Of a DNA stretch of 64,000 nt, positions 1 to 64,000 are shown in pieces. Positions within the stretch are counted from its first letter, which is position 1. Every line of letters begins with the position of its first letter. The notes under the pieces were generated by a model. That model saw nothing but the letters and a program-made list of their open reading frames with translations. It was not told the origin of the DNA and searched no databases. The DNA lies in contig NZFP01000009.1 in the NCBI GenBank assembly GCA_002689325.1, positions 2,587 through 66,586 on the forward strand, written 5' to 3'. The DNA is from Rickettsiales bacterium (lineage in GTDB: Bacteria > Pseudomonadota > Alphaproteobacteria > Methylaequorales > Methylaequoraceae). The position numbers and the translations under genes were made by a program.

Positions 1-476
1 CTACCCTTCATTAGATTACTTTTATTTTTAGGAGTATACCACAGAGATATATTGGTGAGTACTGGAAATATTCCTAGATAATTTGTAACAGTGTTAAGTA
101 TATTTTTATTTTTAGCTAGCTCTAAAATTTTTGAATTTTGTGTAATTTCATTCTTCTCAAATAAGTTAAAATAATATTTTTTCTTAGATTTTTGAAAATT
201 TCTATTTTTATAAAAGTCCTCAGCTTCTTTTATTGCAGATAAGGTCAAATTAATAACATTTTTATTGTCATAAAATTCATAACCTTTTTTTTTTGAAATT
301 TTATTTAATACCTTAAAAGGTTTTAATTTTTTTATTAATCTTTTCCTGACAATCATCATTGGAAAGAGAAGTATTTTTAAAACCAGATAATAAATTAATC
401 TAACATTATAGTTTTGATATCTAAAAAATAATCTTGGATCTATTAGAGTGCATAAGATGTTTTTAAAAATATTCAT
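1..476 (-). CDS. hypothetical protein, 5' part only (ATG at 476, runs off window start)
   Basis: Manual reverse-complement translation gives an open frame from ATG (complement of 474-476) to position 1 with an in-frame stop just upstream. Begins MNIFKNILCTLIDPRLFF. Not in the ORF track because no stop lies inside the window. Confidence 0.4.
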   Translation of the reverse strand, partial: MNIFKNILCTLIDPRLFFRYQNYNVRLIYYLVLKILLFPMMIVRKRLIKKLKPFKVLNKISKKKGYEFYDNKNVINLTLSAIKEAEDFYKNRNFQKSKKKYYFNLFEKNEITQNSKILELAKNKNILNTVTNYLGIFPVLTNISLWYTPKNKSNLMKG

Positions 477-515
477 AAAACTAAAAAAAATATATTATTT
501 TTTTTTCTACCCTCC

Positions 516-1334
516 CTATTTTAATTCTTCAATTTCAGAAATTTTAAAGTAAAATTTTATTTTTGTCAATTTAGGTTCAGCATTTAATATGCTACCATCA
601 AGGCATTCATTTTCGCTCATTTTTCCTGGCTCAAAGTAGCCGGAAAATTTAACAAAAGTTGCCTCTTTTTCATCCAAATCCCAAAGGCCTGAGGGTTTAA
701 AATTCAGAACTTTATCAATGAGTTTACTATCTAAATCAATATCCCTAACTAGATTACCAAAATCGTTAATATGAATTCTTATTCCAACATCTCCATTGTC
801 AGATGCCCAAACATCTTTAACAACTCCTACCCAATCTTTTTTTGGTTCATAAGCATTAAATTCATTACTGGAACATAATTCTTTGTTTGCTTGAATCCAC
901 AGATATTTTGCTTTGGCAGAATTGACGGCTTGCAAAACTTTCTTATTTGTCGATGAAATTAAATTATTGAGAAATTTTTGATCTGGAGGAGCAAGGTTGT
1001 ATCCAAATTGTTGATTATTATTTAACGAGGGCAGAGGCTTTTGTTGAAATACTACTTCCTTTTTAACTTTATCAATTTCTGTATTTTTTCTTTTATTAAT
1101 TTTTCCTTTAGATATGTTTGTTAAATTTAATTTTTCTAAACAGAACTTACATACATTACTTTCACTCCAATCCCTTACAGAGGAATAGTTTTTTAAGTGA
1201 TCAAGTCTTTGATCAGTTTTGCAAGTTAAAAATTTGACTAAAGAATCTTTTTTTAAATAATCAGTATTGCATTGATTTGCAGATGAGTCTGAGAATAAAA
1301 ATAAAAAAATAAAAAAAAATGAAAAGGTAATCAT
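516..1334 (-). CDS. exported hypothetical protein (N-terminal signal peptide)
   Basis: 272-aa ORF. Hydrophobic N-terminus MITFSFFFIFLFLFSDSSA followed by a polar, Cys-containing mature region. No recognisable catalytic motif. Confidence 0.5.
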   Translation of the reverse strand: MITFSFFFIFLFLFSDSSANQCNTDYLKKDSLVKFLTCKTDQRLDHLKNYSSVRDWSESNVCKFCLEKLNLTNISKGKINKRKNTEIDKVKKEVVFQQKPLPSLNNNQQFGYNLAPPDQKFLNNLISSTNKKVLQAVNSAKAKYLWIQANKELCSSNEFNAYEPKKDWVGVVKDVWASDNGDVGIRIHINDFGNLVRDIDLDSKLIDKVLNFKPSGLWDLDEKEATFVKFSGYFEPGKMSENECLDGSILNAEPKLTKIKFYFKISEIEELK

Positions 1335-1483
1335 AATTCTTTATTTTAATTAAATTGAAAAAAAAAAGAATTAAAAAATTTAAAATAAAAAAATAATTTT
1401 TTAGTTTAATTTAGGTATTAATTTTTTGTAAAATTTACTAGGAAATTTTTATTAGAGCTTTAAGAGATTTGTGAAAGGAAAAT

Positions 1484-3478
1484 ATGAATAATATTAATAC
1501 TGCTCTACAAAGAGAAAGACAAAAATATAAGGTCCGAACTTTTTATTTATTAGGCTTTATTGGATGTATCTCGATCTTTGTATATTTTTTTTTACTACTT
1601 TCAAATGGCACGAAAATAATTATTTTACCTGAAGAGGCAAGTAAAAATGCAAAGGTAAAATCTGAGAGTTTTTTCGACCTAAGTTTTAATAATTTTATTT
1701 ATTCTTTTAGTTCAAAACCTGTTTTTTCTGTATCATCAAAAGGGTATAAAAAAATCCAAGAAACCATTACACATGAAAACAAAGGTAAATTTCATGAGGT
1801 TTTAATGACCGAACTCCCGGGAATTTTAAATGTGAACATTAATAATAAAAATGAAAATACCCAATGGTTTTTGGATGAGAAATTTATTTTTCAAGGGGAA
1901 AAGTTAGAAATAAGCTTGCCCGCCGGACAATACAATTTAGCAGTTAATAACCCTTTTTTTGAGAAAAAAAATACGAATGTCATTATTGAAAAAGGGGAAC
2001 CTAACAACCTGGATTTAGAACTAAATAATATTAACAGTTTTATAAAAATTGATTCAGAGCCAACTAATGCAACTGTATTTATTAACAAAAAAAAAATTGG
2101 ACAAACCCCAATGATTTTTAAAGATCAAGGTGGTAAGTACATGATTGAAGTTAAAAAAGAGAATTACGAAAAAATTAATGAGACAATAATTATTACAAAT
2201 CAAAATAAAGTAAATCAAAGAAACTATATCTTGGAGCTCATCGAGGCTAAATTAAAAGTCACTACAAAACCAAAAGGAGGAAATTTAAATATCAATGGTT
2301 TGGTTTATCAAACAGATAAATTTATCAATCTTAAATCTAATAAGGAATATATTGTTTCATATGAAAAAGCTGGTTTTAAAAAAAAATCGCTTAATTTAAA
2401 TTTAAAGCCTAATGAAGAAAGAACTGAGACTATTAATTTGGAAGAAGAATATGGTATTGTTGAAATTATTTCTAAACCAAAAGCAGAAATTTGGATTAAT
2501 GAAAAATTATCAGGCCAAACTCCTAAACTGGTTGAGTTAAGAACTATTCAACAGACCATTGAAGTTAGAAAAAAAAACTTCAGGTCTGTGACTAACAAAA
2601 TTTTACCAAAAGCAGATAAAAAGAAGGTTTTAAATATTAGTCTTATTGATGAAAAGACGGCAAGATTGCAAGAGGCAAAATCCTCTTACAATAATTCTAT
2701 TAATATTGAAATGAAATTATTTAACCCAAAAGGCGACATGTTGCAATTAGGTGCTAAACGTCATGAAAAAGGTCAAAGAGCTAATGAAATTTTACGAAAA
2801 GTTAATCTAACCAAACCTTTTTATGTCTCTTTACATGAAGTATCAAATGAAAATTTTACCAATTTTAAAAAAAAGCAATTATCTGGAAATGGAAGTTTTC
2901 CTATAAGCAACATCTCTTGGATCGAAGCTGCAGCTTTCTGCAATTGGTTAAGTAAAAAAGAAAAACTTGAAGAATTTTATGTCATTAAAGGTGGCAAATT
3001 AATTGATTTTAAAGGAAATTCCAATGGATATAGATTACTAACTGAGGCTGAATGGGAGTGGTTGTCAAGAAAAGCAAATAAGAAAAAAGCCAGTAAATTT
3101 AGTTGGGGTGATAGCTTTATAATTCCAGACAATTATCTTAATATTGCCGATGAAAGTGCTCAAAGCAATCAAAGGAACTTTGTAAAAGATTATGATGATG
3201 GTTATGAAAATCTTGCAGAAATTGGGAGTTTCAATAAGGAAAAATCTGGGCTATATGATTTATCAGGTAATCTTAGTGAATGGGTTCATGATTATTATAC
3301 AGTTACTTTCTCCGACAAAATAGAAAAAGATCCATTAGGTAAAAAAAAGGGATCTAGTCATGTAATCAAAGGTGCAAATTGGAGTTCTGGTACATTAACA
3401 AAAATTAGGCCTAGTTATAGAGAAAATGGTATAAAGGGAAATGAGACAACTGGTTTTAGAATAGCAAGATATTTATGA
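1484..3478 (+). CDS. membrane-anchored protein with ~4 PEGA-like beta-sandwich repeats and a C-terminal FGE/SUMF1-fold (formylglycine-generating-enzyme-like) domain lacking the catalytic Cys pair
   Basis: 664 aa. N-terminal TM (FYLLGFIGCISIFVYFFLLL). Repeated segments of the type TNATVFINKKKIGQTPMIF...KYMIEVKKENYE and AEIWINEKLSGQTPKLVEL...IEVRKKNFRS are PEGA-like. C-terminus (ISWIEAAAFCNWLS...GYRLLTEAEWEW...YDLSGNLSEWVHD...GANWSS...GFRIARY) matches the FGE-sulfatase fold. There is no Cys in the region where FGE has its catalytic CxxxxC. Confidence 0.7.
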   Translation: MNNINTALQRERQKYKVRTFYLLGFIGCISIFVYFFLLLSNGTKIIILPEEASKNAKVKSESFFDLSFNNFIYSFSSKPVFSVSSKGYKKIQETITHENKGKFHEVLMTELPGILNVNINNKNENTQWFLDEKFIFQGEKLEISLPAGQYNLAVNNPFFEKKNTNVIIEKGEPNNLDLELNNINSFIKIDSEPTNATVFINKKKIGQTPMIFKDQGGKYMIEVKKENYEKINETIIITNQNKVNQRNYILELIEAKLKVTTKPKGGNLNINGLVYQTDKFINLKSNKEYIVSYEKAGFKKKSLNLNLKPNEERTETINLEEEYGIVEIISKPKAEIWINEKLSGQTPKLVELRTIQQTIEVRKKNFRSVTNKILPKADKKKVLNISLIDEKTARLQEAKSSYNNSINIEMKLFNPKGDMLQLGAKRHEKGQRANEILRKVNLTKPFYVSLHEVSNENFTNFKKKQLSGNGSFPISNISWIEAAAFCNWLSKKEKLEEFYVIKGGKLIDFKGNSNGYRLLTEAEWEWLSRKANKKKASKFSWGDSFIIPDNYLNIADESAQSNQRNFVKDYDDGYENLAEIGSFNKEKSGLYDLSGNLSEWVHDYYTVTFSDKIEKDPLGKKKGSSHVIKGANWSSGTLTKIRPSYRENGIKGNETTGFRIARYL

Positions 3479-3531
3479 ACTTTAAAAAAAAAATAATAAT
3501 TTTTGTCATATTAATTTTTACATGTCTTATA

Positions 3532-3540
3532 TGTTATAAT
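3532..3540 (+). promoter_or_regulatory. possible extended -10 element (TGtTATAAT) upstream of the MotA/ExbB-like gene
   Basis: tgttataat at 3532-3540, 66 bp upstream of ATG 3606. The -35 is weak. In an AT-rich genome such matches occur by chance, hence low confidence. Confidence 0.2.
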
Positions 3541-3560
3541 ATTATTGAGGCTGGAGGCCT

Positions 3561-3593
3561 GAGTATTTCGTTAAATACTCCAATTTCTTTTCC
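3561..3593 (+). terminator. perfect 8-bp hairpin (gagtattt-cgtt-aaatactc) followed by T-rich tract; terminator/attenuator-like element between FGE-fold gene and MotA-like gene
   Basis: Inverted repeat 3561-3568/3573-3580 with 4-nt loop, then caatttcttttcc. It lies 13 nt before ATG 3606. Confidence 0.3.
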
Positions 3594-3605
3594 AGTTGAT
3601 ATTTA

Positions 3606-4361
3606 ATGAATAATATACTCAAGAACTCTCTATTTTTAATTTTTACAGTCATTATTGTGCATTTTATTTTTTCAGGTTTTATAAGACCTGAAGCGAATTT
3701 GATAATTGAAACAGCTAAGAACACACAAACATCAGTACCTAGAAATTTCTATATTATTGTAAAAGACCTTGAACAGGAAATTTGTTTCATATTGTTAATT
3801 TGGGGAGTTTTTTTAATACTTCAAAAATGTCTTAAAATTATCAATTCAAACTATCTTTTTAATATTGACCTTATTGAAAGACAAATTGAAACTAAAAAAA
3901 CGGCAGAAGAAGTCATTAGCAAATTAAATAATCAGCTTGATAAAAATCTTCAAGAAACCCCTCTTATCGAATCTATAAATCTTGCATTACTTAGATACTC
4001 TCAAACAAAAAATGTTCAAAATGTTTCAGATTCTATTAAAAGTAGTATTGAAATGCTCTCAACAAAACAAGATAGTGATAACGCAATGATTAGATATTTG
4101 ATATGGGCTATACCTTCTGTTGGTTTTATTGGAACTGTCAGAGGCATTGGATTAGCATTGTCAAATGCTGATAAGGCAATTGCGGGTAATATTTCATTAA
4201 TGACTGAAAATTTAGGAATAGCTTTTAATTCAACTTTTGTTGCATTAATCATTAGTCTAATTTTAATGCTTTTTTTCCATCAACTACAAAAGCTACAAGA
4301 TGAAAATTTAGTTGATATTCAAGAATATTGTGAAAAATATCTTTATTCTAAGTTCGTATAA
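3606..4361 (+). CDS. MotA/TolQ/ExbB-family proton-channel protein
   Basis: 251 aa. Four predicted TM helices in a 2 + cytoplasmic loop + 2 arrangement. TM3 carries the family signature IWAIPSVGFIGTVRGIGLAL (compare ExbB/TolQ GLLGTVxGI). Confidence 0.7.
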   Translation: MNNILKNSLFLIFTVIIVHFIFSGFIRPEANLIIETAKNTQTSVPRNFYIIVKDLEQEICFILLIWGVFLILQKCLKIINSNYLFNIDLIERQIETKKTAEEVISKLNNQLDKNLQETPLIESINLALLRYSQTKNVQNVSDSIKSSIEMLSTKQDSDNAMIRYLIWAIPSVGFIGTVRGIGLALSNADKAIAGNISLMTENLGIAFNSTFVALIISLILMLFFHQLQKLQDENLVDIQEYCEKYLYSKFV

Positions 4362-4364
4362 ATT

Positions 4365-5435
4365 ATGAAAAAGAAAGAACGTAACAATGATTTTAGCTTA
4401 TCATTTTTAGACATTATGGCATGCGGTTTAGGCGGAGTAATAATAATTTTTTTATTACTAGATAATAAACCTAATTCTATAATTACTGAATCAAAAACAA
4501 ATAATGAAATACTAATTGAGGAGATTGAGAGCCTTTCTAATTCGAATCTAGAACTAAGCACTGCTAATCAGCAATTAGAATTAAATATAGAAAATGAAAA
4601 AAACAAATTATCAACTATTGATAAACAAAACGAAACTCTAGAAAAAAAGATCAAAGACATTGATAAAACTTCCGAAGAAATCAATAAAGAAGTTTCTCAA
4701 TTGAAAGAAAAAATATCTAAGATGCCTCAGGAAATTATTGAAGATCCTATTTCAAATGATGAATTGTTTGAAGAAAATTATATTGAGGGTCTTAGAATAG
4801 TAGGGAAAAAAATTTGTATATTACTTGATTCTAGTTCATCAATGACAGATGAAAAATTATTAGAAATTATCAAAAGGAAGAATTTATCTGACGAAGAAAA
4901 AAAAAAAGGTCCAAAGTGGAAGAGAAGTTTAGATATTGTAAAGTGGGTTTTAGCTAGAGCACCAAAAGAGAGTAATATTGCTGTAATAAGGTTCAGTGAA
5001 ACAGCAAAATATATTGCCAAAGAATCCTTCCAAACCAAAAATAAGAATGATTTAAAAACAATTTTTTTAGGTTTAAATAATATAATCCCCAACGGGCCAA
5101 CTAATTTGTTATCTGCTTTAATACAAGCGGCAAAATTTAAGCCAACCAATATTTATCTAATTACAGATGGATTACCAACTTTTGGTGGAGAAAGATTTAA
5201 AAGTTTAAATCCATTTAATAAATGTGATTCTATTATTGGTTCCTCAAATAAAATATCTGGTGAATGTAGAGTAAAATTATTTAATCAAAGTATAAAATAT
5301 GTAAGTAATAATGGAGCAAAAATAGATATAATTCTCCTACCCGTGGAAGGTGATCCCCAAGCCTCTCCTGAGATGTGGAAATGGGCCTCTGACACAGGTG
5401 GTATATTAATCAGCCCAGCAAAAAATTGGCCATAA
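4365..5435 (+). CDS. ExbD/TolR/MotB-like single-pass anchor fused to coiled coil and von Willebrand factor A domain (paralogue 1)
   Basis: 356 aa. N-terminal TM FSLSFLDIMACGLGGVIIIFLLL with Asp at the ExbD/TolR position. Heptad-rich segment (SLSNSNLELSTANQQLELNIENEKNKL...). vWA with MIDAS DSSSSM ... ITDGLPT. Starts 3 nt after the upstream gene. Confidence 0.6.
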   Translation: MKKKERNNDFSLSFLDIMACGLGGVIIIFLLLDNKPNSIITESKTNNEILIEEIESLSNSNLELSTANQQLELNIENEKNKLSTIDKQNETLEKKIKDIDKTSEEINKEVSQLKEKISKMPQEIIEDPISNDELFEENYIEGLRIVGKKICILLDSSSSMTDEKLLEIIKRKNLSDEEKKKGPKWKRSLDIVKWVLARAPKESNIAVIRFSETAKYIAKESFQTKNKNDLKTIFLGLNNIIPNGPTNLLSALIQAAKFKPTNIYLITDGLPTFGGERFKSLNPFNKCDSIIGSSNKISGECRVKLFNQSIKYVSNNGAKIDIILLPVEGDPQASPEMWKWASDTGGILISPAKNWP

Positions 5436-6370
5436 TGAAAAAAAAAAGGAATTTAGAAAATACACTTTTTTCATTCTTAGATGTTATATCATGTGGGTTT
5501 GGGGCTATTGTCATGTTGGTGTTAATTTACAAATTTAATCCCAGTGAAAATATTGAAAATTATGACGAAGATAATGAAAAATACATTATTAAAATAAACG
5601 AATTACAATCAATTAACGATAAATTAAAAATAACTAAAGAGCAATTAACAAATAAACTTTTAGAAATTAATAAAAAATTTTTAGAAATTAATAATTCTAT
5701 ACAAAATAAACAAAATTCACTCACGTCTGTTGAAAAAAAGAAAAAAGATCTTAAAGATTCTGCTGAAGCATTAAAACTTGTTGAGAATAATCTCAAATCC
5801 TTTTCACTAAAAAAGAAGAAAGAAATTGTAAGGGATATTGAGGTTGGTGGAATTCCTGTTGATAGTGACTATATCATTTTTATAGTTGATACATCTGGAA
5901 GCATGTTGACTATTTGGGATAAAGTTTCAAAGAAAATTGAGAATATTTTAAATATTCATCCAAATGTCAAGGGCTTTCAAATATTGAATGATATGGGAGT
6001 TCCTCTCATTTCTGGTTATAAAAACAAATGGATACCAGATACACCAACTTGGCGTAAAAATTCATTAAAGTTATTCAAAATGTGGGTTATTGCCTCAAAT
6101 AGTAGTCCTTTAGAAGGCATTGAATGGGCACTTATTAAATATTCAGATCCTAAAAAATCTGTAGCAATTTATGTCATGGGTGATGATTACACAGGAGGAG
6201 ATTATGATATAGCAATTAATAAAATAACGAATTTAAATAAAAAAAAAAAATTTAAAACAAGAATTCATGCTATTGGTTTTCTTGCTCAAGATACAACAGA
6301 TAGATTTTCAATTATTATGCGTGAAATAACGAAACAAAACAATGGAACCTTTATCGCTTTGCCAAGATAA
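5426..6370 (+). CDS. ExbD/TolR/MotB-like single-pass anchor fused to coiled coil and vWA domain (paralogue 2)
   Basis: 314 aa. TM TLFSFLDVISCGFGAIVMLVLIY with the same Asp. Coiled coil, then vWA with IIFIVDTSGSM ... VMGDDYTGGD. Overlaps the upstream paralogue by 10 nt, consistent with translational coupling. Confidence 0.6.
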   Translation: MAIMKKKRNLENTLFSFLDVISCGFGAIVMLVLIYKFNPSENIENYDEDNEKYIIKINELQSINDKLKITKEQLTNKLLEINKKFLEINNSIQNKQNSLTSVEKKKKDLKDSAEALKLVENNLKSFSLKKKKEIVRDIEVGGIPVDSDYIIFIVDTSGSMLTIWDKVSKKIENILNIHPNVKGFQILNDMGVPLISGYKNKWIPDTPTWRKNSLKLFKMWVIASNSSPLEGIEWALIKYSDPKKSVAIYVMGDDYTGGDYDIAINKITNLNKKKKFKTRIHAIGFLAQDTTDRFSIIMREITKQNNGTFIALPR

Positions 6371-6374
6371 TTTT

Positions 6375-8000
6375 TTATATCTTTTCTGTGCAAATAATTT
6401 TCAATTGAACGGGCTCATTTCCTGTCAAATTGATATCTAAAAAAATATCTCTGAAACCTTTTTTTTTTCCTATAAAATAGTATTCTCCGGGAGGAAGTTG
6501 AATAATTTTTTCTTCAACTTTCCCAACTTTACCAATACCTCTAATTTCTATATAGGTTTCATTGTCTGAAACAATTTTTACATTTATCTTTATTTCAGAT
6601 TTTTTAATAACATCAGAGACCTCAAGATAATTTTTTAAAAGTGATGGACTAATATCTAAGTATTTTTCCGAACTTTTAAGATCACTAAGAACCACGTTCT
6701 TAAATTTTTGATTCGTAAACCTATGTAAGTTTTTCGAATGACTTTTTAAACTTTTTTTTAAAGATAAAATTTCTTCTGTCATTTCAATTTTTTCTCTAAT
6801 AAAAGCATCATTATTTTCTATGTTTTCAATCTTCTTGAGATTGAGTAATGAGGTTTCCCAATCATCATTACTGGACGCAATATTAAAATTAAAAAGTAAA
6901 TCTTTTTTTATTTTTTCTTCTTTAAGTTTATCTAATTTGTCTTCAAATAAATTTATCTCAGGTCTATTTGGTAAAATTTTCTTTGCTTTTATTAAGAAGT
7001 TTTCTGCATCTTTAATATTTCCATCTTTAAAAAACTTTTCTGCTTTATTAATTTTCTTTGCAAATTCTGTTTCAGCTATTGTGAGACTTAAATTTTTTAT
7101 TTCATCATCTAATTTAGGGTTCTTTTCTATTTGACTGAGCTTTTGCATTAAAAGTAATTCTTTTTTTTTATTATTCTCGTTTCTGGCAGTTTCTAAATTT
7201 TCAAGGATTTGAATTTTTTCTGGAAGCACTTTTATCTTGGTTCTTAACTTTTTTGCTTCTTGAACATTAGGTTTTAATTTGAGGGCATTCTTAATGTTTT
7301 CATCTGCTTTTAAATAAGATAAATCCTTGTAAAATGATTTTGCGTTTGAAAAAAAATTATTAAAATCTTCCTCAAGTTTCTTGTTGGTTTTTTTAATTTC
7401 AAGTTCAGTCTTATCAATTTTTTTTATGGCATCAATAAAGTTTCCTTTATTTTTAATTACAGTAATCTCTTTTCTCATATTCTCAATCTTTTCAATATTT
7501 CGTTGAAAATAATTAAAATTCCAAACAAATAATGAATCATAAAAAAATTTTTCAAGTTCAATTTTCTTGTTTAGAAAAACTTCTTTTGCATTTTTTAAAT
7601 TAATATTCTCAGTTTTATTGGATAAACTTTCCAAGTTATCTTTAATTTTATTTCTTTTATTTGTGGTAATATTACTCTCAAAATTTTGACAATTAAATTC
7701 TGTAAAATCATTGTTGATTGTTGACGTTATTTTCTTATTTTTAAAATCAATAATTTCAATTTTATCATTATCCTCAGTTACATAAGTAAGATTTAAATCA
7801 TCAGAAGAAGTAAATTGCTTGCAGTTTTCTTGGTTGGAAGAATTTATCATGCAAATATTATTTTTGAATTTTGTATATTTGGTTAGTTTATTCGCTCCAT
7901 CTATACATTCCATTGTTAACTCATAATTATTTGCTTTAGAAAAAATTTTATTACTAATTAAAGAAATAAGTATAAAAAAAATTATTTTGTGGAATTTCAT
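6375..8000 (-). CDS. exported Lys-rich coiled-coil protein with C-terminal PEGA-like beta domain
   Basis: 541 aa. Signal peptide MKFHKIIFFILISLISNKIFS. Long K/E-rich helical repeats. C-terminus IEIRGIGKVGKVEEKIIQLPPGEYYFIGKKKGFRDIFLDINL resembles a PEGA domain. Confidence 0.5.
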   Translation of the reverse strand: MKFHKIIFFILISLISNKIFSKANNYELTMECIDGANKLTKYTKFKNNICMINSSNQENCKQFTSSDDLNLTYVTEDNDKIEIIDFKNKKITSTINNDFTEFNCQNFESNITTNKRNKIKDNLESLSNKTENINLKNAKEVFLNKKIELEKFFYDSLFVWNFNYFQRNIEKIENMRKEITVIKNKGNFIDAIKKIDKTELEIKKTNKKLEEDFNNFFSNAKSFYKDLSYLKADENIKNALKLKPNVQEAKKLRTKIKVLPEKIQILENLETARNENNKKKELLLMQKLSQIEKNPKLDDEIKNLSLTIAETEFAKKINKAEKFFKDGNIKDAENFLIKAKKILPNRPEINLFEDKLDKLKEEKIKKDLLFNFNIASSNDDWETSLLNLKKIENIENNDAFIREKIEMTEEILSLKKSLKSHSKNLHRFTNQKFKNVVLSDLKSSEKYLDISPSLLKNYLEVSDVIKKSEIKINVKIVSDNETYIEIRGIGKVGKVEEKIIQLPPGEYYFIGKKKGFRDIFLDINLTGNEPVQLKIICTEKI

Positions 8001-8031
8001 CTATTGGCAACAAAAAAAATTGAATTATCAA

Positions 8032-9255
8032 TTAGATAGTAGCTGGGATTTCGCCCTCAGGAGTTTTTTCTTTTTCATATATTTTTTTTAAAAATAATCT
8101 CCACTGCGAAAATTGTTCTTTAGCTGTTCCAGTTAACTCTACAGTATCATTACTCAATTCTATTACTTTAGATGACATCTCTACATCTAATGATTGTCCA
8201 AGTTCGTTGATTGCATCTCTGTGGACTTTAGCTTCTGCACTTTTCTTAAAACTATCTTGTAAAAGTGATGTTCCAGCCATACCACCACCTACAGCACCTA
8301 ATGTGCCAAGGGCTTGACCACCAGCGTCACCTGAATTTGCTCCAGCTACTGCAGCTAGAACTGCAGCACCAAGCAACAAAATTCCTCCAATTGCTTTACC
8401 TACAGCTTCTCCTTTGGCTTTGCTTTCAGCTTGTTTTTCCTGAAATGTCTGTTGCTGCCATGTTAAATAACTTGAATCTATGTTTTCGTCAAAATTCATA
8501 TAAAAAACTTGAAGTTCGTCAATAAATAATTGATCGCGAACTCTTAAATTTGATAATCTAAGATATTTTGGATCAGAACTATCAAGTTTTGTTTTAATGA
8601 TGTACTTTCCATCTTCATTTTTATCAATATTTTCCGAAAAAGATTCTTCAGAGAGATTCATACCGAATCTTAAATCACTAATGTATTTTAAATCATCAAG
8701 GTTTTTGGTAGAAACAAATTGAAGCTTTTCTTCGATTTTTTTGGCAATTTTCTGAAAAACCGGGTCATAAGAATCTTCGTTATAACCCCCTTTAGTGTAG
8801 AAATCTTCTGGCACTTGGTGTTCAAAATCGTCATCAATCCACAAGTTACCTGAAATATCTGCCACTTTAATGTCTAATTCAACTTCTTCACTATTTGATT
8901 CCATAATTTTTCCTGAAATATATAAATCACTTGTCGCGTTCAAGTCAGGAACAACTCTGACAGCCCCAAATTTATCTAACTTTTCAATATGTAGTTTAAG
9001 TTTATATGCGAATCTGATTGATTCAGCTTTTCTTAATTCTTTCCAAACATCTTCGTTATTGGATTTAGGAATATTTGAATCAAATACAGCTATTGCAACA
9101 TCTAGTCTTGGTCTAGAATCATCAGCAAAATCTTGAACTTTTTCTTCCTCAAGAATTTGATTTGAAGTTTTTGGACCAAAGTCCATTAACGACTGTGTTG
9201 TTTTACAACTAGATATAAAAAAAGCTATTAATATAAACAAAGAAGTAAGTCTCAT
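8032..9255 (-). CDS. lipoprotein with glycine-zipper (SlyB/17-kDa-antigen-like) segment
   Basis: 407 aa. Lipobox FFISSC. Segment GKAIGGILLLGAAVLAAVAGANSGDAGGQALGTLGAVGGGMAGTSLL is a classic glycine-zipper membrane motif. Confidence 0.55.
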   Translation of the reverse strand: MRLTSLFILIAFFISSCKTTQSLMDFGPKTSNQILEEEKVQDFADDSRPRLDVAIAVFDSNIPKSNNEDVWKELRKAESIRFAYKLKLHIEKLDKFGAVRVVPDLNATSDLYISGKIMESNSEEVELDIKVADISGNLWIDDDFEHQVPEDFYTKGGYNEDSYDPVFQKIAKKIEEKLQFVSTKNLDDLKYISDLRFGMNLSEESFSENIDKNEDGKYIIKTKLDSSDPKYLRLSNLRVRDQLFIDELQVFYMNFDENIDSSYLTWQQQTFQEKQAESKAKGEAVGKAIGGILLLGAAVLAAVAGANSGDAGGQALGTLGAVGGGMAGTSLLQDSFKKSAEAKVHRDAINELGQSLDVEMSSKVIELSNDTVELTGTAKEQFSQWRLFLKKIYEKEKTPEGEIPATI

Positions 9256-9300
9256 AACTATAATTTCCCAATTAAATTAAATCATAAATTTCATAAAAAC

Positions 9301-9846
9301 TCAATCTTCAAGCGGTAAGTTTTTATACTTTCTATACTCGTTCCAAATTTTTTTTTGCTTTTCGGGGTCTCTTTCTTTAAGTGCAGCGTTCTTTATTTGT
9401 TGAGCTAAAACATCATCATTGTCATCAAAGGGAATATCTTCAGGAATTTTTCCATTTGACCCTGAGTTATTTTTATTTATAGAACCTGCGAGTTCATTTT
9501 CAGTGTCTTGATTTTGTTCATCGTATGACTCAGTTGATTCTTGATCTGCTCTAAATTTATTGCCTCTTAATTCTTGTGATCCATCCGATGCATTTTCTAT
9601 ACTATTGTCAGCATTATTTTGCCTTGCTGATGTTTTTGCTTTTATACACTCTTCAAATCTATCCAAGGACTCGAGTAAAGCATCATCCATCGCCTGAATC
9701 TGCTCTCTGTCTGTTAAATATTCATTTTCTGTATAGTTTACATCAAAATTATCGCACTCATCATTAATAGTTTCAGAATAAGGAGCTTTTCCAACAACAA
9801 AAAAAACAATAAGAAGTAAATGACTTAAAAAAAATTTGTACAACAT
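9301..9846 (-). CDS. exported acidic hypothetical protein
   Basis: 181 aa. Signal peptide MLYKFFLSHLLLIVFFVVG. D/E/N/Q-rich mature part. Confidence 0.45.
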   Translation of the reverse strand: MLYKFFLSHLLLIVFFVVGKAPYSETINDECDNFDVNYTENEYLTDREQIQAMDDALLESLDRFEECIKAKTSARQNNADNSIENASDGSQELRGNKFRADQESTESYDEQNQDTENELAGSINKNNSGSNGKIPEDIPFDDNDDVLAQQIKNAALKERDPEKQKKIWNEYRKYKNLPLED

Positions 9847-10197
9847 AAATTAAACTTTTTTTCAAATTATTTTAGCGCTAACCACTTTTAATTTTAATCT
9901 TTAATTCTCAGTTGGAAAAGAAAAATTTTTATCTCTTATAATCGATAGGAGAACAATTTGTAATCTGTATAAGGGAAAATTCTCTAATTAAACCTCTCCT
10001 ATTACCAAAGTAATCAGGTGATGAAAATTTTGAGGACCTTGGCTGTTCATAAATAAAGTATATCAAATGTGTCATTAATAGTTTTATCAAGGGCCCTAGT
10101 CTCATTTGATAATAAAGACACTAATGCACTTAATGCTGAAAAAAAGTGTGATAGTAAAATTTATCTGCATTTAGATCAATGAGTTACACACTAACAC

Positions 10198-10258
10198 AAC
10201 TGATTCAAAATCCGTTGAACTTCGGTTCATGTCCGTTCGAGTCGGACTAGGAATACCA
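10198..10258 (+). repeat. tRNA 3'-end-like element copy A (T-arm GTCCG-TTCGAGT-CGGAC, acceptor 3' strand TAGGAAT, discriminator A, CCA); no matching 5' half upstream
   Basis: Read directly from the sequence. The T-loop TTCGAGT is canonical. No complementary 5' acceptor strand is found in the preceding 90 nt, so this is a tRNA 3' fragment or att-like remnant rather than a gene. Confidence 0.5.
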
Positions 10259-10271
10259 TAAAGTTCTTTAT

Positions 10272-12761
10272 TTATCCATTTCTCAATAAATAGTATGTAT
10301 TAAAATTTAAGTACTTTCTGTTTGAAATTAATAAAGTTGTTACAAATACCAACATAAATAGAATTAAAATAATCAAAGTAACTGAAATGGGAAAATACCA
10401 ATCGATACTAAAAAAATTTGTTATAAAAAAGTAGGAAAATACAATTGAAAATATTAACGAAGAAATAACTATAGGTATAAATAATATGAGAGTTTCAAAT
10501 ATTATCAGTTTATAAATATTTAATTTCTCAAAACCCAGAATTCTTAAAACAAGATTTTGATAAACTTTAAGATTTCCGATTACACTTATAGCATTTGATA
10601 TCACAATGAGTCCAATTAGAATTACCACTAGTGATATCAAAATACTCACAATAAATATGCCATTTAAAAAATTTTTTGTTTTGTTTATATACTCAGATAA
10701 CTTTATGTAGGTTATATTTGGTAATTTTCTTAATATATTACTTAAGTTTACCAATTCCTCATTTTCAAATTTTATAGTAGACATAAATTCATGAGGAATT
10801 TTTGATGCATATTTAGGATTAAATAAAATTGCAAAATTAATGTTTAAGTCCCTATAATCTACTTTTCTAAAATTTGTAATGATTCCTGTAACTGAATTAC
10901 CAAAAATATTAAATGTCATCGAATCACCAATTTTTAATTTTAGATCATTAGCGACTTTGTAATCTAAAGAAAGTTGTAATTTATTTATTTCATCTTTATC
11001 CCACCATTTACCTTTAATAACTGGATTATTGAATGGAGGGTTTTTTGACCAAGATATTCTTCTCTCACCGTTAATAAACCAAAAACTTTTATTTTTTTCA
11101 TCTATTAATTCTCTTGGATTTCTATTATTTATAGTTTCTATTCTTGCAGATATCATAGGTACAACTATTTGTTTTGCTTTAAAATCAATTTCATAAATTT
11201 GCTCCTTAAATAATTTCAATTGATTTTCCTGTATTCCTAAAAAAAAATAATGTGGGGCATTCTTTGGTATCGAAGTATTAAGTTCTTTATTGATATTAGA
11301 AGACAACATTCCAAGAAAGAATAATGTGGTCATTCCCAATCCCATGGTTACTATCATAATAGTATTTAGACTACGATAAGCTTTCAGATTTTTAATCCCC
11401 ATGTTAAGAAGTAAATTTTTTATGTTTTTCATTTTACCCAAAATCAAAATGTAGAATTTAGATAAAAAATAATAGAAAAAACTAATAATTATAAAAAAGA
11501 AAAAAAATACTGCTGTTTGTTGAGGTTTTACATTTAAAATACAAAAAAAGAAAACGAAAATTATCAGCAAAACACTAATTTCTATAAATGATTTTCTAGT
11601 ATAATTTAAATTTAATTGAGTGCTGCTATTTCTAAATAGATTTGTAACTTTAATTTGATCGATACTATCTACCACAGGTTTGGCAAATATAAAAAAGACT
11701 ATAATACTAAAGAATTGAATAATTAAGTATTCAGTAATTTTAAATTTTACCTTTAACTCAATATTTAGAAAGTTTAAAAAACTATGATCTAGAAAAAAAA
11801 TTATTAACAAACCTAAAGTATAAGCTATTAGAGAACAGAAAATCAAAATCACAATAGTTTGTGTGTAGTATATGGTTTTAATATTATTGGAACTTAATCC
11901 CAAAGATTTATAAATAGCAATATTAAACTGATTATTACTAAGAAATGAATAAAGTGAGTTTTTTAAACCAACTCCTGAAATTAGGATAGCTGACGCTGCA
12001 ATAATGGTGAGAAAATAAATAAAATTCTCAATAGTTCTTTTTAGATTCTGACTAACGTCTTCTGGAGTCTTAATTATAATTTTCTTATTTTCATTAATTT
12101 TTTTTGATAATTTTGAATTATTTTCCTTTTTTATCATTTTATATTTAAAATTTATAAAAGTTCCAAGATTATTGACTTTTAAATTCTTAAAGCCTGATTT
12201 GTTAATTAAAGCTTGATCTCCAAAAAGAAAAAAACCTCCAATATCCGGTAAACTTTCAATTACACCTATAACCTCAAATGAAACATTTTGTATTCTTATT
12301 TTCTCACCGATTTTTAAATTAAGATTATTTTTGGTTGTTTTATCAACCAAAATAGCATTGGATGTTGTTTTAAGTAATCTAAGTGAATTTGCAGGTTCAA
12401 CTTTTACATTTCCAAGAAGTGGATAAAAATTATCTATTACTTTTATTCTTGTTGTTTTGCTTTCCTCATTTATAGTTCTTATAATAGACGTAAACTCAAT
12501 AACCTCCGTCATTAAGAATTTATCTTTTAATTCGTCTATAAATTCATCATTTAAATCTGTGTTTTTTGTAGATAGCTCTAAATCACCTCCAAGAAAAACT
12601 CTTGCATTATCTTTAATTTCATTTTCAATACTATTTTTTAAAATTGTTACTGAAGAGAAAATTAGCAAACTGATAAATATTGTAAAAAATACTTTTGAGA
12701 TTTTTTCTTTATTCTTATAAAATTCTTTTATTAAAAATTGAAAATTTTTAGGAAAATACAT
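10272..12761 (-). CDS. ABC transporter permease, FtsX family (YbbP/LolE-like, two FtsX repeats)
   Basis: 829 aa polytopic protein. Same operon as an ABC ATPase (ATGA-type junction at 12761-12764). Confidence 0.8.
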   Translation of the reverse strand: MYFPKNFQFLIKEFYKNKEKISKVFFTIFISLLIFSSVTILKNSIENEIKDNARVFLGGDLELSTKNTDLNDEFIDELKDKFLMTEVIEFTSIIRTINEESKTTRIKVIDNFYPLLGNVKVEPANSLRLLKTTSNAILVDKTTKNNLNLKIGEKIRIQNVSFEVIGVIESLPDIGGFFLFGDQALINKSGFKNLKVNNLGTFINFKYKMIKKENNSKLSKKINENKKIIIKTPEDVSQNLKRTIENFIYFLTIIAASAILISGVGLKNSLYSFLSNNQFNIAIYKSLGLSSNNIKTIYYTQTIVILIFCSLIAYTLGLLIIFFLDHSFLNFLNIELKVKFKITEYLIIQFFSIIVFFIFAKPVVDSIDQIKVTNLFRNSSTQLNLNYTRKSFIEISVLLIIFVFFFCILNVKPQQTAVFFFFFIIISFFYYFLSKFYILILGKMKNIKNLLLNMGIKNLKAYRSLNTIMIVTMGLGMTTLFFLGMLSSNINKELNTSIPKNAPHYFFLGIQENQLKLFKEQIYEIDFKAKQIVVPMISARIETINNRNPRELIDEKNKSFWFINGERRISWSKNPPFNNPVIKGKWWDKDEINKLQLSLDYKVANDLKLKIGDSMTFNIFGNSVTGIITNFRKVDYRDLNINFAILFNPKYASKIPHEFMSTIKFENEELVNLSNILRKLPNITYIKLSEYINKTKNFLNGIFIVSILISLVVILIGLIVISNAISVIGNLKVYQNLVLRILGFEKLNIYKLIIFETLILFIPIVISSLIFSIVFSYFFITNFFSIDWYFPISVTLIILILFMLVFVTTLLISNRKYLNFNTYYLLRNG

Positions 12762-12763
12762 AA

Positions 12764-13432
12764 TTAATTTCTTATTTCACCATCTAATAAATTTATAATC
12801 CTATCGCACTTTTTTGCTAAATTAATATTATGAGTTACTAAAAATAAACTGATTTTTTTTTTTTTGGAGTAATTTATTAGTAAATTTGAAACTAGTTCTG
12901 TATTTTTTCTATCTAGATTACCAGTAGGTTCATCTGCTAGAATAACTTCTGGGTTAAACGAAATTGCCCTAGCGATTGCGACTCTTTGTTGCTCTCCACC
13001 TGATAACTCAGAAGGTAAATTATTTTTTCGTTTCTCTAAACCAATGTCAGAGAGAATCAAATTAGCTTTTTCTTTTTCATTTTTAATTTTATTTATTTGC
13101 ATAGGAAACATGACATTTTCAAGAGCTGTATAATTTGGTATTAGGTAAAATTGCTGAAACACTAACCCAATTTTTTTTTTTCGTATTACGGTTTTTTGTT
13201 CCTCGCTTATTACAGAAAAATTTTTATTTTCAAAAAAAACTGATCCTGTTGAAGGTTTTTCTAGACCAGACATAAGCATCAAAAGACTTGTTTTTCCAGA
13301 ACCGCTTTCACCGACTAAAGCTACTCTCTCATTTTTTTTTAATTCAAAATTTATATTTTTCAAAACTCTGATATCATTCCCATTCACATTGTAATTAAGA
13401 TTAATGTTATCTAGTTTATATAGTTTTTTCAT
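12764..13432 (-). CDS. ABC transporter ATP-binding protein (YbbA/LolD-like)
   Basis: Walker [13 protein letters not shown] signature [14 protein letters not shown]. Walker [11 protein letters not shown]. Confidence 0.85.
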
Positions 13433-14045
13433 TTTAAGATTTCTTGTTATATTGATAGTTGGTCTAAACTTTATACCAACAAAAGTGTATTGTAACCAAA
13501 AAATTGCATTGTTTGGTGATAGCTTAATGTCTGGTTATGGACTTGAAAAAAAATTTCATCTATCAACTATTTTAGAAAAAAATCTTAAACAAAAAGGATT
13601 TGATGTAAATGTCATTAATGCCAGCGTATCTGGAGACACCACATCTGGTGGACTAAATAGATTAAATTGGTTACTTAAAAAAAAAGATATAGATATTGTT
13701 GTAGTATGCCTTGGAGCAAATGATATGTTGAGAGGAATTAAACCCTCTCTAATAAAACAAAATTTAAATAAAATCCTGCACATTTTGCAAGAAAGAAACA
13801 CAACCATTCTTCTAGCCGGCATGCTATCTCAAGAAGCATTGGGAAACGAATATAAAAATAAATTTGATAGCATTTATCCTGAGCTTGCAAAAAAATTTCA
13901 GATTTCTTTTTTGCCATTTTTATTAGATGGTGTTGCTCTAAACGCTGAATTAAATTTAAGTGATGGAAAACATCCTAACCAAGAAGGAATTAAAATAATA
14001 AGTAAAAATCTTGAAAAAAAACTAAATGATATTCTTCAAAATTAA
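13404..14045 (+). CDS. SGNH/GDSL hydrolase, TesA-like (arylesterase / thioesterase I family)
   Basis: GDSL block IALFGDSLMSGYG. C-terminal DGKHPN (Dxx H) block. Signal-peptide-like N-terminus. Divergent from the ABC pair, as in the tesA-ybbA-ybbP arrangement. Confidence 0.8.
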   Translation: MLSSLYSFFILRFLVILIVGLNFIPTKVYCNQKIALFGDSLMSGYGLEKKFHLSTILEKNLKQKGFDVNVINASVSGDTTSGGLNRLNWLLKKKDIDIVVVCLGANDMLRGIKPSLIKQNLNKILHILQERNTTILLAGMLSQEALGNEYKNKFDSIYPELAKKFQISFLPFLLDGVALNAELNLSDGKHPNQEGIKIISKNLEKKLNDILQN

Positions 14046-14109
14046 TTCAAGAAAAAAGCATTGAGACAAGTTAAGAAAGCCAATTTAATAAAGGGTCTAA
14101 GAACTACTA

Positions 14110-14163
14110 AACTGATTCAAAATCCTTTGTCTTTTCTGGCATATTCGGTCGAGTCCTACTAGG
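14110..14163 (+). repeat. tRNA 3'-end-like element copy B (degenerate)
   Basis: The first 16 nt (aactgattcaaaatcc) are identical to copy A. The remainder matches at about 25 of 38 positions, including tcgagtc...actagg. Confidence 0.45.
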
Positions 14164-14183
14164 GTCACATGATTATATCTTTA

Positions 14184-15407
14184 CTAGTAGAGAGCTACCA
14201 ACCTTTTAGATAAATTATTTTTATCAAGTTTTTTAAATAAATTAATAAGTTGATGTATTGTTTTAGATGAATGACTAATGCTCTTTAAAGCTGCAGATAA
14301 TACTTCTACATAGCTATTAATCGTTAATTTTTTATTATCCTCGAATAGTTGACACACAAGAAGAAAATCTGTCAAAGATATAAAAAAAATCATTACTCTG
14401 ATGAAATTGTTTAATGAATTCTTAGAATTCATTATATTATCAATATTTTTTAAAAATTCATTAATAAAGTAGTTTTTAAAAATAAAATCATTCTCTTTTC
14501 TAAATTTATTGAATTTTGTATTGTAAATATAAGTAAATTGTTTAACAAATGTTGTTTTAGGTAAAAATAAATAGTCACTTTTTAAAGCTGATTTTTTACA
14601 GATTTTCCTAAACCTTGAATCTCTGAATTCGCCTTTACTATCAGCAAGACCATTAGAGCTTTGACTTCCCGATTTATTACTGCTAACCAATTTGGAAAAA
14701 CAGAATGATGCCAAAATATTTATATCCGTATGAAGTAAGTCTTTTTTTATTTTCTCATTTTCATTTTTTAAAAAATTATTTACAGAACATTCACTACTAT
14801 TTATTTTATCATAGGAAATTATTATCTGTTTAAGAGTTTCGAAAATGTTACTATAGTCATTTATTTTAAAAAATACTTCTTCTATAAATTTTAATTTTTT
14901 ATCAGATAATTTTTTTTTAGTTTGAAGTGAAAAAACATTATGAGAATTAAAAATATTTGGTAATTTTTTTTTTTTTAATGTTTTAATGTTTAAATCTTTT
15001 TTACTTAAGCATAATCGAGCAATTTCAGGGCATGACAATGAACCTGAAATAAAACCTATTTTATCAAATATTGTTATTTCCCTGGGATAAGTTGAGCAAC
15101 CAATTGATAAACTTTCTTGTCCCATTAACTTAAATGCATTGCATAGTTTATCCTTAGTTAAAAAAGGGCAACAATTATTTTCGTTTACTAACTTTCCGTA
15201 ATTAATATTTGACTTTAGATCGTCTTTAATCAGCGACCTTTGAGAAATTGATTTTATTTCTTTAATAGTTGAATTTTTATATTTTTTATATGTTGCTTTA
15301 TCAATTTTTATATTCCAACCCACACAACAAGAATCAATGCAGTCTTTTCCTATACATTTGAAATCTTGTATATATTCGGGAACAAAAAAATTCTGGTTTG
15401 TTTGCAT
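14184..15407 (-). CDS. FliB-like (flagellin lysine-N-methylase family) Cys-cluster protein
   Basis: 407 aa. N-terminal FKCIGKDCIDSCCVGWNIKIDKATYKKY fits the C-x4-C-x3-CC-GW...DK pattern recalled for FliB family proteins, and the length is comparable. Recognition is from memory of the family motif only. Confidence 0.4.
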   Translation of the reverse strand: MQTNQNFFVPEYIQDFKCIGKDCIDSCCVGWNIKIDKATYKKYKNSTIKEIKSISQRSLIKDDLKSNINYGKLVNENNCCPFLTKDKLCNAFKLMGQESLSIGCSTYPREITIFDKIGFISGSLSCPEIARLCLSKKDLNIKTLKKKKLPNIFNSHNVFSLQTKKKLSDKKLKFIEEVFFKINDYSNIFETLKQIIISYDKINSSECSVNNFLKNENEKIKKDLLHTDINILASFCFSKLVSSNKSGSQSSNGLADSKGEFRDSRFRKICKKSALKSDYLFLPKTTFVKQFTYIYNTKFNKFRKENDFIFKNYFINEFLKNIDNIMNSKNSLNNFIRVMIFFISLTDFLLVCQLFEDNKKLTINSYVEVLSAALKSISHSSKTIHQLINLFKKLDKNNLSKRLVALY

Positions 15408-15544
15408 GGTAACTAATTATTTCGCAATATTAGTGCCAATAATGATAAGTAAAAAACTTTATTTTAATAGTTATTATTTTGAAAAAAAGTTTGATAGAAA
15501 AATTTTATTTATTTAAATTAATCACTTCTAATCAAATGAAAGCA

Positions 15545-15568
15545 ATTGAAAATCCTTTGAACTTTCAT
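15545..15568 (+). repeat. tRNA 3'-end-like element copy C (short, degenerate)
   Basis: attgaaaatcctttgaactttcat matches copies A and B over aaatcc(g/t)ttgaact. Confidence 0.35.
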
Positions 15569-15584
15569 TATGGATAAAATTTTT

Positions 15585-16715
15585 TCAAATTTTATCTATA
15601 ATGAACTTACAAAATTTTTTAATTCCTTCCGATTTATGCCATTCTCTTGAGGCAATTACAGATTTCTCATTAAAATATTGATAATTTTTAATGAAATTTT
15701 CTAATGAAAATTTCAGTGACTCGCTATCGTTCCATTGAAAAAAGGCTCCACATTTTTTTTTTTTAACTAAATAAGCTGGGTGATTTTTTTGTGGTAAAAT
15801 TATTGGTCTTCCTGTAGCTATTGTTTCACAAACTATGCCTGAAGCAAGCAATTGATAATAAATCGGAACAAAAAGATATAACACAGCATCAAAACTAGCA
15901 ATCTTATTATTTAAATCATCAGTAAAATTAAAAAAAGAAAAGTTTTTATTCTCTAAAATTTTCTTAAAATGATGATCTACATGTTCTAGTATTTTTTCAG
16001 GTTTAAAATATTCTCCAGGATCATGAAATTCAAACATAAGATTTGTTTGTTGAAATAATTCTAAAAAACTCTTTGAAAAGTTTTCTGTGAAAACTTTGTT
16101 TAATCCAAATACTCCTATTTTTTTTAAAAGTTTACCTTCTTTTTTTTTATATTTTGAAAAAGTAAGAAATGGTGTAATTTCAATATCTATGGGTAAAAAA
16201 CGAGAAAAAGTTTCTTTAACACTCTCCTCATATGCTAAATAAATTATATCTTTTCTTTGTTTAAATTTGTCAAGAAATTTAACATACAAATTAATAGTAT
16301 TGTTTGAAAAGTTACTATAGACTGCATCTAAAAAAATAAAGGGACGTTTTGCAACTTTTAAGAATAAATTAGAAAAAATTTGTATTGGGTAATTGGTTGG
16401 GACCCAAATAGCAATATCGGGAAAAGGATTTTTTTTTAGATAAAGTTTAATACTATTTACAGTTATTTCGACAGATTTGATAATTTTATCCTCATTTTCA
16501 TATGGAACAGCACTGTAAGTTGAAATATCAAATATTTTTTTTATTTTAATTTTATTTTTTAGAAATTTATCTTCAGTTTCTTTCTCTATGTTTTTTAAAC
16601 AAAGTATTTCCACGTCAAAATTATTTTCTTTGAAATATTTAGCAATGTATAGGTCTGTTGAGAAGTTATGCCCTTTTGTATGTTTTAAACCGGAGTCTAT
16701 TAAGATAAGCTTCAT
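15585..16715 (-). CDS. putative GT-B fold glycosyltransferase
   Basis: 376 aa. C-terminal ASGIVCETIATGRPIILP resembles the EAMAxGxPVI motif of GT4-type enzymes. Weak. Confidence 0.35.
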   Translation of the reverse strand: MKLILIDSGLKHTKGHNFSTDLYIAKYFKENNFDVEILCLKNIEKETEDKFLKNKIKIKKIFDISTYSAVPYENEDKIIKSVEITVNSIKLYLKKNPFPDIAIWVPTNYPIQIFSNLFLKVAKRPFIFLDAVYSNFSNNTINLYVKFLDKFKQRKDIIYLAYEESVKETFSRFLPIDIEITPFLTFSKYKKKEGKLLKKIGVFGLNKVFTENFSKSFLELFQQTNLMFEFHDPGEYFKPEKILEHVDHHFKKILENKNFSFFNFTDDLNNKIASFDAVLYLFVPIYYQLLASGIVCETIATGRPIILPQKNHPAYLVKKKKCGAFFQWNDSESLKFSLENFIKNYQYFNEKSVIASREWHKSEGIKKFCKFIIDKI

Positions 16716-16793
16716 TTTAATTATTAATAAGATTAATATTATTCTTACATTTTTATTAAGCTAAAATTAAGAAATGTAACATGAAATTTGGGG

Positions 16794-17034
16794 TAAAAAA
16801 ATTAAATTTATCAAAACCCTTATTTATGGAGTTTAAAAATTCTTTTTTAAAAAAAATACACCAATACGCAACCATTACAAATCATGAAGATGCAGAATTT
16901 TATTTTTCTGAAAAATCAACAAAAAATTGAATTAAGAACGATGACCCTGCTAATAATTAAGATTTAATGAAGTATTGATTATGTTTGTTAAATTTAATTA
17001 TTCGACTAATTTGTGTTTTACTTATTGGTCTCAT
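16794..17034 (+). pseudogene. 240-bp duplicate of 17805-18044 carrying a decayed 3' fragment of the tautomerase-like gene (+) and of the aldo/keto reductase gene (-)
   Basis: About 85% nucleotide identity to 17805-18044 by eye. The translated fragment KPLFMEFKNSFLKKIHQYATITNHEDAEFYFSEKSTKN* corresponds to KTLISGVEKYFFIKKIHQYVTITNHEGAEFNFYEKSL. Confidence 0.55.
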
Positions 17035-17096
17035 AAAAAAAAATTAATTAATTTCCTCCTTAATAAATAAAAATTTAAGAAATTAATTAAGTCTAA

Positions 17097-17363
17097 TTAA
17101 TGATAAACAATCTTGCCTGACTCTTTTGTTTTTTTTTTATGAGGGCAATGTTGTGTAGCATTTATTTGTGCATTAAAAAAAATTCTGTAAGATTCTCTTA
17201 GTAACCTTCCAAGTATATATTTTGCAAGTTTAAGTTTGTTTGTTTTTTTTGAAATTATTAATTTCCTAAATATTCTATTATACACGAAATGTTTTTCGTG
17301 TTTCTCCTCAATTACATTAGTTATAATGTGTAACATTAATTCATTAAATTCCTTTTCACTCAT
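17097..17363 (-). CDS. hypothetical small protein
   Basis: 88-aa ORF between the duplication copies. No motif recognised. Confidence 0.3.
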   Translation of the reverse strand: MSEKEFNELMLHIITNVIEEKHEKHFVYNRIFRKLIISKKTNKLKLAKYILGRLLRESYRIFFNAQINATQHCPHKKKTKESGKIVYH

Positions 17364-17402
17364 ACTTTAATGATAATAATTATCATTCGCATTTACAATG
17401 TC

Positions 17403-17418
17403 TTTTTTTTTTTTTTTT
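17403..17418 (+). repeat. T16 homopolymer in intergenic region
   Basis: tctttttttttttttttttgg. Confidence 0.9.
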
Positions 17419-17496
17419 GGTTTCTTACTTTAATCATCTGGATGGTATGATTTTGCAAATGCTCTATATGCCACTTCAATTAATTGTTCTTGTCGA

Positions 17497-17505
17497 GGGG
17501 GGGGG
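17497..17505 (+). repeat. G9 homopolymer about 20-70 nt upstream of the two candidate starts of the tautomerase-like gene
   Basis: tgtcgagggggggggataag. A G9 tract is highly unusual in this AT-rich genome. Confidence 0.9.
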
Positions 17506-17574
17506 ATAAGAAAGTCCTAAAATATGATAAAAAATTTTTCACTTTACAAAATTCTAACTTACTTTTTAAATAAA

Positions 17575-17970
17575 ATAATGCCTCACCTTCAATTTGAAAT
17601 TAACAAAAAGTTAAACAAAGAGTCTAAAAACGATTTTATAAGTTTTGTTGAAGAAAGTTTTTCAAAAATAATGGAAACCGGTAGAGACCATATTGCAATC
17701 TCAATAAGGGAACTAGAAGAAAATAGTTTAAGTCTTGGGAGAGCAAAAAATGAATATATTTGTCTTATGAATCTGGACATTAGAGCTGGAAGAACTGATA
17801 AACAAAAAATTAAATTAATCAAAACCCTTATTTCTGGAGTTGAAAAATACTTTTTTATAAAAAAAATACATCAATACGTAACCATTACAAATCATGAAGG
17901 TGCAGAATTTAATTTTTATGAAAAATCACTAACAGATTGGATCAAGAACGATGACCCTGCTAATAATTAG
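17575..17970 (+). CDS. tautomerase-superfamily protein (5-carboxymethyl-2-hydroxymuconate isomerase-like, Met-Pro N-terminus)
   Basis: Internal start gives MPHLQFEINKKL, resembling CHMI MPHFIVECS. The ORF track extends the frame to 17524, but the catalytic Pro1 argues for 17575. Confidence 0.45.
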   Translation: MMPHLQFEINKKLNKESKNDFISFVEESFSKIMETGRDHIAISIRELEENSLSLGRAKNEYICLMNLDIRAGRTDKQKIKLIKTLISGVEKYFFIKKIHQYVTITNHEGAEFNFYEKSLTDWIKNDDPANN

Positions 17971-18932
17971 GATTTAATGAAAGATTGATTATGTTTATTA
18001 AATTTAATTATTTGCTTAATCTGTGTTTTACTCATTGGTCTCATGCATAAAGCATTTGAGTTTTCTAAAACCTCTTTTTCATTTGTAATTCCTGCAATAG
18101 TAACCGAAACTTCAGGTAAAGACATACAAAAACTTAGACAAAATTGCGCTTGTGATGTTTTTTTTGAAAGTAGGTTATTTTCGAATAATTTTTTACTACA
18201 ACCTACCCATCTCTTTTTTTGATCATTACTCCACAAACTTCTATGATCATTATTTTTAAAACAATGGTCAGAATTAATTTTTCCTGTTAAAAAACCAAAA
18301 CTAAATGGCGTGCGAGACAGAACAGCAATATTATTTTTTTTACATTCTTTCTCTATTCCTAACTCAATAACTCTTGTGTCTAATATATTTAAATTTACTT
18401 GGATTGAATCAATTAAATCTAAATTTTTTACATAAAAAAAATCAGAAGGCTTTTTTAAAGACAATCCAAAGGCTCTTATTTTTCCTTTTTTTTTTTCCTC
18501 CAAGAATGATTGTATAAAATCTAAATTTCTCAAGATTTGTTCCTCAGGATTATGTAATTGTATTAAGTCAAGGTAATCTGTTTCTAAATCATTTAGACTT
18601 TTGTCTAACTGTTTAATTAAGAAATCTGAGTTAAAGTTTTTTTTTTCAGAAAATTCTGAAATACCACATTTTGATGCTAAAAAAATCTCATCTCTTTTTT
18701 TTCTTTTAAGAACTTTTCCCAAAATTTTTTCACTAATTCCATATGCAGGAGAAGTATCAAAAAAATTAATATTTCTCGTCAACGCATTTTCAATAGTTTT
18801 TATGGCGGTTTTAACTGATATACGGCCATATGAAGGGGCAATTTTGGTTCCACCACCAAGACCCCAGCAACCAAAGCCAAGCTTCGATTTAATAATATTA
18901 GAGTTTCCTATTTTAAAATTTGTCTTAAACAA
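17967..18932 (-). CDS. aldo/keto reductase
   Basis: 321 aa. LGFGCWGLGGG ... AYG ... SEKILG blocks typical of the AKR family. Confidence 0.8.
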   Translation of the reverse strand: MFKTNFKIGNSNIIKSKLGFGCWGLGGGTKIAPSYGRISVKTAIKTIENALTRNINFFDTSPAYGISEKILGKVLKRKKRDEIFLASKCGISEFSEKKNFNSDFLIKQLDKSLNDLETDYLDLIQLHNPEEQILRNLDFIQSFLEEKKKGKIRAFGLSLKKPSDFFYVKNLDLIDSIQVNLNILDTRVIELGIEKECKKNNIAVLSRTPFSFGFLTGKINSDHCFKNNDHRSLWSNDQKKRWVGCSKKLFENNLLSKKTSQAQFCLSFCMSLPEVSVTIAGITNEKEVLENSNALCMRPMSKTQIKQIIKFNKHNQSFIKS

Positions 18933-18937
18933 TTACT

Positions 18938-20920
18938 TTAATGATGAGCTGAATAATATTTACTCATTGCTTTACTTCCATACAAATAAGCTCCTTTTTT
19001 ATTTGCATACCAAACAACCTTTTTTGCCCAATCTAATCTTGAAATCCATGTTTCACCTCTTCTCTCAATTTTATAATTAAATTCTCCTTCTTCAAGTTTC
19101 GTTTTTCTCCCAACAAGGACTGATTTATAGAAATCTATAATATTATAGTTTAGAGTTACTTCATAATTTTTATCTCTTTTTGGTAATTTGAGCATTTCAT
19201 AATTTATCATGATTGACTGACTTATCAGATTTTTGAATTGAGTAAGATTTGGATCATGAGAAATCATCTTTTTAAAAAGCAACTTTTCTGCTTCTTTATA
19301 AAAATCAGATATTAAATTATTTTTATATAATTTTAAAAACATATATTCATCATGTGGCCACCATATATTAAGCCACTCTTTTGAAAACTTATACTCTGGA
19401 CCACCATTTTGAATTATTGAAGCCGAATCAAAAAAATATTTTCTAATTTGTGATATTAATTTAAATTCTTTACTTTTTTCATTAACAAAAAAATTAATTA
19501 TGGATTTATAATCTTGTCCAGTTAAATGATGATAAATTATAATTGGAATTTGAAGAATTTTATTAAAATGAAGAAAAGCGGTCATCCATGAAAACGCCCT
19601 AGTTTTTTGCCAGTCTTTTTTCGGCATCGAATTGGTAGCCACTACTAACTGTTGTTTTTCAGAAATACCAAAGTCATCATCACTATAGAAACCATGCATG
19701 TTTAGAATATCTGTTTCTACAGTCTTTATTCCAAATTTTTTTTGATATTTTAGATCACCTACTTCTGAGTTAGGAAGAATTGAGAGGTTATTAAATTGTA
19801 TCCTGTTATGTTGACCATTCTGTATCAGACTTGATACTCCTCCAGTAAAAGAATCAAATGTTTCTCCAGGTAAACCTAAAATCAGATCTGAGTATGTTGT
19901 AACATTGTTTTTGGTAAATATTTTTTGAAGAGTATCATAGGATTCTAAAGATATATTATCCCTCTTTATGTTATGCAAAGTTACTGGGTCGAGTGACTGC
20001 ATTGATAATGTTACCCCTTTATTAAGCCCAGCATCAGCTAATATTTTTTGTGTTTGATAAGCCCTTTCAGTTGTATTTTTTGTATTTTGAACAGATAATG
20101 CTTTTGGATAACCTGTAATTTTTTTTTTTACTGCCGCATATTTAGCAATCTCAACATCTCTTTTCAAAATTCCAAAATTTGCATCACAGCAAAAAATAAA
20201 TTCAATCTTTTTTCTTGAAAACCAGTCGATTTCTAATTTTAAACGCTCTAAATCAAATTTATTAACCTTGCTTGCAGTTGCAGAACCCCAATCACAGAAT
20301 GTACATTTAAATGGACATCCTCTATTTGTTTCCCATAAAATTAACCATTCATTTTCTGGGTAAGCTTCAATTAGATCATCAAAGATACCAGATAAATACG
20401 GGGATGGTATGCATTCCAATTCTCTTATTCTTTTAAATTCGGAATTACTCTGATAGATACCATATTTATTAAGCCAAGATATACCGCTTACTTCTTTTGT
20501 TTTATTATTTTCAAATGATTCCACTAAATCCAAAAAGACTTTTTCTCCTTCTCCATGAACAACATAATCTATAAATTTATTATTTCTTAAAAATTTTTCT
20601 GCATGATTTGGGACCTGCGGACCACCAAAAATAATTTTAACATTTTTGTTAATAGCCTTAAGTTTTTTTGCTACAGAGAGAGATATTTTTTCGTTCCAAG
20701 AATATAAACTAAATCCCACTATGTCAGCATCTGAATAAAGGTTTACTGCGTCTTGAACACTTATCCTTTTGAATAATGGTTCTAAAAATTCATAATTTTT
20801 TTTATTTTTTGCATATTTTTTGAAATAACTTTCAAGTAAACCTGCAACATAGGGAAGATAATAGGCCCCTGAAAAACAATTATTTATCTGGCTAATTCCT
20901 ATTTTTATTTTTTTCTTCAT
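18938..20920 (-). CDS. B12-binding domain radical SAM protein (class B)
   Basis: 660 aa. N-terminal cobalamin-binding-like domain and CPFKCTFCDWGS (CxxxCxxC) radical SAM cluster motif. Confidence 0.8.
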   Translation of the reverse strand: MKKKIKIGISQINNCFSGAYYLPYVAGLLESYFKKYAKNKKNYEFLEPLFKRISVQDAVNLYSDADIVGFSLYSWNEKISLSVAKKLKAINKNVKIIFGGPQVPNHAEKFLRNNKFIDYVVHGEGEKVFLDLVESFENNKTKEVSGISWLNKYGIYQSNSEFKRIRELECIPSPYLSGIFDDLIEAYPENEWLILWETNRGCPFKCTFCDWGSATASKVNKFDLERLKLEIDWFSRKKIEFIFCCDANFGILKRDVEIAKYAAVKKKITGYPKALSVQNTKNTTERAYQTQKILADAGLNKGVTLSMQSLDPVTLHNIKRDNISLESYDTLQKIFTKNNVTTYSDLILGLPGETFDSFTGGVSSLIQNGQHNRIQFNNLSILPNSEVGDLKYQKKFGIKTVETDILNMHGFYSDDDFGISEKQQLVVATNSMPKKDWQKTRAFSWMTAFLHFNKILQIPIIIYHHLTGQDYKSIINFFVNEKSKEFKLISQIRKYFFDSASIIQNGGPEYKFSKEWLNIWWPHDEYMFLKLYKNNLISDFYKEAEKLLFKKMISHDPNLTQFKNLISQSIMINYEMLKLPKRDKNYEVTLNYNIIDFYKSVLVGRKTKLEEGEFNYKIERRGETWISRLDWAKKVVWYANKKGAYLYGSKAMSKYYSAHH

Positions 20921-21260
20921 TTTTTAATTAATACATATTTATTTTTAAGTGACAAGGCTAGCATAATCAGAAAAATTTAGGGGGTTATTAATAATATCTA
21001 TTCATGTCGAAAAAAAAAATTGAATATAAAACTACAATATTAACGACTTTAAATTAAATCTTTTAAACTTCAGGACTTAATAATAAGGAATATTTGGTAA
21101 AAAGAATATGATAAAATTGAAAGACCATACTCATATGGATGTTATTATTTCACCAAACAAAAATGAATATGATATAAAGTTTTCTCAAGAAAAATTTTTA
21201 TACTCTCAATAACTTAATATAATTGCTAAAATAATTTCATATTATTTATAGTTTCCTATT

Positions 21261-21983
21261 ATGCTAAAAATTTTAAAAAATAGACTCCTAAAAAACACAA
21301 TGATTTATCATATTTATAGATATTTAAAATATAAAAAAAACTATTTTCCATCTTATGGAGCTACAGGTGAGGACGTTTTAATTAGCAAGATTTTCAAAAA
21401 TAAAATTGATGGTTTTTTTGTTGATGTTGGTGCCCTCCACCCCATAAATGGATCGTTAACATATAATTTATCTAAAAAAGGCTGGAAAGGTTTGAATATT
21501 GATTTACTGGAAGAAAACTTAATTTTATTCAATTTATTTAGAAAAAAAGATAAGAACATCAACTTAGCTATCTCGAGAAATAAAGGAATTATTAATGCAT
21601 ATATTTTTGAAAGAGGTTCTGGTGTGAATACAACTAACAAAAAGTGGGCAGATAAATGGAAAAAAAAAATTGGGAAAAATTACTCAATCCTCAAAATAAA
21701 AAAAAACTCACTTAATAATGTTCTTACCTCTCATAAAATTAACAAAGAATTTGAATTATTAAACATAGATGTAGAAGGGCATGAAATAGATGTTTTAAAA
21801 GGAATAAATTTTAAAAATATTCGTCCAAAAATAATAACAATTGAAATTCATGTTGAAAAAACTGAGCAAATTTTTAAAACAGAAACTTATAGACTGTTAA
21901 AAAAAAATAACTACGAACTTTTTTCACAATATTATCAAACATCTTTTTTTAAGAGCAATGAGTTCAATATAATTAATTTATAG
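21261..21983 (+). CDS. FkbM-family methyltransferase
   Basis: VDVGALHP...NIDVEGHEIDVLKG blocks. Paralogous to 25326-26039 and 32737-33453. Confidence 0.75.
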   Translation: MLKILKNRLLKNTMIYHIYRYLKYKKNYFPSYGATGEDVLISKIFKNKIDGFFVDVGALHPINGSLTYNLSKKGWKGLNIDLLEENLILFNLFRKKDKNINLAISRNKGIINAYIFERGSGVNTTNKKWADKWKKKIGKNYSILKIKKNSLNNVLTSHKINKEFELLNIDVEGHEIDVLKGINFKNIRPKIITIEIHVEKTEQIFKTETYRLLKKNNYELFSQYYQTSFFKSNEFNIINL

Positions 21984-22024
21984 TTTTAGCTTAATTATGG
22001 CAAAACGGAATGATTTCCTTAGTT

Positions 22025-22738
22025 TTATGGTAGTTGACGAAAATATTTTGAGTACTTATTTTTTAAAATAAAAAGAAGAATAAAGAATGTTAATAAAACA
22101 ATTGATGGCATTAATAATTCTTCAGTCAGAACCTCGAGCTTTAATTCTGAAGCATAAAGTTTAGTAGTATCTATCACTCTCTTGAAAATATAAGTGTATA
22201 ATATTATTTGAGGTACCTCAGCTAAAATAGTCGCAAAAATGAACTGTCTATATGTAAGATTAAAAAAAATAGCAAATATATTTTTTATCACAAATGGCAT
22301 GCCTGGTATTACCCTAAATATGGTAAATAAAAACATAGATTTTTCCTTAAAATTAGTAATTTTATTAGACTTAACCAAAATCTTTTTTAAGTAATCTTTA
22401 AAAAGGTTAGCTATATTGAATGCGAGTATTGAACCTAATATAAATGAAAATACGGATAATAGAATTCCAAAGTAACCAAAAAAAAGAGTGGATATAAAAA
22501 GTAATGGTGAAACTATACCAACAAAGCATATCCATATCGTTGATAAAAATAAATATAAGCCGATTGATATTAATTTATTATTATCTAAAAAAGTTTTTAA
22601 TTTTTCATGTTCGGAATGAATACTCTCTAAACTTAGATTAAAAAGTAGATCTTTATAAAGAAAAATTAAAAAAACTATAATTGAAATCATTAATAAATAT
22701 ATGATTGCAAGAATTTTTTTTAATAAACTTTTAGTCAA
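22025..22738 (-). CDS. DedA/TVP38-family membrane protein
   Basis: 237-aa polytopic protein. FRVIPGMPFVIKNIFAIFF resembles the R-IPG-P motif of the SNARE-associated/DedA family. Confidence 0.45.
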   Translation of the reverse strand: MTKSLLKKILAIIYLLMISIIVFLIFLYKDLLFNLSLESIHSEHEKLKTFLDNNKLISIGLYLFLSTIWICFVGIVSPLLFISTLFFGYFGILLSVFSFILGSILAFNIANLFKDYLKKILVKSNKITNFKEKSMFLFTIFRVIPGMPFVIKNIFAIFFNLTYRQFIFATILAEVPQIILYTYIFKRVIDTTKLYASELKLEVLTEELLMPSIVLLTFFILLFILKNKYSKYFRQLP

Positions 22739-22771
22739 ATTTTTATTTTCGAGTTTAGTATTATACTTCCT

Positions 22772-23836
22772 TTAAAGTTTACTTTTTTTTATTTCATGGC
22801 TTGCTATTTTTTTTAGAATTTTATCTAACTTATATTTAATCTTCCATTTCGGGAAATCTTTAGAAAACTTTGAATAGTCGGTAATCCACCAAATGTGATC
22901 ACCTATCCTATTATCATCAAAAAACTCTACTGGAACCTTAAGACTATACTCTTTCTTAAAAAAATTTAGAACTTCGATTATAGAGCAGCTATTTTCTCTT
23001 CCTCCACCAATATTATAAATTTCACCTTGTGTTGGATTTTGGTAGTAATGCCAAAAACAACTTATGAGATCACTACTATGAATATTATCTCTAACTTGTT
23101 TTCCCTTGTAACCAAAGATCTTATATTTTTTTTTTTGTATTATACATTTGATCAAATACGATAAAAAACCGTGTAACTCAACACCAGAGTGATTTTCTCC
23201 AGTTAGACATCCGCCTCTAAAAGTAACAGTATTAAGTTTCATATTTTTACCAAACTCCTGAACATAAAGATCAGCACTAAGTTTGGATACTCCAAAAAAA
23301 GAATGAACGCAGTTGTCTGTACTCATTCTCTCACTTATACCTCGTTTAAAATACCCGCAACTTTTGCTAACTTCATATCTATTCTTTTTTTCTATGAATT
23401 TTAGTTTATTAGGATTATCTCCATAAACTTTATTAGTTGAAACATTAATAAAACTTGCATCAGGACAGTATCTTTTAAAAAGATCAAGAAGTTGAAGGGT
23501 TGCTGTAGAATTAATTTGATAGTCTAGTGTAATATCCCTCATAGCCCAATCATGAGACGGCTGAGCAGCACAATGAATAATACAATTTATCTTCTTTTTA
23601 AAATTAATAAAAATTTCTTCAACTTTTTTTTTATTTCTAATATCCACATCGAAGTGTTGATAGTCTTTCATTTGATTAAGCTGGTTTTTTCTGGTGTTAG
23701 TACTACCAGAGGAACCAAAGAATATTTTTCTGCTGTCATTATCTAACCCAAGAACATTAAACCCCTTTTTAACGAAAAATTCTGCACACTCTGAACCTAT
23801 TAATCCAGCAGACCCTGTTATTAAAATATATTTCAC
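22772..23836 (-). CDS. NAD-dependent epimerase, CDP-paratose 2-epimerase (RfbE/Tyv)-like
   Basis: Rossmann motif ITGSAGLIGS. STNKVYGD, GKQVRDNIHSSDL and YNIGGG blocks match the RfbE family. Confidence 0.75.
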   Translation of the reverse strand: MKYILITGSAGLIGSECAEFFVKKGFNVLGLDNDSRKIFFGSSGSTNTRKNQLNQMKDYQHFDVDIRNKKKVEEIFINFKKKINCIIHCAAQPSHDWAMRDITLDYQINSTATLQLLDLFKRYCPDASFINVSTNKVYGDNPNKLKFIEKKNRYEVSKSCGYFKRGISERMSTDNCVHSFFGVSKLSADLYVQEFGKNMKLNTVTFRGGCLTGENHSGVELHGFLSYLIKCIIQKKKYKIFGYKGKQVRDNIHSSDLISCFWHYYQNPTQGEIYNIGGGRENSCSIIEVLNFFKKEYSLKVPVEFFDDNRIGDHIWWITDYSKFSKDFPKWKIKYKLDKILKKIASHEIKKSKL

Positions 23837-23913
23837 CTGATGATTATAAAAAATAAAAAGAATTAAACAATTATGAATTGTTGAATTTATAAATCACGTT
23901 ATATTAAAAAAAT

Positions 23914-24474
23914 ATGTCAGATCACAAAAATTTTTATAAGAAATCTGCTAAACAAAGAATTTCTTTTACTCATAAATTTAGAAAAGTTTACTTAACGATT
24001 AGTAAAGAAATTAATAGTATTTTAGAAAATTCAACTAATTTACTTTTTTTAAGTGCCGGACATTCAAGTATGGTTGATATGTTAAAATTCAATAATATTT
24101 ATGTTTTAGAAATTATTGAAGAGTTTCATTCGTTATATACTAATAAGAATAGTAAAAAAATAACAGAGCTTGAAAGCTTAAAAAAAATTAAAAATTTAGT
24201 CATTGACGATGTGATCATTTCAAACTTAGAGTATTCAAATGATCCAATTAAATTAATGAATGATGTTAATAAAACCTTGGGTGATAATGGAAAAGTTTCC
24301 ATAATTTGTAATAATATTTTTTGGAATCCTGTTTTTAAAATCTTTGAATTTATTGGTCTTAAGTTCAGACATCCAAGGAAAAACCTCATCACTTCAAATT
24401 TTGTTGAAAATTTATGTTTCCTATCAGATTTTGAATTAGTAAAAAAAAAAAAAGATTATTTTACTCCCTTTTAA
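23914..24474 (+). CDS. hypothetical protein (weak methyltransferase-like C-terminus)
   Basis: 186 aa. LGDNGKVSIICN resembles a post-motif-II methyltransferase segment. Weak. Confidence 0.3.
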   Translation: MSDHKNFYKKSAKQRISFTHKFRKVYLTISKEINSILENSTNLLFLSAGHSSMVDMLKFNNIYVLEIIEEFHSLYTNKNSKKITELESLKKIKNLVIDDVIISNLEYSNDPIKLMNDVNKTLGDNGKVSIICNNIFWNPVFKIFEFIGLKFRHPRKNLITSNFVENLCFLSDFELVKKKKDYFTPF

Positions 24475-24532
24475 CATTCCAATTCTTACAACGTTTATAA
24501 ATAATATTTTTGCTAAACTACCAATAATAAAT

Positions 24533-25318
24533 TTGTTTTGTTTGATCTCACTTTATGTTCTTCGTGCTAAGCCAAAGAGCAGTTTAAAATTAGATGATAT
24601 GACAGTTTCTATTATTGTTCCGTGTAAAAATGAAGAAAATAATATTAAGCTTGTAGTAGACTCCTTAGAAAAAATTGGAAAAAAAACTGAAGTTTTATTC
24701 GGTAATGATAATTCAGATGATAATACTGAGGGTGAAATAAAAAAATTTATCAAAAGGAGGAAAGATATAGATATAATTTATTATGAAGGTCCTGGAATTT
24801 GTAAAGCAAATAATGTTTATAAAGGATTTGAAATCGCTAGGGGGGATATATTAGTTATACATGATGCAGATAATACAGTTGATCCAATTGAGCTAAAAAA
24901 AATTGTAAAAGTTTTAGTCGAAAAAAACCAAAATTTGGTAATTGGTTCAAGATTAATTTATCCAATGGAGAAAAAGGCAATGAAATTCTCCAATTATTTA
25001 GGCAATCTTTTTTTCTCTTATTTTTATTCTCTTATCCTTCAACAAAATGTTACAGACACTTTATGTGGGACTAAAGCTATCTTTAGAAAGGATTGGGATA
25101 AAATAATGAATTATATTGGAGCATGGGGAATTAAAGATAAATGGGGTGACTTTGAATTATTATCTGGTGCAAAAATTAATTTGATGAGAATATCCGAGGT
25201 TCCAGTAAATTATAAGGAAAGGGTCCAGGGAGAGACAAAAATGACAAATACAATTTTTAATGGATTCAGAATGTTATTAATTTGTATTGTCTCTTTCATA
25301 AAAATTAGAATTAAATAA
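24533..25318 (+). CDS. glycosyltransferase family 2
   Basis: VSIIVPCKNEENNI, GNDNSDDNT and HDADNT (DxD) blocks. Confidence 0.75.
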   Translation: MFCLISLYVLRAKPKSSLKLDDMTVSIIVPCKNEENNIKLVVDSLEKIGKKTEVLFGNDNSDDNTEGEIKKFIKRRKDIDIIYYEGPGICKANNVYKGFEIARGDILVIHDADNTVDPIELKKIVKVLVEKNQNLVIGSRLIYPMEKKAMKFSNYLGNLFFSYFYSLILQQNVTDTLCGTKAIFRKDWDKIMNYIGAWGIKDKWGDFELLSGAKINLMRISEVPVNYKERVQGETKMTNTIFNGFRMLLICIVSFIKIRIK

Positions 25319-25325
25319 AGAAGAT

Positions 25326-26039
25326 ATGTTAAAATACTTTTTCGAAAGAATCGTTTTGATTTTAGATAATTCGTCCCAAAAAAAAAATTTTTCTTTTATA
25401 AAAAAAATATTTGGAAATAAAATAAACACTTTCTTTGATGTTGGTTTTCATGCAGGTGAGACAGCCTCACTTGTAAATCACTATTTCTCAGTCAAGGAGA
25501 TACATGCATTTGAACCAAATCCAAATATATCAAAGAGTTTTTATGAAAGAAAATTTAAAAATGTAGTTTTGATCAAGAAGGGTGTTGGAAGAAAAAATTG
25601 TAAAAAAACTTTTTTTATTAATAATTTTTCTCCTATTAATTCTTTTTTTAAAGTCAATAATCAATCAGGACATACAAAGTTGAAAAAAAGAATTTTAAAC
25701 TTCTTATACTCGGAAACTATTAATAGTTCGAAAAAAGAAGTTGAAATTATTACTTTAAAAAATTACTGTTCAAAAAAAGGCATTCTTTATATCGATGTCT
25801 TAAAAATTGATACCGAGGGTAGTGAATATGATGTATTAATTGGGTTAGGGCAGAATATAAAAAATGTAAAATGTATACTTTTTGAGCATCATTATGATAA
25901 ATCTCTTATTAAAAACTATAAATTTAGTGATATAAATAAGTTATTAATTAAAAACGGGTTTAAAAAGGTTTTCAAATCTAAGATGTTACTAAGGAATATT
26001 ATTGAGTACGTTTACTTAAATGAAGAGTTTTACTTTTAG
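25326..26039 (+). CDS. FkbM-family methyltransferase
   Basis: FDVGFHAGE ... IDTEGSEYDVLIG. Confidence 0.7.
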   Translation: MLKYFFERIVLILDNSSQKKNFSFIKKIFGNKINTFFDVGFHAGETASLVNHYFSVKEIHAFEPNPNISKSFYERKFKNVVLIKKGVGRKNCKKTFFINNFSPINSFFKVNNQSGHTKLKKRILNFLYSETINSSKKEVEIITLKNYCSKKGILYIDVLKIDTEGSEYDVLIGLGQNIKNVKCILFEHHYDKSLIKNYKFSDINKLLIKNGFKKVFKSKMLLRNIIEYVYLNEEFYF

Positions 26040-26290
26040 CGTTTTGATTCATCATTAATAGTTTTTATTCCAATTGCGCTAAAAATAATAAGTAAAGGTC
26101 CGGTCTCTGATCTATGTCTTGGGTTACCTAACCCAACTCCAGTAGCTAGAATTATGAAAATTATACTCATGATTATTAAACCATTGATTCTTAAATGAAC
26201 TGATTGTAAGATAAGATAGAATCCAAAAACTTGTAAGAATCTCAGTAAAATAATTACAAATACTGAAACTACGTTAAGACCACTAAATTT

Positions 26291-26516
26291 ATTATTAAAT
26301 ATTGACGTTGAAGGCCATGAATTGGAGGTAATTCAGAGGCTTAATTTAAAAAATACAAGCCAAAACTTATTACTGTTGAAATTTATTGTACTGATGCTGG
26401 CAAAATATTAAAAACAAAAATTTATAAGATTTTAACAAATAATCGTCACAAATTTATTTCTCACCTTTATCAAACATCATTTTTTATATCAAATGATTAT
26501 AATTTTTATAAATAAT
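26291..26516 (+). pseudogene. FkbM methyltransferase C-terminal fragment with 1-nt frameshift
   Basis: LLNIDVEGHELEVIQRLNLKNT, then after a 1-nt frame change KPKLITVEIYCTDAGKILKTKIYKILTNNRHKFISHLYQTSFFISNDYNFYK*. This aligns with the C-terminus of the 21261-21983 product. No N-terminal half is present. Confidence 0.55.
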
Positions 26517-26580
26517 ATTCTATCATTTAAAATTATTAATATTTTACAAAATTTAACTATAACTTTAAAAAATAAAAGAG

Positions 26581-27453
26581 GTGAAAATAAAAAATTTATT
26601 CAAAAAAATTGCTAGATCTTTTGAAAAACGTAGAAAAAGAAAAAATAGCATTCTTTCAATTAACGATAATATTGAAACACTTAATGATTTACTTATTCAA
26701 GAATCAACAAAAGAACTTCAAAGGAATCACCCTAACCCATTTAACATATATGGCAAAAAGTGTTTTTCTCAATCAGATGAAGATGGAATAACTTTGGAGA
26801 TACTTAAAAGAATAAAGAAAATTAATAACGGTAGTTTTTTGGAGATTGGGGTTGGTGATGGAACAGAAAATAACACGTTGGTTTTGCTGTCATTAGGCTG
26901 GAATGGAATCTGGGTAGGTGGATCAAACTTATCTTTCGATACCTCTAAAAGTAAAAGGCTTCGATTTTTTAAGAATTGGGTGACAGCAGAAAATATAGTT
27001 GAAATAATTTATCATGGTTTAAATGCCTCTAAAATTAAGGGTCTTGACCTAATTTCTGTGGACTTAGATGGAAATGATTATTTTATAGTCAAGAAAATTT
27101 TAGAAGCAAAACTATTACCTAGTGTTTTTATTTTAGAATATAATGCTAAATTTCCCCCACCTATTAAATTTAGTATAAATTATAATCCACATCATAAATG
27201 GACAGTTGATGACTATTTTGGGGCCTCTCTTTCATTATGGAATCAACTTATGAATCAATATGGTTATATTCTAATATGCTGCAATTCTCATACAGGAGCA
27301 AATTGTTTTTTTGTTAAAAAAAAATTTTCAAAGTTATTTAAGGAAATTCCTAATGATATTGAAAAAATTTACTCTGAGCCAAGATATTTTTTATACAAAA
27401 ATTTTGTGCACAAAAGAAGTATCAAATTGATTCAACAAATAATTAATGATTAA
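26581..27453 (+). CDS. hypothetical protein
   Basis: 290-aa ORF in the sugar-modification island. No firm motif. Confidence 0.35.
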   Translation: MKIKNLFKKIARSFEKRRKRKNSILSINDNIETLNDLLIQESTKELQRNHPNPFNIYGKKCFSQSDEDGITLEILKRIKKINNGSFLEIGVGDGTENNTLVLLSLGWNGIWVGGSNLSFDTSKSKRLRFFKNWVTAENIVEIIYHGLNASKIKGLDLISVDLDGNDYFIVKKILEAKLLPSVFILEYNAKFPPPIKFSINYNPHHKWTVDDYFGASLSLWNQLMNQYGYILICCNSHTGANCFFVKKKFSKLFKEIPNDIEKIYSEPRYFLYKNFVHKRSIKLIQQIIND

Positions 27454-28336
27454 GTTTTTTTTCTATTAATTTTTCCCATATCATCACATGCTCTTTGGCA
27501 TAATTTTCCCAAGTAAGTATTTTTTTAACTCCAGCAAATTTTTTTTTTTGATTAGTAATCTTATTAATTGTTGAAAAAAAGTTTTTTAAGCTAGGGTCTA
27601 ATTTATGTGTTATAAACTTTTGTAAATCTTTTTGGAAACCCTGTGGAATCATTATAGTTTTTAAACCAATTTGAATAGCATCCATAAAGCTCATTGAACC
27701 TTCATCTTGTCCAAGGTAAATTAAATAGTCCAATGATTGTAATTTTTTGAGATAGTTCCACCTAAAGAAAAATCTGTCATAATCAATCTCCATTCCTTTA
27801 TTCCTTAACTTTTCTACATATGGTTTCCAGCCTTTACCAATTATAGTTAATTTTGCAAAATCAGGATTAACCCTAGAAAACGTATCATAAAATATTTTTT
27901 CTTCTTTTCTTCCGTCTCTATATAGATTTGTAAAAATACCAAAATTTATTTTTTTAATTTCTAGATCTCCATCGGCAGGGGGCAAAACAAAAAAAATATT
28001 TTTTAAACCAAGTGACTTTGATTTTATGAATTTTCTATGGTCATCAGAGAAGGCAATTCCAGCGTCTAAAAATTTTGAGATTTTCCTAAGTTTATTAAAC
28101 CTTAACTCATCGTTCACATGCGTTAGCATTGACGTATTAACAGTATTTCTGAAATAAAGAGCTTCATTTTCTTTTTGAAATAGAAAAATTATATAATGAT
28201 TAACATCAACATTCTTCAATGGTTTTTTACCCAAATAAACTTTGTGTCCCAAGTTTCTTAAATTTATAACAAGTTTTTTTGAAATTTTTGTTAAAATCCA
28301 TCCGTCTTGATCTAAATTTATAATATTAATTATCAT
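27443..28336 (-). CDS. hypothetical protein
   Basis: 297-aa ORF. No firm motif. Confidence 0.35.
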   Translation of the reverse strand: MIINIINLDQDGWILTKISKKLVINLRNLGHKVYLGKKPLKNVDVNHYIIFLFQKENEALYFRNTVNTSMLTHVNDELRFNKLRKISKFLDAGIAFSDDHRKFIKSKSLGLKNIFFVLPPADGDLEIKKINFGIFTNLYRDGRKEEKIFYDTFSRVNPDFAKLTIIGKGWKPYVEKLRNKGMEIDYDRFFFRWNYLKKLQSLDYLIYLGQDEGSMSFMDAIQIGLKTIMIPQGFQKDLQKFITHKLDPSLKNFFSTINKITNQKKKFAGVKKILTWENYAKEHVMIWEKLIEKKLNH

Positions 28337-28395
28337 TTTAATTTTTTTAAAATAAATGTAATTTAAATAAAGATTTTAACCTGGAAAAAAAAGTT

Positions 28396-29529
28396 TTGAA
28401 AAAAAAAATAATAAATGTTTGTGAACCACTTATTTCCCAAAGTGCAAAAAAATATTTAAATGAATGTATTCAAACAGAATGGATCTCTTCGTCTGGGAGG
28501 TTTCTTGATTTATTTGAAAGGAAATGGGCAAAGTATTGTGATGCGAAAGATGGTGTAGCTGTTTCAAACGGAACTAGTGCACTTCAAGTTGCTTTTAAAA
28601 GCTTAGATCTAAAGCCTGGAGATGAGGTTATAATGCCATCATTTACAATTATTTCTTGTGCAATGGCAATAATTGAGGCTGGGGGTAAACCCATACTAGT
28701 TGATTGTTATTCTGATAACTGGTGTATGAATATTGATGAAGTAAAAAAAAAAATATCTAATAAAACAAAGGCAATATTAGTTGTTCATATGTTTGGTCAT
28801 CCTGTTGAGATGGATGAAATATTAAAGTTAGTAAAAAAGAATAACCTATTTTTAATAGAAGATGCTGCTGAAGCTCATGGAGCAACTTATAAAAAAAAAA
28901 AAGTAGGATCATTTGGAGATCTTGCGTGTTTCAGCTTTTATGCTAACAAATTAATAACAACGGGTGAAGGAGGAATGGTTGTTTCAAATAATAAAAAACT
29001 TACAGAAAAAGTAAGGTCGTTGAGAAATTTGGCTTTTAGAAATGATAGAAGGTTCTATCATACAGAAATTGGTTACAATTACAGATTAACAAATATGCAG
29101 GCTGCAATTGGTATAAGCCAAATTGAAAATTTAAAGAAACATATAAAAATTAAAAGAACTAATACCAATTTTTATAACAAAATTTTAAATGAAATGTCTT
29201 TACCACTGAGATTACCATTAGAGAAAAATAATGTGATGAGCGTTTATTGGATGTATGGAATAATAATTGAAAATAAAACTTTTAATGCGAAGTTTTTAGC
29301 AACAAAACTTTGGGAACAAGGAATTGAAACAAGACCATTATTTCTAGGTATGCATCAACAGCCAATTTTTAAAAAAATGAATTTATTTAAAAATGAAAAA
29401 TATCCCGTAACTGAAGAACTTGCCGAATATGGGCTTTATCTCCCATCAGGCCTTAAACTAAAAAAAAAAGATATTATTAGAGTATGCAAAACCGTAAAAA
29501 AGATCTTCAATGAAAACAAGAAAAAATAA
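28396..29529 (+). CDS. DegT/DnrJ/EryC1/StrS-family PLP-dependent sugar aminotransferase
   Basis: 377 aa. FSFYANKLITTGEGGMV (PLP-lysine block). AVSNGTSAL and EDAAEAHGA blocks. Confidence 0.85.
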   Translation: MKKKIINVCEPLISQSAKKYLNECIQTEWISSSGRFLDLFERKWAKYCDAKDGVAVSNGTSALQVAFKSLDLKPGDEVIMPSFTIISCAMAIIEAGGKPILVDCYSDNWCMNIDEVKKKISNKTKAILVVHMFGHPVEMDEILKLVKKNNLFLIEDAAEAHGATYKKKKVGSFGDLACFSFYANKLITTGEGGMVVSNNKKLTEKVRSLRNLAFRNDRRFYHTEIGYNYRLTNMQAAIGISQIENLKKHIKIKRTNTNFYNKILNEMSLPLRLPLEKNNVMSVYWMYGIIIENKTFNAKFLATKLWEQGIETRPLFLGMHQQPIFKKMNLFKNEKYPVTEELAEYGLYLPSGLKLKKKDIIRVCKTVKKIFNENKKK

Positions 29530-30283
29530 TATTTTCAAAGAAGTTTATTCTGATTATTATGATCTTATTTACAAAAGAAAAGACTATAGAAATGAATGTC
29601 AGAGAATTCTAAACTTTTTAAAAAAAAAAAAAGTCAACAAGGTACTTGAAATAGGTTGTGGCACATGTAGTCACTCAATAATATTAGCCAAAGAAAATTT
29701 TCAAATAGTTGGTATTGATAGCTCCGAAGAAATGCTGAAAGTAGCTAAAAAAAAAATTTTACATCACAAAGTATCAAATATTCAGTTAATCAAGGGAAAT
29801 GCAGAAAAAATTAACAAATTCATTCATGAAAAATTCGACGTTGTACTTATTTTATTCAATGTAGTTGGTTATTTAAGTAATTTAGAATCGTTTATTAATA
29901 AGATTAGAAATTTTTTAAATACCAACTCTACCCTAATCTTTGATTTTTGGCATCAGGAAGCAATTGAATTGAGTGGTCCGAGAAAGACAACAAAAATTTT
30001 TAAGAGAGATGATTCTGAACTTGAAAGAATATCTCAGGGAGTGATAAATAGTAAAAAAAAAATAGTAGAAATTAAAGTTGAATGTTCAATTTTTAAAAAT
30101 AAAAAATTTATTGGAAAAGCTACGGAAGTTCATGAACTTAGATACTACTGTGTAGACTACTTGAGGAAAATAATTACAAAAAATGGGTTTAAGATTGAAA
30201 AATTTGAGGATTTCAAAACAAAAAATATAGGTCCACAAAAAAAAAATTGGAGTGCGTATTGTGTCGCTAAGTTTTTAGGGTAA
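29510..30283 (+). CDS. class I SAM-dependent methyltransferase
   Basis: Motif I VLEIGCGTCSHS. Overlaps the aminotransferase by 20 nt. Confidence 0.7.
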   Translation: MKTRKNNIFKEVYSDYYDLIYKRKDYRNECQRILNFLKKKKVNKVLEIGCGTCSHSIILAKENFQIVGIDSSEEMLKVAKKKILHHKVSNIQLIKGNAEKINKFIHEKFDVVLILFNVVGYLSNLESFINKIRNFLNTNSTLIFDFWHQEAIELSGPRKTTKIFKRDDSELERISQGVINSKKKIVEIKVECSIFKNKKFIGKATEVHELRYYCVDYLRKIITKNGFKIEKFEDFKTKNIGPQKKNWSAYCVAKFLG

Positions 30284-30303
30284 TATTTTGTTCTTTTATA
30301 GCA

Positions 30304-31536
30304 ATGAAAATAAAAAATTGTAGATTTTGCAACTCCAGGGATTTAAAACTTTTTTTAGATCTTGGAAGTTGCCCACCCGCAGATCAGTTTTTAAAAACTC
30401 CTTACTCAATAAATAAAGCTAAGAAATATCCTCTACAAGTTGTAGTTTGCAAAAGTTGTGGGTTGGTCCAACTAAATTACACGTGCCCAGGTGAAATTCT
30501 ATATCAACAAGACTATCCTTACGAGTCAGATATTACAAAAGAAGGAAGAAGTCATTGGAAAACATTCGCTGAAGATGTTGTTAAAAGATTTAAATTAAAT
30601 AAAAATGATTTGGTTATTGATATTGGTAGCAATGTTGGTGAACTTTTAATCAATTTTTTAAATTGCGGGACAAAGGTTTATGGAATTGATCCTGCCAAGA
30701 ATATTGCTAACAAAGCAATCAAAAGGGGGGTACCTACAATAAAAAAATTTTTTAATAAATCAATTATCAAATATTTGAAAAAAAATAAAATTTATCCAAA
30801 AGTAATCACTGGAACGAATGTATTTGCTCACTTAGACGATATTGAAGGATGTGTAAGTGTTATAAAAGAGATTTTACTTTTTGATGGTTTATTGATAATA
30901 GAAGCTCCTTATCTAAGAAATCTCATCTCTGGTCTTGAATATGATACAATTTACCATGAACACCTAACCTACTTATCACTGCATCCAATGAAAAAGTTGT
31001 TTAAAAAGTATGAGATGGAAATTTTTGATGTTCAGTTTAAGGATATTCATGGAGGATCAATAAGAGTATTCGTAAAACATAAAGATGGGCCATTTAAGAC
31101 ATCTACCTCAATTAAAAAAATTGAACACAGAGAGACTATAGAAAAACTTAATTCTATTTCTACACTTAAAAATTTTTCTACAAATGTAAAAAAACATGCG
31201 ATTGAATTAAAAAAATTATTAAGAAAATTAAAGTCTCAAAAAAAAAGAATTGCATGTGTGGGTGCACCTGCTAAAGGTATGACTCTTTTAAACTATAATA
31301 AAATTGATAATAATTTGATAGATTTTGTGACTGAAGTTTCGCAGTTAAAAATTAATAAATATTGTCCTGGCACAGAATTAAAAATAGTTAACGATTATAA
31401 GCTTATTGATGAAAATATTGACTATGCATTAATTTTGCCCTGGAATTTTAAAAATGAAATAATGCAGAATCTTAAAGATTTTAAAAAAAAAGGTGGACAA
31501 TTTATCATTCCCTTTCCAAAAATAGAGATTATTTAA
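30304..31536 (+). CDS. sugar C-methyltransferase (TylCIII-like; N-terminal Zn-ribbon + SAM MT + C-methyltransferase C-terminal domain)
   Basis: CRFCNSRDL...CKSCGLVQL four-Cys ribbon, then DIGSNVGE motif I. 410 aa is typical of NDP-hexose C-methyltransferases. Confidence 0.7.
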   Translation: MKIKNCRFCNSRDLKLFLDLGSCPPADQFLKTPYSINKAKKYPLQVVVCKSCGLVQLNYTCPGEILYQQDYPYESDITKEGRSHWKTFAEDVVKRFKLNKNDLVIDIGSNVGELLINFLNCGTKVYGIDPAKNIANKAIKRGVPTIKKFFNKSIIKYLKKNKIYPKVITGTNVFAHLDDIEGCVSVIKEILLFDGLLIIEAPYLRNLISGLEYDTIYHEHLTYLSLHPMKKLFKKYEMEIFDVQFKDIHGGSIRVFVKHKDGPFKTSTSIKKIEHRETIEKLNSISTLKNFSTNVKKHAIELKKLLRKLKSQKKRIACVGAPAKGMTLLNYNKIDNNLIDFVTEVSQLKINKYCPGTELKIVNDYKLIDENIDYALILPWNFKNEIMQNLKDFKKKGGQFIIPFPKIEII

Positions 31537-31542
31537 AAAAAA

Positions 31543-31917
31543 ATGATAATAAAAAAAATTAAAGATAACTTTGAAGATCATAGGGGGGCAATAAGAGATA
31601 TTATTGCTAAAGAAAGAATTGATTTTGTGACGATTATTTCAAACAAAAAAGGCGCTGTAAGAGGTAATCACTATCATAAAGAAACTGTTCAATATCTTTA
31701 TGTTTTAGAAGGGTCAATTTTAGTTGCATCCCAGTTTGAAGGTCAGGAGCTAAAAAAACAAATTCTATCTGAGGGAGATCTTCTTCAGAACGAAGCATTG
31801 GAGCATCATGCCATTGAATCACTGGAAGATAGCAAACTTTTAATTTTGACTAGGGGCCCTAGAGGAGGTGATGATTATGAGTCCGACACCTTTAAACTTG
31901 ATAAACCTCTTCTTTAG
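31543..31917 (+). CDS. cupin-fold sugar isomerase/epimerase (FdtA/WxcM-like)
   Basis: 124 aa. RGNHYHKETVQYLYVLEGSILV cupin His cluster. Confidence 0.5.
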   Translation: MIIKKIKDNFEDHRGAIRDIIAKERIDFVTIISNKKGAVRGNHYHKETVQYLYVLEGSILVASQFEGQELKKQILSEGDLLQNEALEHHAIESLEDSKLLILTRGPRGGDDYESDTFKLDKPLL

Positions 31918-32657
31918 AAAAACTTCATTTTTTTGATATGTTTCCATAACCTTTTCAAACCTTTGGGAGCGTTAGTTTTTCTTCGTTTAGGCCATTTCCG
32001 AGTAGGATCTAAAATTGTTCGGTCTAAACCAATATCCTTGACTGCTGGGTCTTCAATTATTACTGTGTAGAAGCCTTTTTTTTTATACTCCACACCGATA
32101 TCAAGTTCATTCTTAAATCTTTCGTATCCACCAATTAGCTTATAATCTTCCATTCTTTTAATTCCTGGCCGGAACGAAAAATAACCCCATTCCCAGCCAG
32201 GCTTACAAAATACTTTTCTAAAGCCAATATTACTTCCACTGATTTTATTTAATGGGCCATAACTAAAAATATCTAATCTGCTTGCACTTTCTTTACTTTC
32301 AAGCCAAACCTGAATTATCTTTTGATCTGTTTGAAGAATTCTTAAAGAGTCTTCAATAAATCCACTTCTAGTGTAAACCCAATCATCTTCACAATGAAAA
32401 ATAAAAGGAGTTTTTACTTTTTTATAAGTATCTACTATTGACTGAATCTGACCTTTTTTATTTCTATTAAAAATAAGTTTTAATTTCCCACCCCATTTAT
32501 TTTCTATGTGCTCATAAACATTTAAGTCAACTGAATCCTCTACCAAAAATAGGTTTTCTAATTCATATGAGTTTTTTTTAAAAAAACTTTCTAAGGTTGG
32601 ATCTAAAAGATCAACTCTTCCACAGCTAGTTAATACAAAAGTTACTTTATTTTTCAT
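31914..32657 (-). CDS. putative GT-A fold glycosyltransferase
   Basis: VTFVLTSCGRVDLLDPTLESF (GT2-like N-terminal block) and HCEDDW acidic motif. Confidence 0.4.
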   Translation of the reverse strand: MKNKVTFVLTSCGRVDLLDPTLESFFKKNSYELENLFLVEDSVDLNVYEHIENKWGGKLKLIFNRNKKGQIQSIVDTYKKVKTPFIFHCEDDWVYTRSGFIEDSLRILQTDQKIIQVWLESKESASRLDIFSYGPLNKISGSNIGFRKVFCKPGWEWGYFSFRPGIKRMEDYKLIGGYERFKNELDIGVEYKKKGFYTVIIEDPAVKDIGLDRTILDPTRKWPKRRKTNAPKGLKRLWKHIKKMKFF

Positions 32658-32736
32658 AATATAATAATCATTTTATCCGACTGTTGGTATTTTGATTAGA
32701 AGCATTCTACTTAATTTTAGAATCGTTATAAAAATT

Positions 32737-33453
32737 TCAAATGTTAAAGTGAATTTTTTTATTATTATTTTTAGAAAAGAAATATGTCCACCCATAAATA
32801 GATACTAATGAATATTTTTTATCTAGGAAGTATTTATAAATTTTATTAGATAAGGGTGGGCAATTTTTATCGTGAATTTCTATAGACACTAGGTCAGGAC
32901 TGAATTTATTTAGTGAGAATCCATTAAGAGTATTCATTTCATTTCCCTCAACATCAATATTCAGATAATTAATTTGGTTAACTTTAAATTTCTTTAAAAC
33001 CGAATCAAGCGTAAGTTGCTGAATTTTTAAAATCTCAGGTTTTTTATTAACACTTTTTTGAGTGTACTTCTTAAATTTTTCATCAACAGTATTCATCGAG
33101 CAATTATCGTAAAATATGTATGAATTAACAATTTTTTCTTGGTTACCAATAGAAACATTCAAACTTATATCTCTAGGTCGAATGAATTTATTTAAATTTA
33201 TTGCTCTTTTTGATATATCTACGTTAATTCCACTCCACCCTTTTTTATACAGGAGATAAGTTAATGAAGAATTTTTTGGTAAATTACAACCTATATCAAC
33301 ATAAAAGCCTTTTTTAACATCCTTAAAAAAAAAATTTATAAAAAGGTCTTCACCAAAGTTTTCTGAATATGATTTCTTATATTTTCCAAAATAATTTGTT
33401 ACTAAATCATAAAAAAATAAAGATTTTATTTTTTTTCTAAACTTTTTAAACAC
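32737..33453 (-). CDS. FkbM-family methyltransferase
   Basis: VDIGCNLPKNSSLTYLLYKKGWSGINVD ... NIDVEGNEMNTLNG. Closest paralogue of 21261-21983. Confidence 0.7.
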   Translation of the reverse strand: MFKKFRKKIKSLFFYDLVTNYFGKYKKSYSENFGEDLFINFFFKDVKKGFYVDIGCNLPKNSSLTYLLYKKGWSGINVDISKRAINLNKFIRPRDISLNVSIGNQEKIVNSYIFYDNCSMNTVDEKFKKYTQKSVNKKPEILKIQQLTLDSVLKKFKVNQINYLNIDVEGNEMNTLNGFSLNKFSPDLVSIEIHDKNCPPLSNKIYKYFLDKKYSLVSIYGWTYFFSKNNNKKIHFNI

Positions 33454-33624
33454 TTTTTTTTCCCATGTTATTATACTGTACTAAAAAATAATATTCCTAA
33501 AAATTAAATTTTAATAAGATTTGAGATATGGTTTTAATTTTGTAAGTTTTTAATTATCCAAAAACAAAGTATAAAATTTTAAACTTAATTATACCAATTT
33601 TACCTAACGCCCTTAAAAAAAATT

Positions 33625-34266
33625 ATGTCAATTAATGACTTTAAAAAAACCAAACAATGGCACAAAGATTTTAAAACTTTAGGATACAACCCAAAGTTAA
33701 TTTTCAAAAAAGCAAAAACGAAGTTTGAAATTTTATTTTCTCTTAGTTTTTTTTTAGTAATAATGGCGTCAGAAATATTGTTAAATCAACCAATTAAAAA
33801 AAAAATAAACATTATTCACAATAATTTTCTTTATAAATTAATAAGCAAAAATAGCAAAAAAGTTGACAGAGTTGAAACTAATTCATTTAGCTTTAGTCTT
33901 TTTATGATTCTACAAAAATTATTTAAAGAAGAAGATACATTTGAAAAATATGCTGACGAAATTATAAACTTCTCAATTTGTCACTGGTCAAAAATTCAAA
34001 AAATAAGTGATGAACAATATTTGCAAAAAATGGATAATATCCTGAAGTTATGGAATAAAAATAAACCTATAGTTTTTTCTAAGATTGATTCTTCTAAAAT
34101 TGATTTAATAATTTTGCTATATAAAAGTTTTGAAGTTGGTATTGGAGATAAGGAGATTATAAAAAAAAATATTGCTGTATTAGGATTTTCTATAAGCAAA
34201 GTATTCAAAGAATTTAGATATGATGTTATAGATGAATTTAAAAAAAAAGAAAAAATAATTAGATAA
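33625..34266 (+). CDS. hypothetical protein
   Basis: 213-aa ORF. No motif recognised. Confidence 0.3.
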   Translation: MSINDFKKTKQWHKDFKTLGYNPKLIFKKAKTKFEILFSLSFFLVIMASEILLNQPIKKKINIIHNNFLYKLISKNSKKVDRVETNSFSFSLFMILQKLFKEEDTFEKYADEIINFSICHWSKIQKISDEQYLQKMDNILKLWNKNKPIVFSKIDSSKIDLIILLYKSFEVGIGDKEIIKKNIAVLGFSISKVFKEFRYDVIDEFKKKEKIIR

Positions 34267-34307
34267 TGTAGATTTACTTATCTACTTATATTCTTTATAT
34301 TCTTATT

Positions 34308-34436
34308 ATGTCAAATAATGAAAGTGGTTGTGGTTGTGGTCGTTCACCGACTGGAACATGCATAGGCTGGCATGCTCTAAGTGAAGAAGAGTATCAAAAA
34401 AAGCTCGCTCTTTATAAAAAGAAAATGAAAAAATAA
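34308..34436 (+). CDS. possible small Cys/Gly-rich protein (42 aa)
   Basis: MSNNESGCGCGRSPTGTCIGWHALSEEEYQKKLALYKKKMKK. Locally GC-enriched. Below the ORF-track length cut-off. Confidence 0.25.
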   Translation: MSNNESGCGCGRSPTGTCIGWHALSEEEYQKKLALYKKKMKK

Positions 34437-34477
34437 CTTTTCAGATTTCATAAATTATAAAATAAATATTTATAGAT

Positions 34478-35674
34478 TTGTTAACAATAAAAAGCTTTTA
34501 CATGTTTTTAAAAAATTATTTTTTAATACTTCTAATTTTCCTATCAAGCAATATTCCTATGGCTCAAGATAAATTTAGTAATTTTAAAAAATATCCAAAA
34601 ACGAATCAAAAGTTCAAGCTAGTAAAAGTCACCGAAAAATTGAATTATCCATGGGGGATGACTTTTATTGATAAGGAACACCTATTAGTTACAGAAAAAA
34701 ATGGCAGATTATTAAAAATTAATATTAAAACTGGATTAAAAAAGGAAATCAAACATGAAATTCAAAGTATAAAGTTTAAAAATGAAAAAAAAATATCAAC
34801 CCAACAAGGTGGATTACTTGATGTTCTTTATGATAATGGATGGGTTTATTTTAGTTACAGTCACACTTTCGAAAAAAATAACCTAGATGATCGTAGCTCT
34901 GGTAGATTTTCTAGTACTGCAATAGCCAGAGGAATTTTAAAAGATGATAAGATTTTAAATTTAAAGGTTTTATTCATTGCTAAACCAAAGCTTATTTCTG
35001 GAAAGCATTTTGGCTCAAGAATGGTTATTAAAGACGAGTTTATTTTTGCAAGTTTTGGTGATAGAGGCCTTGGTATGATTGCTCAAGATCCTGAAAAGCA
35101 CCACGGAAGCATAATAAGAATTAAAACTGATGGTTCCATACCATCTGATAATCCAAAAGCAAAAGGAAAAAAAAACTGGCTTTCAGAGATTTATCAAATT
35201 GGATTACGTAACCCGCAGGGAATGACTATTAACCCTAACAATAACAGAATTTATTTTTCTAACCATGGGCCTCGAGGTGGTGATTCTATTGGTGTAATAA
35301 AATTTGGAGGAAACTATGGTTGGAAAGAAATTGCTTGGGGTGGGACCGAATATATTGGAACAAAAATTGGAAAATCAGCTCTTAATAATATTTATGATGA
35401 CCCAGTTAAAATTTGGGTTCCCTCAATTGGTGCTGGAAACTTAACATTTTATAATGGAAAAACTTTTCCTGATTGGCAGGGTGATCTTTTAGTAACAGCA
35501 ACTGGATCAAAAATGTTGGTAAGAATAAACTTTGACAATGAAAAAGTCATAGGAGAAGAATTTATTCTTAAAGATGAAATTGGAAGAGTTAGAGATCTTG
35601 AAGTTGATATTGACGGAGACATTTATTTGATTAGCGATGAATTCAACTCCAAACTCTGGAAAATAACTAAGTAA
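34478..35674 (+). CDS. PQQ-dependent soluble sugar (aldose/sorbosone) dehydrogenase, YliI-like beta-propeller
   Basis: NYPWGMTFIDKEHLLVTEKNGRL, GGLLDV and NHGPRGGDSIGVIKFGGNYGW blocks. Confidence 0.8.
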   Translation: MLTIKSFYMFLKNYFLILLIFLSSNIPMAQDKFSNFKKYPKTNQKFKLVKVTEKLNYPWGMTFIDKEHLLVTEKNGRLLKINIKTGLKKEIKHEIQSIKFKNEKKISTQQGGLLDVLYDNGWVYFSYSHTFEKNNLDDRSSGRFSSTAIARGILKDDKILNLKVLFIAKPKLISGKHFGSRMVIKDEFIFASFGDRGLGMIAQDPEKHHGSIIRIKTDGSIPSDNPKAKGKKNWLSEIYQIGLRNPQGMTINPNNNRIYFSNHGPRGGDSIGVIKFGGNYGWKEIAWGGTEYIGTKIGKSALNNIYDDPVKIWVPSIGAGNLTFYNGKTFPDWQGDLLVTATGSKMLVRINFDNEKVIGEEFILKDEIGRVRDLEVDIDGDIYLISDEFNSKLWKITK

Positions 35675-35716
35675 TGTATAATTCAATTCTTTATTTATTA
35701 GATAAAATATTTCTGA

Positions 35717-37165
35717 TTAATAAGGTAGGTTACTTTTACCCATTAAAAACTGATCAACTGAGTGAGCAACTTGTCTTCCCTCTCTAATTGCCCAAACCAC
35801 AAGAGATTGTCCTCTTCTCATATCCCCCGAAACAAATATTTTTTTTTGATTAGTTTTATAGTCAAAATCGTTAGCTTTAACATTTCCACGATCATCAAGA
35901 TCTAAACCTAGTTTTTCAATTAGTTTGTCTTTTTTCGGATGAAGGAATCCCATTGCTAAAAGAACAAGATCGGTTTTAATATCTATCTCAGAATGACTAC
36001 CACTTAAATCTTTTAATTCTAGTTGACCATTTTTATTTCTTTCCCATTTTACCTTTTTTAACCTAAGAGAACTTACTTTGTTTTTATATCCTTCAAATAG
36101 TTTTGTGGAAACACTCCAATTTCTTGACACACCTTCCTCATGTGAACTTGATGTTCTCAATTTGAGAGGCCAGTTTGGCCATGTCAAAAGTTTGTTTTCT
36201 TTTTCTGGAGGTTTGTCTAGAATTTCTAACTGTGTGACTGATTTTGCTCCTTGACGATTTGAAGTACCTATGCAATCAGAGCCTGTATCACCTCCGCCTA
36301 TAACAACTACATGCTTATCTTTTGCTGATATTTTTTCTTTATCCTGTATTTTATCACCTTCACACATTTTATTTTGAAGAGTTAAAAAATCCATTGCAAA
36401 ATGAATTCCATCTAATTGTCGTCCAGGTATATTTAAATCTCTTGGTTCCTCTGAGCCACATGCAAGAACAATCGCATCAAATTCATTTAGAATTTCTTTT
36501 GCGTCAATATTTTCTCCAATATGGCTATCACATTTAAACTCTACACCTTCTTCTTGCATTTGAACTATTCGTTTATCTATATAATGCTTTTCCATTTTGA
36601 AATTAGGAATACCATATCTAAGTAAACCACCAGCTCTGTCATTTTTTTCAAAAACAGTAACCGTATGACCAGCCCTAGCGAGTTGCTGTGCACTTGCTAA
36701 ACCTGCAGGTCCAGATCCTACCACCGCAATCTTTTTGTCAGTTTTATTTTTATTAATTTCTGGAACAACCCAACCCATCTCATAACCTTTATCAATAATT
36801 GATCTTTCAATACTTTTAATTGCAACAGGGTTATCTTCAATATTTAGTGTACACGATGCTTCACATGGAGCTGGACAAATTCTTCCAGTAAATTCAGGGA
36901 AATTATTCGTTGAGTGAAGTGTTTTTAAAGCATTTTCCCAATCCTCATCATAAACTAATTCATTCCATTCAGGTATGATATTATTAACTGGACAAGAGCT
37001 GTGGCAATAGGGAATTCCACAATTCATACATCTTGAAGCTTGTTGATTTAAAACCTTGCTAGAGTAGGGGATGATGAATTCTTTAAAGTTTTTTACCCTC
37101 GTTTTAGGGGAAACTAATTTATTCTCAGCTCTATCATGTTCTAAAAAACCAGTTACTTTTCCCAT
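35717..37165 (-). CDS. gltD: glutamate synthase (NADPH) small subunit
   Basis: 482 aa. Cys clusters CMNCGIPYC ... CPAPCEASC. Dinucleotide motif VVGSGPAGL. Overlaps gltB by 13 nt. Confidence 0.9.
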   Translation of the reverse strand: MGKVTGFLEHDRAENKLVSPKTRVKNFKEFIIPYSSKVLNQQASRCMNCGIPYCHSSCPVNNIIPEWNELVYDEDWENALKTLHSTNNFPEFTGRICPAPCEASCTLNIEDNPVAIKSIERSIIDKGYEMGWVVPEINKNKTDKKIAVVGSGPAGLASAQQLARAGHTVTVFEKNDRAGGLLRYGIPNFKMEKHYIDKRIVQMQEEGVEFKCDSHIGENIDAKEILNEFDAIVLACGSEEPRDLNIPGRQLDGIHFAMDFLTLQNKMCEGDKIQDKEKISAKDKHVVVIGGGDTGSDCIGTSNRQGAKSVTQLEILDKPPEKENKLLTWPNWPLKLRTSSSHEEGVSRNWSVSTKLFEGYKNKVSSLRLKKVKWERNKNGQLELKDLSGSHSEIDIKTDLVLLAMGFLHPKKDKLIEKLGLDLDDRGNVKANDFDYKTNQKKIFVSGDMRRGQSLVVWAIREGRQVAHSVDQFLMGKSNLPY

Positions 37166-40100
37166 AAAACGTCTTTACCTGCTTTTAAGTTTTCTAATTT
37201 CTTACTTTCAATAGCTTTTTTAAAGTCAATAGGTAATACCTTAACAAAATATTTAATTTCTTCATCAAAATTATTCAAAATAAACCTTGATTGTGAAGAG
37301 TTTGTATAATTAGTATGTCTAGTTAATAATTCCTTAATCCTCAGTTCATCACTGTCGAGGAAGGAAAACTTGTTAAAAATATTATTAAAACTATCTGAAT
37401 CACCTTTGTCAATTTTTTGTGTTTCAACCATTGAGAAATTACATTTTGAAGAAAAACTGTCATCTTTGTCGTAAACATATGCTATCCCACCACTCATTCC
37501 TGCGCCAAAATTAACTCCTGTTTCACCTAAAACCATTATAACTCCTCCTGTCATATATTCACAGCAATGATCTCCTGTACCTTCAACAACTGCAATTGCT
37601 CCTGAATTTCTTACTGCAAATCTTTCACCTGCAACTCCAGAAAAAAAACATTCTCCAGCTACAGCTCCATAAAGAACAGTATTACCTACAATTATATTTT
37701 TATGCGAATCAATTTTAGAATTACTAAAAGGTTTAATTATTATTCTTCCTCCTGACAAACCTTTTCCTACGTAATCATTTGCTTCACCATTAAGATTTAG
37801 TGTTACTCCTTTGGCTAAAAATGTACCAAAGCTTTGTCCAGCTGTTCCACTGAGATTAATTATAATTGAGTCCTCATTAAGCCCTTTATGTCCATATTTT
37901 TGGGCAATTTCACCTGACAGCATTGCACCAAAACTTCTATCTGTATTCTTAATTAACTTATTAATTTGAGTACTTCTTTTAATCCCTTTTATTACATCTT
38001 TGGCTTCTTGAATTACTTTTAAATCAAGAACATTTTTAATATCATGATTTTGACATGAGGAACTGAAATTTTCTTTTTGATTCTCAGTCTTTGGTTTCCA
38101 TAATATTTTTGTTAAATCAATGTCCTTTGCTTTCCAGTGATCAATAGCACCTTGTTTGCATAAAAGGTCAGAACGACCTATTAAATCATCAAACTTTGTG
38201 AAACCAAGAATAGCCATAATCTCTCTAACTTCTTCTGCTACTAAAAAAAAATAATTAATTACGTTTTCAGGTGTCCCAATGAATTTTTTTCTTAAGGCTT
38301 CATTCTGTGTGGCTACTCCAACAGGACATGTGTTCAAATGACATTTTCTCATCATTATACAACCTATGGAAACTAGTGGAGCAGTTGAAAAACCAAATTC
38401 ATCAGCCCCTAATAGAGCTCCTATAATTACGTCTCTTCCTGTTTTTAAGCCTCCATCTACTTGCAATGAGATTCTATCTCTCAGTTTATTCATAACCAAG
38501 GTCTGATGAGTCTCAGCTAAACCAAGTTCCCATGGTGTTCCTGCATTCTTGATTGACGTCAAAGGTGACGCTCCTGTACCACCATCATAACCAGCGATTG
38601 TAATATGGTCTGCCTTACATTTAGTAACTCCAGCAGCAACAACCCCCACACCAAATTCTGAAACTAATTTTACGCTAATTCTAGCTTTGGAATTAACATT
38701 TTTTAAATCAAATATTAGCTGGGCTAGATCCTCAATAGAGTAGATGTCATGATGGGGTGGAGGTGAAATAAGTCCCACTCCAGGAGTTGAATGTCTTACC
38801 TCAGCTATTTTGTCATCAACTTTATGTCCAGGAAGCTGTCCTCCTTCTCCGGGCTTTGCTCCCTGTGCAATTTTTATTTGAATATCATTTGCATTAACTA
38901 AATACTCCGTTGTTACGCCAAATCTTCCTGAAGCAACTTGTTTAATTGCACTTTTTAATGAGTCTCCATTTTTAAGTTTTTTGAAACGTTCCGGTTCTTC
39001 ACCTCCCTCGCCGGTGTTCGATTTTCCACCTATTCTATTCATAGCAATAGCAAGAGTAGTATGAGCCTCTCTAGAAATCGATCCAAAAGACATGGCACCA
39101 GTAGAAAATCTCTTAACAATCTCTTCAGCTTTTTCTACTTGATTTATTGAGACAGCCTTCTTTTTCTTGAAGTCAAATAAACTTCTAATCGTAAACATTG
39201 ATTTACTGTGATCATTAATTTGGTTTGAAAAATTTTTAAAAGAATCTTTTGAGTTAATTCTCACAGCTTGTTGAAGGTTAGAAATTGTTGCAGGTGACCA
39301 TGCATGTTTTTCACCGTTGACTCTGAAGGCATATTCTCCTCCATCTGCAAGTTTTGAACTTTCATTTAATTGCCTAATTCTATTAAACCTATCTAATGTT
39401 TCTTTTTGTAATTGATTCAAATTAATTCCACCGATTAGAGAGGAAGTGCCACAAAAGAATTTTTCTACAACCGCCTCGGATAAACCTATAGCATCAAAAA
39501 TTTGTGCACCACAGTAGGATTTAAGTGTTGAAATACCCATCTTAGACATAATTTTTAAAATAGCTTTACCGGATGCCTTAATAAAGTTTGCTCTGGCTAA
39601 TTCTTTTTCTTTAGGGCTTGAGAGATTATCTATTGTCTCAAATGCTAAATATGGGTTTATTGCTTCTACACCATATCCAAATAAAACTGAAAAATGATGA
39701 AGTTCTCTGGCTTCACCGGTTTCGAGCAGAATGCTTACTTTCATTCTCAAACCTTCTTTTATTAAATAGTGATGAACCGCAGATACAGCTAATAAGGCTG
39801 GTATGGGGGCGTTAACGCCAGAGAAGTTTTTATCTGAAAGTATTATTATATTACTTCCATCTTTAATTTGTGATTTAACTTCATAGCATATCTTGTCAAT
39901 ACCTTCCTGTAGTTCATTTCCATAACTAGAATTTTTAAATAATATGTCAACCTTTGAAGTTTTTAATTTTCCGTTAGTAAGATCCTTTAAATTGACAATT
40001 GATTGAAGATCGTTATTACTCAAAATTGGTTGATCTAATTCAAGCCTGAGAAAATTATTTTGGTCAGGTGTGGAAAAAATGTTGGGTTTTGATCCTAGAC

Positions 40101-41721
40101 TCATTTTTAAAGACATAACTAATTCTTCCCTAATTGGGTCGATAGGCGGGTTTGTTACCTGAGCAAAACACTGTTTAAAATAAGAATACAGAAGTTTGGT
40201 TTTGTCGCATAGAAGTGAAATTGGAGTATCGGTTCCCATCGATCCAGTAGGTTCAATACCAGATTTAAGTATTGGGTTTAAAAAAAATGAAATATCCTCT
40301 TTTGTATAACCAAATGCAGTTTGGTAAAGTGTTAGCTGGTTAGAATCTATATTTTTGGAAATATCTTTTTTTTTGATATCATCGATGAATATTTGATTCT
40401 TTTTTAAGTGTGACTCATAGTTATTTTTTGTTGCATATTTTTCTTTAATCTCCTCATTGTCTATTATTTTTTTTTCAATCAAGTCTATCAAGAATATCTT
40501 TCCAGGTTGGAGTCTCCATCTTTTTTTTACACTGGATGGATCAATTGGTAAGACTCCCATCTCTGAAGATAACAAAACAGTCCCATCATCTGTAACCAAA
40601 TATCTTGAGGGTCTTAGACCATTTCTGTCGAGAATTGCACCGATTTTTTTTCCATCTGTAAAACACATTGCAGCCGGTCCATCCCATGGCTCAATAAAAT
40701 TAGAGTGATAATTAAAATAACTGTTTACTTGTTTAGAGTGGTGCTTATTTTTTTCCCATGCTTCCGGAATTAATAACATCATTGCCTCTTCAATATCAAA
40801 GCCTCCAATAACCAAATATTCTAAGGCATTATCAAAGGCAGCAGAATCTGATACACCTTCAAAAATTAGAGGGTTGATATCTTTAAACTCATCTGAAAAA
40901 AAAATTGAATCTGAAATTCTAGCTCTTGCATTCATCCAGTTTACATTACCTCTTAGAGTATTAATCTCTCCATTATGACACAAGAATCTGAAAGGTTGGG
41001 CCAACTCCCAACTTGGAAAAGTGTTAGTTGAAAATCTTTGATGAACAATTGCTAATGAAGATATAAATAATTCGTCTTGAAAATCTAAATAAAAATCTCT
41101 TAGGTTATCTGACATAATCATTCCCTTGTAAGTAATTACTCTTGGGGATAATGATACAACGTAAAAATCAAACGATTTAAGTTCTATTTCCATATTTCTT
41201 CTGGCCAGAAATAATTTGGACTCAAATTGATTTATTTTTTGTGAGGGTTTTATTTCCTTAACAAAATATTGAATTATAGAGGGTTCTTTTCCAATTATTG
41301 ATTTACCAAGTATGCTTTTATTAGTAGGTACATTTCTTTTTACAATTATTTCTAAACCAAATTTTTTAAAATATTTTGTTATTATATCAGAACAATATTC
41401 TTTCTCATCCTTGTCTCTGGGTAAAAAAAACATTCCAACAGCATAGTCATCGGGTCTCGGCAAAATTGTATTTGAAATTGAGAACTCTTTTTGAAAGAAT
41501 TGATGCGGTATTTGTGTTAAAATGCCAACGCCATCTCCAGCCTTTGGATCAGCACTGACAGCACCTCTATGTGTTAGATTACTGAGTAATTTAAGCGCGT
41601 TATCAATTATTGATCTAGATGGAATATCATAGATATTTGCTACAAGACCAATTCCACATGAATCCTTCTCATACTTAGAGTCGTAAAGTCCTAATTTTCT
41701 TTTTTTTAAAAACATCCTCAA
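37153..41721 (-). CDS. gltB: glutamate synthase large subunit
   Basis: 1522 aa. N-terminal Ntn amidotransferase Cys (DSCGIGLVANI), FMN/3Fe-4S domain and C-terminal GXGXG repeats. Confidence 0.95.
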   Translation of the reverse strand: MRMFLKKRKLGLYDSKYEKDSCGIGLVANIYDIPSRSIIDNALKLLSNLTHRGAVSADPKAGDGVGILTQIPHQFFQKEFSISNTILPRPDDYAVGMFFLPRDKDEKEYCSDIITKYFKKFGLEIIVKRNVPTNKSILGKSIIGKEPSIIQYFVKEIKPSQKINQFESKLFLARRNMEIELKSFDFYVVSLSPRVITYKGMIMSDNLRDFYLDFQDELFISSLAIVHQRFSTNTFPSWELAQPFRFLCHNGEINTLRGNVNWMNARARISDSIFFSDEFKDINPLIFEGVSDSAAFDNALEYLVIGGFDIEEAMMLLIPEAWEKNKHHSKQVNSYFNYHSNFIEPWDGPAAMCFTDGKKIGAILDRNGLRPSRYLVTDDGTVLLSSEMGVLPIDPSSVKKRWRLQPGKIFLIDLIEKKIIDNEEIKEKYATKNNYESHLKKNQIFIDDIKKKDISKNIDSNQLTLYQTAFGYTKEDISFFLNPILKSGIEPTGSMGTDTPISLLCDKTKLLYSYFKQCFAQVTNPPIDPIREELVMSLKMSLGSKPNIFSTPDQNNFLRLELDQPILSNNDLQSIVNLKDLTNGKLKTSKVDILFKNSSYGNELQEGIDKICYEVKSQIKDGSNIIILSDKNFSGVNAPIPALLAVSAVHHYLIKEGLRMKVSILLETGEARELHHFSVLFGYGVEAINPYLAFETIDNLSSPKEKELARANFIKASGKAILKIMSKMGISTLKSYCGAQIFDAIGLSEAVVEKFFCGTSSLIGGINLNQLQKETLDRFNRIRQLNESSKLADGGEYAFRVNGEKHAWSPATISNLQQAVRINSKDSFKNFSNQINDHSKSMFTIRSLFDFKKKKAVSINQVEKAEEIVKRFSTGAMSFGSISREAHTTLAIAMNRIGGKSNTGEGGEEPERFKKLKNGDSLKSAIKQVASGRFGVTTEYLVNANDIQIKIAQGAKPGEGGQLPGHKVDDKIAEVRHSTPGVGLISPPPHHDIYSIEDLAQLIFDLKNVNSKARISVKLVSEFGVGVVAAGVTKCKADHITIAGYDGGTGASPLTSIKNAGTPWELGLAETHQTLVMNKLRDRISLQVDGGLKTGRDVIIGALLGADEFGFSTAPLVSIGCIMMRKCHLNTCPVGVATQNEALRKKFIGTPENVINYFFLVAEEVREIMAILGFTKFDDLIGRSDLLCKQGAIDHWKAKDIDLTKILWKPKTENQKENFSSSCQNHDIKNVLDLKVIQEAKDVIKGIKRSTQINKLIKNTDRSFGAMLSGEIAQKYGHKGLNEDSIIINLSGTAGQSFGTFLAKGVTLNLNGEANDYVGKGLSGGRIIIKPFSNSKIDSHKNIIVGNTVLYGAVAGECFFSGVAGERFAVRNSGAIAVVEGTGDHCCEYMTGGVIMVLGETGVNFGAGMSGGIAYVYDKDDSFSSKCNFSMVETQKIDKGDSDSFNNIFNKFSFLDSDELRIKELLTRHTNYTNSSQSRFILNNFDEEIKYFVKVLPIDFKKAIESKKLENLKAGKDVLWEK

Positions 41722-41769
41722 TTAATATTTATGATTAAAAGCATTGTTTATCAACACTTTAATGACTTT

Positions 41770-42459
41770 TTAATCAAAATTCATTACTTTTTCATAGTAT
41801 ATGTTTCCCATAGTCTCTGAATCGGAAATTTCTTCTCTTATTAACTTAACTAACCCCAAACCTGGAGCGTACCATTCGGTTTTTTTAATCGTAATATCAA
41901 TTTTACCTAATGGTGCTCCAGGAAAAAAACTGGTTTGACCAAATCCTTCAATTTTTAAACAATTTTTTAAAATTTTATTTTTAATTTTAACAGTCTCATT
42001 TAAGCCAATTAATTTGTTTTCTATATTTATTGGTAGTAAAGTTCTGTAAATTCTATCATAGCCTAATTTCACAACTAATGTGGTCAAGTCATTTGTGTTC
42101 CAGGACTTGTTCTTTTCCAAGGACATTTGATAAACAATATTTTCACGTTCAAACTCTAATTTTTCCTTGGGACGGTCAACAAGACCAGGGAATAGATATT
42201 GAACTTCTTTGAGGATAAGTCTTTGTGGCTCTTTTTTATATTCTATAACTTTCCCGTCACTTCTGACTAATACAGATTTTCTCTTATCTGACTCCTTTAA
42301 AAAGTAAGATTGTTTGTATTTTTTAGTTATTTTTTCTTTATTAATAAATTTGATGTCATAGTGAAGTGTTTGCCCCGTTTTTAAAGAACTGAAGTGTTCA
42401 TTCTCATTACATGAAAGTAATAAAAAAATAAATAAAAGTGGATGATAAAAAAAATTCAT
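41770..42459 (-). CDS. hypothetical lipoprotein
   Basis: Signal peptide with LLSC lipobox-like sequence. 229 aa. Confidence 0.4.
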   Translation of the reverse strand: MNFFYHPLLFIFLLLSCNENEHFSSLKTGQTLHYDIKFINKEKITKKYKQSYFLKESDKRKSVLVRSDGKVIEYKKEPQRLILKEVQYLFPGLVDRPKEKLEFERENIVYQMSLEKNKSWNTNDLTTLVVKLGYDRIYRTLLPINIENKLIGLNETVKIKNKILKNCLKIEGFGQTSFFPGAPLGKIDITIKKTEWYAPGLGLVKLIREEISDSETMGNIYYEKVMNFD

Positions 42460-42486
42460 TAAAAATATAAATTCTCAATTTAAAAT

Positions 42487-43092
42487 TTACTTTTCTTCTT
42501 TTATCAGATGTGAATAACCAAGTTTATATTCAAGAGCATTACATAACATTTGCCCAATTAAAATATGCATTTCTTGGATTCTTGAGGTATTTAGAGCAGG
42601 AACAGATATTATTTCATCACATAAACGACTTACTAAACGTGTGTAATTTCCTGTAAATACTACACATTTAAGTCCTTTTTTCTTTGCAGTTTTAAACGCA
42701 TTTATTACATTCTGACTCTTACCAGACGTTGTTATTCCAATTGCAATATCATCTCTTTCTCCTAAGGCTTCAATTTGTCTTGAAAATACAAAATCAAATC
42801 CAAAATCATTGCCTATTGCAGTTAGTGCTGAGGTATCTGTAGCCAATGATATTGCTGGAATTGCTTTCCGGTTTTTCGAGAACCTAACTGTTAGCTCTGT
42901 TGCTAAATGTTGGGCGTCAGACGCACTTCCACCATTTCCAAAAAAAAGAATCTTTCTTTTCTTTTTTAGTGAACTTATACAAATTTTTGTTACATTTAAA
43001 AAAGAAGACTGAAGTTTTTTTTGGCAATCGATTGTAACCTTATTGTGTTCTTCAAATTGTCTATTAAAAAAGTTTTCTAAATCATTACTCAC
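42487..43092 (-). CDS. gmhA: SIS-domain phosphoheptose isomerase
   Basis: ILFFGNGGSASDAQHLATEL ... TSGKSQNVI blocks. Confidence 0.8.
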   Translation of the reverse strand: MSNDLENFFNRQFEEHNKVTIDCQKKLQSSFLNVTKICISSLKKKRKILFFGNGGSASDAQHLATELTVRFSKNRKAIPAISLATDTSALTAIGNDFGFDFVFSRQIEALGERDDIAIGITTSGKSQNVINAFKTAKKKGLKCVVFTGNYTRLVSRLCDEIISVPALNTSRIQEMHILIGQMLCNALEYKLGYSHLIKEEK

Positions 43093-43108
43093 ACTAATTT
43101 TTCCTCAA

Positions 43109-43184
43109 TGGCGATCTTATCTGGACTCGAACCAGAAACTAATCCTTAGGAGGGATTTGTTATATCCACTTTAACTATAAGACC
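43109..43184 (-). tRNA. tRNA-Arg (anticodon CCT)
   Basis: Reverse complement folds as a 76-nt cloverleaf GGTCTTA-TA-GTTA-AAGTGGATA-TAAC-A-AATCC-CTCCTAA-GGATT-AGTT-TCTGG-TTCGAGT-CCAGA-TAAGATC-G-CCA. U8, A14, G18G19, A20, U33, A37 and T-loop TTCGAGT are all present. Confidence 0.85.
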
Positions 43185-43188
43185 AAAT

Positions 43189-43716
43189 TTATCTTCCAAA
43201 TGGTATTTGATATTTCAAAACTAAAGTCTCAGAACCTGGGTTTTTTTTACCACTGTCTGCGTTTGAAATATGAAAAATTCCAACTCCTAACCTTGCCTTA
43301 TTTTTAAATCTATAAAAGACATCAATTCCAATGTAGAATTCTAAAGGGTTTCCTGCTTTAATTTCGTTTCCATCTTTATAATATCCACAAGCTAAACTTG
43401 GTGTCCAAACAATGTTTTTCTTTTTTCCATAGTATCCATCAATTCCAAAGCCACCGTAGGCATAATATGCATTTTCATTGGTACCTAAAAAACCAGCGAA
43501 GGGCTTAATTAAATTAAACATCTTCCTTCCGCTATGTACCTCTAAGTTTATCATTCCTGATTGATCATTATGGGGAGGAGAACCATCCTCCATGTAATTG
43601 AAGACACCCACTCCTAAGGAAAATCTAGCTGAATCTCTAGCCATAGCATTTGAGTTTAAAAAAACCAAAAGTGAAATAATAGTTACATTTAATAAAAAGT
43701 TATACTTCATCTGCAT
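43189..43716 (-). CDS. outer-membrane PagL-like (lipid A 3-O-deacylase family) protein, paralogue A
   Basis: Signal peptide. C-terminal GVGIFHISNADSGKKNPGSETLVLKYQIPF with an HxSN catalytic-type motif. Confidence 0.5.
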   Translation of the reverse strand: MQMKYNFLLNVTIISLLVFLNSNAMARDSARFSLGVGVFNYMEDGSPPHNDQSGMINLEVHSGRKMFNLIKPFAGFLGTNENAYYAYGGFGIDGYYGKKKNIVWTPSLACGYYKDGNEIKAGNPLEFYIGIDVFYRFKNKARLGVGIFHISNADSGKKNPGSETLVLKYQIPFGR

Positions 43717-44277
43717 TTAAAACGGGATTTGATATTTTAGTATTATTGACTCAGAGCCTGGGTTTTCAGTTCCTAATCCGGCATTTGATATATGGTAAAT
43801 TCCAACTCCAACTCTTACATTGTTCCTAAATCTATACGATATATCCCCTCCACTCATAAACTCCAATCTATTATACATTTTTATTTCATCTCCGTCCACA
43901 TACCAACCAGCAGCAAAACTTGGCGTTAATACTATACATTTACAATCGCCGAAATAAAAATCGACTGCTAATCCACCATAACCATACAAAGCATCTTCAC
44001 TTGTTCCTAAAAAACCAATTTTTGGTTTAAAAATTTTAAAAATTCTTTTTGGAGACTGATATTCAAGCTGATACAAAATCGAAGTTTTTGCAATACTTTC
44101 CTCTGAAAAACAAGTACTATCAGAATGTAAAGATATGCATCTTTTTTCCCCGTTTTCCATAAAATTATAAATACCACCACCTACTGATAACCTAGATTTA
44201 TTATCTATTGCATCAACTGAAAAAAAAGGAAACAAACAAAAGAATAAAATTAATTTAACTTTTTTAAACATTCTCAC
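43717..44277 (-). CDS. outer-membrane PagL-like protein, paralogue B
   Basis: GVGIYHISNAGLGTENPGSESIILKYQIPF. Immediately adjacent tandem copy. Confidence 0.5.
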   Translation of the reverse strand: MRMFKKVKLILFFCLFPFFSVDAIDNKSRLSVGGGIYNFMENGEKRCISLHSDSTCFSEESIAKTSILYQLEYQSPKRIFKIFKPKIGFLGTSEDALYGYGGLAVDFYFGDCKCIVLTPSFAAGWYVDGDEIKMYNRLEFMSGGDISYRFRNNVRVGVGIYHISNAGLGTENPGSESIILKYQIPF

Positions 44278-44324
44278 TAAATTTATAATAAATATTATAA
44301 ATGAAGTGTTAAGGTAACATTTAA

Positions 44325-45761
44325 GTGATAAAAAATAAATTTTTAATTTTCTTAATTTTCTTTTTCATATTTTGTTCAACTTCAAGTTGTGTGGTTACAC
44401 CATCTTCTGGACAAAGAGAAATAAGTCTAATGTCTGAAAAAGATGAAAAGGCTATAGGAAAGGCTGAACATCCAAAAATTATCAAACAGTTTGGAGGAAT
44501 ATATAAAAATAATACTCTTCAAAATTATATCGAGAGTTTGGGGAAATTTCTTGTATCTACATCCGAAAGTCCAAATCTTAAGTTCACTTTTACTATACTT
44601 AATTCACCAATAATAAACGCATTTGCACTTCCTGGAGGGTATATATATCTGACCAGGGGGTTAATTTACCTTTGTCAAAATGAAGCCCAACTAGCCGGTG
44701 TCATAGCACACGAAATTGGTCATGTAACAGGGAGACATTCAGCTAAAAGGTATACTAGAGCTGTTGGAACAAACCTATTAGGTAATTTGCTCAATACTCT
44801 CATAAAAAATCCTATTTTACAAAATTTAACGAATACTACTTCATCTCTTTATCTCTTATCGTATTCACGAAAAAATGAATATGAGGCGGATAGTTTAGCA
44901 ACTAGCTATATGGTTAGAGCAGGATTTGAACCATATGAAATGGCAAACTTTTTAAAACAAATGGAACAATACTCAAAGTTACAAAAAAAAATAATTGGAG
45001 ATAGAAAAAAAGTTTCAGAACTATTGTTAACCCATCCTAATTCTTCAAAAAGAGTTATGGAAGTTATCAATAGTGTTAATGATTCCTCTAATTATAAACC
45101 AATAATCGGAAGAGAAGTTTTTTTGAAAAAAATTGACGGAATGCTTTATGGAGACAAACCAGAGGAAGGATTTTTTTACAAAAACACATTCATACATAAA
45201 CCACTGGACTTTTTTTTTAATTTTGATGAATCAATTTTTTTTATTAATAACCCAAAGTTTCTTTTAGGCCTGGGAGAAAATGATGTAAAGATTTTTTTTG
45301 ATGTAGATAATAATATGAAACTAGATGACTTAGAGTATTTTTCGAGTTGGGCCAAAACACCCAAAAAAAACATTTTGAACTATAGTAAAAAAACGATTGG
45401 TAATTTTATCATTTCTGAATGTATAATAAAAAAATCTGACCAAGCCATAGGACTGGCTCTAATTAAAGACGATAAAAATCTTTACAGGTTTTCAATTACT
45501 TCAGAAAAAAAATATTTCAAAAATTACAAAAAAAAATTTTCTAATATTGTCTATTCATTTGGAAGAGTTTCCACCAATTCAAGTATTGACAAAATTGAAC
45601 CACCAAAAATTAGAGTGATTAGGAACTCTCCAGATGAAAATTTTATTAAAGAAGTGATAAAAAAGAGTAGTTTTCAAAAAAGGTTTTCAAAAGACATTTT
45701 TATGACTATCAATAATGTCGATGAAATTAAGACTAATCAAAAAATTAAAACAATTTATTGA
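44325..45761 (+). CDS. M48-family zinc metallopeptidase (lipoprotein)
   Basis: HEIGHVTGRH zinc motif. N-terminal lipobox-like FCSTSSC. Confidence 0.75.
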   Translation: MIKNKFLIFLIFFFIFCSTSSCVVTPSSGQREISLMSEKDEKAIGKAEHPKIIKQFGGIYKNNTLQNYIESLGKFLVSTSESPNLKFTFTILNSPIINAFALPGGYIYLTRGLIYLCQNEAQLAGVIAHEIGHVTGRHSAKRYTRAVGTNLLGNLLNTLIKNPILQNLTNTTSSLYLLSYSRKNEYEADSLATSYMVRAGFEPYEMANFLKQMEQYSKLQKKIIGDRKKVSELLLTHPNSSKRVMEVINSVNDSSNYKPIIGREVFLKKIDGMLYGDKPEEGFFYKNTFIHKPLDFFFNFDESIFFINNPKFLLGLGENDVKIFFDVDNNMKLDDLEYFSSWAKTPKKNILNYSKKTIGNFIISECIIKKSDQAIGLALIKDDKNLYRFSITSEKKYFKNYKKKFSNIVYSFGRVSTNSSIDKIEPPKIRVIRNSPDENFIKEVIKKSSFQKRFSKDIFMTINNVDEIKTNQKIKTIY

Positions 45762-46258
45762 TTTAATAATTCCTCTAATTTAACTTTAGCCATTTTTTTC
45801 TCTAAATTCTGAACAGCTGCGTATTCGTTACTTAATCTATTTAATGCAGTTAGGTAAATTTGTCTTTCAGAATAAGATTGTTGTTCAAGAGAATCATCTT
45901 TTTTATGAAGATCTCTAACTACTTCAGCGATGAGAACTGGATCTCCACTGTTAATGTTTTTTTCATATTCTTTCGCCCTTTTTATCCACATATCTTTTTT
46001 AACAGAGGGTTTTTCAGCTAAAACTTCTAAAGCCTTTGATAATCTATTTTTATTGCTAAGTTTTCTAAGACCAGATTGAGAAGCTTTGATCTTAGGTATT
46101 CTTAACTTCATTTTATCTTGTTTAAAATTGATTAAAATAAAGTCTTGTGACGAACCATCAACCTCATACGTATCAAAATTTTCAACTTCGCCGACACCAT
46201 ATATAGGGTAAACAACAAGATCACCAACCTCCAGATTTAATTCATCTTCTTTTTTCAA
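45755..46258 (-). CDS. CarD/CdnL-family RNA polymerase-binding transcription factor
   Basis: N-terminal LEVGDLVVYPIYGVGEVENF (CarD_TRCF-like Tudor domain). 167 aa. Confidence 0.8.
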   Translation of the reverse strand: MKKEDELNLEVGDLVVYPIYGVGEVENFDTYEVDGSSQDFILINFKQDKMKLRIPKIKASQSGLRKLSNKNRLSKALEVLAEKPSVKKDMWIKRAKEYEKNINSGDPVLIAEVVRDLHKKDDSLEQQSYSERQIYLTALNRLSNEYAAVQNLEKKMAKVKLEELLNQ

Positions 46259-46324
46259 AATGGGCTCCTAATTAATTATACAGTTGTGGATTATATTAGA
46301 AAAAGCTTTGAATACAAGCTTTAC

Positions 46325-46663
46325 TTAAGATCCTTTACCAGGCTTTTCGCTGAAATGCTTTTCAAATTTGTTGGAGACATCTTTCCAGTCGTCGCTATCA
46401 ACAGGGGGGGTACCAATTTTATTAATGTTTGGCCAAATTTCTGAATATTTTCTGTTAATTTCGATCCATTTTTTTGAAGATTCATCAGAATCATCACTTA
46501 TAGCTTCAGCTGGACATTCAGGCTCGCAGACACCACAATCAATGCACTCATCTGGATGGATAACAAGCATATTTTCTCCTTCATAGAAACAATCAACAGG
46601 GCAAACTTCAACACAATCCATGTATTTGCATTTCACACAAGCGTCTTTAACAACATAAGTCAT
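46325..46663 (-). CDS. fdxA: 7Fe ferredoxin (3Fe-4S + 4Fe-4S)
   Basis: [26 protein letters not shown] ... [12 protein letters not shown]. Confidence 0.85.
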
Positions 46664-46717
46664 TATGTGGTATATAATCCAGTTTTAATATTTATTCAAC
46701 TTAATATTTAATACTTA

Positions 46718-49051
46718 CTACAAAATTATTATTTTACTGTTTGATTCAAGAATCAGTCTTTCTAAATTGTTTTTAGGAGTATAAGTCTTCAATTTTTTCT
46801 TTTTATAATAAAAGTTTTTTTTAATTATCTTTTCAAGATATTCAAAATATACTAAGTAATGTTTCTTGGATATTTTAATTAAATAAAACCCCATTCTTCT
46901 GTAAATTTCTTTTTCTTTCTTACTAAAAGATGATTTCTTTAATGCATAATAATTTTTTTCCAGAAAGTTGCTTAACAACTTTTCAAAAAATATATTTATT
47001 AAAGTTTGCCTAAATAATTTTGCACCTTTGGATTTAAAAAAAAGAAAAAAAACACCAGTTTGTAGGCCGCATTCTCGAAGACTTTTTAATTCATCAGATT
47101 TCAAGTATTTATAATAATGAGCAACGTTTTCTCTCTTACAATGACCAAGGTTTTCAACTAAAGAATAAATAACTGCCCTTAAGTTACTTGAAGGTTTTCC
47201 TATCAAATTAATTTTTTTTATAAATCCGATATTTTGTGAAAAATAATGTTCAAAACATTTTCTGATTCGTAATTCAATTTCTTTTTTGTAATTTGAAAAA
47301 AAATCATCGAAAAAAACTTTAATTTTTGGATTAGAAATTTCAGAATTTTTCAATAATTTTGCTATCAAATTTTTTTTCCATAAAATTTCTCCATTAACCT
47401 TGAAATCAAAATCAGAAGATTTTGAGTTTTTAAATTCATCAATCTTCTGCTTTGCAAAAAATGCTAAATGTTTTTTTAGAATTTTATTATTGTAAATATT
47501 GTTATTTTTAAATGAATGATTAACTATAAATCTAAATCCTTGCAGCTTTCCAATAGTTTCTCTACCAAATTGAACAAAATTCTTTGTATCAAGTTTAATA
47601 AATGATTTTTCTAAAGTTTTGTCAAAGTTAGATTTTAATCCTTTAAACTCTCCAACAAATTCGTTAATTAATTGACTGTGAAGTGTTATTGATAAATCAA
47701 ACTCTATGGCTTTAATTTTCTGTTGAAGTAAATAGTTATTTTCCATCCAGTCACCTTTAAAAGCTAAAAATGACCATTTTCTAATCTGTGAAATTTTATG
47801 ATTTAATTCTGAAATTTTCGCAGTCTTTTTTTTTATATTTTTTAACTTATCATCAACCCACGAAGCTGGGATCATTTTTTTTTTATCAACCAAAAACTCA
47901 AAAACCTTTTTTAAGAATCTTGTATGAAACTCATCTAACTCTCTTGAGTAATCTGGTGTTCTACAAAGTTCCCACAACTTTTTTAAAATTAATGGATTAA
48001 TTATTTTTTTGTTTACAAAATCATCTTCCAGTAAAATTCTTAAAAATCTTTGATCACTTGCATTCTTTTTTTGAATAAAATAGCTTTTATCTGCTTTTTT
48101 ATTTATTGAGTTAAGAAGAGAATTTTTATTAGAAAAATTTAATAATGAATTTCTCCAGTAAACCTTTTGAATTTCAGTGTATTTATAATTTTCAACAAAA
48201 CTAATTGACTCCTGACTCAATGACTTCAAATTTCCAGTTGTACCAAAAAAGCCATCGTTAAGATATCGCCCGGCCCTACCAGCAATCTGAGAAATTTCGT
48301 CATAAGTCAGTTTTCTTTCTCTATGGCCATCAAATTTTTTGATACTCGAAAAAAAAATATTTTTTATATTTAGGTTTAAACCTAGTCCAATTGCATCAGT
48401 CGCAACAATATGATCAACTTTACCATCCTCAAAAAGTTTAACTTGAGCATTTCTTACGTCAGGTGAGAGTGCTCCCATAACAACAGATACTCCTCCATGA
48501 GCCTGTCTAATCTTATTGGCTATTTCATAAACATCTATCAGAGAGAAAGCGATGATTGCAGATCTATTTGGCAAACGAGTTAAATTTTTATATCCACAAT
48601 ACGATAAATTTGACAAGCGAGGTTTTTTTTTAATAAGGATTTCTGGATAAATTTTTTTAATTACATTTTCTATACTTAATGAACCCAAAAACATTGTTTC
48701 TTTCTTCCCTTTTTTATTTAAAATCTTCTCGGTAAAAAGATGACCTCTCTCATAATCTGAACATAACTGTACTTCATCAATCGCAACAAAATCAAAATTG
48801 TTATCAGGGATTGATTCAACTGTGCAAAAAAAATATTTTGCTTCCTTTGGAATTATTTTTTCTTCACCCGTAACTAATGCGACGCAATCTTCTCCAACTT
48901 GTTTTTTAACATAATCAAAATTTTCTCTAGCTAACAATCTGAGAGGAAAGCCAATAACCCCATTTGAATAACTTAAAAGTTTCTCGATAGCCGAGAATGT
49001 TTTTCCTGTATTCGTTGGTCCAAGTGTCGCTGAAATTTTAGTCAATTTCAT
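46718..49051 (-). CDS. Suv3-like ATP-dependent RNA helicase (SF2)
   Basis: GPTNTGKT, LVTGEE, VAIDEVQ, VATDAIGLGLNL and IAGRAGR blocks match the mitochondrial Suv3 family. Confidence 0.8.
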   Translation of the reverse strand: MKLTKISATLGPTNTGKTFSAIEKLLSYSNGVIGFPLRLLARENFDYVKKQVGEDCVALVTGEEKIIPKEAKYFFCTVESIPDNNFDFVAIDEVQLCSDYERGHLFTEKILNKKGKKETMFLGSLSIENVIKKIYPEILIKKKPRLSNLSYCGYKNLTRLPNRSAIIAFSLIDVYEIANKIRQAHGGVSVVMGALSPDVRNAQVKLFEDGKVDHIVATDAIGLGLNLNIKNIFFSSIKKFDGHRERKLTYDEISQIAGRAGRYLNDGFFGTTGNLKSLSQESISFVENYKYTEIQKVYWRNSLLNFSNKNSLLNSINKKADKSYFIQKKNASDQRFLRILLEDDFVNKKIINPLILKKLWELCRTPDYSRELDEFHTRFLKKVFEFLVDKKKMIPASWVDDKLKNIKKKTAKISELNHKISQIRKWSFLAFKGDWMENNYLLQQKIKAIEFDLSITLHSQLINEFVGEFKGLKSNFDKTLEKSFIKLDTKNFVQFGRETIGKLQGFRFIVNHSFKNNNIYNNKILKKHLAFFAKQKIDEFKNSKSSDFDFKVNGEILWKKNLIAKLLKNSEISNPKIKVFFDDFFSNYKKEIELRIRKCFEHYFSQNIGFIKKINLIGKPSSNLRAVIYSLVENLGHCKRENVAHYYKYLKSDELKSLRECGLQTGVFFLFFKSKGAKLFRQTLINIFFEKLLSNFLEKNYYALKKSSFSKKEKEIYRRMGFYLIKISKKHYLVYFEYLEKIIKKNFYYKKKKLKTYTPKNNLERLILESNSKIIIL

Positions 49052-49078
49052 TGGAAATACTAATAAATATATTTCTTT

Positions 49079-51688
49079 TTAGTCTTTTATTAAATTAAAT
49101 ACATAAGGTAAAATACCATCGTTAGTGAAATAATCGACCTCTTTCACAGTATCAATTCTAGAAATAACACTGATTTCTTTCACTGAATCCGGATAATTGA
49201 TTTTAATTTTTAATTTTTGGTTTGGTTTAGAAGAAATCTTATTTATATTGCCAATGTCAAATGTTTCATTTCCATTCAATTTTAAATCAGATAGGTTTGT
49301 ATTTTTCATTTCCAGCGGTAAAACACCCATCCCAACCAAATTAGATCTGTGAATCCTTTCAAAACTTTCTGCTAAAACCACTCTAACACCTAATAATTTT
49401 GTTCCTTTTGCCGCCCAGTCTCTTGATGATCCTGTTCCGTATTCTTTACCTGCTACCACAATTAAAGGAACTTTTTGATTCGAATACATTTCGGCAATAT
49501 TATAAACTTCATCTTCAATTTCTGAGGGGAAATGTTTTGAATAGCCACCTTGTCTATTAACCATTAAATTTTTAATTCTTAAATTTGAAAAAGTTCCTCT
49601 CACCATAATTTCATGATTTCCTCTACGTGCACCAAAAGAATTAAAATTATCATGCTTAATTTGTCTCTCTAATAAGTATTTGCCTGCCTCACTTTTTTCT
49701 TTAATAACACCGGCGGGAGAAATATGATCTGTAGTAATAGAGTCGCCAAGTATAAGCAAAGGCCTGGCTTCAAGAATATCATTACTTTTACTTAATTCAT
49801 TTTCTAAAAACGGAGGCTTTTTTATATATGTTGAATTAATAGACCAGTTGAAGGTAGAAGAACTTTTAATTTTTATTGCTTCCCAACTGGAGTCTCCTTT
49901 AAAAATGTTTTTATAATTTTTTTTAAATAACTCTACTTTTAATATTTTTTCACTTAATAAATTTACTTCTTTTGACGAAGGCCAAAGATCCTTTAAAAAA
50001 ATTTTTTTACCTTTAACGGTTCCTATTTCTTCTTTATCAAAATCAATATTAATTCTTCCCGATAAAGCATAAATAATCACTAAGGGTGGGGATGCTAAAA
50101 AATTAGATTTAATTTGAGGGTGTATTCTTCCTTCAAAATTTCTATTTCCTGAAATGACACTACACACATTTAAGTTGTTTTCTTCAATTTCATTTGAAAC
50201 TTTGTTATCTAGTGGCCCCGAATTGCCGATACAAGTTGTGCAACCATATCCAACAATGTTAAATCCAAGTTTATTTAAAAAAAATTGTAAGTTAGCTTTA
50301 TTTAAATATTCTCTTACGACTTTACTACCAGGAGCAAAAGAGGTTTTTACCCACCAAGGAACTCTCAAACCTAATTCAACAGCCTTTTTTGCAATAAGTC
50401 CGGACATTATCAAAACTATTGGGTTGGAAGTATTAGTGCAACTTGTAATAGCCGCTAAACAAACTTTACCGTTTGTTAGAGAATCATTGTTATTTGTAAG
50501 TAATTTTTTTTCGTTACTATCTAGAGAATTCATGTATGTTTTTGGAATATCTCGTAAAATAATTCTATCTTGTGGTCTCTTAGGGCCTGAAACACAAGCT
50601 TCTATCTTTGATAAATCTATTTTTAAATTGTCCGCATACTTTATTTTTTTTGAATTTTCATCATGCCATAAATGTTGAGATTTACAATAATTCTCAATCA
50701 TCACAATTTTCTTCTCGTCTCTTCCTGTCAATCTTAGATACTTTAAAGTTTCGTTATCCATGGGAAATAAACCACATGTTGCACCGTATTCAGGCGCCAT
50801 ATTAGAAATAGTTGACCTCTCTGATAGTGAAAGTGAAGACAGACCATCACCATAAAATTCAACAAATTTACCTACAACATTAATTTTTCTTAATTTTTCA
50901 GTTATAGTTAAAACAACGTCAGTTGCTGTAACACCCTCTTTCAAGTTTCCTTCTAGCATTACACCAACTACTTCAGGAATCTTCATAGAAATAGGTTGGC
51001 CGAGCATTACTGCTTCAGCCTCAATACCTCCAACACCCCATCCAAGTACAGACAAAGCATTAACCATAGTCGTATGACTATCAGTCCCAACAACTGAATC
51101 CAAAAATAAGATTTTTTTTTTCTCACAAACAATTTCTGTTAAATACTCAATATTAATTTGATGACAAATACCAGAACCTGGCGGAAAAAGAGAAAAGTTC
51201 TTGAGAGATTTCTGTGCCCATTTAAGTAATGAATATCTCTCAGAATTTCTTAAAAACTCATTTTTAACATTGATCTTTAAAGAATCATCACTTGATGAGC
51301 TATCAACTGATATTGAGTGGTCGACAATAAGACTTACGGGCACTAATGGATTAATTAATTCAGGGTCCCGCTTCTTTTTTGCCATTTTATCCCTCATTGA
51401 GGCAAGATCAGCTATTGCTGGAACTCCAGTATAATCTTGCATTAACACTCTGCTAGGAGAAAAAAAAATTTCACTACCATGTTTCATTTTAATAAGATTT
51501 ATAATTTCTAACTTTTTATCTGATGAGGAGTTGTTTTTTCTTATCAAATTTTCTAGAAGTAACCTGTAACTAAAGGGAAGACTTGATAACTCAAACTTAA
51601 TTAAATCTTGAGCTTTTTCCAAACTAAAGAAACTAAATTTCTTATCAAATGTAAGTTCATCTAAAAATTTATTTGACTCAAAATCCAT
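49079..51688 (-). CDS. acnA: aconitate hydratase
   Basis: 869 aa. Fe-S ligand blocks CTNTSNP and GCTTCIGNSGP. SGPKRPQDR. Confidence 0.95.
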   Translation of the reverse strand: MDFESNKFLDELTFDKKFSFFSLEKAQDLIKFELSSLPFSYRLLLENLIRKNNSSSDKKLEIINLIKMKHGSEIFFSPSRVLMQDYTGVPAIADLASMRDKMAKKKRDPELINPLVPVSLIVDHSISVDSSSSDDSLKINVKNEFLRNSERYSLLKWAQKSLKNFSLFPPGSGICHQINIEYLTEIVCEKKKILFLDSVVGTDSHTTMVNALSVLGWGVGGIEAEAVMLGQPISMKIPEVVGVMLEGNLKEGVTATDVVLTITEKLRKINVVGKFVEFYGDGLSSLSLSERSTISNMAPEYGATCGLFPMDNETLKYLRLTGRDEKKIVMIENYCKSQHLWHDENSKKIKYADNLKIDLSKIEACVSGPKRPQDRIILRDIPKTYMNSLDSNEKKLLTNNNDSLTNGKVCLAAITSCTNTSNPIVLIMSGLIAKKAVELGLRVPWWVKTSFAPGSKVVREYLNKANLQFFLNKLGFNIVGYGCTTCIGNSGPLDNKVSNEIEENNLNVCSVISGNRNFEGRIHPQIKSNFLASPPLVIIYALSGRINIDFDKEEIGTVKGKKIFLKDLWPSSKEVNLLSEKILKVELFKKNYKNIFKGDSSWEAIKIKSSSTFNWSINSTYIKKPPFLENELSKSNDILEARPLLILGDSITTDHISPAGVIKEKSEAGKYLLERQIKHDNFNSFGARRGNHEIMVRGTFSNLRIKNLMVNRQGGYSKHFPSEIEDEVYNIAEMYSNQKVPLIVVAGKEYGTGSSRDWAAKGTKLLGVRVVLAESFERIHRSNLVGMGVLPLEMKNTNLSDLKLNGNETFDIGNINKISSKPNQKLKIKINYPDSVKEISVISRIDTVKEVDYFTNDGILPYVFNLIKD

Positions 51689-51731
51689 ATTTTTTGTTAA
51701 TAGGTTATTATACTATTTAAAGACAATAATT

Positions 51732-52394
51732 ATGTTAGAAGTTAATTCAATATATCTTTACAGAAATAGAAAGCAAGTTTTCGACAACTTCAGCTTAAAT
51801 TTAAATAAAAGTGAAATTATACAGTTGGAGGGAGAAAATGGCGTTGGTAAAACAAGCTTGTTAAATATGATATCTGGTTTAATTAGTCCAGATAAAGGGT
51901 TTATAGAAATTTGTAAAAAAGATATTACCGAATTAGGTAAATACAAAAAAAAAAAGTTCACTTATATTCCTGATAAAAATTGTTTAAAGGAAAATTTTAC
52001 TGTTAACGAGAATCTAAAAAGTTGGATGAAACTGTCTAATCTAGGAACGAATTATAACACCTACCAAAAAGCACTAAATACATTTTCTTTAAATGATATT
52101 CAAGGATCCCTTGTAAAAAACCTCTCACAAGGTCAAAAAAAAAAAGTAGCTCTTACTAAATTGTTATTTTCAGAATCTAAACTTTGGCTATTAGATGAAC
52201 CACTTAATGGTATTGATACAAAAACGAAAATGACATTAAAAAAAATTATGATCCAACACCTTAAACAAAATGGATCAATTCTATTTTCAAGTCATGTTAA
52301 GTCAAATATGAAACTAACAAGAAGAATTATTTTAAAAAAAATAATTAAAAAATTAAATATTCAATTATTAGATAAATGGGAAAATTTTAAATGA
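51732..52394 (+). CDS. ccmA: cytochrome c biogenesis heme exporter ATP-binding protein
   Basis: ABC ATPase heading the ccm gene string. GENGVGKTSL. LLDEP. Confidence 0.85.
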   Translation: MLEVNSIYLYRNRKQVFDNFSLNLNKSEIIQLEGENGVGKTSLLNMISGLISPDKGFIEICKKDITELGKYKKKKFTYIPDKNCLKENFTVNENLKSWMKLSNLGTNYNTYQKALNTFSLNDIQGSLVKNLSQGQKKKVALTKLLFSESKLWLLDEPLNGIDTKTKMTLKKIMIQHLKQNGSILFSSHVKSNMKLTRRIILKKIIKKLNIQLLDKWENFK

Positions 52395-53053
52395 GAGATT
52401 TCAAAAATTTAATTTTCAGAGAATTCATTATTACATTTAAAAATACAAAAAGTTTGTACTCCTATTGTACATTTTTCTTCACATCGATGCTTCTTTTTGT
52501 TTTTGCAATTGGTCCAGATATTTCAATTCTTTCGCCTATATATAAACCAGTTTTATGGATGATAACAATTTTTTCCTTGATTTTAATTTCAGAAAGTTTT
52601 GTTTTTGAAGATTTCCTAGACGGGAGTTTATCAGAGCTTCAGTTTTTAGGCTACTCTGAGGAAAATATATTTCTTTCAAAATGTTTGGTAATGTTTATGT
52701 CCTTAATCATACCTAATATTTTTTTGATTCCCATCTCATCTATTTTATTTGAAATTAATTTTCTTGATGTAATAGAACTTACAACACTATTTATAGTTTC
52801 TCTGCCAACCATTACTTTAATTTCGATACTTTCAGCTTTTTTTTCGTTGCAAGTAAAAAGAAACAAATTTATTCAATTTATTTTAATTATGCCATTTTTT
52901 ATTCCTATAATCATTTTTGCCACATCAGAAAATTTTTTTGTCGCAAATTTGGGTAATGAATTTAAAATATTAGTTTTAATTGGTTTGTTTTTAATTACAT
53001 TACCATTATCTATCCTAGTAGGAAAATTAATCATTAAGGAATTAAATTATTAG
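52391..53053 (+). CDS. ccmB: heme exporter protein B
   Basis: 220-aa 6-TM protein coupled (ATGA overlap) between ccmA and ccmC. Confidence 0.8.
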   Translation: MRDFKNLIFREFIITFKNTKSLYSYCTFFFTSMLLFVFAIGPDISILSPIYKPVLWMITIFSLILISESFVFEDFLDGSLSELQFLGYSEENIFLSKCLVMFMSLIIPNIFLIPISSILFEINFLDVIELTTLFIVSLPTITLISILSAFFSLQVKRNKFIQFILIMPFFIPIIIFATSENFFVANLGNEFKILVLIGLFLITLPLSILVGKLIIKELNY

Positions 53054-53770
53054 ATGTTTACTAAATTAGCCAACCCATCAAGTTTTCAAAAACTTTCTGA
53101 TTTTATTTATCCGAAATGTTTTTTTCTTTTTATTATTTTTTTAATTTCAGGTTTTTATTATGCTTTTTTCATTAGTCCACCTGATTACTTGCAGGGAGAA
53201 ACTGTAAGAATTATGTATATTCATGTTCCATGTGCATGGCTTTCGCTTGGAATATACTCTATGATGGCTGGTTGTAGTTTTTTTTCAATTGTCTTTAAAC
53301 ATACTTTGGCTGATATTATTAGTAGAGCATGTGCTCCGCTTGGAGCTTGTTTTACGCTAGCAACCCTAATCACAGGTTCAATTTGGGGCAAACCAACGTG
53401 GGGGACATGGTGGGTATGGGATGCACGATTAACATCTGAGTTAGTATTATTATTTATTTACCTTGGTCATATTTTTATTTCTAATGCTTATGAAGATAAA
53501 AGAAAAGGTGATAGATATGCCGCAATTTTAACTCTATTAGGTATAGTAAATTTACCGATAATCAAGTGGTCTGTTGACTGGTGGAATACCTTACATCAAC
53601 CTGCTAGCATTTCAAAGTTTAGTTCTCCTAATATTGATTCAAGTATGATGTTACCACTTTTCTTAATGGTATTTTCCTTTTTATTTTTTTTTATATCCTT
53701 AGTCCTATTAAGAATTAAAAGTGAAGTTATTTCACGTAAACTTGAAATTTTGGAACAACATGGATCTTAA
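53054..53770 (+). CDS. ccmC: heme exporter protein C
   Basis: WGKPTWGTWWVWDARL (WWD domain). Confidence 0.9.
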   Translation: MFTKLANPSSFQKLSDFIYPKCFFLFIIFLISGFYYAFFISPPDYLQGETVRIMYIHVPCAWLSLGIYSMMAGCSFFSIVFKHTLADIISRACAPLGACFTLATLITGSIWGKPTWGTWWVWDARLTSELVLLFIYLGHIFISNAYEDKRKGDRYAAILTLLGIVNLPIIKWSVDWWNTLHQPASISKFSSPNIDSSMMLPLFLMVFSFLFFFISLVLLRIKSEVISRKLEILEQHGS

Positions 53771-53930
53771 TATGGAAGTTTTTTTAAATTTTTTAAATTC
53801 AAAAGAGCATTTTTATTATGTTATTTCTTCTTATTGTGTTGTATTTTTTTTACTTGGCATAATTTTTTTTGAAACATTTTATAAAGTCAAAAAACTTCAA
53901 AAAAAGCTTAATCAAAAATTAGATAAATGA
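53760..53930 (+). CDS. ccmD: heme exporter protein D (small single-TM protein)
   Basis: Start chosen at MDLNMEV inside the longer track ORF. Single TM YYVISSYCVVFFLLGIIFF. Position between ccmC and ccmE. Confidence 0.55.
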   Translation: MDLNMEVFLNFLNSKEHFYYVISSYCVVFFLLGIIFFETFYKVKKLQKKLNQKLDK

Positions 53931-54368
53931 AACTTAAAACACAAAGACTTTTGAAAGTATCTTCACTACTCATTATTTTTTTAATTGGTTGTTTCATACT
54001 TTTTTATAATCTTAAAAACAATCTTGTTTTTTTTTTCTCACCTAGTGAAATTCTAGAAAAAGAAATATCATCCATAGAAAATGTTAGACTTGGTGGAATG
54101 GTTAAAAAAGGAAGTGTTAAAAAAAAAAGAAATTGAAATAGAATCAAAAAAAGTTCAAGAAACAGTTTTCACGGTAACTGATTTTGAAAAGGAAATATCT
54201 GTTTACTATATTGGGATTTTACCTGATCTGTTTTCAGAGGGTCAAGGTGTTGTAGTTGAAGGCAATCTCGTTAACAAAAATAGATTTAAAGCTAAAGTAG
54301 TACTTGCTAAGCATGACGAAAACTACATGCCTCCAGAACTTGATAATATTATAAAACCAACTAATTAA
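53927..54368 (+). CDS. ccmE: cytochrome c-type biogenesis protein CcmE, interrupted by a +1 frame change inside an A10 run (54119-54128)
   Basis: Frame 1 gives MKLKTQ...[17 protein letters not shown]. The +1 frame continues [19 protein letters not shown]...[21 protein letters not shown]...[12 protein letters not shown], containing the heme-binding His block. Removing one A restores a roughly 147-aa CcmE. Confidence 0.8.
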
Positions 54369-54373
54369 ATATA

Positions 54374-56287
54374 ATGATTGCTGAACTAGGAGTATTTTTT
54401 TTAATTTTGACCCTCATTGTGTCAAGTTTAGGATTTATTAGTCCTATATTAAAATTTAATGAAAACTCTGAAATTACACAAATAAAAATTAGTAAGCTTA
54501 GTTTTTTTTGTACTATCTCTTCCTTCATTATCCTCACTTATTGCTTCGTAATATCTGATTTTTCATTAAATGTTATTGAGAAAAATTCTAATAGCCAGCT
54601 TCCCCTTGTTTATAAAATAACTGGAGTTTGGGGAAACCATGAAGGATCAATTCTTTTATGGTTATTAGTAATGACATTCTTTGGTTTCCTATTTTCCTGC
54701 CAAAAAAAGATCGATCCAAAGTTCAAGGAAAAAACATTAAATGTTCAAAACACTCTTATTTTTCTCATTTCATTATTTATTTTACTAACCTCAAACCCTT
54801 TTGATAGAACCTTTCCTCCTGCCATAGATGGTGCTGACTTGAATCCTCTCCTTCAGGACCCTGGATTAATTATTCATCCACCATTTTTATATCTAGGGTA
54901 CGTTGGCTCTTCTATAGTTTTTTCAATTTCGATGGCTATTCTAATTCTGAATAACAACACAAAAGAATATTTTGAAATACTAAAACCTTGGATTTTTTTA
55001 TCATGGACTTTTTTATCATGTGGAATAGGACTTGGTAGTTGGTGGGCATATTATGAATTAGGATGGGGTGGTTTTTGGTTCTGGGATCCAGTTGAAAATG
55101 CTTCCTTACTTCCTTGGTTAACATCCTCGGCTTTACTTCATACCATCATCATATCAACAAAAAAGAAATCTTTACAAAACTGGACGCTTTTTTTATCAAT
55201 TATTACCTTTCTTTTAAGTCTATTGGGAACTTTTTTAGTAAGGTCAGGCGTTCTGGTATCAGTTCATGCTTTTGCCAATGATCCAACAAGAGGTGTATTT
55301 ATATTGATACTGTTGCTTGCTATTTCTGCAATAAGTTTTTTTCTTTTTCTTCAAAGAAGTAAAACTTTTTCAAGTAAGTTACAAATTAATTTAGTTTCTA
55401 GAGAAGGAGCCATTTCATTAAATAATATATTTATGTTTACTCTTAGTTTCACAATTCTGTTAGGAACTATTTATCCCCTCTTTTCTAGTGTAGTTTTTAA
55501 TAATAAAATATCTGTTGGAGCTCCTTTTTTTAATTCTATTCTTTCCCCTTTAATGATTCCTATAACACTAGGAATGATGTTTGGGCCATTTCTAAAATGG
55601 GAAAAAGACGATATAGGAAACCTAATTTCTAGAATTAAAATTTTGTTATTAGTTTTATTCCTAATCTCATTAGCTGTTTGGTATCTAAATTTCAAAGGAC
55701 CAATCCTTTCTATAATTTTTTTCGCTTTCTCCGCTTGGATTATCACTAGCTCACTTTTTGAGCTCCTAAAGTATTTATCCTTTAAACCTAAGTTTTCTCT
55801 AAAAAAAATTCCTTTAAAAACATTCTCGCAAGTCTCTGCTCATGTAGGTATCGCTTTAATAATTCTTGGAGCAACTGGCACATCAATACTTAGAATTGAA
55901 CAAATTCAATTTCAAGAGACTAATGAAGTGATCACTACCAAGAATTTTAAAGTAAAATTTTTGGGTGTAAAAATGATTGAGAAAGAAAATTATAAAAGCC
56001 AAATGGGGTTATTTGAAATATATAAAGATAATAAATATATCAAAACACTTAAACCCGAAAAAAGAATGTACAATGCCAACAAACAAGTTACCACCGAAGC
56101 TGCTATACATTCGACCGTATTTGGTGATTTATACATAGCCATTGGTGATGTTAATACTATCAGAAACAACTCTTGGACAACAAGAATCTGGTTCAACTCC
56201 TTCACTATTTGGATTTGGGTTGGTGTATTGTGTTTAGTACTCGGAGGCATTTTATCCATATTCAGGTTCATTAAAGTTAATAAATGA
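54374..56287 (+). CDS. ccmF: cytochrome c-type biogenesis protein CcmF
   Basis: 637 aa polytopic. WGGFWFWDPVEN (WWD). Confidence 0.9.
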   Translation: MIAELGVFFLILTLIVSSLGFISPILKFNENSEITQIKISKLSFFCTISSFIILTYCFVISDFSLNVIEKNSNSQLPLVYKITGVWGNHEGSILLWLLVMTFFGFLFSCQKKIDPKFKEKTLNVQNTLIFLISLFILLTSNPFDRTFPPAIDGADLNPLLQDPGLIIHPPFLYLGYVGSSIVFSISMAILILNNNTKEYFEILKPWIFLSWTFLSCGIGLGSWWAYYELGWGGFWFWDPVENASLLPWLTSSALLHTIIISTKKKSLQNWTLFLSIITFLLSLLGTFLVRSGVLVSVHAFANDPTRGVFILILLLAISAISFFLFLQRSKTFSSKLQINLVSREGAISLNNIFMFTLSFTILLGTIYPLFSSVVFNNKISVGAPFFNSILSPLMIPITLGMMFGPFLKWEKDDIGNLISRIKILLLVLFLISLAVWYLNFKGPILSIIFFAFSAWIITSSLFELLKYLSFKPKFSLKKIPLKTFSQVSAHVGIALIILGATGTSILRIEQIQFQETNEVITTKNFKVKFLGVKMIEKENYKSQMGLFEIYKDNKYIKTLKPEKRMYNANKQVTTEAAIHSTVFGDLYIAIGDVNTIRNNSWTTRIWFNSFTIWIWVGVLCLVLGGILSIFRFIKVNK

Positions 56288-56784
56288 AATACCTTTTCTT
56301 ATTAATTTTTATGGGCAGCATTGGAATTTTATTTTATAAAGGTCTTAAAATAGACCCATCCATTGTTCCGTCAAATTTGATAGATGAGAAAACTCCAAAT
56401 TTTCAATTAAAAAAAATTGGTAAATACCCCTTATTTAAACCAAATGACTTAAAAAAACCAGAAATTAAAATTGTAAATTTCTTCGCAACATGGTGTGCCC
56501 CATGTAAAGTTGAGCATCCTCAACTTATGAAGCTATCTAGTTCTTTTAAAATTTATGGGATAGCAAAAAAAGATAACACAAAAGAAATAAATAAATGGTT
56601 AAAAAATTATGGTAATCCTTTTGATAAAATAGGTTTAGATAGTGATGGAATTTCCAGTATTGAATGGGGGGTATATGGTCTACCTGAAACCTTTATTATA
56701 AACAAAGATAACAAAATTATTTATAAACATGTTGGACCAATTATGGAAAACGATTTAGAAAAAATTAACATTATTCTGAAATGA
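56284..56784 (+). CDS. ccmG: thiol:disulfide interchange protein CcmG/DsbE
   Basis: Thioredoxin motif WCAPC. Periplasmic anchor. Confidence 0.85.
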   Translation: MKYLFLLIFMGSIGILFYKGLKIDPSIVPSNLIDEKTPNFQLKKIGKYPLFKPNDLKKPEIKIVNFFATWCAPCKVEHPQLMKLSSSFKIYGIAKKDNTKEINKWLKNYGNPFDKIGLDSDGISSIEWGVYGLPETFIINKDNKIIYKHVGPIMENDLEKINIILK

Positions 56785-57152
56785 AAAAAATTTTAATAGT
56801 TATTTTTCTCTTATATTCTCAGGTTCAGGCTGTTGAACCGGACGAAATACTAGCTGATCAAAAACTTGAAAATGTTGCACGACTTATTGGAAAAGAACTT
56901 AGATGTTTAGTTTGTCAAAATGAAGACATCGAAAACTCTAACGCTGATATGGCCAGAGATTTAAGAGTTTTGGTAAGAAAAATGCTTTCAGAAGGAAAAA
57001 CTAAGGATGAAATAGTATCTTATATTCATTCACGATATGGTGACTTTGTGTTATTCAACCCTCCTGTAAGATATGACACGCTTTTACTTTGGTTACTTCC
57101 CATTATTTTTTTAATATTACTTAGCTATACTTTTTTCAGAAAGAAACACTAA
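56781..57152 (+). CDS. ccmH: cytochrome c-type biogenesis protein CcmH/CycL
   Basis: LRCLVCQNE...RYGDFVLFNPP matches CcmH. Confidence 0.85.
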   Translation: MKKILIVIFLLYSQVQAVEPDEILADQKLENVARLIGKELRCLVCQNEDIENSNADMARDLRVLVRKMLSEGKTKDEIVSYIHSRYGDFVLFNPPVRYDTLLLWLLPIIFLILLSYTFFRKKH

Positions 57153-57792
57153 ATGTTTTGGTTTTTTCTTATAATTTTTTTTCTTATAATTTTTCTATTT
57201 TCAATTTTCTTATATAATCCAAAAGTCTCAAAAAAAAAAATTCTTCATAACATTTTTGTCTATTACATTTTCAACTTTGTTGATTTATTTTTTTAAAGGG
57301 AATAAAGAAGCATTTTTTTTTGAAAATCTTGTAAACAAAGAAATAAATAAAATTACAAATAATCCTGAAAGTCTTAAGAAGATAAATCCCCAAAAAATAA
57401 TTTTTTTTTTGGAGTCAAAACTTAGGGAAAACCCTATGGACTTAGAGGGCTGGAAACTTTTAGCTCGTACATGTTTAATGACAGGACATATACAAAAAGC
57501 TGAAGTACATTATACAAAAGCTCTAAAATATTTTCCCTTAAATGAAACTTTAATATATGAATACGCAGTTTTAAAAAAAAACACCGACCAATTAAATGGT
57601 GCACTTAAACTTTTAAAAAAAGTTGATGTTAAAAAAACTGAAGATAAGGAACTTATTTACTTTTATCTTAAATTATTGAAAGAAACAACCAACAGAGAGG
57701 TGCTTAATAAAAAAATTAGTGAATTAGAGAATAATAAGAATATTGATTCCTCAGAAAAAAAAAATATTTTTAAAAAACTTAAGATAAATTAG
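57153..57792 (+). CDS. ccmI: CcmI/CycH-like TPR protein; N-terminal TM segment (ATG 57153) and TPR body (57256 onward) in different frames across an A11 run (57230-57240)
   Basis: ATG 57153 directly follows the ccmH stop and encodes MFWFFLIIFFLIIFLFSIFLYNPKVSKKK, then stops. The track ORF 57256-57792 (TTG start) encodes TPR-like EGWKLLARTCLMTGHIQKAEVHYTKALKYFP. The frames differ by +1. Confidence 0.5.
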
Positions 57793-58674
57793 ATTTAGTC
57801 TTTCAGTTTTTTCTAAATCATTTTGACAATTAAAAAAATTAATCAAATCTGCGACATTTTTTTTTTTAACAAATTTTTTTTTTTCAAATCTACTAACTGG
57901 CATTACTTTTAAAACTGAATTTGTTAAAAACATCTGATCAAATTTTTTAATATCACTTAAGTTTATATTTTTAATGATTACTTTATCAAAAAAAAGCTTT
58001 GCATTATCTATTACAACTTGTCTCATTACTCCATTAATTCCTGAATCTATTATCGTAGGAGTAAAGAGTGTTTTTTTTTGAACAAAAAAGATATTAGTCA
58101 TCGTTCCTTCTAAAATATTTTTTTTTGAATCAACAAAAACTCCTTCGAAAATTTTTTCATCCTCCCACTCTGACCTTGCAAGAACTGAATCAAGCCGATT
58201 TAAATGTTTAAAACCAAACAAATTTGTATTTTTTGATAAATGTGTTTTGCAAATTTTTACTGTAACGCCTGATTTAAAATACTTTTTTTCTATTTTTGGC
58301 TTTTGTAAAGAAAGGAATATAATTGTGGGAGACATATTTTTTTCAAATTTGTAACCTCTTCCACCTACTCCTCTGGTAATAATCATCTTCAGTAATCCCG
58401 ATTTTTTTCGTTTCAAAGAAGCTTTCAAAAGCTTGTTTCGTTGTCTAATAATTTCATCATTAGTTGGGAAATTAATCTGCATTAACCTACAACCATCTTT
58501 TATTCTTTCTAAATGTCTAAGCCAGAATTCAACACCAACATTAATTTTATTTTTATCTTTAAAACTATCCCATAACATAGTTTCAAAAAAACCATCACCA
58601 TAAGCTAATCCTCTATCATAAACTGAAATAGAGTCTTTAAATTTACCGTTTATTAGAGAAAGGTTTTTACTCAT
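57751..58674 (-). CDS. pabC: class IV aminotransferase-fold protein, probable aminodeoxychorismate lyase
   Basis: RGLAYGDGFFET block. Coupled 4-bp overlap with the upstream ADC synthase gene. Confidence 0.65.
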   Translation of the reverse strand: MSKNLSLINGKFKDSISVYDRGLAYGDGFFETMLWDSFKDKNKINVGVEFWLRHLERIKDGCRLMQINFPTNDEIIRQRNKLLKASLKRKKSGLLKMIITRGVGGRGYKFEKNMSPTIIFLSLQKPKIEKKYFKSGVTVKICKTHLSKNTNLFGFKHLNRLDSVLARSEWEDEKIFEGVFVDSKKNILEGTMTNIFFVQKKTLFTPTIIDSGINGVMRQVVIDNAKLFFDKVIIKNINLSDIKKFDQMFLTNSVLKVMPVSRFEKKKFVKKKNVADLINFFNCQNDLEKTERLNLIYLKFFKNIFFF

Positions 58675-60095
58675 TTACTGAAGGATCCAAGAGCCTTCAA
58701 CATTCCATTTGCCTTAGCCTCAGTCTCAATTGTTTCGTTCTCAGGAATGGAATCAGCAACAATTCCACCCCCAGCTCTAAAGTAGAGAAATTCTTTTTCT
58801 TTAAGCATTGATCTTATCAAAATATTTAAATCCATATCTCCAGAATGAGTAACATATCCTAGGGAACCAGTGTATGGTCCTCTACCTTCTCTTTCAAGTT
58901 CACCTAAAATTTGCATACATCTTACTTTGGGGCAACCAGTTATTGTTCCACCAGGAAATAAAGAACGAATAATTTCTCCTGGAGAGATACCATCTATTTT
59001 TAAACCACAAATATTTGAGACTATATGGTGTACGTGTGCATACGACTCTATCGTCATCATTTCATTTACCTCAACAGTTCCTGGTTTACAAACTTTTGAA
59101 ATATCATTTCTTTCAAGATCAACAAGCATAAGATGTTCTGCTTTTTCTTTATCTGAGTTTATTAGTTCCATTGATAATTCTACATCCTGTAACCCTGAAC
59201 TACCTCTTGGCCTAGTCCCAGCAATTGGTCTAGTCTCTAAATACTCTCCGTTCACTGAAACAAGCCTCTCTGGTGAGGAGCATATTATATTACTTCCTTT
59301 ATAATTTATTAGACCTGCAAAAGGAGATGGGTTTTTATTTCTAAGTTGCTTGTAAATTTCTACTTCATCAATTTTTTTGTCAATTTGAAATTTCCACAAC
59401 CTAGATAAGTTTGCTTGAAATATCTCTCCCTGAAAAATATAATCTATGCACTTTCTAACTTGCTCCTGGTGCTCATATTCACTTCCTTTTCTTAGAATCG
59501 TAATTGTCCCAAATAGTTTTGTGCTTTCATCAAGTATTTTCGTAAAATCCTCTTCTATCTCCAAAATATCATCATTAAAAGAATCTTTATCATCTGAGGT
59601 AATTAAAATCTCATTATCAACATGATCAAATATAATTGCGGTATTGACTCGGCTTGCAAAAGCAGTTGGAAGTTTAAAAGGAGATTCTGGGATATTCAAT
59701 TTAGTTTCAATTTCCTCAACAAGCTCGTATCCTAAATAGACAAACCATCCTCCACAAAATGGAATCTTTTTATTGTTGAAAAAAAGATCATTTTGATTAA
59801 TTTTTTCTCTCTTCCAAATTTCATCAAATTCATCTAAAAAACTATTTTTGTCTTCTTTATTTTTTTGAAGTAAAATTTTTGGTTTAAAAAAAAGAACGGA
59901 AAATCTATTTTTTTTGTTTCCCCTAGATGAACTTTCAAGAAAATAAGGATATTTAGTAATATTTATTGATTGAAGGTTTAGTAAATCAAATTTTTTTTGG
60001 TCAAGTTTATAATACTTTCCAACCCAACCATCTCCTTTTACTGTACTTCCGATAAACTTCATTGACTTTTTGAATTTAATTTTTATATCATACAA
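58671..60095 (-). CDS. pabB: aminodeoxychorismate synthase component I (chorismate-binding enzyme)
   Basis: SSPERLVSV and GPYTGSLGYV blocks of the chorismate-binding family. 474 aa, shorter than TrpE, and adjacent to the lyase. Confidence 0.75.
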   Translation of the reverse strand: MYDIKIKFKKSMKFIGSTVKGDGWVGKYYKLDQKKFDLLNLQSINITKYPYFLESSSRGNKKNRFSVLFFKPKILLQKNKEDKNSFLDEFDEIWKREKINQNDLFFNNKKIPFCGGWFVYLGYELVEEIETKLNIPESPFKLPTAFASRVNTAIIFDHVDNEILITSDDKDSFNDDILEIEEDFTKILDESTKLFGTITILRKGSEYEHQEQVRKCIDYIFQGEIFQANLSRLWKFQIDKKIDEVEIYKQLRNKNPSPFAGLINYKGSNIICSSPERLVSVNGEYLETRPIAGTRPRGSSGLQDVELSMELINSDKEKAEHLMLVDLERNDISKVCKPGTVEVNEMMTIESYAHVHHIVSNICGLKIDGISPGEIIRSLFPGGTITGCPKVRCMQILGELEREGRGPYTGSLGYVTHSGDMDLNILIRSMLKEKEFLYFRAGGGIVADSIPENETIETEAKANGMLKALGSFSK

Positions 60096-60111
60096 TTTAA
60101 GGTATTAAAAT

Positions 60112-61392
60112 ATGTATCATACAGTAGTAATTGGAGGAGGTTGTTTAGGTGCTGCCACAGCTATATCTCTTCAAAAAAAATTAAATAAGATAGGTAAGGG
60201 CGAAAAGGTTTGTTTAATTGAAAAAGCAGTACTTTGTGCTGCTGAATCATCTAGACATTCAGGAATTGTCAGATCTGCTAATGCAGATCCTGATGCTTCA
60301 ATGATGGCTTCAATCAGTACTAAAATGTGGAAAAACATTAAAGACCATTGGGGTATTGATATGGAAGTTGATGAGTTTGGTGCAATTTGGATCGCAAAAA
60401 AAAATTCTGATGGAGATAACCCTGCTTGGACAGATTTATCTAAAAGAATGGAAAAAATTGATCTTGTTTTTGAGGAAATTGATCCCCAGTCAGCCATCCA
60501 AAAATGTGGAACTACCCTAATTACAGATAATGATGAGTCTTACTATTATGAACCAGCTGCATTCCAGTTAGATCCAAGTATACTCAGAACTGCCCTTTAC
60601 GAAGCTATAGAAGAAAATGGTGTTGAACTTTTTGAAAAAACTGAAGTTGAAACCATCGTAGCTAATGGTAACTCTATTCAATCATGTTTAACAAATAATG
60701 GCAAATTTGACGCTAAACATTTTGTAAATGCAACTGGTGCTTGGAGCTCTCAGCTTTTCACAAAACTCGGTTTAAAAATTCCTGTAACGATTGAACCTGT
60801 TTCAGTTGTTAACTGGATGGAAAGTCCAAAGCAAATCAAATATGAGTATCCGATAATCGCGGACTATACTAATCTTTGCTACTTTAGATCCTGGAGAGGT
60901 AATAAAATGCATGCCCACCAACCGAGAAAAAGGTCTGTTTATGAAATTGCTAAAAATTTTATAAATGATCTTACTGCCGTTAATGGAGGTGAGTACTTGA
61001 ATGAACCAATGAATCAATCATTAGCCTATAACCAAATAAAAAATTATGAAGACATTTCAAAAAAAAGGTTTTCAAACATTGATAAAACAGTTTATGCATC
61101 AGGCTATAGATCATTTTTCGACATTACACCCGACCTAAGATTTATTTTAGGTAAAGACTCAAAGATAAATAATCTTTTTCATAACTTAGGTTCTGGTCAA
61201 GCAATGAAATACACCCCCATACTTGGTGAAGCACTTGCTGAAGATATAATAGGTGAAGAAAACGTATTAAAAAAATTTGATTACCAAAAATTCAACATTA
61301 ATAGATTTGGTGATGATTATTTGAAGGAATTTTGGAACCTTGTTAATGGTGAAGAAAATACACTTCATAGACAAGGTAAGAATACTCTTTAA
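60112..61392 (+). CDS. FAD-dependent oxidoreductase (DAO / sarcosine oxidase beta-like family)
   Basis: N-terminal VVIGGGCLGAATAISL dinucleotide fold. 426 aa. Confidence 0.75.
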   Translation: MYHTVVIGGGCLGAATAISLQKKLNKIGKGEKVCLIEKAVLCAAESSRHSGIVRSANADPDASMMASISTKMWKNIKDHWGIDMEVDEFGAIWIAKKNSDGDNPAWTDLSKRMEKIDLVFEEIDPQSAIQKCGTTLITDNDESYYYEPAAFQLDPSILRTALYEAIEENGVELFEKTEVETIVANGNSIQSCLTNNGKFDAKHFVNATGAWSSQLFTKLGLKIPVTIEPVSVVNWMESPKQIKYEYPIIADYTNLCYFRSWRGNKMHAHQPRKRSVYEIAKNFINDLTAVNGGEYLNEPMNQSLAYNQIKNYEDISKKRFSNIDKTVYASGYRSFFDITPDLRFILGKDSKINNLFHNLGSGQAMKYTPILGEALAEDIIGEENVLKKFDYQKFNINRFGDDYLKEFWNLVNGEENTLHRQGKNTL

Positions 61393-61796
61393 TCATCATT
61401 TTCAGTCGAGAGTGATGTCATTACATTTAAACTTCTCCAAAAATCCTCACTCTTTATATTTATATCATTTAAGCGTATTAAAAGACTTCTTAAAATAGCT
61501 CTAACAACAGGATCAGCAGTTTTTATTTTTTCTTTTAAGGTTTTTTCGCTGATTGGGTATAAAATACAATTCGTTGCAGCCTCGGCAGTAATTGACCTAG
61601 ATTCATCCAATGAGGGTCCACGCTCTCCAAAAATTTCTCCTTCACCTACCTGCCCTAAAAGAAGTCCGCCTGGAGAATAAATATTTACCTTCCCAGCGTG
61701 TACGTAAAATGCAAAATCAGCCTTATCTCCTTTAACATAGATTTTTTTTCCTTTTGAAAACTTAACCTGATTTATACCAAATTTAGTTGATGACAT
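61389..61796 (-). CDS. cyclic nucleotide-binding domain protein
   Basis: 135 aa. GEGEIFGE beta-roll motif. Confidence 0.6.
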   Translation of the reverse strand: MSSTKFGINQVKFSKGKKIYVKGDKADFAFYVHAGKVNIYSPGGLLLGQVGEGEIFGERGPSLDESRSITAEAATNCILYPISEKTLKEKIKTADPVVRAILRSLLIRLNDINIKSEDFWRSLNVMTSLSTENDD

Positions 61797-63170
61797 TTAC
61801 TTTACCCGCCGGTTAGAAATTCTGTTTAAATATCTATTAGAAAATTTTATTTTTCTAGAAAAAATATTACTAAAAAAAGGTTTGCTTTTAAAGTTATAAC
61901 TATCACAAGGATAGGATTTTAAATCCTTCTTAGATGAGCCAAGTTCTTTTTCTAAAACTTCATCTAATGTTTTTAAGATGTTTTGTTGAAAATTAGTTGG
62001 AAAGTAAATTTTTTCTTGAACCAAAAAAACTGGTATTTTAGCTGGCACAGTTTCCTTCAGAAGTCTAAAGAAAACATTAGCTAGGAATGACTCCCAATTA
62101 ATTCGATTACCTTTAAAAAAATAACTGCTGATTTCATGGTTTTTTTTAAGAAAAATACTGATCATTTTCTTTATATCACTGGTATGAATATTTTTATTTA
62201 CAAAAAAATTTCCTTTTTCCAGACATAAAGACTTAATTAGCGATTCATAACTTTTAAGTTTTAGACCTTTAGAAATAATTTTACATTTTTGGGTATAACT
62301 AAAGTCATCTGAAATCTTTAACCTTTTTAATTGAATTTCTTTTATGTTAAATTGTTTTAACAAATAGTTCTCAAAAAAATCATTCAAATCAACATAAGAC
62401 GTAGGATTATTATTAATTAAAAACTTTTCTTGGTAAATACTGGTTAAGCTTATATCGAGGTTATTCCACCAACAACCCTGGAATTTCTCAACATTATAAG
62501 AATCTTTTTTAAACAATATGTTTGCCTGCGACCCAGTCTCAGATATTGTAACTTTTCTTTTGTCACATCTTACGAAAAATTTATTTTCATAAGTTGGAAC
62601 ATCAATTACACTTATGGAAAGAAGATTATTATATCCAACTAAGATTTCTCTAATCTCATGTGTCTTAAAATTATCCTTATACTCAACTTTATTGTTCAAT
62701 TCGTCTCTCATAATGACAAATTCTCTTTGGGGATGGTTAATCTTTTTATCAACAAATTGAAGAGACTCTTCAAAGTAATTTCTTAGTTCCTTTGATGCTC
62801 TAATTCTTGTTAACCTACTTTTTTTTGTTGTTCTATCAAAGAAACCAGGAAAAAAATCAATTAATTTAATTTTTTTTAAAAAGTTTACTGCATTGATCGT
62901 ATAAGAAGAAATATTATTTGGGTTATATCTTGATTTGGAATTATAACCTCTTTTTGACATTGATAAACTTAAAAATTGTTCGCTAGATTCATGCCAGCAG
63001 TAAAAAAGTTCTATTAATAACAACTTCAGGTGTTTTTCTAATAAAATGTTTTTCTCTTTCAAAGAAACAATATTACCTAATAAGCTCTTCGCTTTTTTAA
63101 GATCCAAATTTTTTTGAATATCAAGTGGCCTACTAAAATTAAAATCTATTTGATCATTCACATTATTCAT
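61797..63170 (-). CDS. hypothetical protein
   Basis: 457-aa ORF. No motif recognised. Confidence 0.35.
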   Translation of the reverse strand: MNNVNDQIDFNFSRPLDIQKNLDLKKAKSLLGNIVSLKEKNILLEKHLKLLLIELFYCWHESSEQFLSLSMSKRGYNSKSRYNPNNISSYTINAVNFLKKIKLIDFFPGFFDRTTKKSRLTRIRASKELRNYFEESLQFVDKKINHPQREFVIMRDELNNKVEYKDNFKTHEIREILVGYNNLLSISVIDVPTYENKFFVRCDKRKVTISETGSQANILFKKDSYNVEKFQGCWWNNLDISLTSIYQEKFLINNNPTSYVDLNDFFENYLLKQFNIKEIQLKRLKISDDFSYTQKCKIISKGLKLKSYESLIKSLCLEKGNFFVNKNIHTSDIKKMISIFLKKNHEISSYFFKGNRINWESFLANVFFRLLKETVPAKIPVFLVQEKIYFPTNFQQNILKTLDEVLEKELGSSKKDLKSYPCDSYNFKSKPFFSNIFSRKIKFSNRYLNRISNRRVK

Positions 63171-63189
63171 ATTATAAAATTTCCAGATT

Positions 63190-63477
63190 ATGTACTTTAT
63201 AGATTTTTTTGCTTACATTGTTTTTCAAATTCTTCAAATATATAAATATGCAGTAATAATTTATGTAATTATCAGTATGCTTATCTCATTTAATGTTATC
63301 AATTACAATAATTCTTTAGTTTCAATTATAATGGATTTTTTATATAGATTGACAGAGCCATTATTAAAAATTATAAGGAGGTTTTTACCTAGTTTTGGAG
63401 CGATTGATTTGTCTCCGGTCCTACTTATAATTATAATTGAGGCTACTCAGTACGTTATGACTAAATATGGATTTTAA
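63190..63477 (+). CDS. YggT-family membrane protein
   Basis: LTEPLLKIIRRFLPSFGAIDLSPVLLIIII matches the YggT/Ycf19 signature. Confidence 0.7.
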   Translation: MYFIDFFAYIVFQILQIYKYAVIIYVIISMLISFNVINYNNSLVSIIMDFLYRLTEPLLKIIRRFLPSFGAIDLSPVLLIIIIEATQYVMTKYGF

Positions 63478-63479
63478 AT

Positions 63480-64000
63480 ATGAATGATAATAAAATTATT
63501 GATGGAAAATTAATATCTAATCAAATTAGAGAAAAAATCAAATTTTTTGGAGAAAAATTAATTGACAAAACTGGAAAAAAACCAGGACTTGCAGTAGTAC
63601 TTGTTGGAGAAACCCCAGCCAGTAAAGTTTATGTAAAAAACAAAATCGAAAAAACAAATGAGGTTGGTTTTAACTCCATAGAACATAGACTTGATGAAAA
63701 TGTTTCTGAAGAAAAATTATTGGAACTTGTCAACAATTTAAACAACGATTCAAGTGTTCAAGGAGTTTTAGTTCAACTTCCTCTACCAACCCATATTGAT
63801 TCTGATAAAGTTTTAGATGCAATCATTCCTGTTAAAGATGTTGATGGATTTCATGCAGAAAATGTTGGAAAACTCTGGTCAGGTCTAAGTTCTCTCGTAC
63901 CATGTACTCCTCTTGGATGCTCAATACTTCTTAAAAAACTTAACCCAGATTTATCTGGAAAAAACGCAGTTATTATCGGGAGATCAAATATTGTAGGAAA
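63480..64000 (+). CDS. folD: bifunctional methylenetetrahydrofolate dehydrogenase/cyclohydrolase, 5' part (continues past window end)
   Basis: MNDNKIIDGKLISNQIREKI...GLAVVLVGETPASKVYVKNK...VLVQLPLP. The ORF is open to position 64000. Confidence 0.9.
   Translation, partial: MNDNKIIDGKLISNQIREKIKFFGEKLIDKTGKKPGLAVVLVGETPASKVYVKNKIEKTNEVGFNSIEHRLDENVSEEKLLELVNNLNNDSSVQGVLVQLPLPTHIDSDKVLDAIIPVKDVDGFHAENVGKLWSGLSSLVPCTPLGCSILLKKLNPDLSGKNAVIIGRSNIVG

What the first reader, a model, noticed from the sequence alone, without database searches (positions are those of the whole stretch)
1484..6370. Candidate undescribed proton-channel 'stator' module: ExbB/MotA-like protein plus two ExbD/TolR-like anchors whose periplasmic part is coiled coil + vWA, with a PEGA/FGE-fold partner
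Seen in sequence: 3606-4361 has the MotA/TolQ/ExbB topology and the GFIGTVRGI signature. The next two genes are tightly coupled to it (3-nt gap, then a 10-nt overlap). Each begins with a single TM helix carrying Asp at the ExbD/TolR/MotB position (FLDIMACGLG, FLDVISCGFG). Where those families carry a periplasmic TonB/Tol or peptidoglycan-binding domain, these proteins instead carry about 100 residues of heptad-rich helix and a complete vWA domain with an intact MIDAS motif (DSSSSM...TDG; DTSGSM...GDD). Established knowledge: MotAB, ExbBD, TolQR, AglRQS, GldLM and ZorAB are 5:2 PMF-driven motors in which the B subunit's conserved Asp is the proton acceptor. AglRQS uses two different TolR-like subunits. 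The gliding/T9SS motor GldLM works with FGE-fold lipoproteins (GldJ/GldK). Inference: this is a one ExbB-like plus two different ExbD-like arrangement with metal-dependent vWA adhesion heads, neighboured by an FGE-fold protein, so it is probably a distinct envelope energy-transducing machine. The host appears to be non-flagellated and poor in TonB receptors, so the function is open (surface remodelling, vesicle or S-layer handling, particle attachment).
Basis: partly seen in the sequence, partly recalled or inferred. Interest (0 to 1): 0.85.

Follow-up and report, generated by a model that had tools for sequence, protein, structure and literature searches.

The report
TolQ-like motor with vWA-headed axles
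This is a real, widely conserved operon that probably builds a proton-driven membrane motor whose two axle proteins end in metal-dependent adhesion (vWA) heads. The motor core was already predicted in a 2025 paper, the operon has eight genes rather than four, and what it does is still unknown.

Summary
3606-4361 encodes a TolQ/ExbB/MotA-family protein: Pfam PF01618 E=1.8e-12, and the best 50 listed fold matches (of 220) are subunits of solved 5:2 motors. The next two genes are paralogues (hhalign 99.6%). Each has an N-in transmembrane helix with an invariant Asp, about 90-100 residues that look like coiled coil, and a vWA domain with invariant metal-binding (MIDAS) residues.

"Undescribed" does not hold. 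Mol Biol Evol 2025 (PMC12204202, Fig. 4c-d) already describes tolQ-like genes paired with two different vWA proteins. Those proteins carry a TolR-like trans-pore helix with the Asp, and no tolR/exbD gene is present.

In 44 of 50 fully flanked loci from at least three phyla, seven genes are syntenic. An eighth sits in the supposed 127-nt gap before the motor gene: a 43-codon ORF (3475-3606) ending in a near-invariant ISLNSPxSFPVDI.

The other partners are a non-catalytic PEGA/FGE-fold membrane protein, a TPR protein, a small acidic secreted protein and a lipoprotein. The lipoprotein's fold resembles outer-membrane lipoproteins, several of them ring-forming (PelC, CsgG, TraT, a flagellar LPHT-ring protein). 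In this window's lineage three of the genes are inverted downstream.

Best reading: a proton-driven trans-envelope force transducer. Its function is untested.

The parts
1484..3478 (+). Gene A. Bitopic inner-membrane protein: N-terminal transmembrane helix (nt 1538-1603), then PEGA-type beta-sandwich repeats (about nt 1871-2653), then a non-catalytic FGE-sulfatase-fold domain (nt 2729-3469).
   Evidence: Pfam FGE-sulfatase 5e-30 and PEGA 1e-24. One hydrophobic helix at residues 22-40. Only one conserved Cys (C486), so no FGE catalytic pair. Nearest solved chains are T. denticola variable protein 1, FGE enzymes and PorK. Syntenic in 76 loci.
3475..3606 (+). 43-aa micro-protein MNFKKKIIIFVILIFTCLICYNIIEAGGLSISLNTPISFPVDI. 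It has a basic, hydrophobic N-terminus that looks like a signal peptide, followed by a near-invariant C-terminal 13-mer (nt 3565-3603). ATGA overlap with A's stop; TAATG overlap with B's start.
   Evidence: A motif scan found it in 74 of the 85 loci searched (the window was scanned as well). Reading the translated gap by eye showed it in eight of the other eleven; two more loci have no sequence upstream of B, and in the last (L039) the stop codon is lost. L-11 is conserved in 76/77 unique tails; P-4, D-2 and I-1 in 77/77. Codon-position entropy is 0.56/0.24/1.48 bits. Gene callers call it with these exact ends as 'hypothetical protein'. No Pfam or NCBIfam family.
3606..4361 (+). Gene B. TolQ/ExbB/MotA-family channel subunit, presumed to form the pentamer. 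Thr177 (nt 4134-4136) and Thr210 (nt 4233-4235) are the putative lumen Thr ring; Pro170 is at nt 4113-4115.
   Evidence: PF01618 at 47.6 bits against a cut-off of 22.9. Invariant GTVRGI and NST motifs. AF2 model pLDDT 74.9; Foldseek's best 50 listed matches (of 220) are all A-subunits of solved 5:2 motors, with TolQ/ExbB best at TM 0.6-0.67.
4365..5435 (+). Gene C (vWA-1). Trans-pore helix (nt 4392-4460) with Asp16 (nt 4410-4412) and Cys20. Coiled-coil-like region, about residues 40-130. vWA domain (nt 4806-5432) with MIDAS D155/S157/S159/T246/D268 and Cys287/Cys301.
   Evidence: The family comprises 296 clusters (50% identity) at E<=1e-30.
5435..6370 (+). Gene D (vWA-2), a paralogue of C. Probable start is ATG 5435; the ORF tool's TTG at 5426 is the alternative. 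Residues below use TTG numbering. Trans-pore helix (nt 5462-5530) with Asp19 (nt 5480-5482) and Cys23. Coiled-coil-like region. Divergent vWA domain (nt 5867-6367) with D155/S157/S159/D253.
   Evidence: hhalign C vs D 99.6%. Invariant residues. Start codon.
6375..8000 (-). Gene E. Secreted TPR-repeat protein with a PEGA-like C-terminal beta domain. Convergent with D, 4 nt apart.
   Evidence: 27% identical to the gene upstream of A in Desulfobulbaceae. TPR hits in homologues of ordinary GC content. C-terminal 70 aa vs the PEGA repeats of A: hhalign 71% and 48%. Syntenic in 72 loci.
8032..9255 (-). Gene F. Lipoprotein (lipobox ISSC, Cys17), probably of the outer membrane. It has an alpha/beta domain, a long helix and a Gly-zipper hydrophobic hairpin (residues about 288-334).
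9301..9846 (-). Gene G. Small secreted acidic protein (39 D+E against 21 K+R) with two conserved Cys and a conserved C-terminal motif.
   Evidence: First gene of the operon in 44 of 50 fully flanked loci, and in divergent form in 5 more.

Best explanation
The window carries one copy of a self-contained eight-gene envelope operon. Its usual order is G-F-E-A-x-B-C-D; here G-F-E is inverted and lies downstream.

The core is a proton-motive-force-driven motor of the 5:2 class. B would form the TolQ/ExbB-like pentameric channel. One C and one D would insert their N-terminal helices into its lumen as a heterodimeric axle. Asp16 (C) and Asp19 (D) would take up and release protons against the Thr177/Thr210 ring of B.

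C and D have no ExbD/TolR or peptidoglycan-binding domain. Each continues as about 90-100 residues that look like coiled coil, roughly 12-14 nm if paired, and ends in a periplasmic vWA head with a complete metal-binding (MIDAS) site. Ion flow would turn or pull this stalk, and the heads would pass the work to a periplasmic and outer-membrane scaffold.

That scaffold would be made of:
- A, an inner-membrane-anchored protein with PEGA repeats and a non-catalytic FGE fold;
- E, a TPR protein with a PEGA-like end;
- F, a lipoprotein whose fold resembles outer-membrane lipoproteins, several of them ring-forming, with a Gly-zipper hairpin;
- G, a small acidic protein;
- x, a micro-protein with an invariant ...FPVDI end.

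Shown here: domain identities, invariant residues, paralogy of C and D, periplasmic orientation, eight-gene synteny, and that x is coding.

Inferred: 5:2 stoichiometry, C/D heterodimer, rotation, which partner the MIDAS sites bind, and the biological output. My best guess for the output is mechanical work on an outer-membrane complex, in the manner of Tol-Pal or Ton.
For: B belongs to the family.
- Pfam places it in PF01618.
- Foldseek's best 50 listed matches (of 220) are all A-subunits of 5:2 motors.
- The GTVRGI and NST threonines are invariant.

C and D look like axle subunits.
- The FLD(I/V)xxCG(L/F)G helix is invariant in both.
- They are paralogues at 99.6%.
- The Asp-to-MIDAS spacing is held to 134-143 residues in C and 134-138 in D across 43 loci.
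- N-termini are basic and C has an invariant Cys pair.
- No ExbD/TolR/MotB gene occurs in any of the 85 loci.

The genes are tightly coupled. Median gaps are E-A -14, C-D -4 and B-C +10. x overlaps A's stop in many loci (ATGA in the window) and ends at or within 1-2 nt of B's start.

The unit is conserved. All seven larger genes are present in 44 of 50 fully flanked loci. Five more have a divergent G. The loci span Pseudomonadota, Desulfobacterota and Binatota. No other neighbour is conserved.

F has an outer-membrane-lipoprotein fold.

Independent support comes from PMC12204202. It reports AlphaFold 3 models of the tolQ-like pentamer with two such vWA proteins, with the Asp pair inside the Thr ring.
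Against: - There are no experimental data for any member.
- The helices of C and D show no profile-detectable similarity to ExbD, TolR or MotB.
- B matches solved motors only at fold level. By sequence the best PDB match is E=0.05.
- I could not run a multimer model, so stoichiometry and heterodimer rest on analogy and on the cited paper.
- No plug or peptidoglycan anchor is visible, so what holds the unit still is unknown.
- D's vWA domain is below Pfam's threshold.
- C and D were not modelled here. Their coiled coil rests on weak matches to coiled-coil families and chains.
- I did not directly check that this family is the same as the paper's Idiomarina seed family.
Confidence: 0.7

Rival explanations
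1. It is an export or assembly apparatus, for a polymer or for the operon's own secreted products (x, G). E (TPR) and F (PelC/CsgG/TraT-like lipoprotein) would form the outer-membrane conduit, as PelB and PelC do. The motor would supply energy to it.
For: F's best fold matches include PelC dodecamers, CsgG and TraT, all outer-membrane ring or pore formers. E is a TPR protein. x and G have signal-peptide-like N-termini. GGDEF genes lie nearby in about 10 loci.
Against: The operon has no glycosyltransferase, polymerase, beta-barrel or ATPase, and no such gene is a conserved neighbour. The GGDEF association is weak, at 10 of 85 loci. F's hairpin region is modelled with low confidence.
Confidence: 0.15
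2. It is not a motor. C and D would be membrane-anchored vWA scaffolds of the BatA/BatB kind. B would be a TolQ-like protein working with another partner, and the membrane Asp would serve helix packing or metal binding.
For: The helices have no detectable homology to ExbD, TolR or MotB. Bacterial vWA proteins with N-terminal anchors are common (my own recollection).
Against: Asp, Cys and the Gly residues of the helix are invariant in both paralogues across phyla. B is always immediately upstream with a gap of 6-16 nt, and no other B-type subunit is ever present. No MoxR or DUF58 partner typical of Bat operons is present, and there was no BatA Pfam hit.
Confidence: 0.1
3. It is an anti-phage defence system of the Zorya kind: a MotAB-like sensor in the envelope that triggers an effector.
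For: It has a ZorAB-like 5:2 core. Its taxonomic distribution is patchy and its flanking genes vary.
Against: PADLOC gave no credible defence-family match. B and D had no match at all, and the few matches to A, C and F were at E>=0.002. B is 251 aa and lacks the long cytoplasmic tail of ZorA. No cytoplasmic effector, nuclease or ATPase is present, and every partner is an envelope protein. It is absent from the plasmid and phage collections. It is kept in small, AT-rich genomes.
Confidence: 0.04

Closest known systems
TPH-vWA / tolQ-like clusters predicted in silico in 'Origin and Evolution of Bacterial Periplasmic Force Transducers' (Mol Biol Evol 2025, PMC12204202, section 8, Fig. 4c-d)
   Same: A tolQ-like gene is followed by a heterologous pair of vWA proteins. 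Their N-terminal helix carries the conserved Asp, and no tolR/exbD gene is present. The clusters are found in Proteobacteria. The paper predicts that the helices sit inside the pentamer.
   Different: The paper describes only the motor gene and the vWA pair. It does not mention A, x, E, F or G. I could not align the window's proteins with the paper's Idiomarina seed, because its sequences are not in the held text.
TolQ-TolR(-TolA) and ExbB-ExbD(-TonB)
   Same: These are B's closest solved folds (TM 0.6-0.67). The GTVxG and second-helix threonines are shared. Each has a single-pass partner with a membrane Asp, encoded directly downstream. Both are used to energise outer-membrane processes.
   Different: Two different B-type subunits replace the homodimer. 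Their periplasmic part is coiled coil plus vWA, not the TolR/ExbD domain. There is no TolA/TonB-type third subunit with an SHLS motif. B has an extra N-terminal hydrophobic helix. There is no profile-level homology of the helices.
AglR-AglQ-AglS gliding motor of Myxococcus
   Same: One A-type subunit works with two different TolR-like subunits. A vWA protein (CglB) is part of that machine.
   Different: AglQ and AglS are short TolR-like proteins without vWA heads. CglB is a separate outer-membrane lipoprotein. There are no Glt genes here.
GldLM with the GldK/PorK ring (T9SS)
   Same: A proton-driven motor whose B-type subunit reaches far into the periplasm, working with an FGE-fold protein.
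   Different: A is not a GldK/PorK orthologue (60.8 bits against a cut-off of 350), and it is helix-anchored rather than a lipoprotein. There is no GldL, GldM, GldN or Sov.
ZorAB (Zorya)
   Same: A non-flagellar 5:2 MotAB-like unit.
   Different: There is no credible PADLOC match, no ZorA tail, no peptidoglycan-binding ZorB domain and no ZorC/D effectors.

Membership tests
MotA/TolQ/ExbB proton-channel family (PF01618), gene B | Profile match above the curated threshold | tested here: met
   47.6 bits against 22.9, residues 130-237. Homologues carry PF01618.
MotA/TolQ/ExbB proton-channel family (PF01618), gene B | Conserved threonines in the last two transmembrane helices (TolQ T145/T178 equivalents) and the GxxGTVxG motif | tested here: met
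   T177 and T210 are invariant, and P170 nearly so, in 43 and 36 sequences. The equivalence to the TolQ residues is by motif, recalled from the literature and from PMC12204202.
MotA/TolQ/ExbB proton-channel family (PF01618), gene B | Fold of a 5:2 motor A-subunit | tested here: met
   Foldseek's best 50 listed matches (of 220) are all TolQ, ExbB, PomA, MotA or ZorA chains. The best are TolQ/ExbB at TM 0.6-0.67.
MotA/TolQ/ExbB proton-channel family (PF01618), gene B | Pentamer enclosing two B-type helices | not testable with these tools
   No multimer prediction was available. An AlphaFold 3 model is reported in PMC12204202.
ExbD/TolR (PF02472) or MotB, genes C and D | Single N-in transmembrane helix with a conserved Asp, encoded directly after the A-subunit gene | tested here: met
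   D16 (C) and D19 (D) are invariant. N-termini are basic. B-C gap is 3 nt and C-D overlap 1 nt.
ExbD/TolR (PF02472) or MotB, genes C and D | Sequence homology to the family profile | tested here: not met
   No PF02472 or MotB hit for the full proteins or for the N-terminal 44-46 aa at E<=10. A 40-column helix profile finds no PDB chain at E<=10.
ExbD/TolR (PF02472) or MotB, genes C and D | Periplasmic ExbD/TolR fold or OmpA-like peptidoglycan-binding domain | tested here: not met
   The periplasmic part is coiled-coil-like plus vWA.
TPH-vWA motor clusters of PMC12204202 | tolQ-like gene, heterologous pair of vWA proteins with an Asp-bearing trans-pore helix, and no tolR/exbD | tested here: met
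   compared with the paper's text.
TPH-vWA motor clusters of PMC12204202 | Homology to the paper's Idiomarina loihiensis seed proteins | not tested
   The seed sequences are not in the held text or supplements. Alteromonadales relatives do carry the module.
vWA domain with MIDAS, genes C and D | Profile match and the DxSxS...T...D metal site | tested here: met
   C: VWA_2 at 28.5 against 27, with D155/S157/S159/T246/D268 invariant. D: Pfam is sub-threshold (E 0.019, or 0.0026 in a homologue), but hhalign to C is 99.6% and D155/S157/S159/D253 are invariant, with Ser in place of Thr.
Formylglycine-generating enzyme, gene A | Catalytic Cys pair in the FGE domain | tested here: not met
   Only one Cys is conserved in the family (C486, 88%). 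The region aligned with the catalytic loop has none. The position of the catalytic pair is from memory of FGE structures.
GldK/PorK (TIGR03525), gene A | Equivalog score and a lipoprotein signal | tested here: not met
   60.8 bits against a cut-off of 350. A has an N-terminal transmembrane helix and no lipobox.
Zorya ZorAB | Match to ZorA/ZorB models and presence of ZorC/D | tested here: not met
   PADLOC gave no Zor match. B and D had no match at all. There are no cytoplasmic partner genes.

The most novel reading that the evidence does not exclude
The eight genes build a separate kind of proton-driven trans-envelope machine, alongside Ton, Tol-Pal, the flagellar stator, T9SS and gliding motors.

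In this reading a heterodimeric coiled-coil axle carries two MIDAS heads. The heads grip an acidic ligand supplied by the operon itself. The best candidate is the invariant Asp-Ile carboxy-terminus of the exported micro-protein x.

The LNSPxS core of x also resembles the sulfatase motif LCTPSR that FGE domains bind. If so, x could bridge the vWA heads to the non-catalytic FGE domain of A. The motor would then pull on a scaffold at the outer membrane containing the lipoprotein F.
Probability: 0.3. Interest if true: 0.8.

Novelty: new member of a known kind. Interest (0 to 1): 0.55.

Why it matters
5:2 ion-driven motors power flagella, nutrient import, outer-membrane integrity, gliding, type IX secretion and phage defence. 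Each newly understood output has opened a field.

This module is found in at least 590 species genomes. It is kept even in a small, AT-rich marine alphaproteobacterial genome and is absent from the plasmid and phage collections searched. It is therefore probably a housekeeping envelope function that nobody has assayed.

The practical gain here is a complete parts list. There are eight genes, including an overlooked 43-codon gene and a probable outer-membrane lipoprotein. The work also identifies cultured hosts: Magnetovibrio blakemorei, Sneathiella, Alteromonas sediminis and Glaciecola. This turns a published structural prediction into a system that can be tested genetically.

Tried and rejected
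- Zorya or another defence system: PADLOC found nothing credible.
- Bat-type aerotolerance operon: no BatA, MoxR or DUF58.
- T9SS relationship: A matches GldK/PorK only at fold level.
- Active FGE enzyme: no catalytic Cys pair.
- Sequence homology of the helix to ExbD, TolR or MotB: two profile searches found nothing.
- A regulatory RNA or terminator in the A-B gap: rejected. Rfam finds nothing there. The gap is coding, with codon-periodic variation.
- Promoter and terminator scans gave no more hits than shuffled sequence in this AT-rich DNA.
- Co-variation of C and D stalk lengths as a test of heterodimer formation: uninformative, because both lengths hardly vary.
- Extra conserved neighbours: none. 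An ABC ATPase, a GGDEF protein and a sigma-54 regulator each occur in 9-13 of 85 loci at variable positions.
- Five literature searches for the full gene combination found only PMC12204202.
- The afdb50 fold library was unavailable.
- A crude AxA cleavage-site finder for x was unreliable, because it picked sites inside the motif.

Full report
**1. Observation**

- A (1484-3478) has an N-terminal hydrophobic helix, three PEGA repeats (E=1e-24) and an FGE-sulfatase domain (E=5e-30).
- B (3606-4361) matches MotA_ExbB (PF01618) at 47.6 bits against a gathering score of 22.9.
- C (4365-5435) passes the VWA_2 threshold, 28.5 against 27.
- D gets only a sub-threshold vWA hit (E=0.019). However, a profile-profile comparison of the C and D families gives 99.6% probability (E=4e-24). 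It covers the N-terminal helix, the coiled-coil region and the first two-thirds of the vWA domain. D is therefore a diverged paralogue of C.

The B-C gap is 3 nt, as stated. The C-D '10-nt overlap' assumes a TTG start. Gene callers in near-identical genomes call a 311-aa product, which corresponds to the ATG at 5435. That gives a TAATG one-base overlap.

**2. Conservation of the critical residues**

- C, 26 sequences down to 40% identity. The helix motif FLDIMxCGLG is invariant, including Asp16. So are the MIDAS residues D155, S157, S159, T246 and D268, and a Cys pair (C287, C301).
- D, 43 sequences. L18, D19, C23 and F25 of the helix are invariant, as are D155, S157, S159 and D253.
- B. T177 (in GTVRGI) and T210 (in NST) are invariant, and P170 nearly so.

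Both C and D start with a run of Lys/Arg before the helix. With the Cys pair in C, this places the vWA heads in the periplasm.

The distance from the membrane Asp to the first MIDAS Asp is 134-143 residues in C and 134-138 in D across 43 loci. The two stalks are thus kept at nearly equal length.

C and D were not modelled here. The coiled-coil assignment rests on weak matches of residues about 35-135 to coiled-coil families and chains.

**3. What B is**

An AlphaFold2 model built with 36 homologues has mean pLDDT 74.9. In the PDB, Foldseek's best 50 listed matches (of 220) are all A-subunits of solved 5:2 motors. TolQ and ExbB come first (TM-score up to 0.67), then PomA, MotA and ZorA.

By sequence alone B is far from anything solved. 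The best match is B. subtilis MotA at E=0.05.

B has four hydrophobic helices. This is one more than I recall for TolQ and ExbB, because of an extra N-terminal helix.

**4. What C and D are not**

They do not match the ExbD/TolR Pfam model, either as whole proteins or as isolated N-termini. A 40-column profile of the helix finds no PDB chain at E<=10.

Their likeness to ExbD, TolR or MotB is therefore one of topology, a membrane Asp, and position directly after the channel gene. It is not demonstrable homology.

The helix has its own signature, F-L-D-[IV]-x-x-C-G-[LF]-G. An invariant Cys lies one turn after the Asp.

**5. The unit is eight genes, not four**

B homologues of 55-58% identity occur in Desulfobulbaceae. 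Their contigs show the order [409 aa][473 aa][PEGA-FGE][MotA-like][about 350 aa][315 aa].

The 409-aa protein is 49% identical to the window's 8032-9255 (-) product. The 473-aa protein is 27% identical to 6375-8000 (-).

I compared eight window proteins with the six-frame ORFs of 85 loci.

- Of 50 loci with full flanks, 44 have G-F-E-A-B-C-D on one strand.
- Five more have F-E-A-B-C-D with a G too diverged for my query; a separate family sits in G's place.
- One is cut by a contig end.

Carriers include Alpha-, Beta-, Gamma- and Zetaproteobacteria, Desulfobacterota and Binatota. No other gene family is a consistent neighbour. The module is absent from the plasmid and phage collections.

In the window's lineage the G-F-E block is inverted and lies downstream of D, convergent with it and 4 nt from its stop. 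This lineage comprises three assemblies (GCA_902622235, GCA_902537615, GCA_902526055) whose B protein is 98% identical (the rest of the module 66-96%), and a Rickettsiales MAG.

**6. The eighth gene**

The A-B spacer has a median of 149 nt in 76 loci. It encodes a short protein ending in ...ISLNSP(A/T/V)SFPVDI.

In the window it runs from 3475 to 3606 (43 aa). It overlaps A's stop (ATGA) and B's start (TAATG).

A motif scan found it in 74 of the 85 loci searched; the window was scanned as well. By eye it is also present in eight of the eleven others; two more have no sequence upstream of B. In the last, L039 (Binatia), the stop codon is lost and the peptide is extended.

Among 77 unique tails, L(-11) is conserved in 76, and P(-4), D(-2) and I(-1) in all 77.

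Across 70 distinct DNA versions of the last 13 codons, entropy is 0.56, 0.24 and 1.48 bits at codon positions 1, 2 and 3. That is the signature of a translated sequence.

Gene callers predict exactly these ends and name it 'hypothetical protein'. No Pfam or NCBIfam model matches.

The N-terminal part is basic then hydrophobic and poorly conserved. It often ends in AxA-like triplets (AYA, AIA, VYA) 13-20 residues from the C-terminus. A cleaved signal peptide releasing a very short periplasmic peptide is therefore plausible. I could not run a dedicated predictor, and a signal anchor is not excluded.

**7. The other partners**

- E is a TPR protein in homologues of ordinary GC content. Its last 70 residues resemble the PEGA repeats of A (hhalign 71% and 48%).
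- F has a lipobox (Cys17) and belongs to no Pfam family. Its AlphaFold2 model (pLDDT 75.8, pTM 0.74) has a confident alpha/beta domain, a long helix and a low-confidence Gly-zipper hairpin.
- G is small, acidic and secreted, with two conserved Cys.
- A lacks the Cys pair that FGE enzymes need; only C486 is conserved. Its nearest solved relatives are a Treponema surface protein, FGE enzymes and PorK, all through the shared fold only. It scores 60.8 bits against a GldK cut-off of 350.

**8. Literature**

- they co-occur tightly with tolQ homologues;
- no tolR/exbD genes are present;
- they are 'predominantly found in heterologous pairs';
- they carry a TolR/ExbD-like trans-pore helix with the conserved Asp;
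- in AlphaFold 3 models the Asp pair sits inside the Thr ring of the pentamer.

The paper gives no function and does not mention A, x, E, F or G. Five further full-text searches found nothing else on this gene set.

I could not compare sequences with the paper's Idiomarina seed. Identity of the two families is thus very likely but formally untested.

**9. Mechanism**

The most economical reading is a 5:2 proton-driven unit, B5 with a C-D heterodimer. Its axle extends as a paired coiled coil of roughly 12-14 nm, carrying two MIDAS heads towards the outer membrane. There, A, E, F, G and x would form the partner structure.

The domains, invariant residues, topology and synteny are shown here. The stoichiometry, the rotation, the ligand of the MIDAS sites and the physiological output are inferred.

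One speculative lead concerns x. Its invariant Asp-Ile C-terminus would suit MIDAS coordination. Its LNSPxS core also recalls the C/S-x-P-x-R sulfatase motif that FGE folds bind (my recollection of the FGE literature). The extended x in L039 argues against a strict need for a free C-terminus.

**10. Verdict**

The feature is real, ancient and conserved, and it remains uncharacterised by experiment. The claim of novelty for the motor core fails. The module's true extent, including the overlooked micro-protein and the probable outer-membrane lipoprotein, is new in the literature I could search.

Noticed in passing
window 3475-3606 (+): The 'intergenic' gap between A and B is a conserved 43-codon gene ending in ISLNTPISFPVDI. 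It overlaps A's stop and B's start.
   Followed up: yes
window 6375-9846 (-), compared with L001-L082: In most lineages G-F-E lies upstream of A on the same strand. In this window, in L003 and in L083-L085, the block is inverted and placed after D, 4 nt from D's stop. L004 (SAG AG-337-B08) also lacks G-F-E upstream. I did not look for repeats or other scars of the rearrangement.
   Followed up: partly
window 4410-4424 and 5480-5494: Both trans-pore helices have an invariant Cys exactly four residues after the Asp (D-x-x-x-C), followed by G-x-G. I do not recall this signature in ExbD, TolR or MotB. Its role (metal, disulfide or packing) is unknown.
   Followed up: partly
L039:7909-8114 (Binatia MAG): Here the small gene x has no stop after ...FPVDI and reads on for 17 more codons. 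Six other Binatia loci have the normal stop. This is either a sequencing error or a real exception to a free C-terminus.
   Followed up: no
L031:7814-8172 and L032:599-862: In two loci the A-B spacer is enlarged by tandem repeats. L031 has about 70-nt units after x. L032 has repeated MNKRIMNKNT-coding units before x.
   Followed up: no
window 516-1334 (-): A 272-aa secreted, Cys-containing protein with no Pfam family lies divergent from A. It is conserved only in the closest relatives (53-54% in L083-L085) and is not part of the module elsewhere.
   Followed up: partly
window 10272-14045: A MacB/FtsX-type ABC permease (829 aa), its ATPase and a GDSL lipase lie next to gene G. The same neighbours occur in L083-L085 but not in other lineages.
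   Followed up: partly
window 14184-16715 (-): Two ORFs of 407 and 376 aa have no Pfam match at E<=0.001.
   Followed up: no
loci L001, L026 and about 8 others: GGDEF-domain genes lie within a few kb of the module in about 10 of 85 loci, at variable positions. This is a weak hint of a link to c-di-GMP.
   Followed up: partly

Follow-up and report, generated by a model that had tools for sequence, protein, structure and literature searches.

Gene D encodes a membrane-anchored, stalked protein whose C-terminal head has the fold of formylglycine-generating enzyme (FGE) without its catalytic cysteine pair. On balance, D is probably an envelope protein with a structural or binding function and no catalysis, a fixed component of an eight-gene trans-envelope system in which it likely serves in docking or anchoring, and it appears to be a previously undiscussed partner of a TolQ-like/vWA envelope motor predicted in 2025. 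The notion that D is a scaffold rather than an enzyme, put forward in the original prediction, stands as the best-supported reading; it is reached by inference from the lost active site, the fixed length of the stalk, the conserved synteny and the precedent of PorK. We also infer the physical association of D with the system, its scaffold or anchor role and its binding partner.

A Cys-less FGE-fold head on an anchored stalk

Within the window (the whole stretch of DNA analyzed, 64,000 nucleotides), gene D and its parts are arranged as follows:

1484..3478, plus strand: gene D, 664 aa from an ATG start, comprising a transmembrane helix, five beta-sandwich units and an FGE-fold head
1547..1603, plus strand: D residues 22-40, one transmembrane helix of N-in topology (Kyte-Doolittle 2.46; modelled as helix 2-40)
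1610..2647, plus strand: D residues 43-388, stalk of five beta-sandwich units of ~65 residues (AlphaFold model, HMM, Pfam)
2684..3475, plus strand: D residues 401-664, FGE-sulfatase/C-type-lectin-like head, non-catalytic (Pfam, AlphaFold, Foldseek)
3371..3427, plus strand: D residues 630-648, degenerate active-site loop (profile alignment to 2aii)

The N-terminus of D contains one hydrophobic segment of 19 residues (22-40), and because this is preceded by a flank with a net charge of +4, the topology is N-in, in line with the anchor proposed originally. The N-terminus has no lipobox Cys, and neither a conserved His nor an SHLS/Ser pattern is present in the transmembrane region across 30 aligned homologs. 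The full-length AlphaFold model resolves residues 43-388 into five beta-sandwich units with a pLDDT of about 85-95. Pfam PEGA (PF08308) matches three stretches of D (E 1.3e-24), and a repeat HMM with hhalign identifies units 3-5 as clear PEGA domains, unit 2 as a divergent one (hhalign 96.7%) and unit 1 as a beta domain that is not PEGA by sequence. The earlier count of about four PEGA repeats therefore fits units 2-5, with unit 1 as an additional beta domain. D is 663-680 aa long in 90% of its homologs, and the 773 clusters at 50% identity that match it (E<=1e-30) are nearly all of 660-700 aa and align end-to-end, on which basis the length of the stalk is considered fixed.

The FGE fold of the C-terminal region is borne out by both profile and structure. 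Pfam FGE-sulfatase (PF03781) matches residues 416-662 over essentially the full profile (E 5e-30; positions 10-255 of 255), and the motifs that had suggested this fold are all present in the translation: WIEAAAFCNWL (479-489), GYRLLTEAEWEW (515-526), LSGNLSEWVHD (593-603), GANWSSGTLTKIRPSYREN (630-648, the active-site-loop segment) and GFRIARY (657-663). As the full-length model is poor in the FGE loops, a domain-only AlphaFold model of the head built from 121 sequences was used instead (pTM 0.85). In Foldseek, this head matches TvpA (TM 0.68), PvdO (TM 0.66-0.70) and the FGEs of human, S. coelicolor and T. curvata (TM about 0.6), and PorK at a TMq of 0.46.

In human FGE, C336 and C341 are the catalytic residues and the Cu(I) ligands. 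With wild-type human FGE (2aii) as the reference for register, profile alignment places the near-invariant S635 of D at C336 and L638 at C341, together with a 2-residue deletion. No Cys occurs in the C-terminal 70-75 residues of any of 120 homologs (among the matches listed) or of the 81 D proteins translated from related genome loci, and C486 is the sole Cys column within the FGE domain. The claim that the catalytic pair is absent thus holds, and a conserved pair hidden by a shifted alignment is not found. Few stretches of the D family are as conserved as the C-terminal segment, which is not hypervariable; the family-specific invariant residues of the head are G423, R426, G430-E435, H626, K629 and R642. 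Most invariant residues presumably fall on generic core positions of the FGE fold and on its two structural Ca2+ sites, the positions of which we take to be kept in D, judging from the FGE structure and the alignment to 2aii. Public pipelines label D as a ‘SUMF1/EgtB/PvdO family nonheme iron enzyme’, and JGI as ‘formylglycine-generating enzyme required for sulfatase activity’; such database names are widespread and misleading.

A conserved eight-gene cluster

D belongs to a cluster of eight genes, lettered here A to H. The other seven are:

3475..3606, plus strand: gene E, 43-aa N-in single-pass microprotein with the C-terminus FPVDI-COOH, overlapping the stop codon of D and the start codon of F
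3606..4361, plus strand: gene F, MotA/ExbB/TolQ-family predicted proton-channel subunit (PF01618, E 2e-12)
4365..5435, plus strand: gene G, ExbD/TolR-like Asp-bearing transmembrane helix, coiled coil and vWA domain with complete MIDAS (VWA_2)
5426..6370, plus strand: gene H, paralog of G with transmembrane motif SFLDV, coiled coil and vWA-like domain with DTSGS (BLASTP)
6375..8000, minus strand: gene C, TPR-repeat protein ending in a PEGA/CarboxypepD_reg-like beta domain (TPR_2)
8032..9255, minus strand: gene B, lipoprotein with a C-terminal glycine-zipper hydrophobic segment (invariant Cys17 lipobox)
9301..9846, minus strand: gene A, secreted acidic protein (signal-like N-terminus)

In about 75 of the 82 related loci the genes run collinearly as A-B-C-D-E-F-G-H, with D as gene 4. 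Across these loci F is present in 79, B in 74, C, G and H in 73 each and A in 61, and most missing genes coincide with contig ends. One locus has D without the rest of the cluster, which speaks against D as a fixed component of the system. The placement of D in a motor gene cluster, with the 43-aa ORF and then the MotA/ExbB gene downstream, is supported by synteny in the 82 loci. That D is the first gene of this cluster applies to the present lineage only: here the A-B-C block is inverted (9846..6375, minus strand) and D comes first, whereas almost every other genome has it as the fourth of eight, with gene C directly upstream. The genes flanking the cluster vary from genome to genome.

Homologs of D occur in at least 562 species-level genomes, mostly of marine bacteria, and the cluster is kept in the streamlined, 27% GC genome of the present marine host. 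A tblastn search of 72,556 plasmids gave no match to D. In a divergent clade, the cluster has an additional gene of 434 aa with no Pfam or PDB relative. Hosts in culture (Idiomarina, Microbulbifer, Pseudoalteromonas, Glaciecola and Sneathiella) make the system experimentally addressable.

The junctions from D to H are tight (D and E overlap by 4 nt, E and F share 1 nt, F and G are 3 nt apart, G and H overlap by 10 nt), suggesting translational coupling. Gene E is annotated as a gene in public records, and at least 60 of 78 loci have, upstream of F, an ORF with an FPVDI-type C-terminus. TPR_2 is matched by 15 of 27 members of the gene C family, which has the conserved C-terminal motif SDN...LxPGxY. 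The hydrophobic segment of gene B comprises residues 288-306, and no Pfam family matches this protein; gene A has a conserved C-terminal module, ‘IPxDIP..NDD..QIR.AA..E.DPE...LW.EYRKY’. As signal or transmembrane features are present in all eight products, the whole system is taken to be located in the envelope. Rfam and tRNA scans returned a single tRNA-Arg, far from the cluster, and, the DNA being AT-rich, scanning for promoters and terminators gave no useful information.

The predicted motor core

Motors driven by the proton motive force (PMF) with a 5:2 arrangement (Mot, Ton, Tol, GldLM/PorLM, Zorya) form a small set, and the envelope processes that they drive differ widely. A TolQ-like/TPH-vWA family of putative PMF-driven 5:2 motors, mainly proteobacterial and with Idiomarina loihiensis as its reference, has been described (Mol Biol Evol 2025;42:msaf138, Fig. 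4c-d; PMC12204202). It consists of a tolQ-like gene, no tolR or exbD, and a heterologous pair of membrane-tethered vWA proteins with a TolR/ExbD-like trans-pore helix that carries an Asp; the evidence for a 5:2 motor is an AF3 prediction.

At the level of sequence, the F-G-H core matches every described feature of this family. F matches PF01618 and has no adjacent tolR, exbD or motB gene; ExbD, TolR, MotB and OmpA domains are absent from all eight cluster proteins in Pfam and NCBIfam. Like the described pair, G and H are paralogs (BLASTP E 3e-10), each with an Asp-bearing transmembrane helix, and have VWA_2 and MIDAS motifs. The Asp of the FLD motif is conserved in at least 80% of G and at least 95% of H proteins (66-72 sequences), and within G, F14-L15-D16 is conserved, D155, S157, S159 and D268 are invariant and T246 is near-invariant. 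In F, residues P170, G176-T177-V178-R179 and T210 are invariant among 31 sequences, so that the channel-helix Thr residues T177 (GTVRG) and T210 (NST) are kept. Searches of PDB sequences with F and G returned marginal MotA/TolQ matches (E about 0.4) and generic coiled-coil and vWA matches.

Idiomarina xiamenensis encodes, in order, proteins of 220, 427, 499 (TPR), 665 (PEGA and FGE) and 42 aa, a MotA_ExbB protein, a VWA_2 protein and a protein of 317 aa. This eight-gene cluster, D included, is identical in make-up to the one described here and is probably orthologous to that of the I. loihiensis reference. The 2025 paper covers the motor and vWA genes, whereas D, C, B, A and E are described here: in its text and the supplements searched, PEGA, FGE and sulfatase are nowhere mentioned, nor are the TPR protein, the lipoprotein, the 43-aa FPVDI microprotein or the FGE-PEGA protein, and these supplements list neither accessions nor flanks of the vWA clusters. 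Literature searches on PEGA or FGE together with MotA/ExbB gave nothing specific, this paper being the sole relevant one found. The vWA-headed rotor branch of 5:2 motors, predicted only in 2025, now has regular companions as candidate ‘load’ and ‘anchor’ parts, namely the FGE-fold stalk D, the TPR protein, the lipoprotein, the acidic secreted protein and the microprotein with its invariant FPVDI.

Proposed role of D and alternative explanations

In the proposed arrangement, the N-in helix would anchor D in the inner membrane, and its five-domain stalk of fixed length (four domains PEGA-type) would project a Ca-stabilized FGE/C-type-lectin-fold head across the periplasm. The engine would be a TolQ-like pentamer of F around a heterodimer of the ‘trans-pore helix’ paralogs G and H, each combining a predicted proton-binding Asp of the ExbD/TolR type with a coiled coil (~110 residues) and a vWA head whose MIDAS is intact. 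Proton flow through F would rotate or cycle G and H, and D, with C, B, A and E, may constitute either the load or a static framework for docking or anchoring that spans the periplasm. The vWA heads might engage this framework or load near the peptidoglycan or outer membrane, an arrangement that would parallel PorK, whose Cys-less FGE fold is the docking hub for PorLM in the secretion system of type 9 (T9SS). TonB and TolA dock on ExbB and TolQ via an SHLS/His motif in their transmembrane helices; the helix of D lacks this motif, which argues against D docking on F in the same way. A bolder and more doubtful proposal is that the cluster encodes a trans-envelope nanomachine widespread in Proteobacteria and present in several further diderm phyla, streamlined marine plankton included. 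Its TolQ-like/vWA rotary motor would engage an array or ring of FGE-fold stalks; D would be the periplasmic hub, and the acidic protein A or the FPVDI microprotein would supply the MIDAS ligands, making it an independent, non-Bacteroidota counterpart of the PorLM-PorKN design (T9SS/gliding) or of Tol-Pal.

Two enzymatic readings have to be weighed against a scaffold. That D is a genuine FGE maturing sulfatases is suggested by its Pfam FGE-sulfatase match and the JGI auto-annotation. However, both Cu(I)-binding catalytic Cys are missing in all ~200 family members examined, and the sulfatase signature PS00523 is absent from the window and from 82 related loci; ten sulfatase-sized ORFs of the window all belong to other families. 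As the Cys pair is absent family-wide and no sulfatase is nearby, in agreement with the original prediction, this reading has next to no chance of being correct and is effectively refuted. Cys loss alone may nevertheless leave room for other chemistry in D, as with the Cys-less PvdO, which carries an enzyme name. D would then be a periplasmic enzyme whose substrate the motor system handles, for instance one of PvdO-like oxidative maturation or one with another metal site, composed of His, Glu, Arg and Lys residues that are invariant in the family. The second-best structural match of the head to PvdO (TM 0.66-0.70), which NCBIfam names a dehydrogenase, the public ‘nonheme iron enzyme’ name and the invariant polar residues E435, E599, H626, K629 and R642 are consistent with this idea. 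Yet the invariant residues of D presumably lie mostly on fold-core and Ca2+ positions, linked genes for biosynthesis or a substrate are lacking and flanks differ between genomes, and structural proteins typically have such an architecture, with a long rigid stalk set on a membrane anchor. Moreover, EgtB, OvoA and SenA have an N-terminal DinB-like iron-binding domain before their FGE-like domain, and D has none: Pfam finds neither DinB nor another catalytic domain in it, its N-terminal 400 aa being the transmembrane helix and the beta-sandwich/PEGA units. Its NCBIfam scores (EgtB 21.8 vs 360, OvoA 16.9 vs 400, SenA 25.8 vs 420 bits) are far under the cut-offs, and an EgtB/OvoA/SenA-type enzyme is rejected. 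Non-FGE chemistry in D is on the whole improbable.

The scaffold reading has a closer relative in the proposal that D anchors the motor to peptidoglycan or another glycan through its PEGA array and/or lectin-like head, as a ‘stator anchor’ and not a protein hub. MotB, ExbD and TolR have an OmpA-like peptidoglycan-binding domain. G and H bear vWA heads and lack a periplasmic domain of the OmpA/MotB or ExbD kind, which suggests that D could supply this function. PEGA has been placed among peptidoglycan-associating domains (PMC7159879), the FGE fold belongs to the C-type-lectin-like folds that bind ligands, with the binding protein TvpA as the closest structure, and the fixed stalk length would suit such an anchor. 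The binding of PEGA to peptidoglycan is, however, an annotation-level inference, and D has no known glycan-binding motif; this role, which we consider rather unlikely, overlaps with the docking and anchoring model and is not exclusive of it. Very improbable is a Zorya-like conflict or defence system in which the FGE (‘FGS’) head of D would be an envelope receptor for an invader component. Predicted conflict systems repeatedly feature FGS and vWA domains, and a receptor role for FGS has been proposed in DGR and vWA ternary systems (PMC7159879); Zorya uses a MotA/ExbB-family motor, a weak ZorA match was found, and the top structural match of the head is the DGR variable protein TvpA. But PADLOC models match none of the eight cluster proteins, so that a known defence system is rejected, all products are envelope proteins without a cytoplasmic effector or nuclease, and the head's C-terminal part is strongly conserved. 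The retention of the cluster in a streamlined genome and, with one fixed gene order, across so many species, and the lack of a plasmid copy of D, likewise speak against defence. A non-catalytic role of D in docking or anchoring thus remains the favored reading.

Comparison with known systems

D shares with FGE/SUMF1 the Pfam family, the fold (TM about 0.6) and the RLPTEAEWE-like, GNVxEW and GFR motifs. It differs in the Ser and Leu at the C336 and C341 equivalents, the 2-residue deletion and the lack of a sulfatase partner, in a beta-hairpin (491-514) common to TvpA, CarF and PorK and not found in FGE, and in the fusion of the head to a transmembrane helix and PEGA stalk. TvpA, which is ligand-binding, and PvdO are the best structural matches of the head (TM 0.66-0.70) and are also Cys-less. 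Unlike TvpA/DGR and PvdO systems, D has a conserved C-terminus, a stalked membrane anchor and no linked DGR or pyoverdine genes; given this conserved C-terminus and no reverse transcriptase among the cluster genes, a DGR variable protein is rejected.

Like Tol-Pal and Ton, the cluster combines a MotA/ExbB-family channel, an Asp-bearing partner helix and a membrane-anchored, periplasm-spanning protein in one operon, and its TPR protein C and lipoprotein B may be compared with CpoB and with the outer-membrane Pal. In contrast, it has no TolR/ExbD periplasmic domain, TolA/TonB C-terminal domain, TolB or OmpA-like domain; its heads are vWA and FGE-fold domains, and D lacks the SHLS motif.

In the T9SS, PorK acts as a docking hub; like GldK and GldJ it is an outer-membrane lipoprotein with a Cys-less FGE fold, and the PorKN ring is driven by the PorLM/GldLM 5:2 motor (PMC12421860). 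D likewise has an FGE-like fold without both catalytic Cys and is encoded beside a PMF-driven motor (K-L-M-N there, D-E-F-G-H here, the latter predicted from genes), and Ig-like beta-sandwich domains span the periplasm, those of PorM there and, as predicted, those of D itself here. The differences are considerable: D is anchored in the inner membrane and lacks a lipobox; at ~264 aa its head is compact, whereas PorK has 491 aa with two insertion domains that bind PorN; and its structural match to PorK (TMq 0.46) is weaker than to TvpA, PvdO and FGE. A PorN/GldN homolog is absent from the cluster, the motor has MotA/ExbB-type sequence and vWA partners, and the hosts lie outside Bacteroidota, among Proteobacteria and others. 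The GldK/GldJ-type affinity originally suggested is therefore not sustained, since D matches GldK TIGR03525 partially at 60.8 bits (cut-off 350) and GldJ TIGR03524 at 35.3 (cut-off 458), and D as a member of that family is rejected. The likeness of D to PorK is a proposed functional analogy and not family membership. D provides a second case, after PorK, of a Cys-less FGE fold beside a motor, here a putative one, of the 5:2 type.

Domain architecture and distribution of the FGE-PEGA protein

The gene under study, D (window 1484-3478, +), begins with ATG and encodes 664 aa, and all peptides quoted in the original prediction are present in its translation. A hydropathy scan finds a single segment of transmembrane (TM) length, residues 22-40, with a +4 flank ahead of it, in agreement with the N-in membrane anchor that had been proposed. 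In the full-length AlphaFold model, a long N-terminal helix is followed by five β-sandwich units, a short helix and a domain with the fold of formylglycine-generating enzyme (FGE, SUMF1). The stalk (residues 43-388) consists of five consecutive units of ~65 residues each, modeled at a pLDDT of ~85-95. Pfam assigns PEGA to three stretches (E 1e-24) and FGE-sulfatase to residues 416-662 (E 5e-30, nearly the entire profile covered). With a repeat HMM derived from units 3-5 (numbered from the membrane side) of 30 homologs, hhalign identifies unit 2 as a divergent PEGA (96.7%, E 4e-10), and the same approach found no PEGA sequence signal in unit 1. Together with the model, this shows that the earlier estimate of about four PEGA repeats was correct, and that an extra β domain adjoins the membrane.

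A model of the head only (121 sequences, pTM 0.85) resembles TvpA (TM 0.68), PvdO (0.66-0.70), human and bacterial FGE (~0.6) and, more weakly, PorK (TMq 0.46). NCBIfam matches to GldK, PvdO, GldJ, SenA, EgtB and OvoA are all partial and sub-threshold. D is a member of the FGE-sulfatase fold superfamily, with PEGA domains.

Among word-filtered candidates, 266 homologs of ~670 aa share the D architecture at E<=1e-5; a cut-off of E<=1e-30 gives 773 clusters (50% identity), nearly all aligned end-to-end. The median homolog length is 672 aa, with a 5-95% range of 663-680, indicating tight constraint. At least 562 species-level genomes harbor a homolog, mostly marine or aquatic Alpha- and Gammaproteobacteria (including Sneathiella, Aestuariispira, Agaribacter, Glaciecola, Alteromonas, Pseudoalteromonas, Microbulbifer, Methylophaga and Idiomarina), and further hosts are found in Desulfobulbia, Zetaproteobacteria, Binatia and Acidobacteriota. 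In public records the identical protein comes from a marine "Rickettsiales bacterium" MAG and is labeled hypothetical, and a protein from its 90% cluster bears the name "SUMF1/EgtB/PvdO family nonheme iron enzyme". Family records (MAI59662.1, RPG15476.1, MDC3090807.1) carry either 'hypothetical protein' or enzyme names, a second such name being 'formylglycine-generating enzyme required for sulfatase activity'. Judged by the sequence, these enzyme names are unsupported.

Loss of the catalytic site

When the D family profile is aligned to wild-type human FGE (PDB 2aii), the FGE segment KGGSYMC336HRSYC341YRYRCAAR pairs with the family consensus KGANWRSG--TLTELRPAFR, placing C336 at the near-invariant S635 and C341 at L638, with a two-residue deletion in between. 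Cysteine is absent from the last 70-75 residues of all 120 database homologs and of all 81 proteins translated from genome loci, the latter with identities down to 27%. The catalytic cysteine pair is therefore missing, as had been claimed. A sulfatase nearby, which would have suggested a maturase role, was not found either: the PROSITE signature occurs in none of the ORFs of the window or of the 82 related loci that carry D homologs, and the ten sulfatase-sized ORFs of the window encode aconitase, CcmF, Suv3-like helicase, GltD-like, TrpE-like and similar proteins.

Alignments of D to TvpA, CarF and PorK are continuous across the β-hairpin 491-514, whereas those to true FGEs break there, which assigns the D head to the fold's non-catalytic branch. 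Many invariant residues of the family (E435, N553, D572, N596) presumably occupy the positions of the two structural Ca2+ sites of human FGE, as read from the alignment against the human FGE structure.

C486 of the FCNWLS motif (window 2939-2941), the single cysteine of the D head, is the sole FGE-domain column with at least 10% Cys in an alignment of 79 divergent members, 91% of which keep it. No conserved partner cysteine was found in the periplasmic part of these proteins. Candidate roles for C486 are a free thiol or an intermolecular disulfide, by analogy with the reported PorK-PorG bond (PMC12365241).

A conserved eight-gene envelope cluster

Gene neighborhoods and tblastn across all 82 loci define a collinear cluster in the order A-B-C-D-E-F-G-H.

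Genes of the cluster in the window
A, 9301-9846 (-), acidic secreted protein, C-terminal module conserved
B, 8032-9255 (-), lipoprotein without a Pfam family; Cys17 invariant, glycine-zipper segment present
C, 6375-8000 (-), TPR protein (TPR_2 match in 15/27 members) with a PEGA-like C-terminus
D, 1484-3478 (+), TM, five β-sandwich units and FGE-fold protein
E, 3475-3606 (+), microprotein of 43 aa, N-in
F, 3606-4361 (+), MotA/ExbB/TolQ family, PF01618
G, 4365-5435 (+), TM helix, coiled coil and vWA
H, 5426-6370 (+), paralogous to G (E 3e-10)

F is present at 79 of the 82 loci, B at 74, and C, G and H at 73 each, and missing genes are mostly at contig ends. D is truly solitary at one locus only, L022, where a full-length homolog (6554-8593, +, 679 aa, with FANWLS replacing FCNWLS) sits between pntAB-like and peptide ABC transporter genes, and the other seven genes were not found within ~6 kb. 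The genes are packed very tightly in the window: D and E overlap by 4 nt, E and F share 1 nt, F and G are separated by 3 nt, and G and H overlap by 10 nt. All eight products have signal, lipobox or TM features, and the entire system is therefore one of the envelope.

Comparison with L001, L002 and L086 (Idiomarina xiamenensis) shows an inverted A-B-C block (window 6375-9846, -) both here and in the nearest relative of the window (L003, Rickettsiales MAG SP101); in both, the block lies downstream of H and converges on it, and every other locus keeps all eight genes collinear on a single strand. Because of this inversion, the original description of D as the first gene of the motor cluster holds for the window lineage alone, and elsewhere A-B-C precede D.

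G and H each have an N-terminal TM helix with a conserved Asp (FLD motif), a ~110-residue coiled coil and a vWA domain with the MIDAS motif DxSxS..T..D. E consists of an N-in TM helix and a short tail in the periplasm whose last residues are the invariant FPVDI-COOH; this C-terminus is conserved, directly upstream of the MotA/ExbB gene, at 60 or more of 78 loci from multiple phyla. Speculatively, E could serve as a ligand of the vWA-protein MIDAS sites through its conserved Asp. In a divergent clade, an extra gene of ~434 aa separates the MotA/ExbB gene from the first vWA gene (12337-13641, +, at locus L055); equivalents occur at ~25 loci, from Pseudomonadales, Microbulbifer, Steroidobacteraceae and Acidobacteriota. 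The product lacks a TM segment and is apparently cytoplasmic, and no Pfam or PDB relative was found; E of this clade is longer and acidic and keeps the C-terminus [FY]P[VI]DI.

An ORF of 272 aa (516-1334, -), rich in Cys, signal-like at its N-terminus and without a Pfam family, is divergent from D; it adjoins D in the near-identical metagenomic contigs L083 and L084 and does not belong to the cluster in distant genomes. The remaining portion examined of the window (GC ~27%) is housekeeping (aconitase, CcmF, GltD-like, TrpE-like, M48 peptidase, Suv3-like helicase, B12-binding radical SAM).

Other features of the window
14184-15407 (-), 407-aa ORF, no Pfam match at E<=1e-5
61797-63170 (-), 457-aa ORF, no Pfam match at E<=1e-5
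43109-43184, tRNA-Arg(CCT), the single tRNA of the window

Proposed role and alternatives

The best-supported reading, held with modest confidence, is that D is a non-catalytic, inner-membrane-anchored, periplasm-spanning component. The lost active site, the absence of a nearby sulfatase, the strict synteny and coupling and the constrained length, which like the architecture and the motor motifs are direct observations, favor the original view of a scaffold rather than an enzyme, of which the scaffold role itself, together with the physical contacts of D, is what we infer. Counting five β-sandwich domains at ~3.5-4 nm each and a head of ~4-5 nm, D would reach ~20-25 nm, comparable to the estimate for the coiled coils and vWA heads of G and H. 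In an F5:(G,H) motor, proton flow would set the vWA heads in motion, and the static framework for docking or anchoring, or else the load, would come from D together with C, B, A and E.

That D supplies a peptidoglycan or glycan anchor, which G and H lack, is a rather unlikely alternative, and one compatible with a non-catalytic periplasmic component. An enzyme with a different, PvdO-like chemistry is less probable again. A conflict-system receptor similar to Zorya or FGS is very improbable, as PADLOC returned no matches, the cluster is without an effector, the D head is conserved and there are no plasmid copies of D. A true FGE is scarcely credible.

Relation to known systems

Several known categories fail for D: FGE enzyme (cysteine pair missing), EgtB/OvoA (no DinB-type domain found by Pfam or NCBIfam), GldK/GldJ (lipobox missing, equivalog score below threshold), DGR variable protein (hypervariability missing) and TonB/TolA transducer (SHLS motif missing).

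A 2025 study predicted a TolQ-like/TPH-vWA family of 5:2 motors in which a tolR/exbD gene is absent and vWA genes occur in heterologous pairs, each vWA protein carrying a TolR/ExbD-like trans-pore helix (TPH) with a conserved Asp, AF3-modeled inside the TolQ-like pentamer; the reference organism is Idiomarina loihiensis, and the function is given as unknown (PMC12204202). F, G and H fit every descriptor of this family. In Idiomarina xiamenensis all eight genes occur in an identical cluster, where the gene for the PEGA+FGE protein immediately precedes those for the microprotein, MotA_ExbB and vWA proteins. The D-bearing cluster and this motor family are therefore the same system, and its motor core is a member of the family. 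Since the text and supplements examined of that study make no mention of PEGA, FGE or sulfatase, and literature searches on PEGA/FGE/MotA returned nothing specific to such a partnership, no description of D, or of A, B, C and E, as partners of this motor appears to exist in the literature searched. The novelty lies in the partners of a 5:2-motor envelope system, namely an FGE-PEGA stalk protein not noted before and four other conserved components; the system is not categorically new, and it is widespread, uncharacterised, misannotated and directly testable now.

PorK of the T9SS has an FGE-like fold in which both catalytic cysteines are missing and is a structural docking hub of the ring driven by the PorLM 5:2 motor (2025, PMC12421860). 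In PorK, the role suggested for D has a direct precedent: although D lies outside the PorK family, the working mode of PorK is the one most like that envisaged here.
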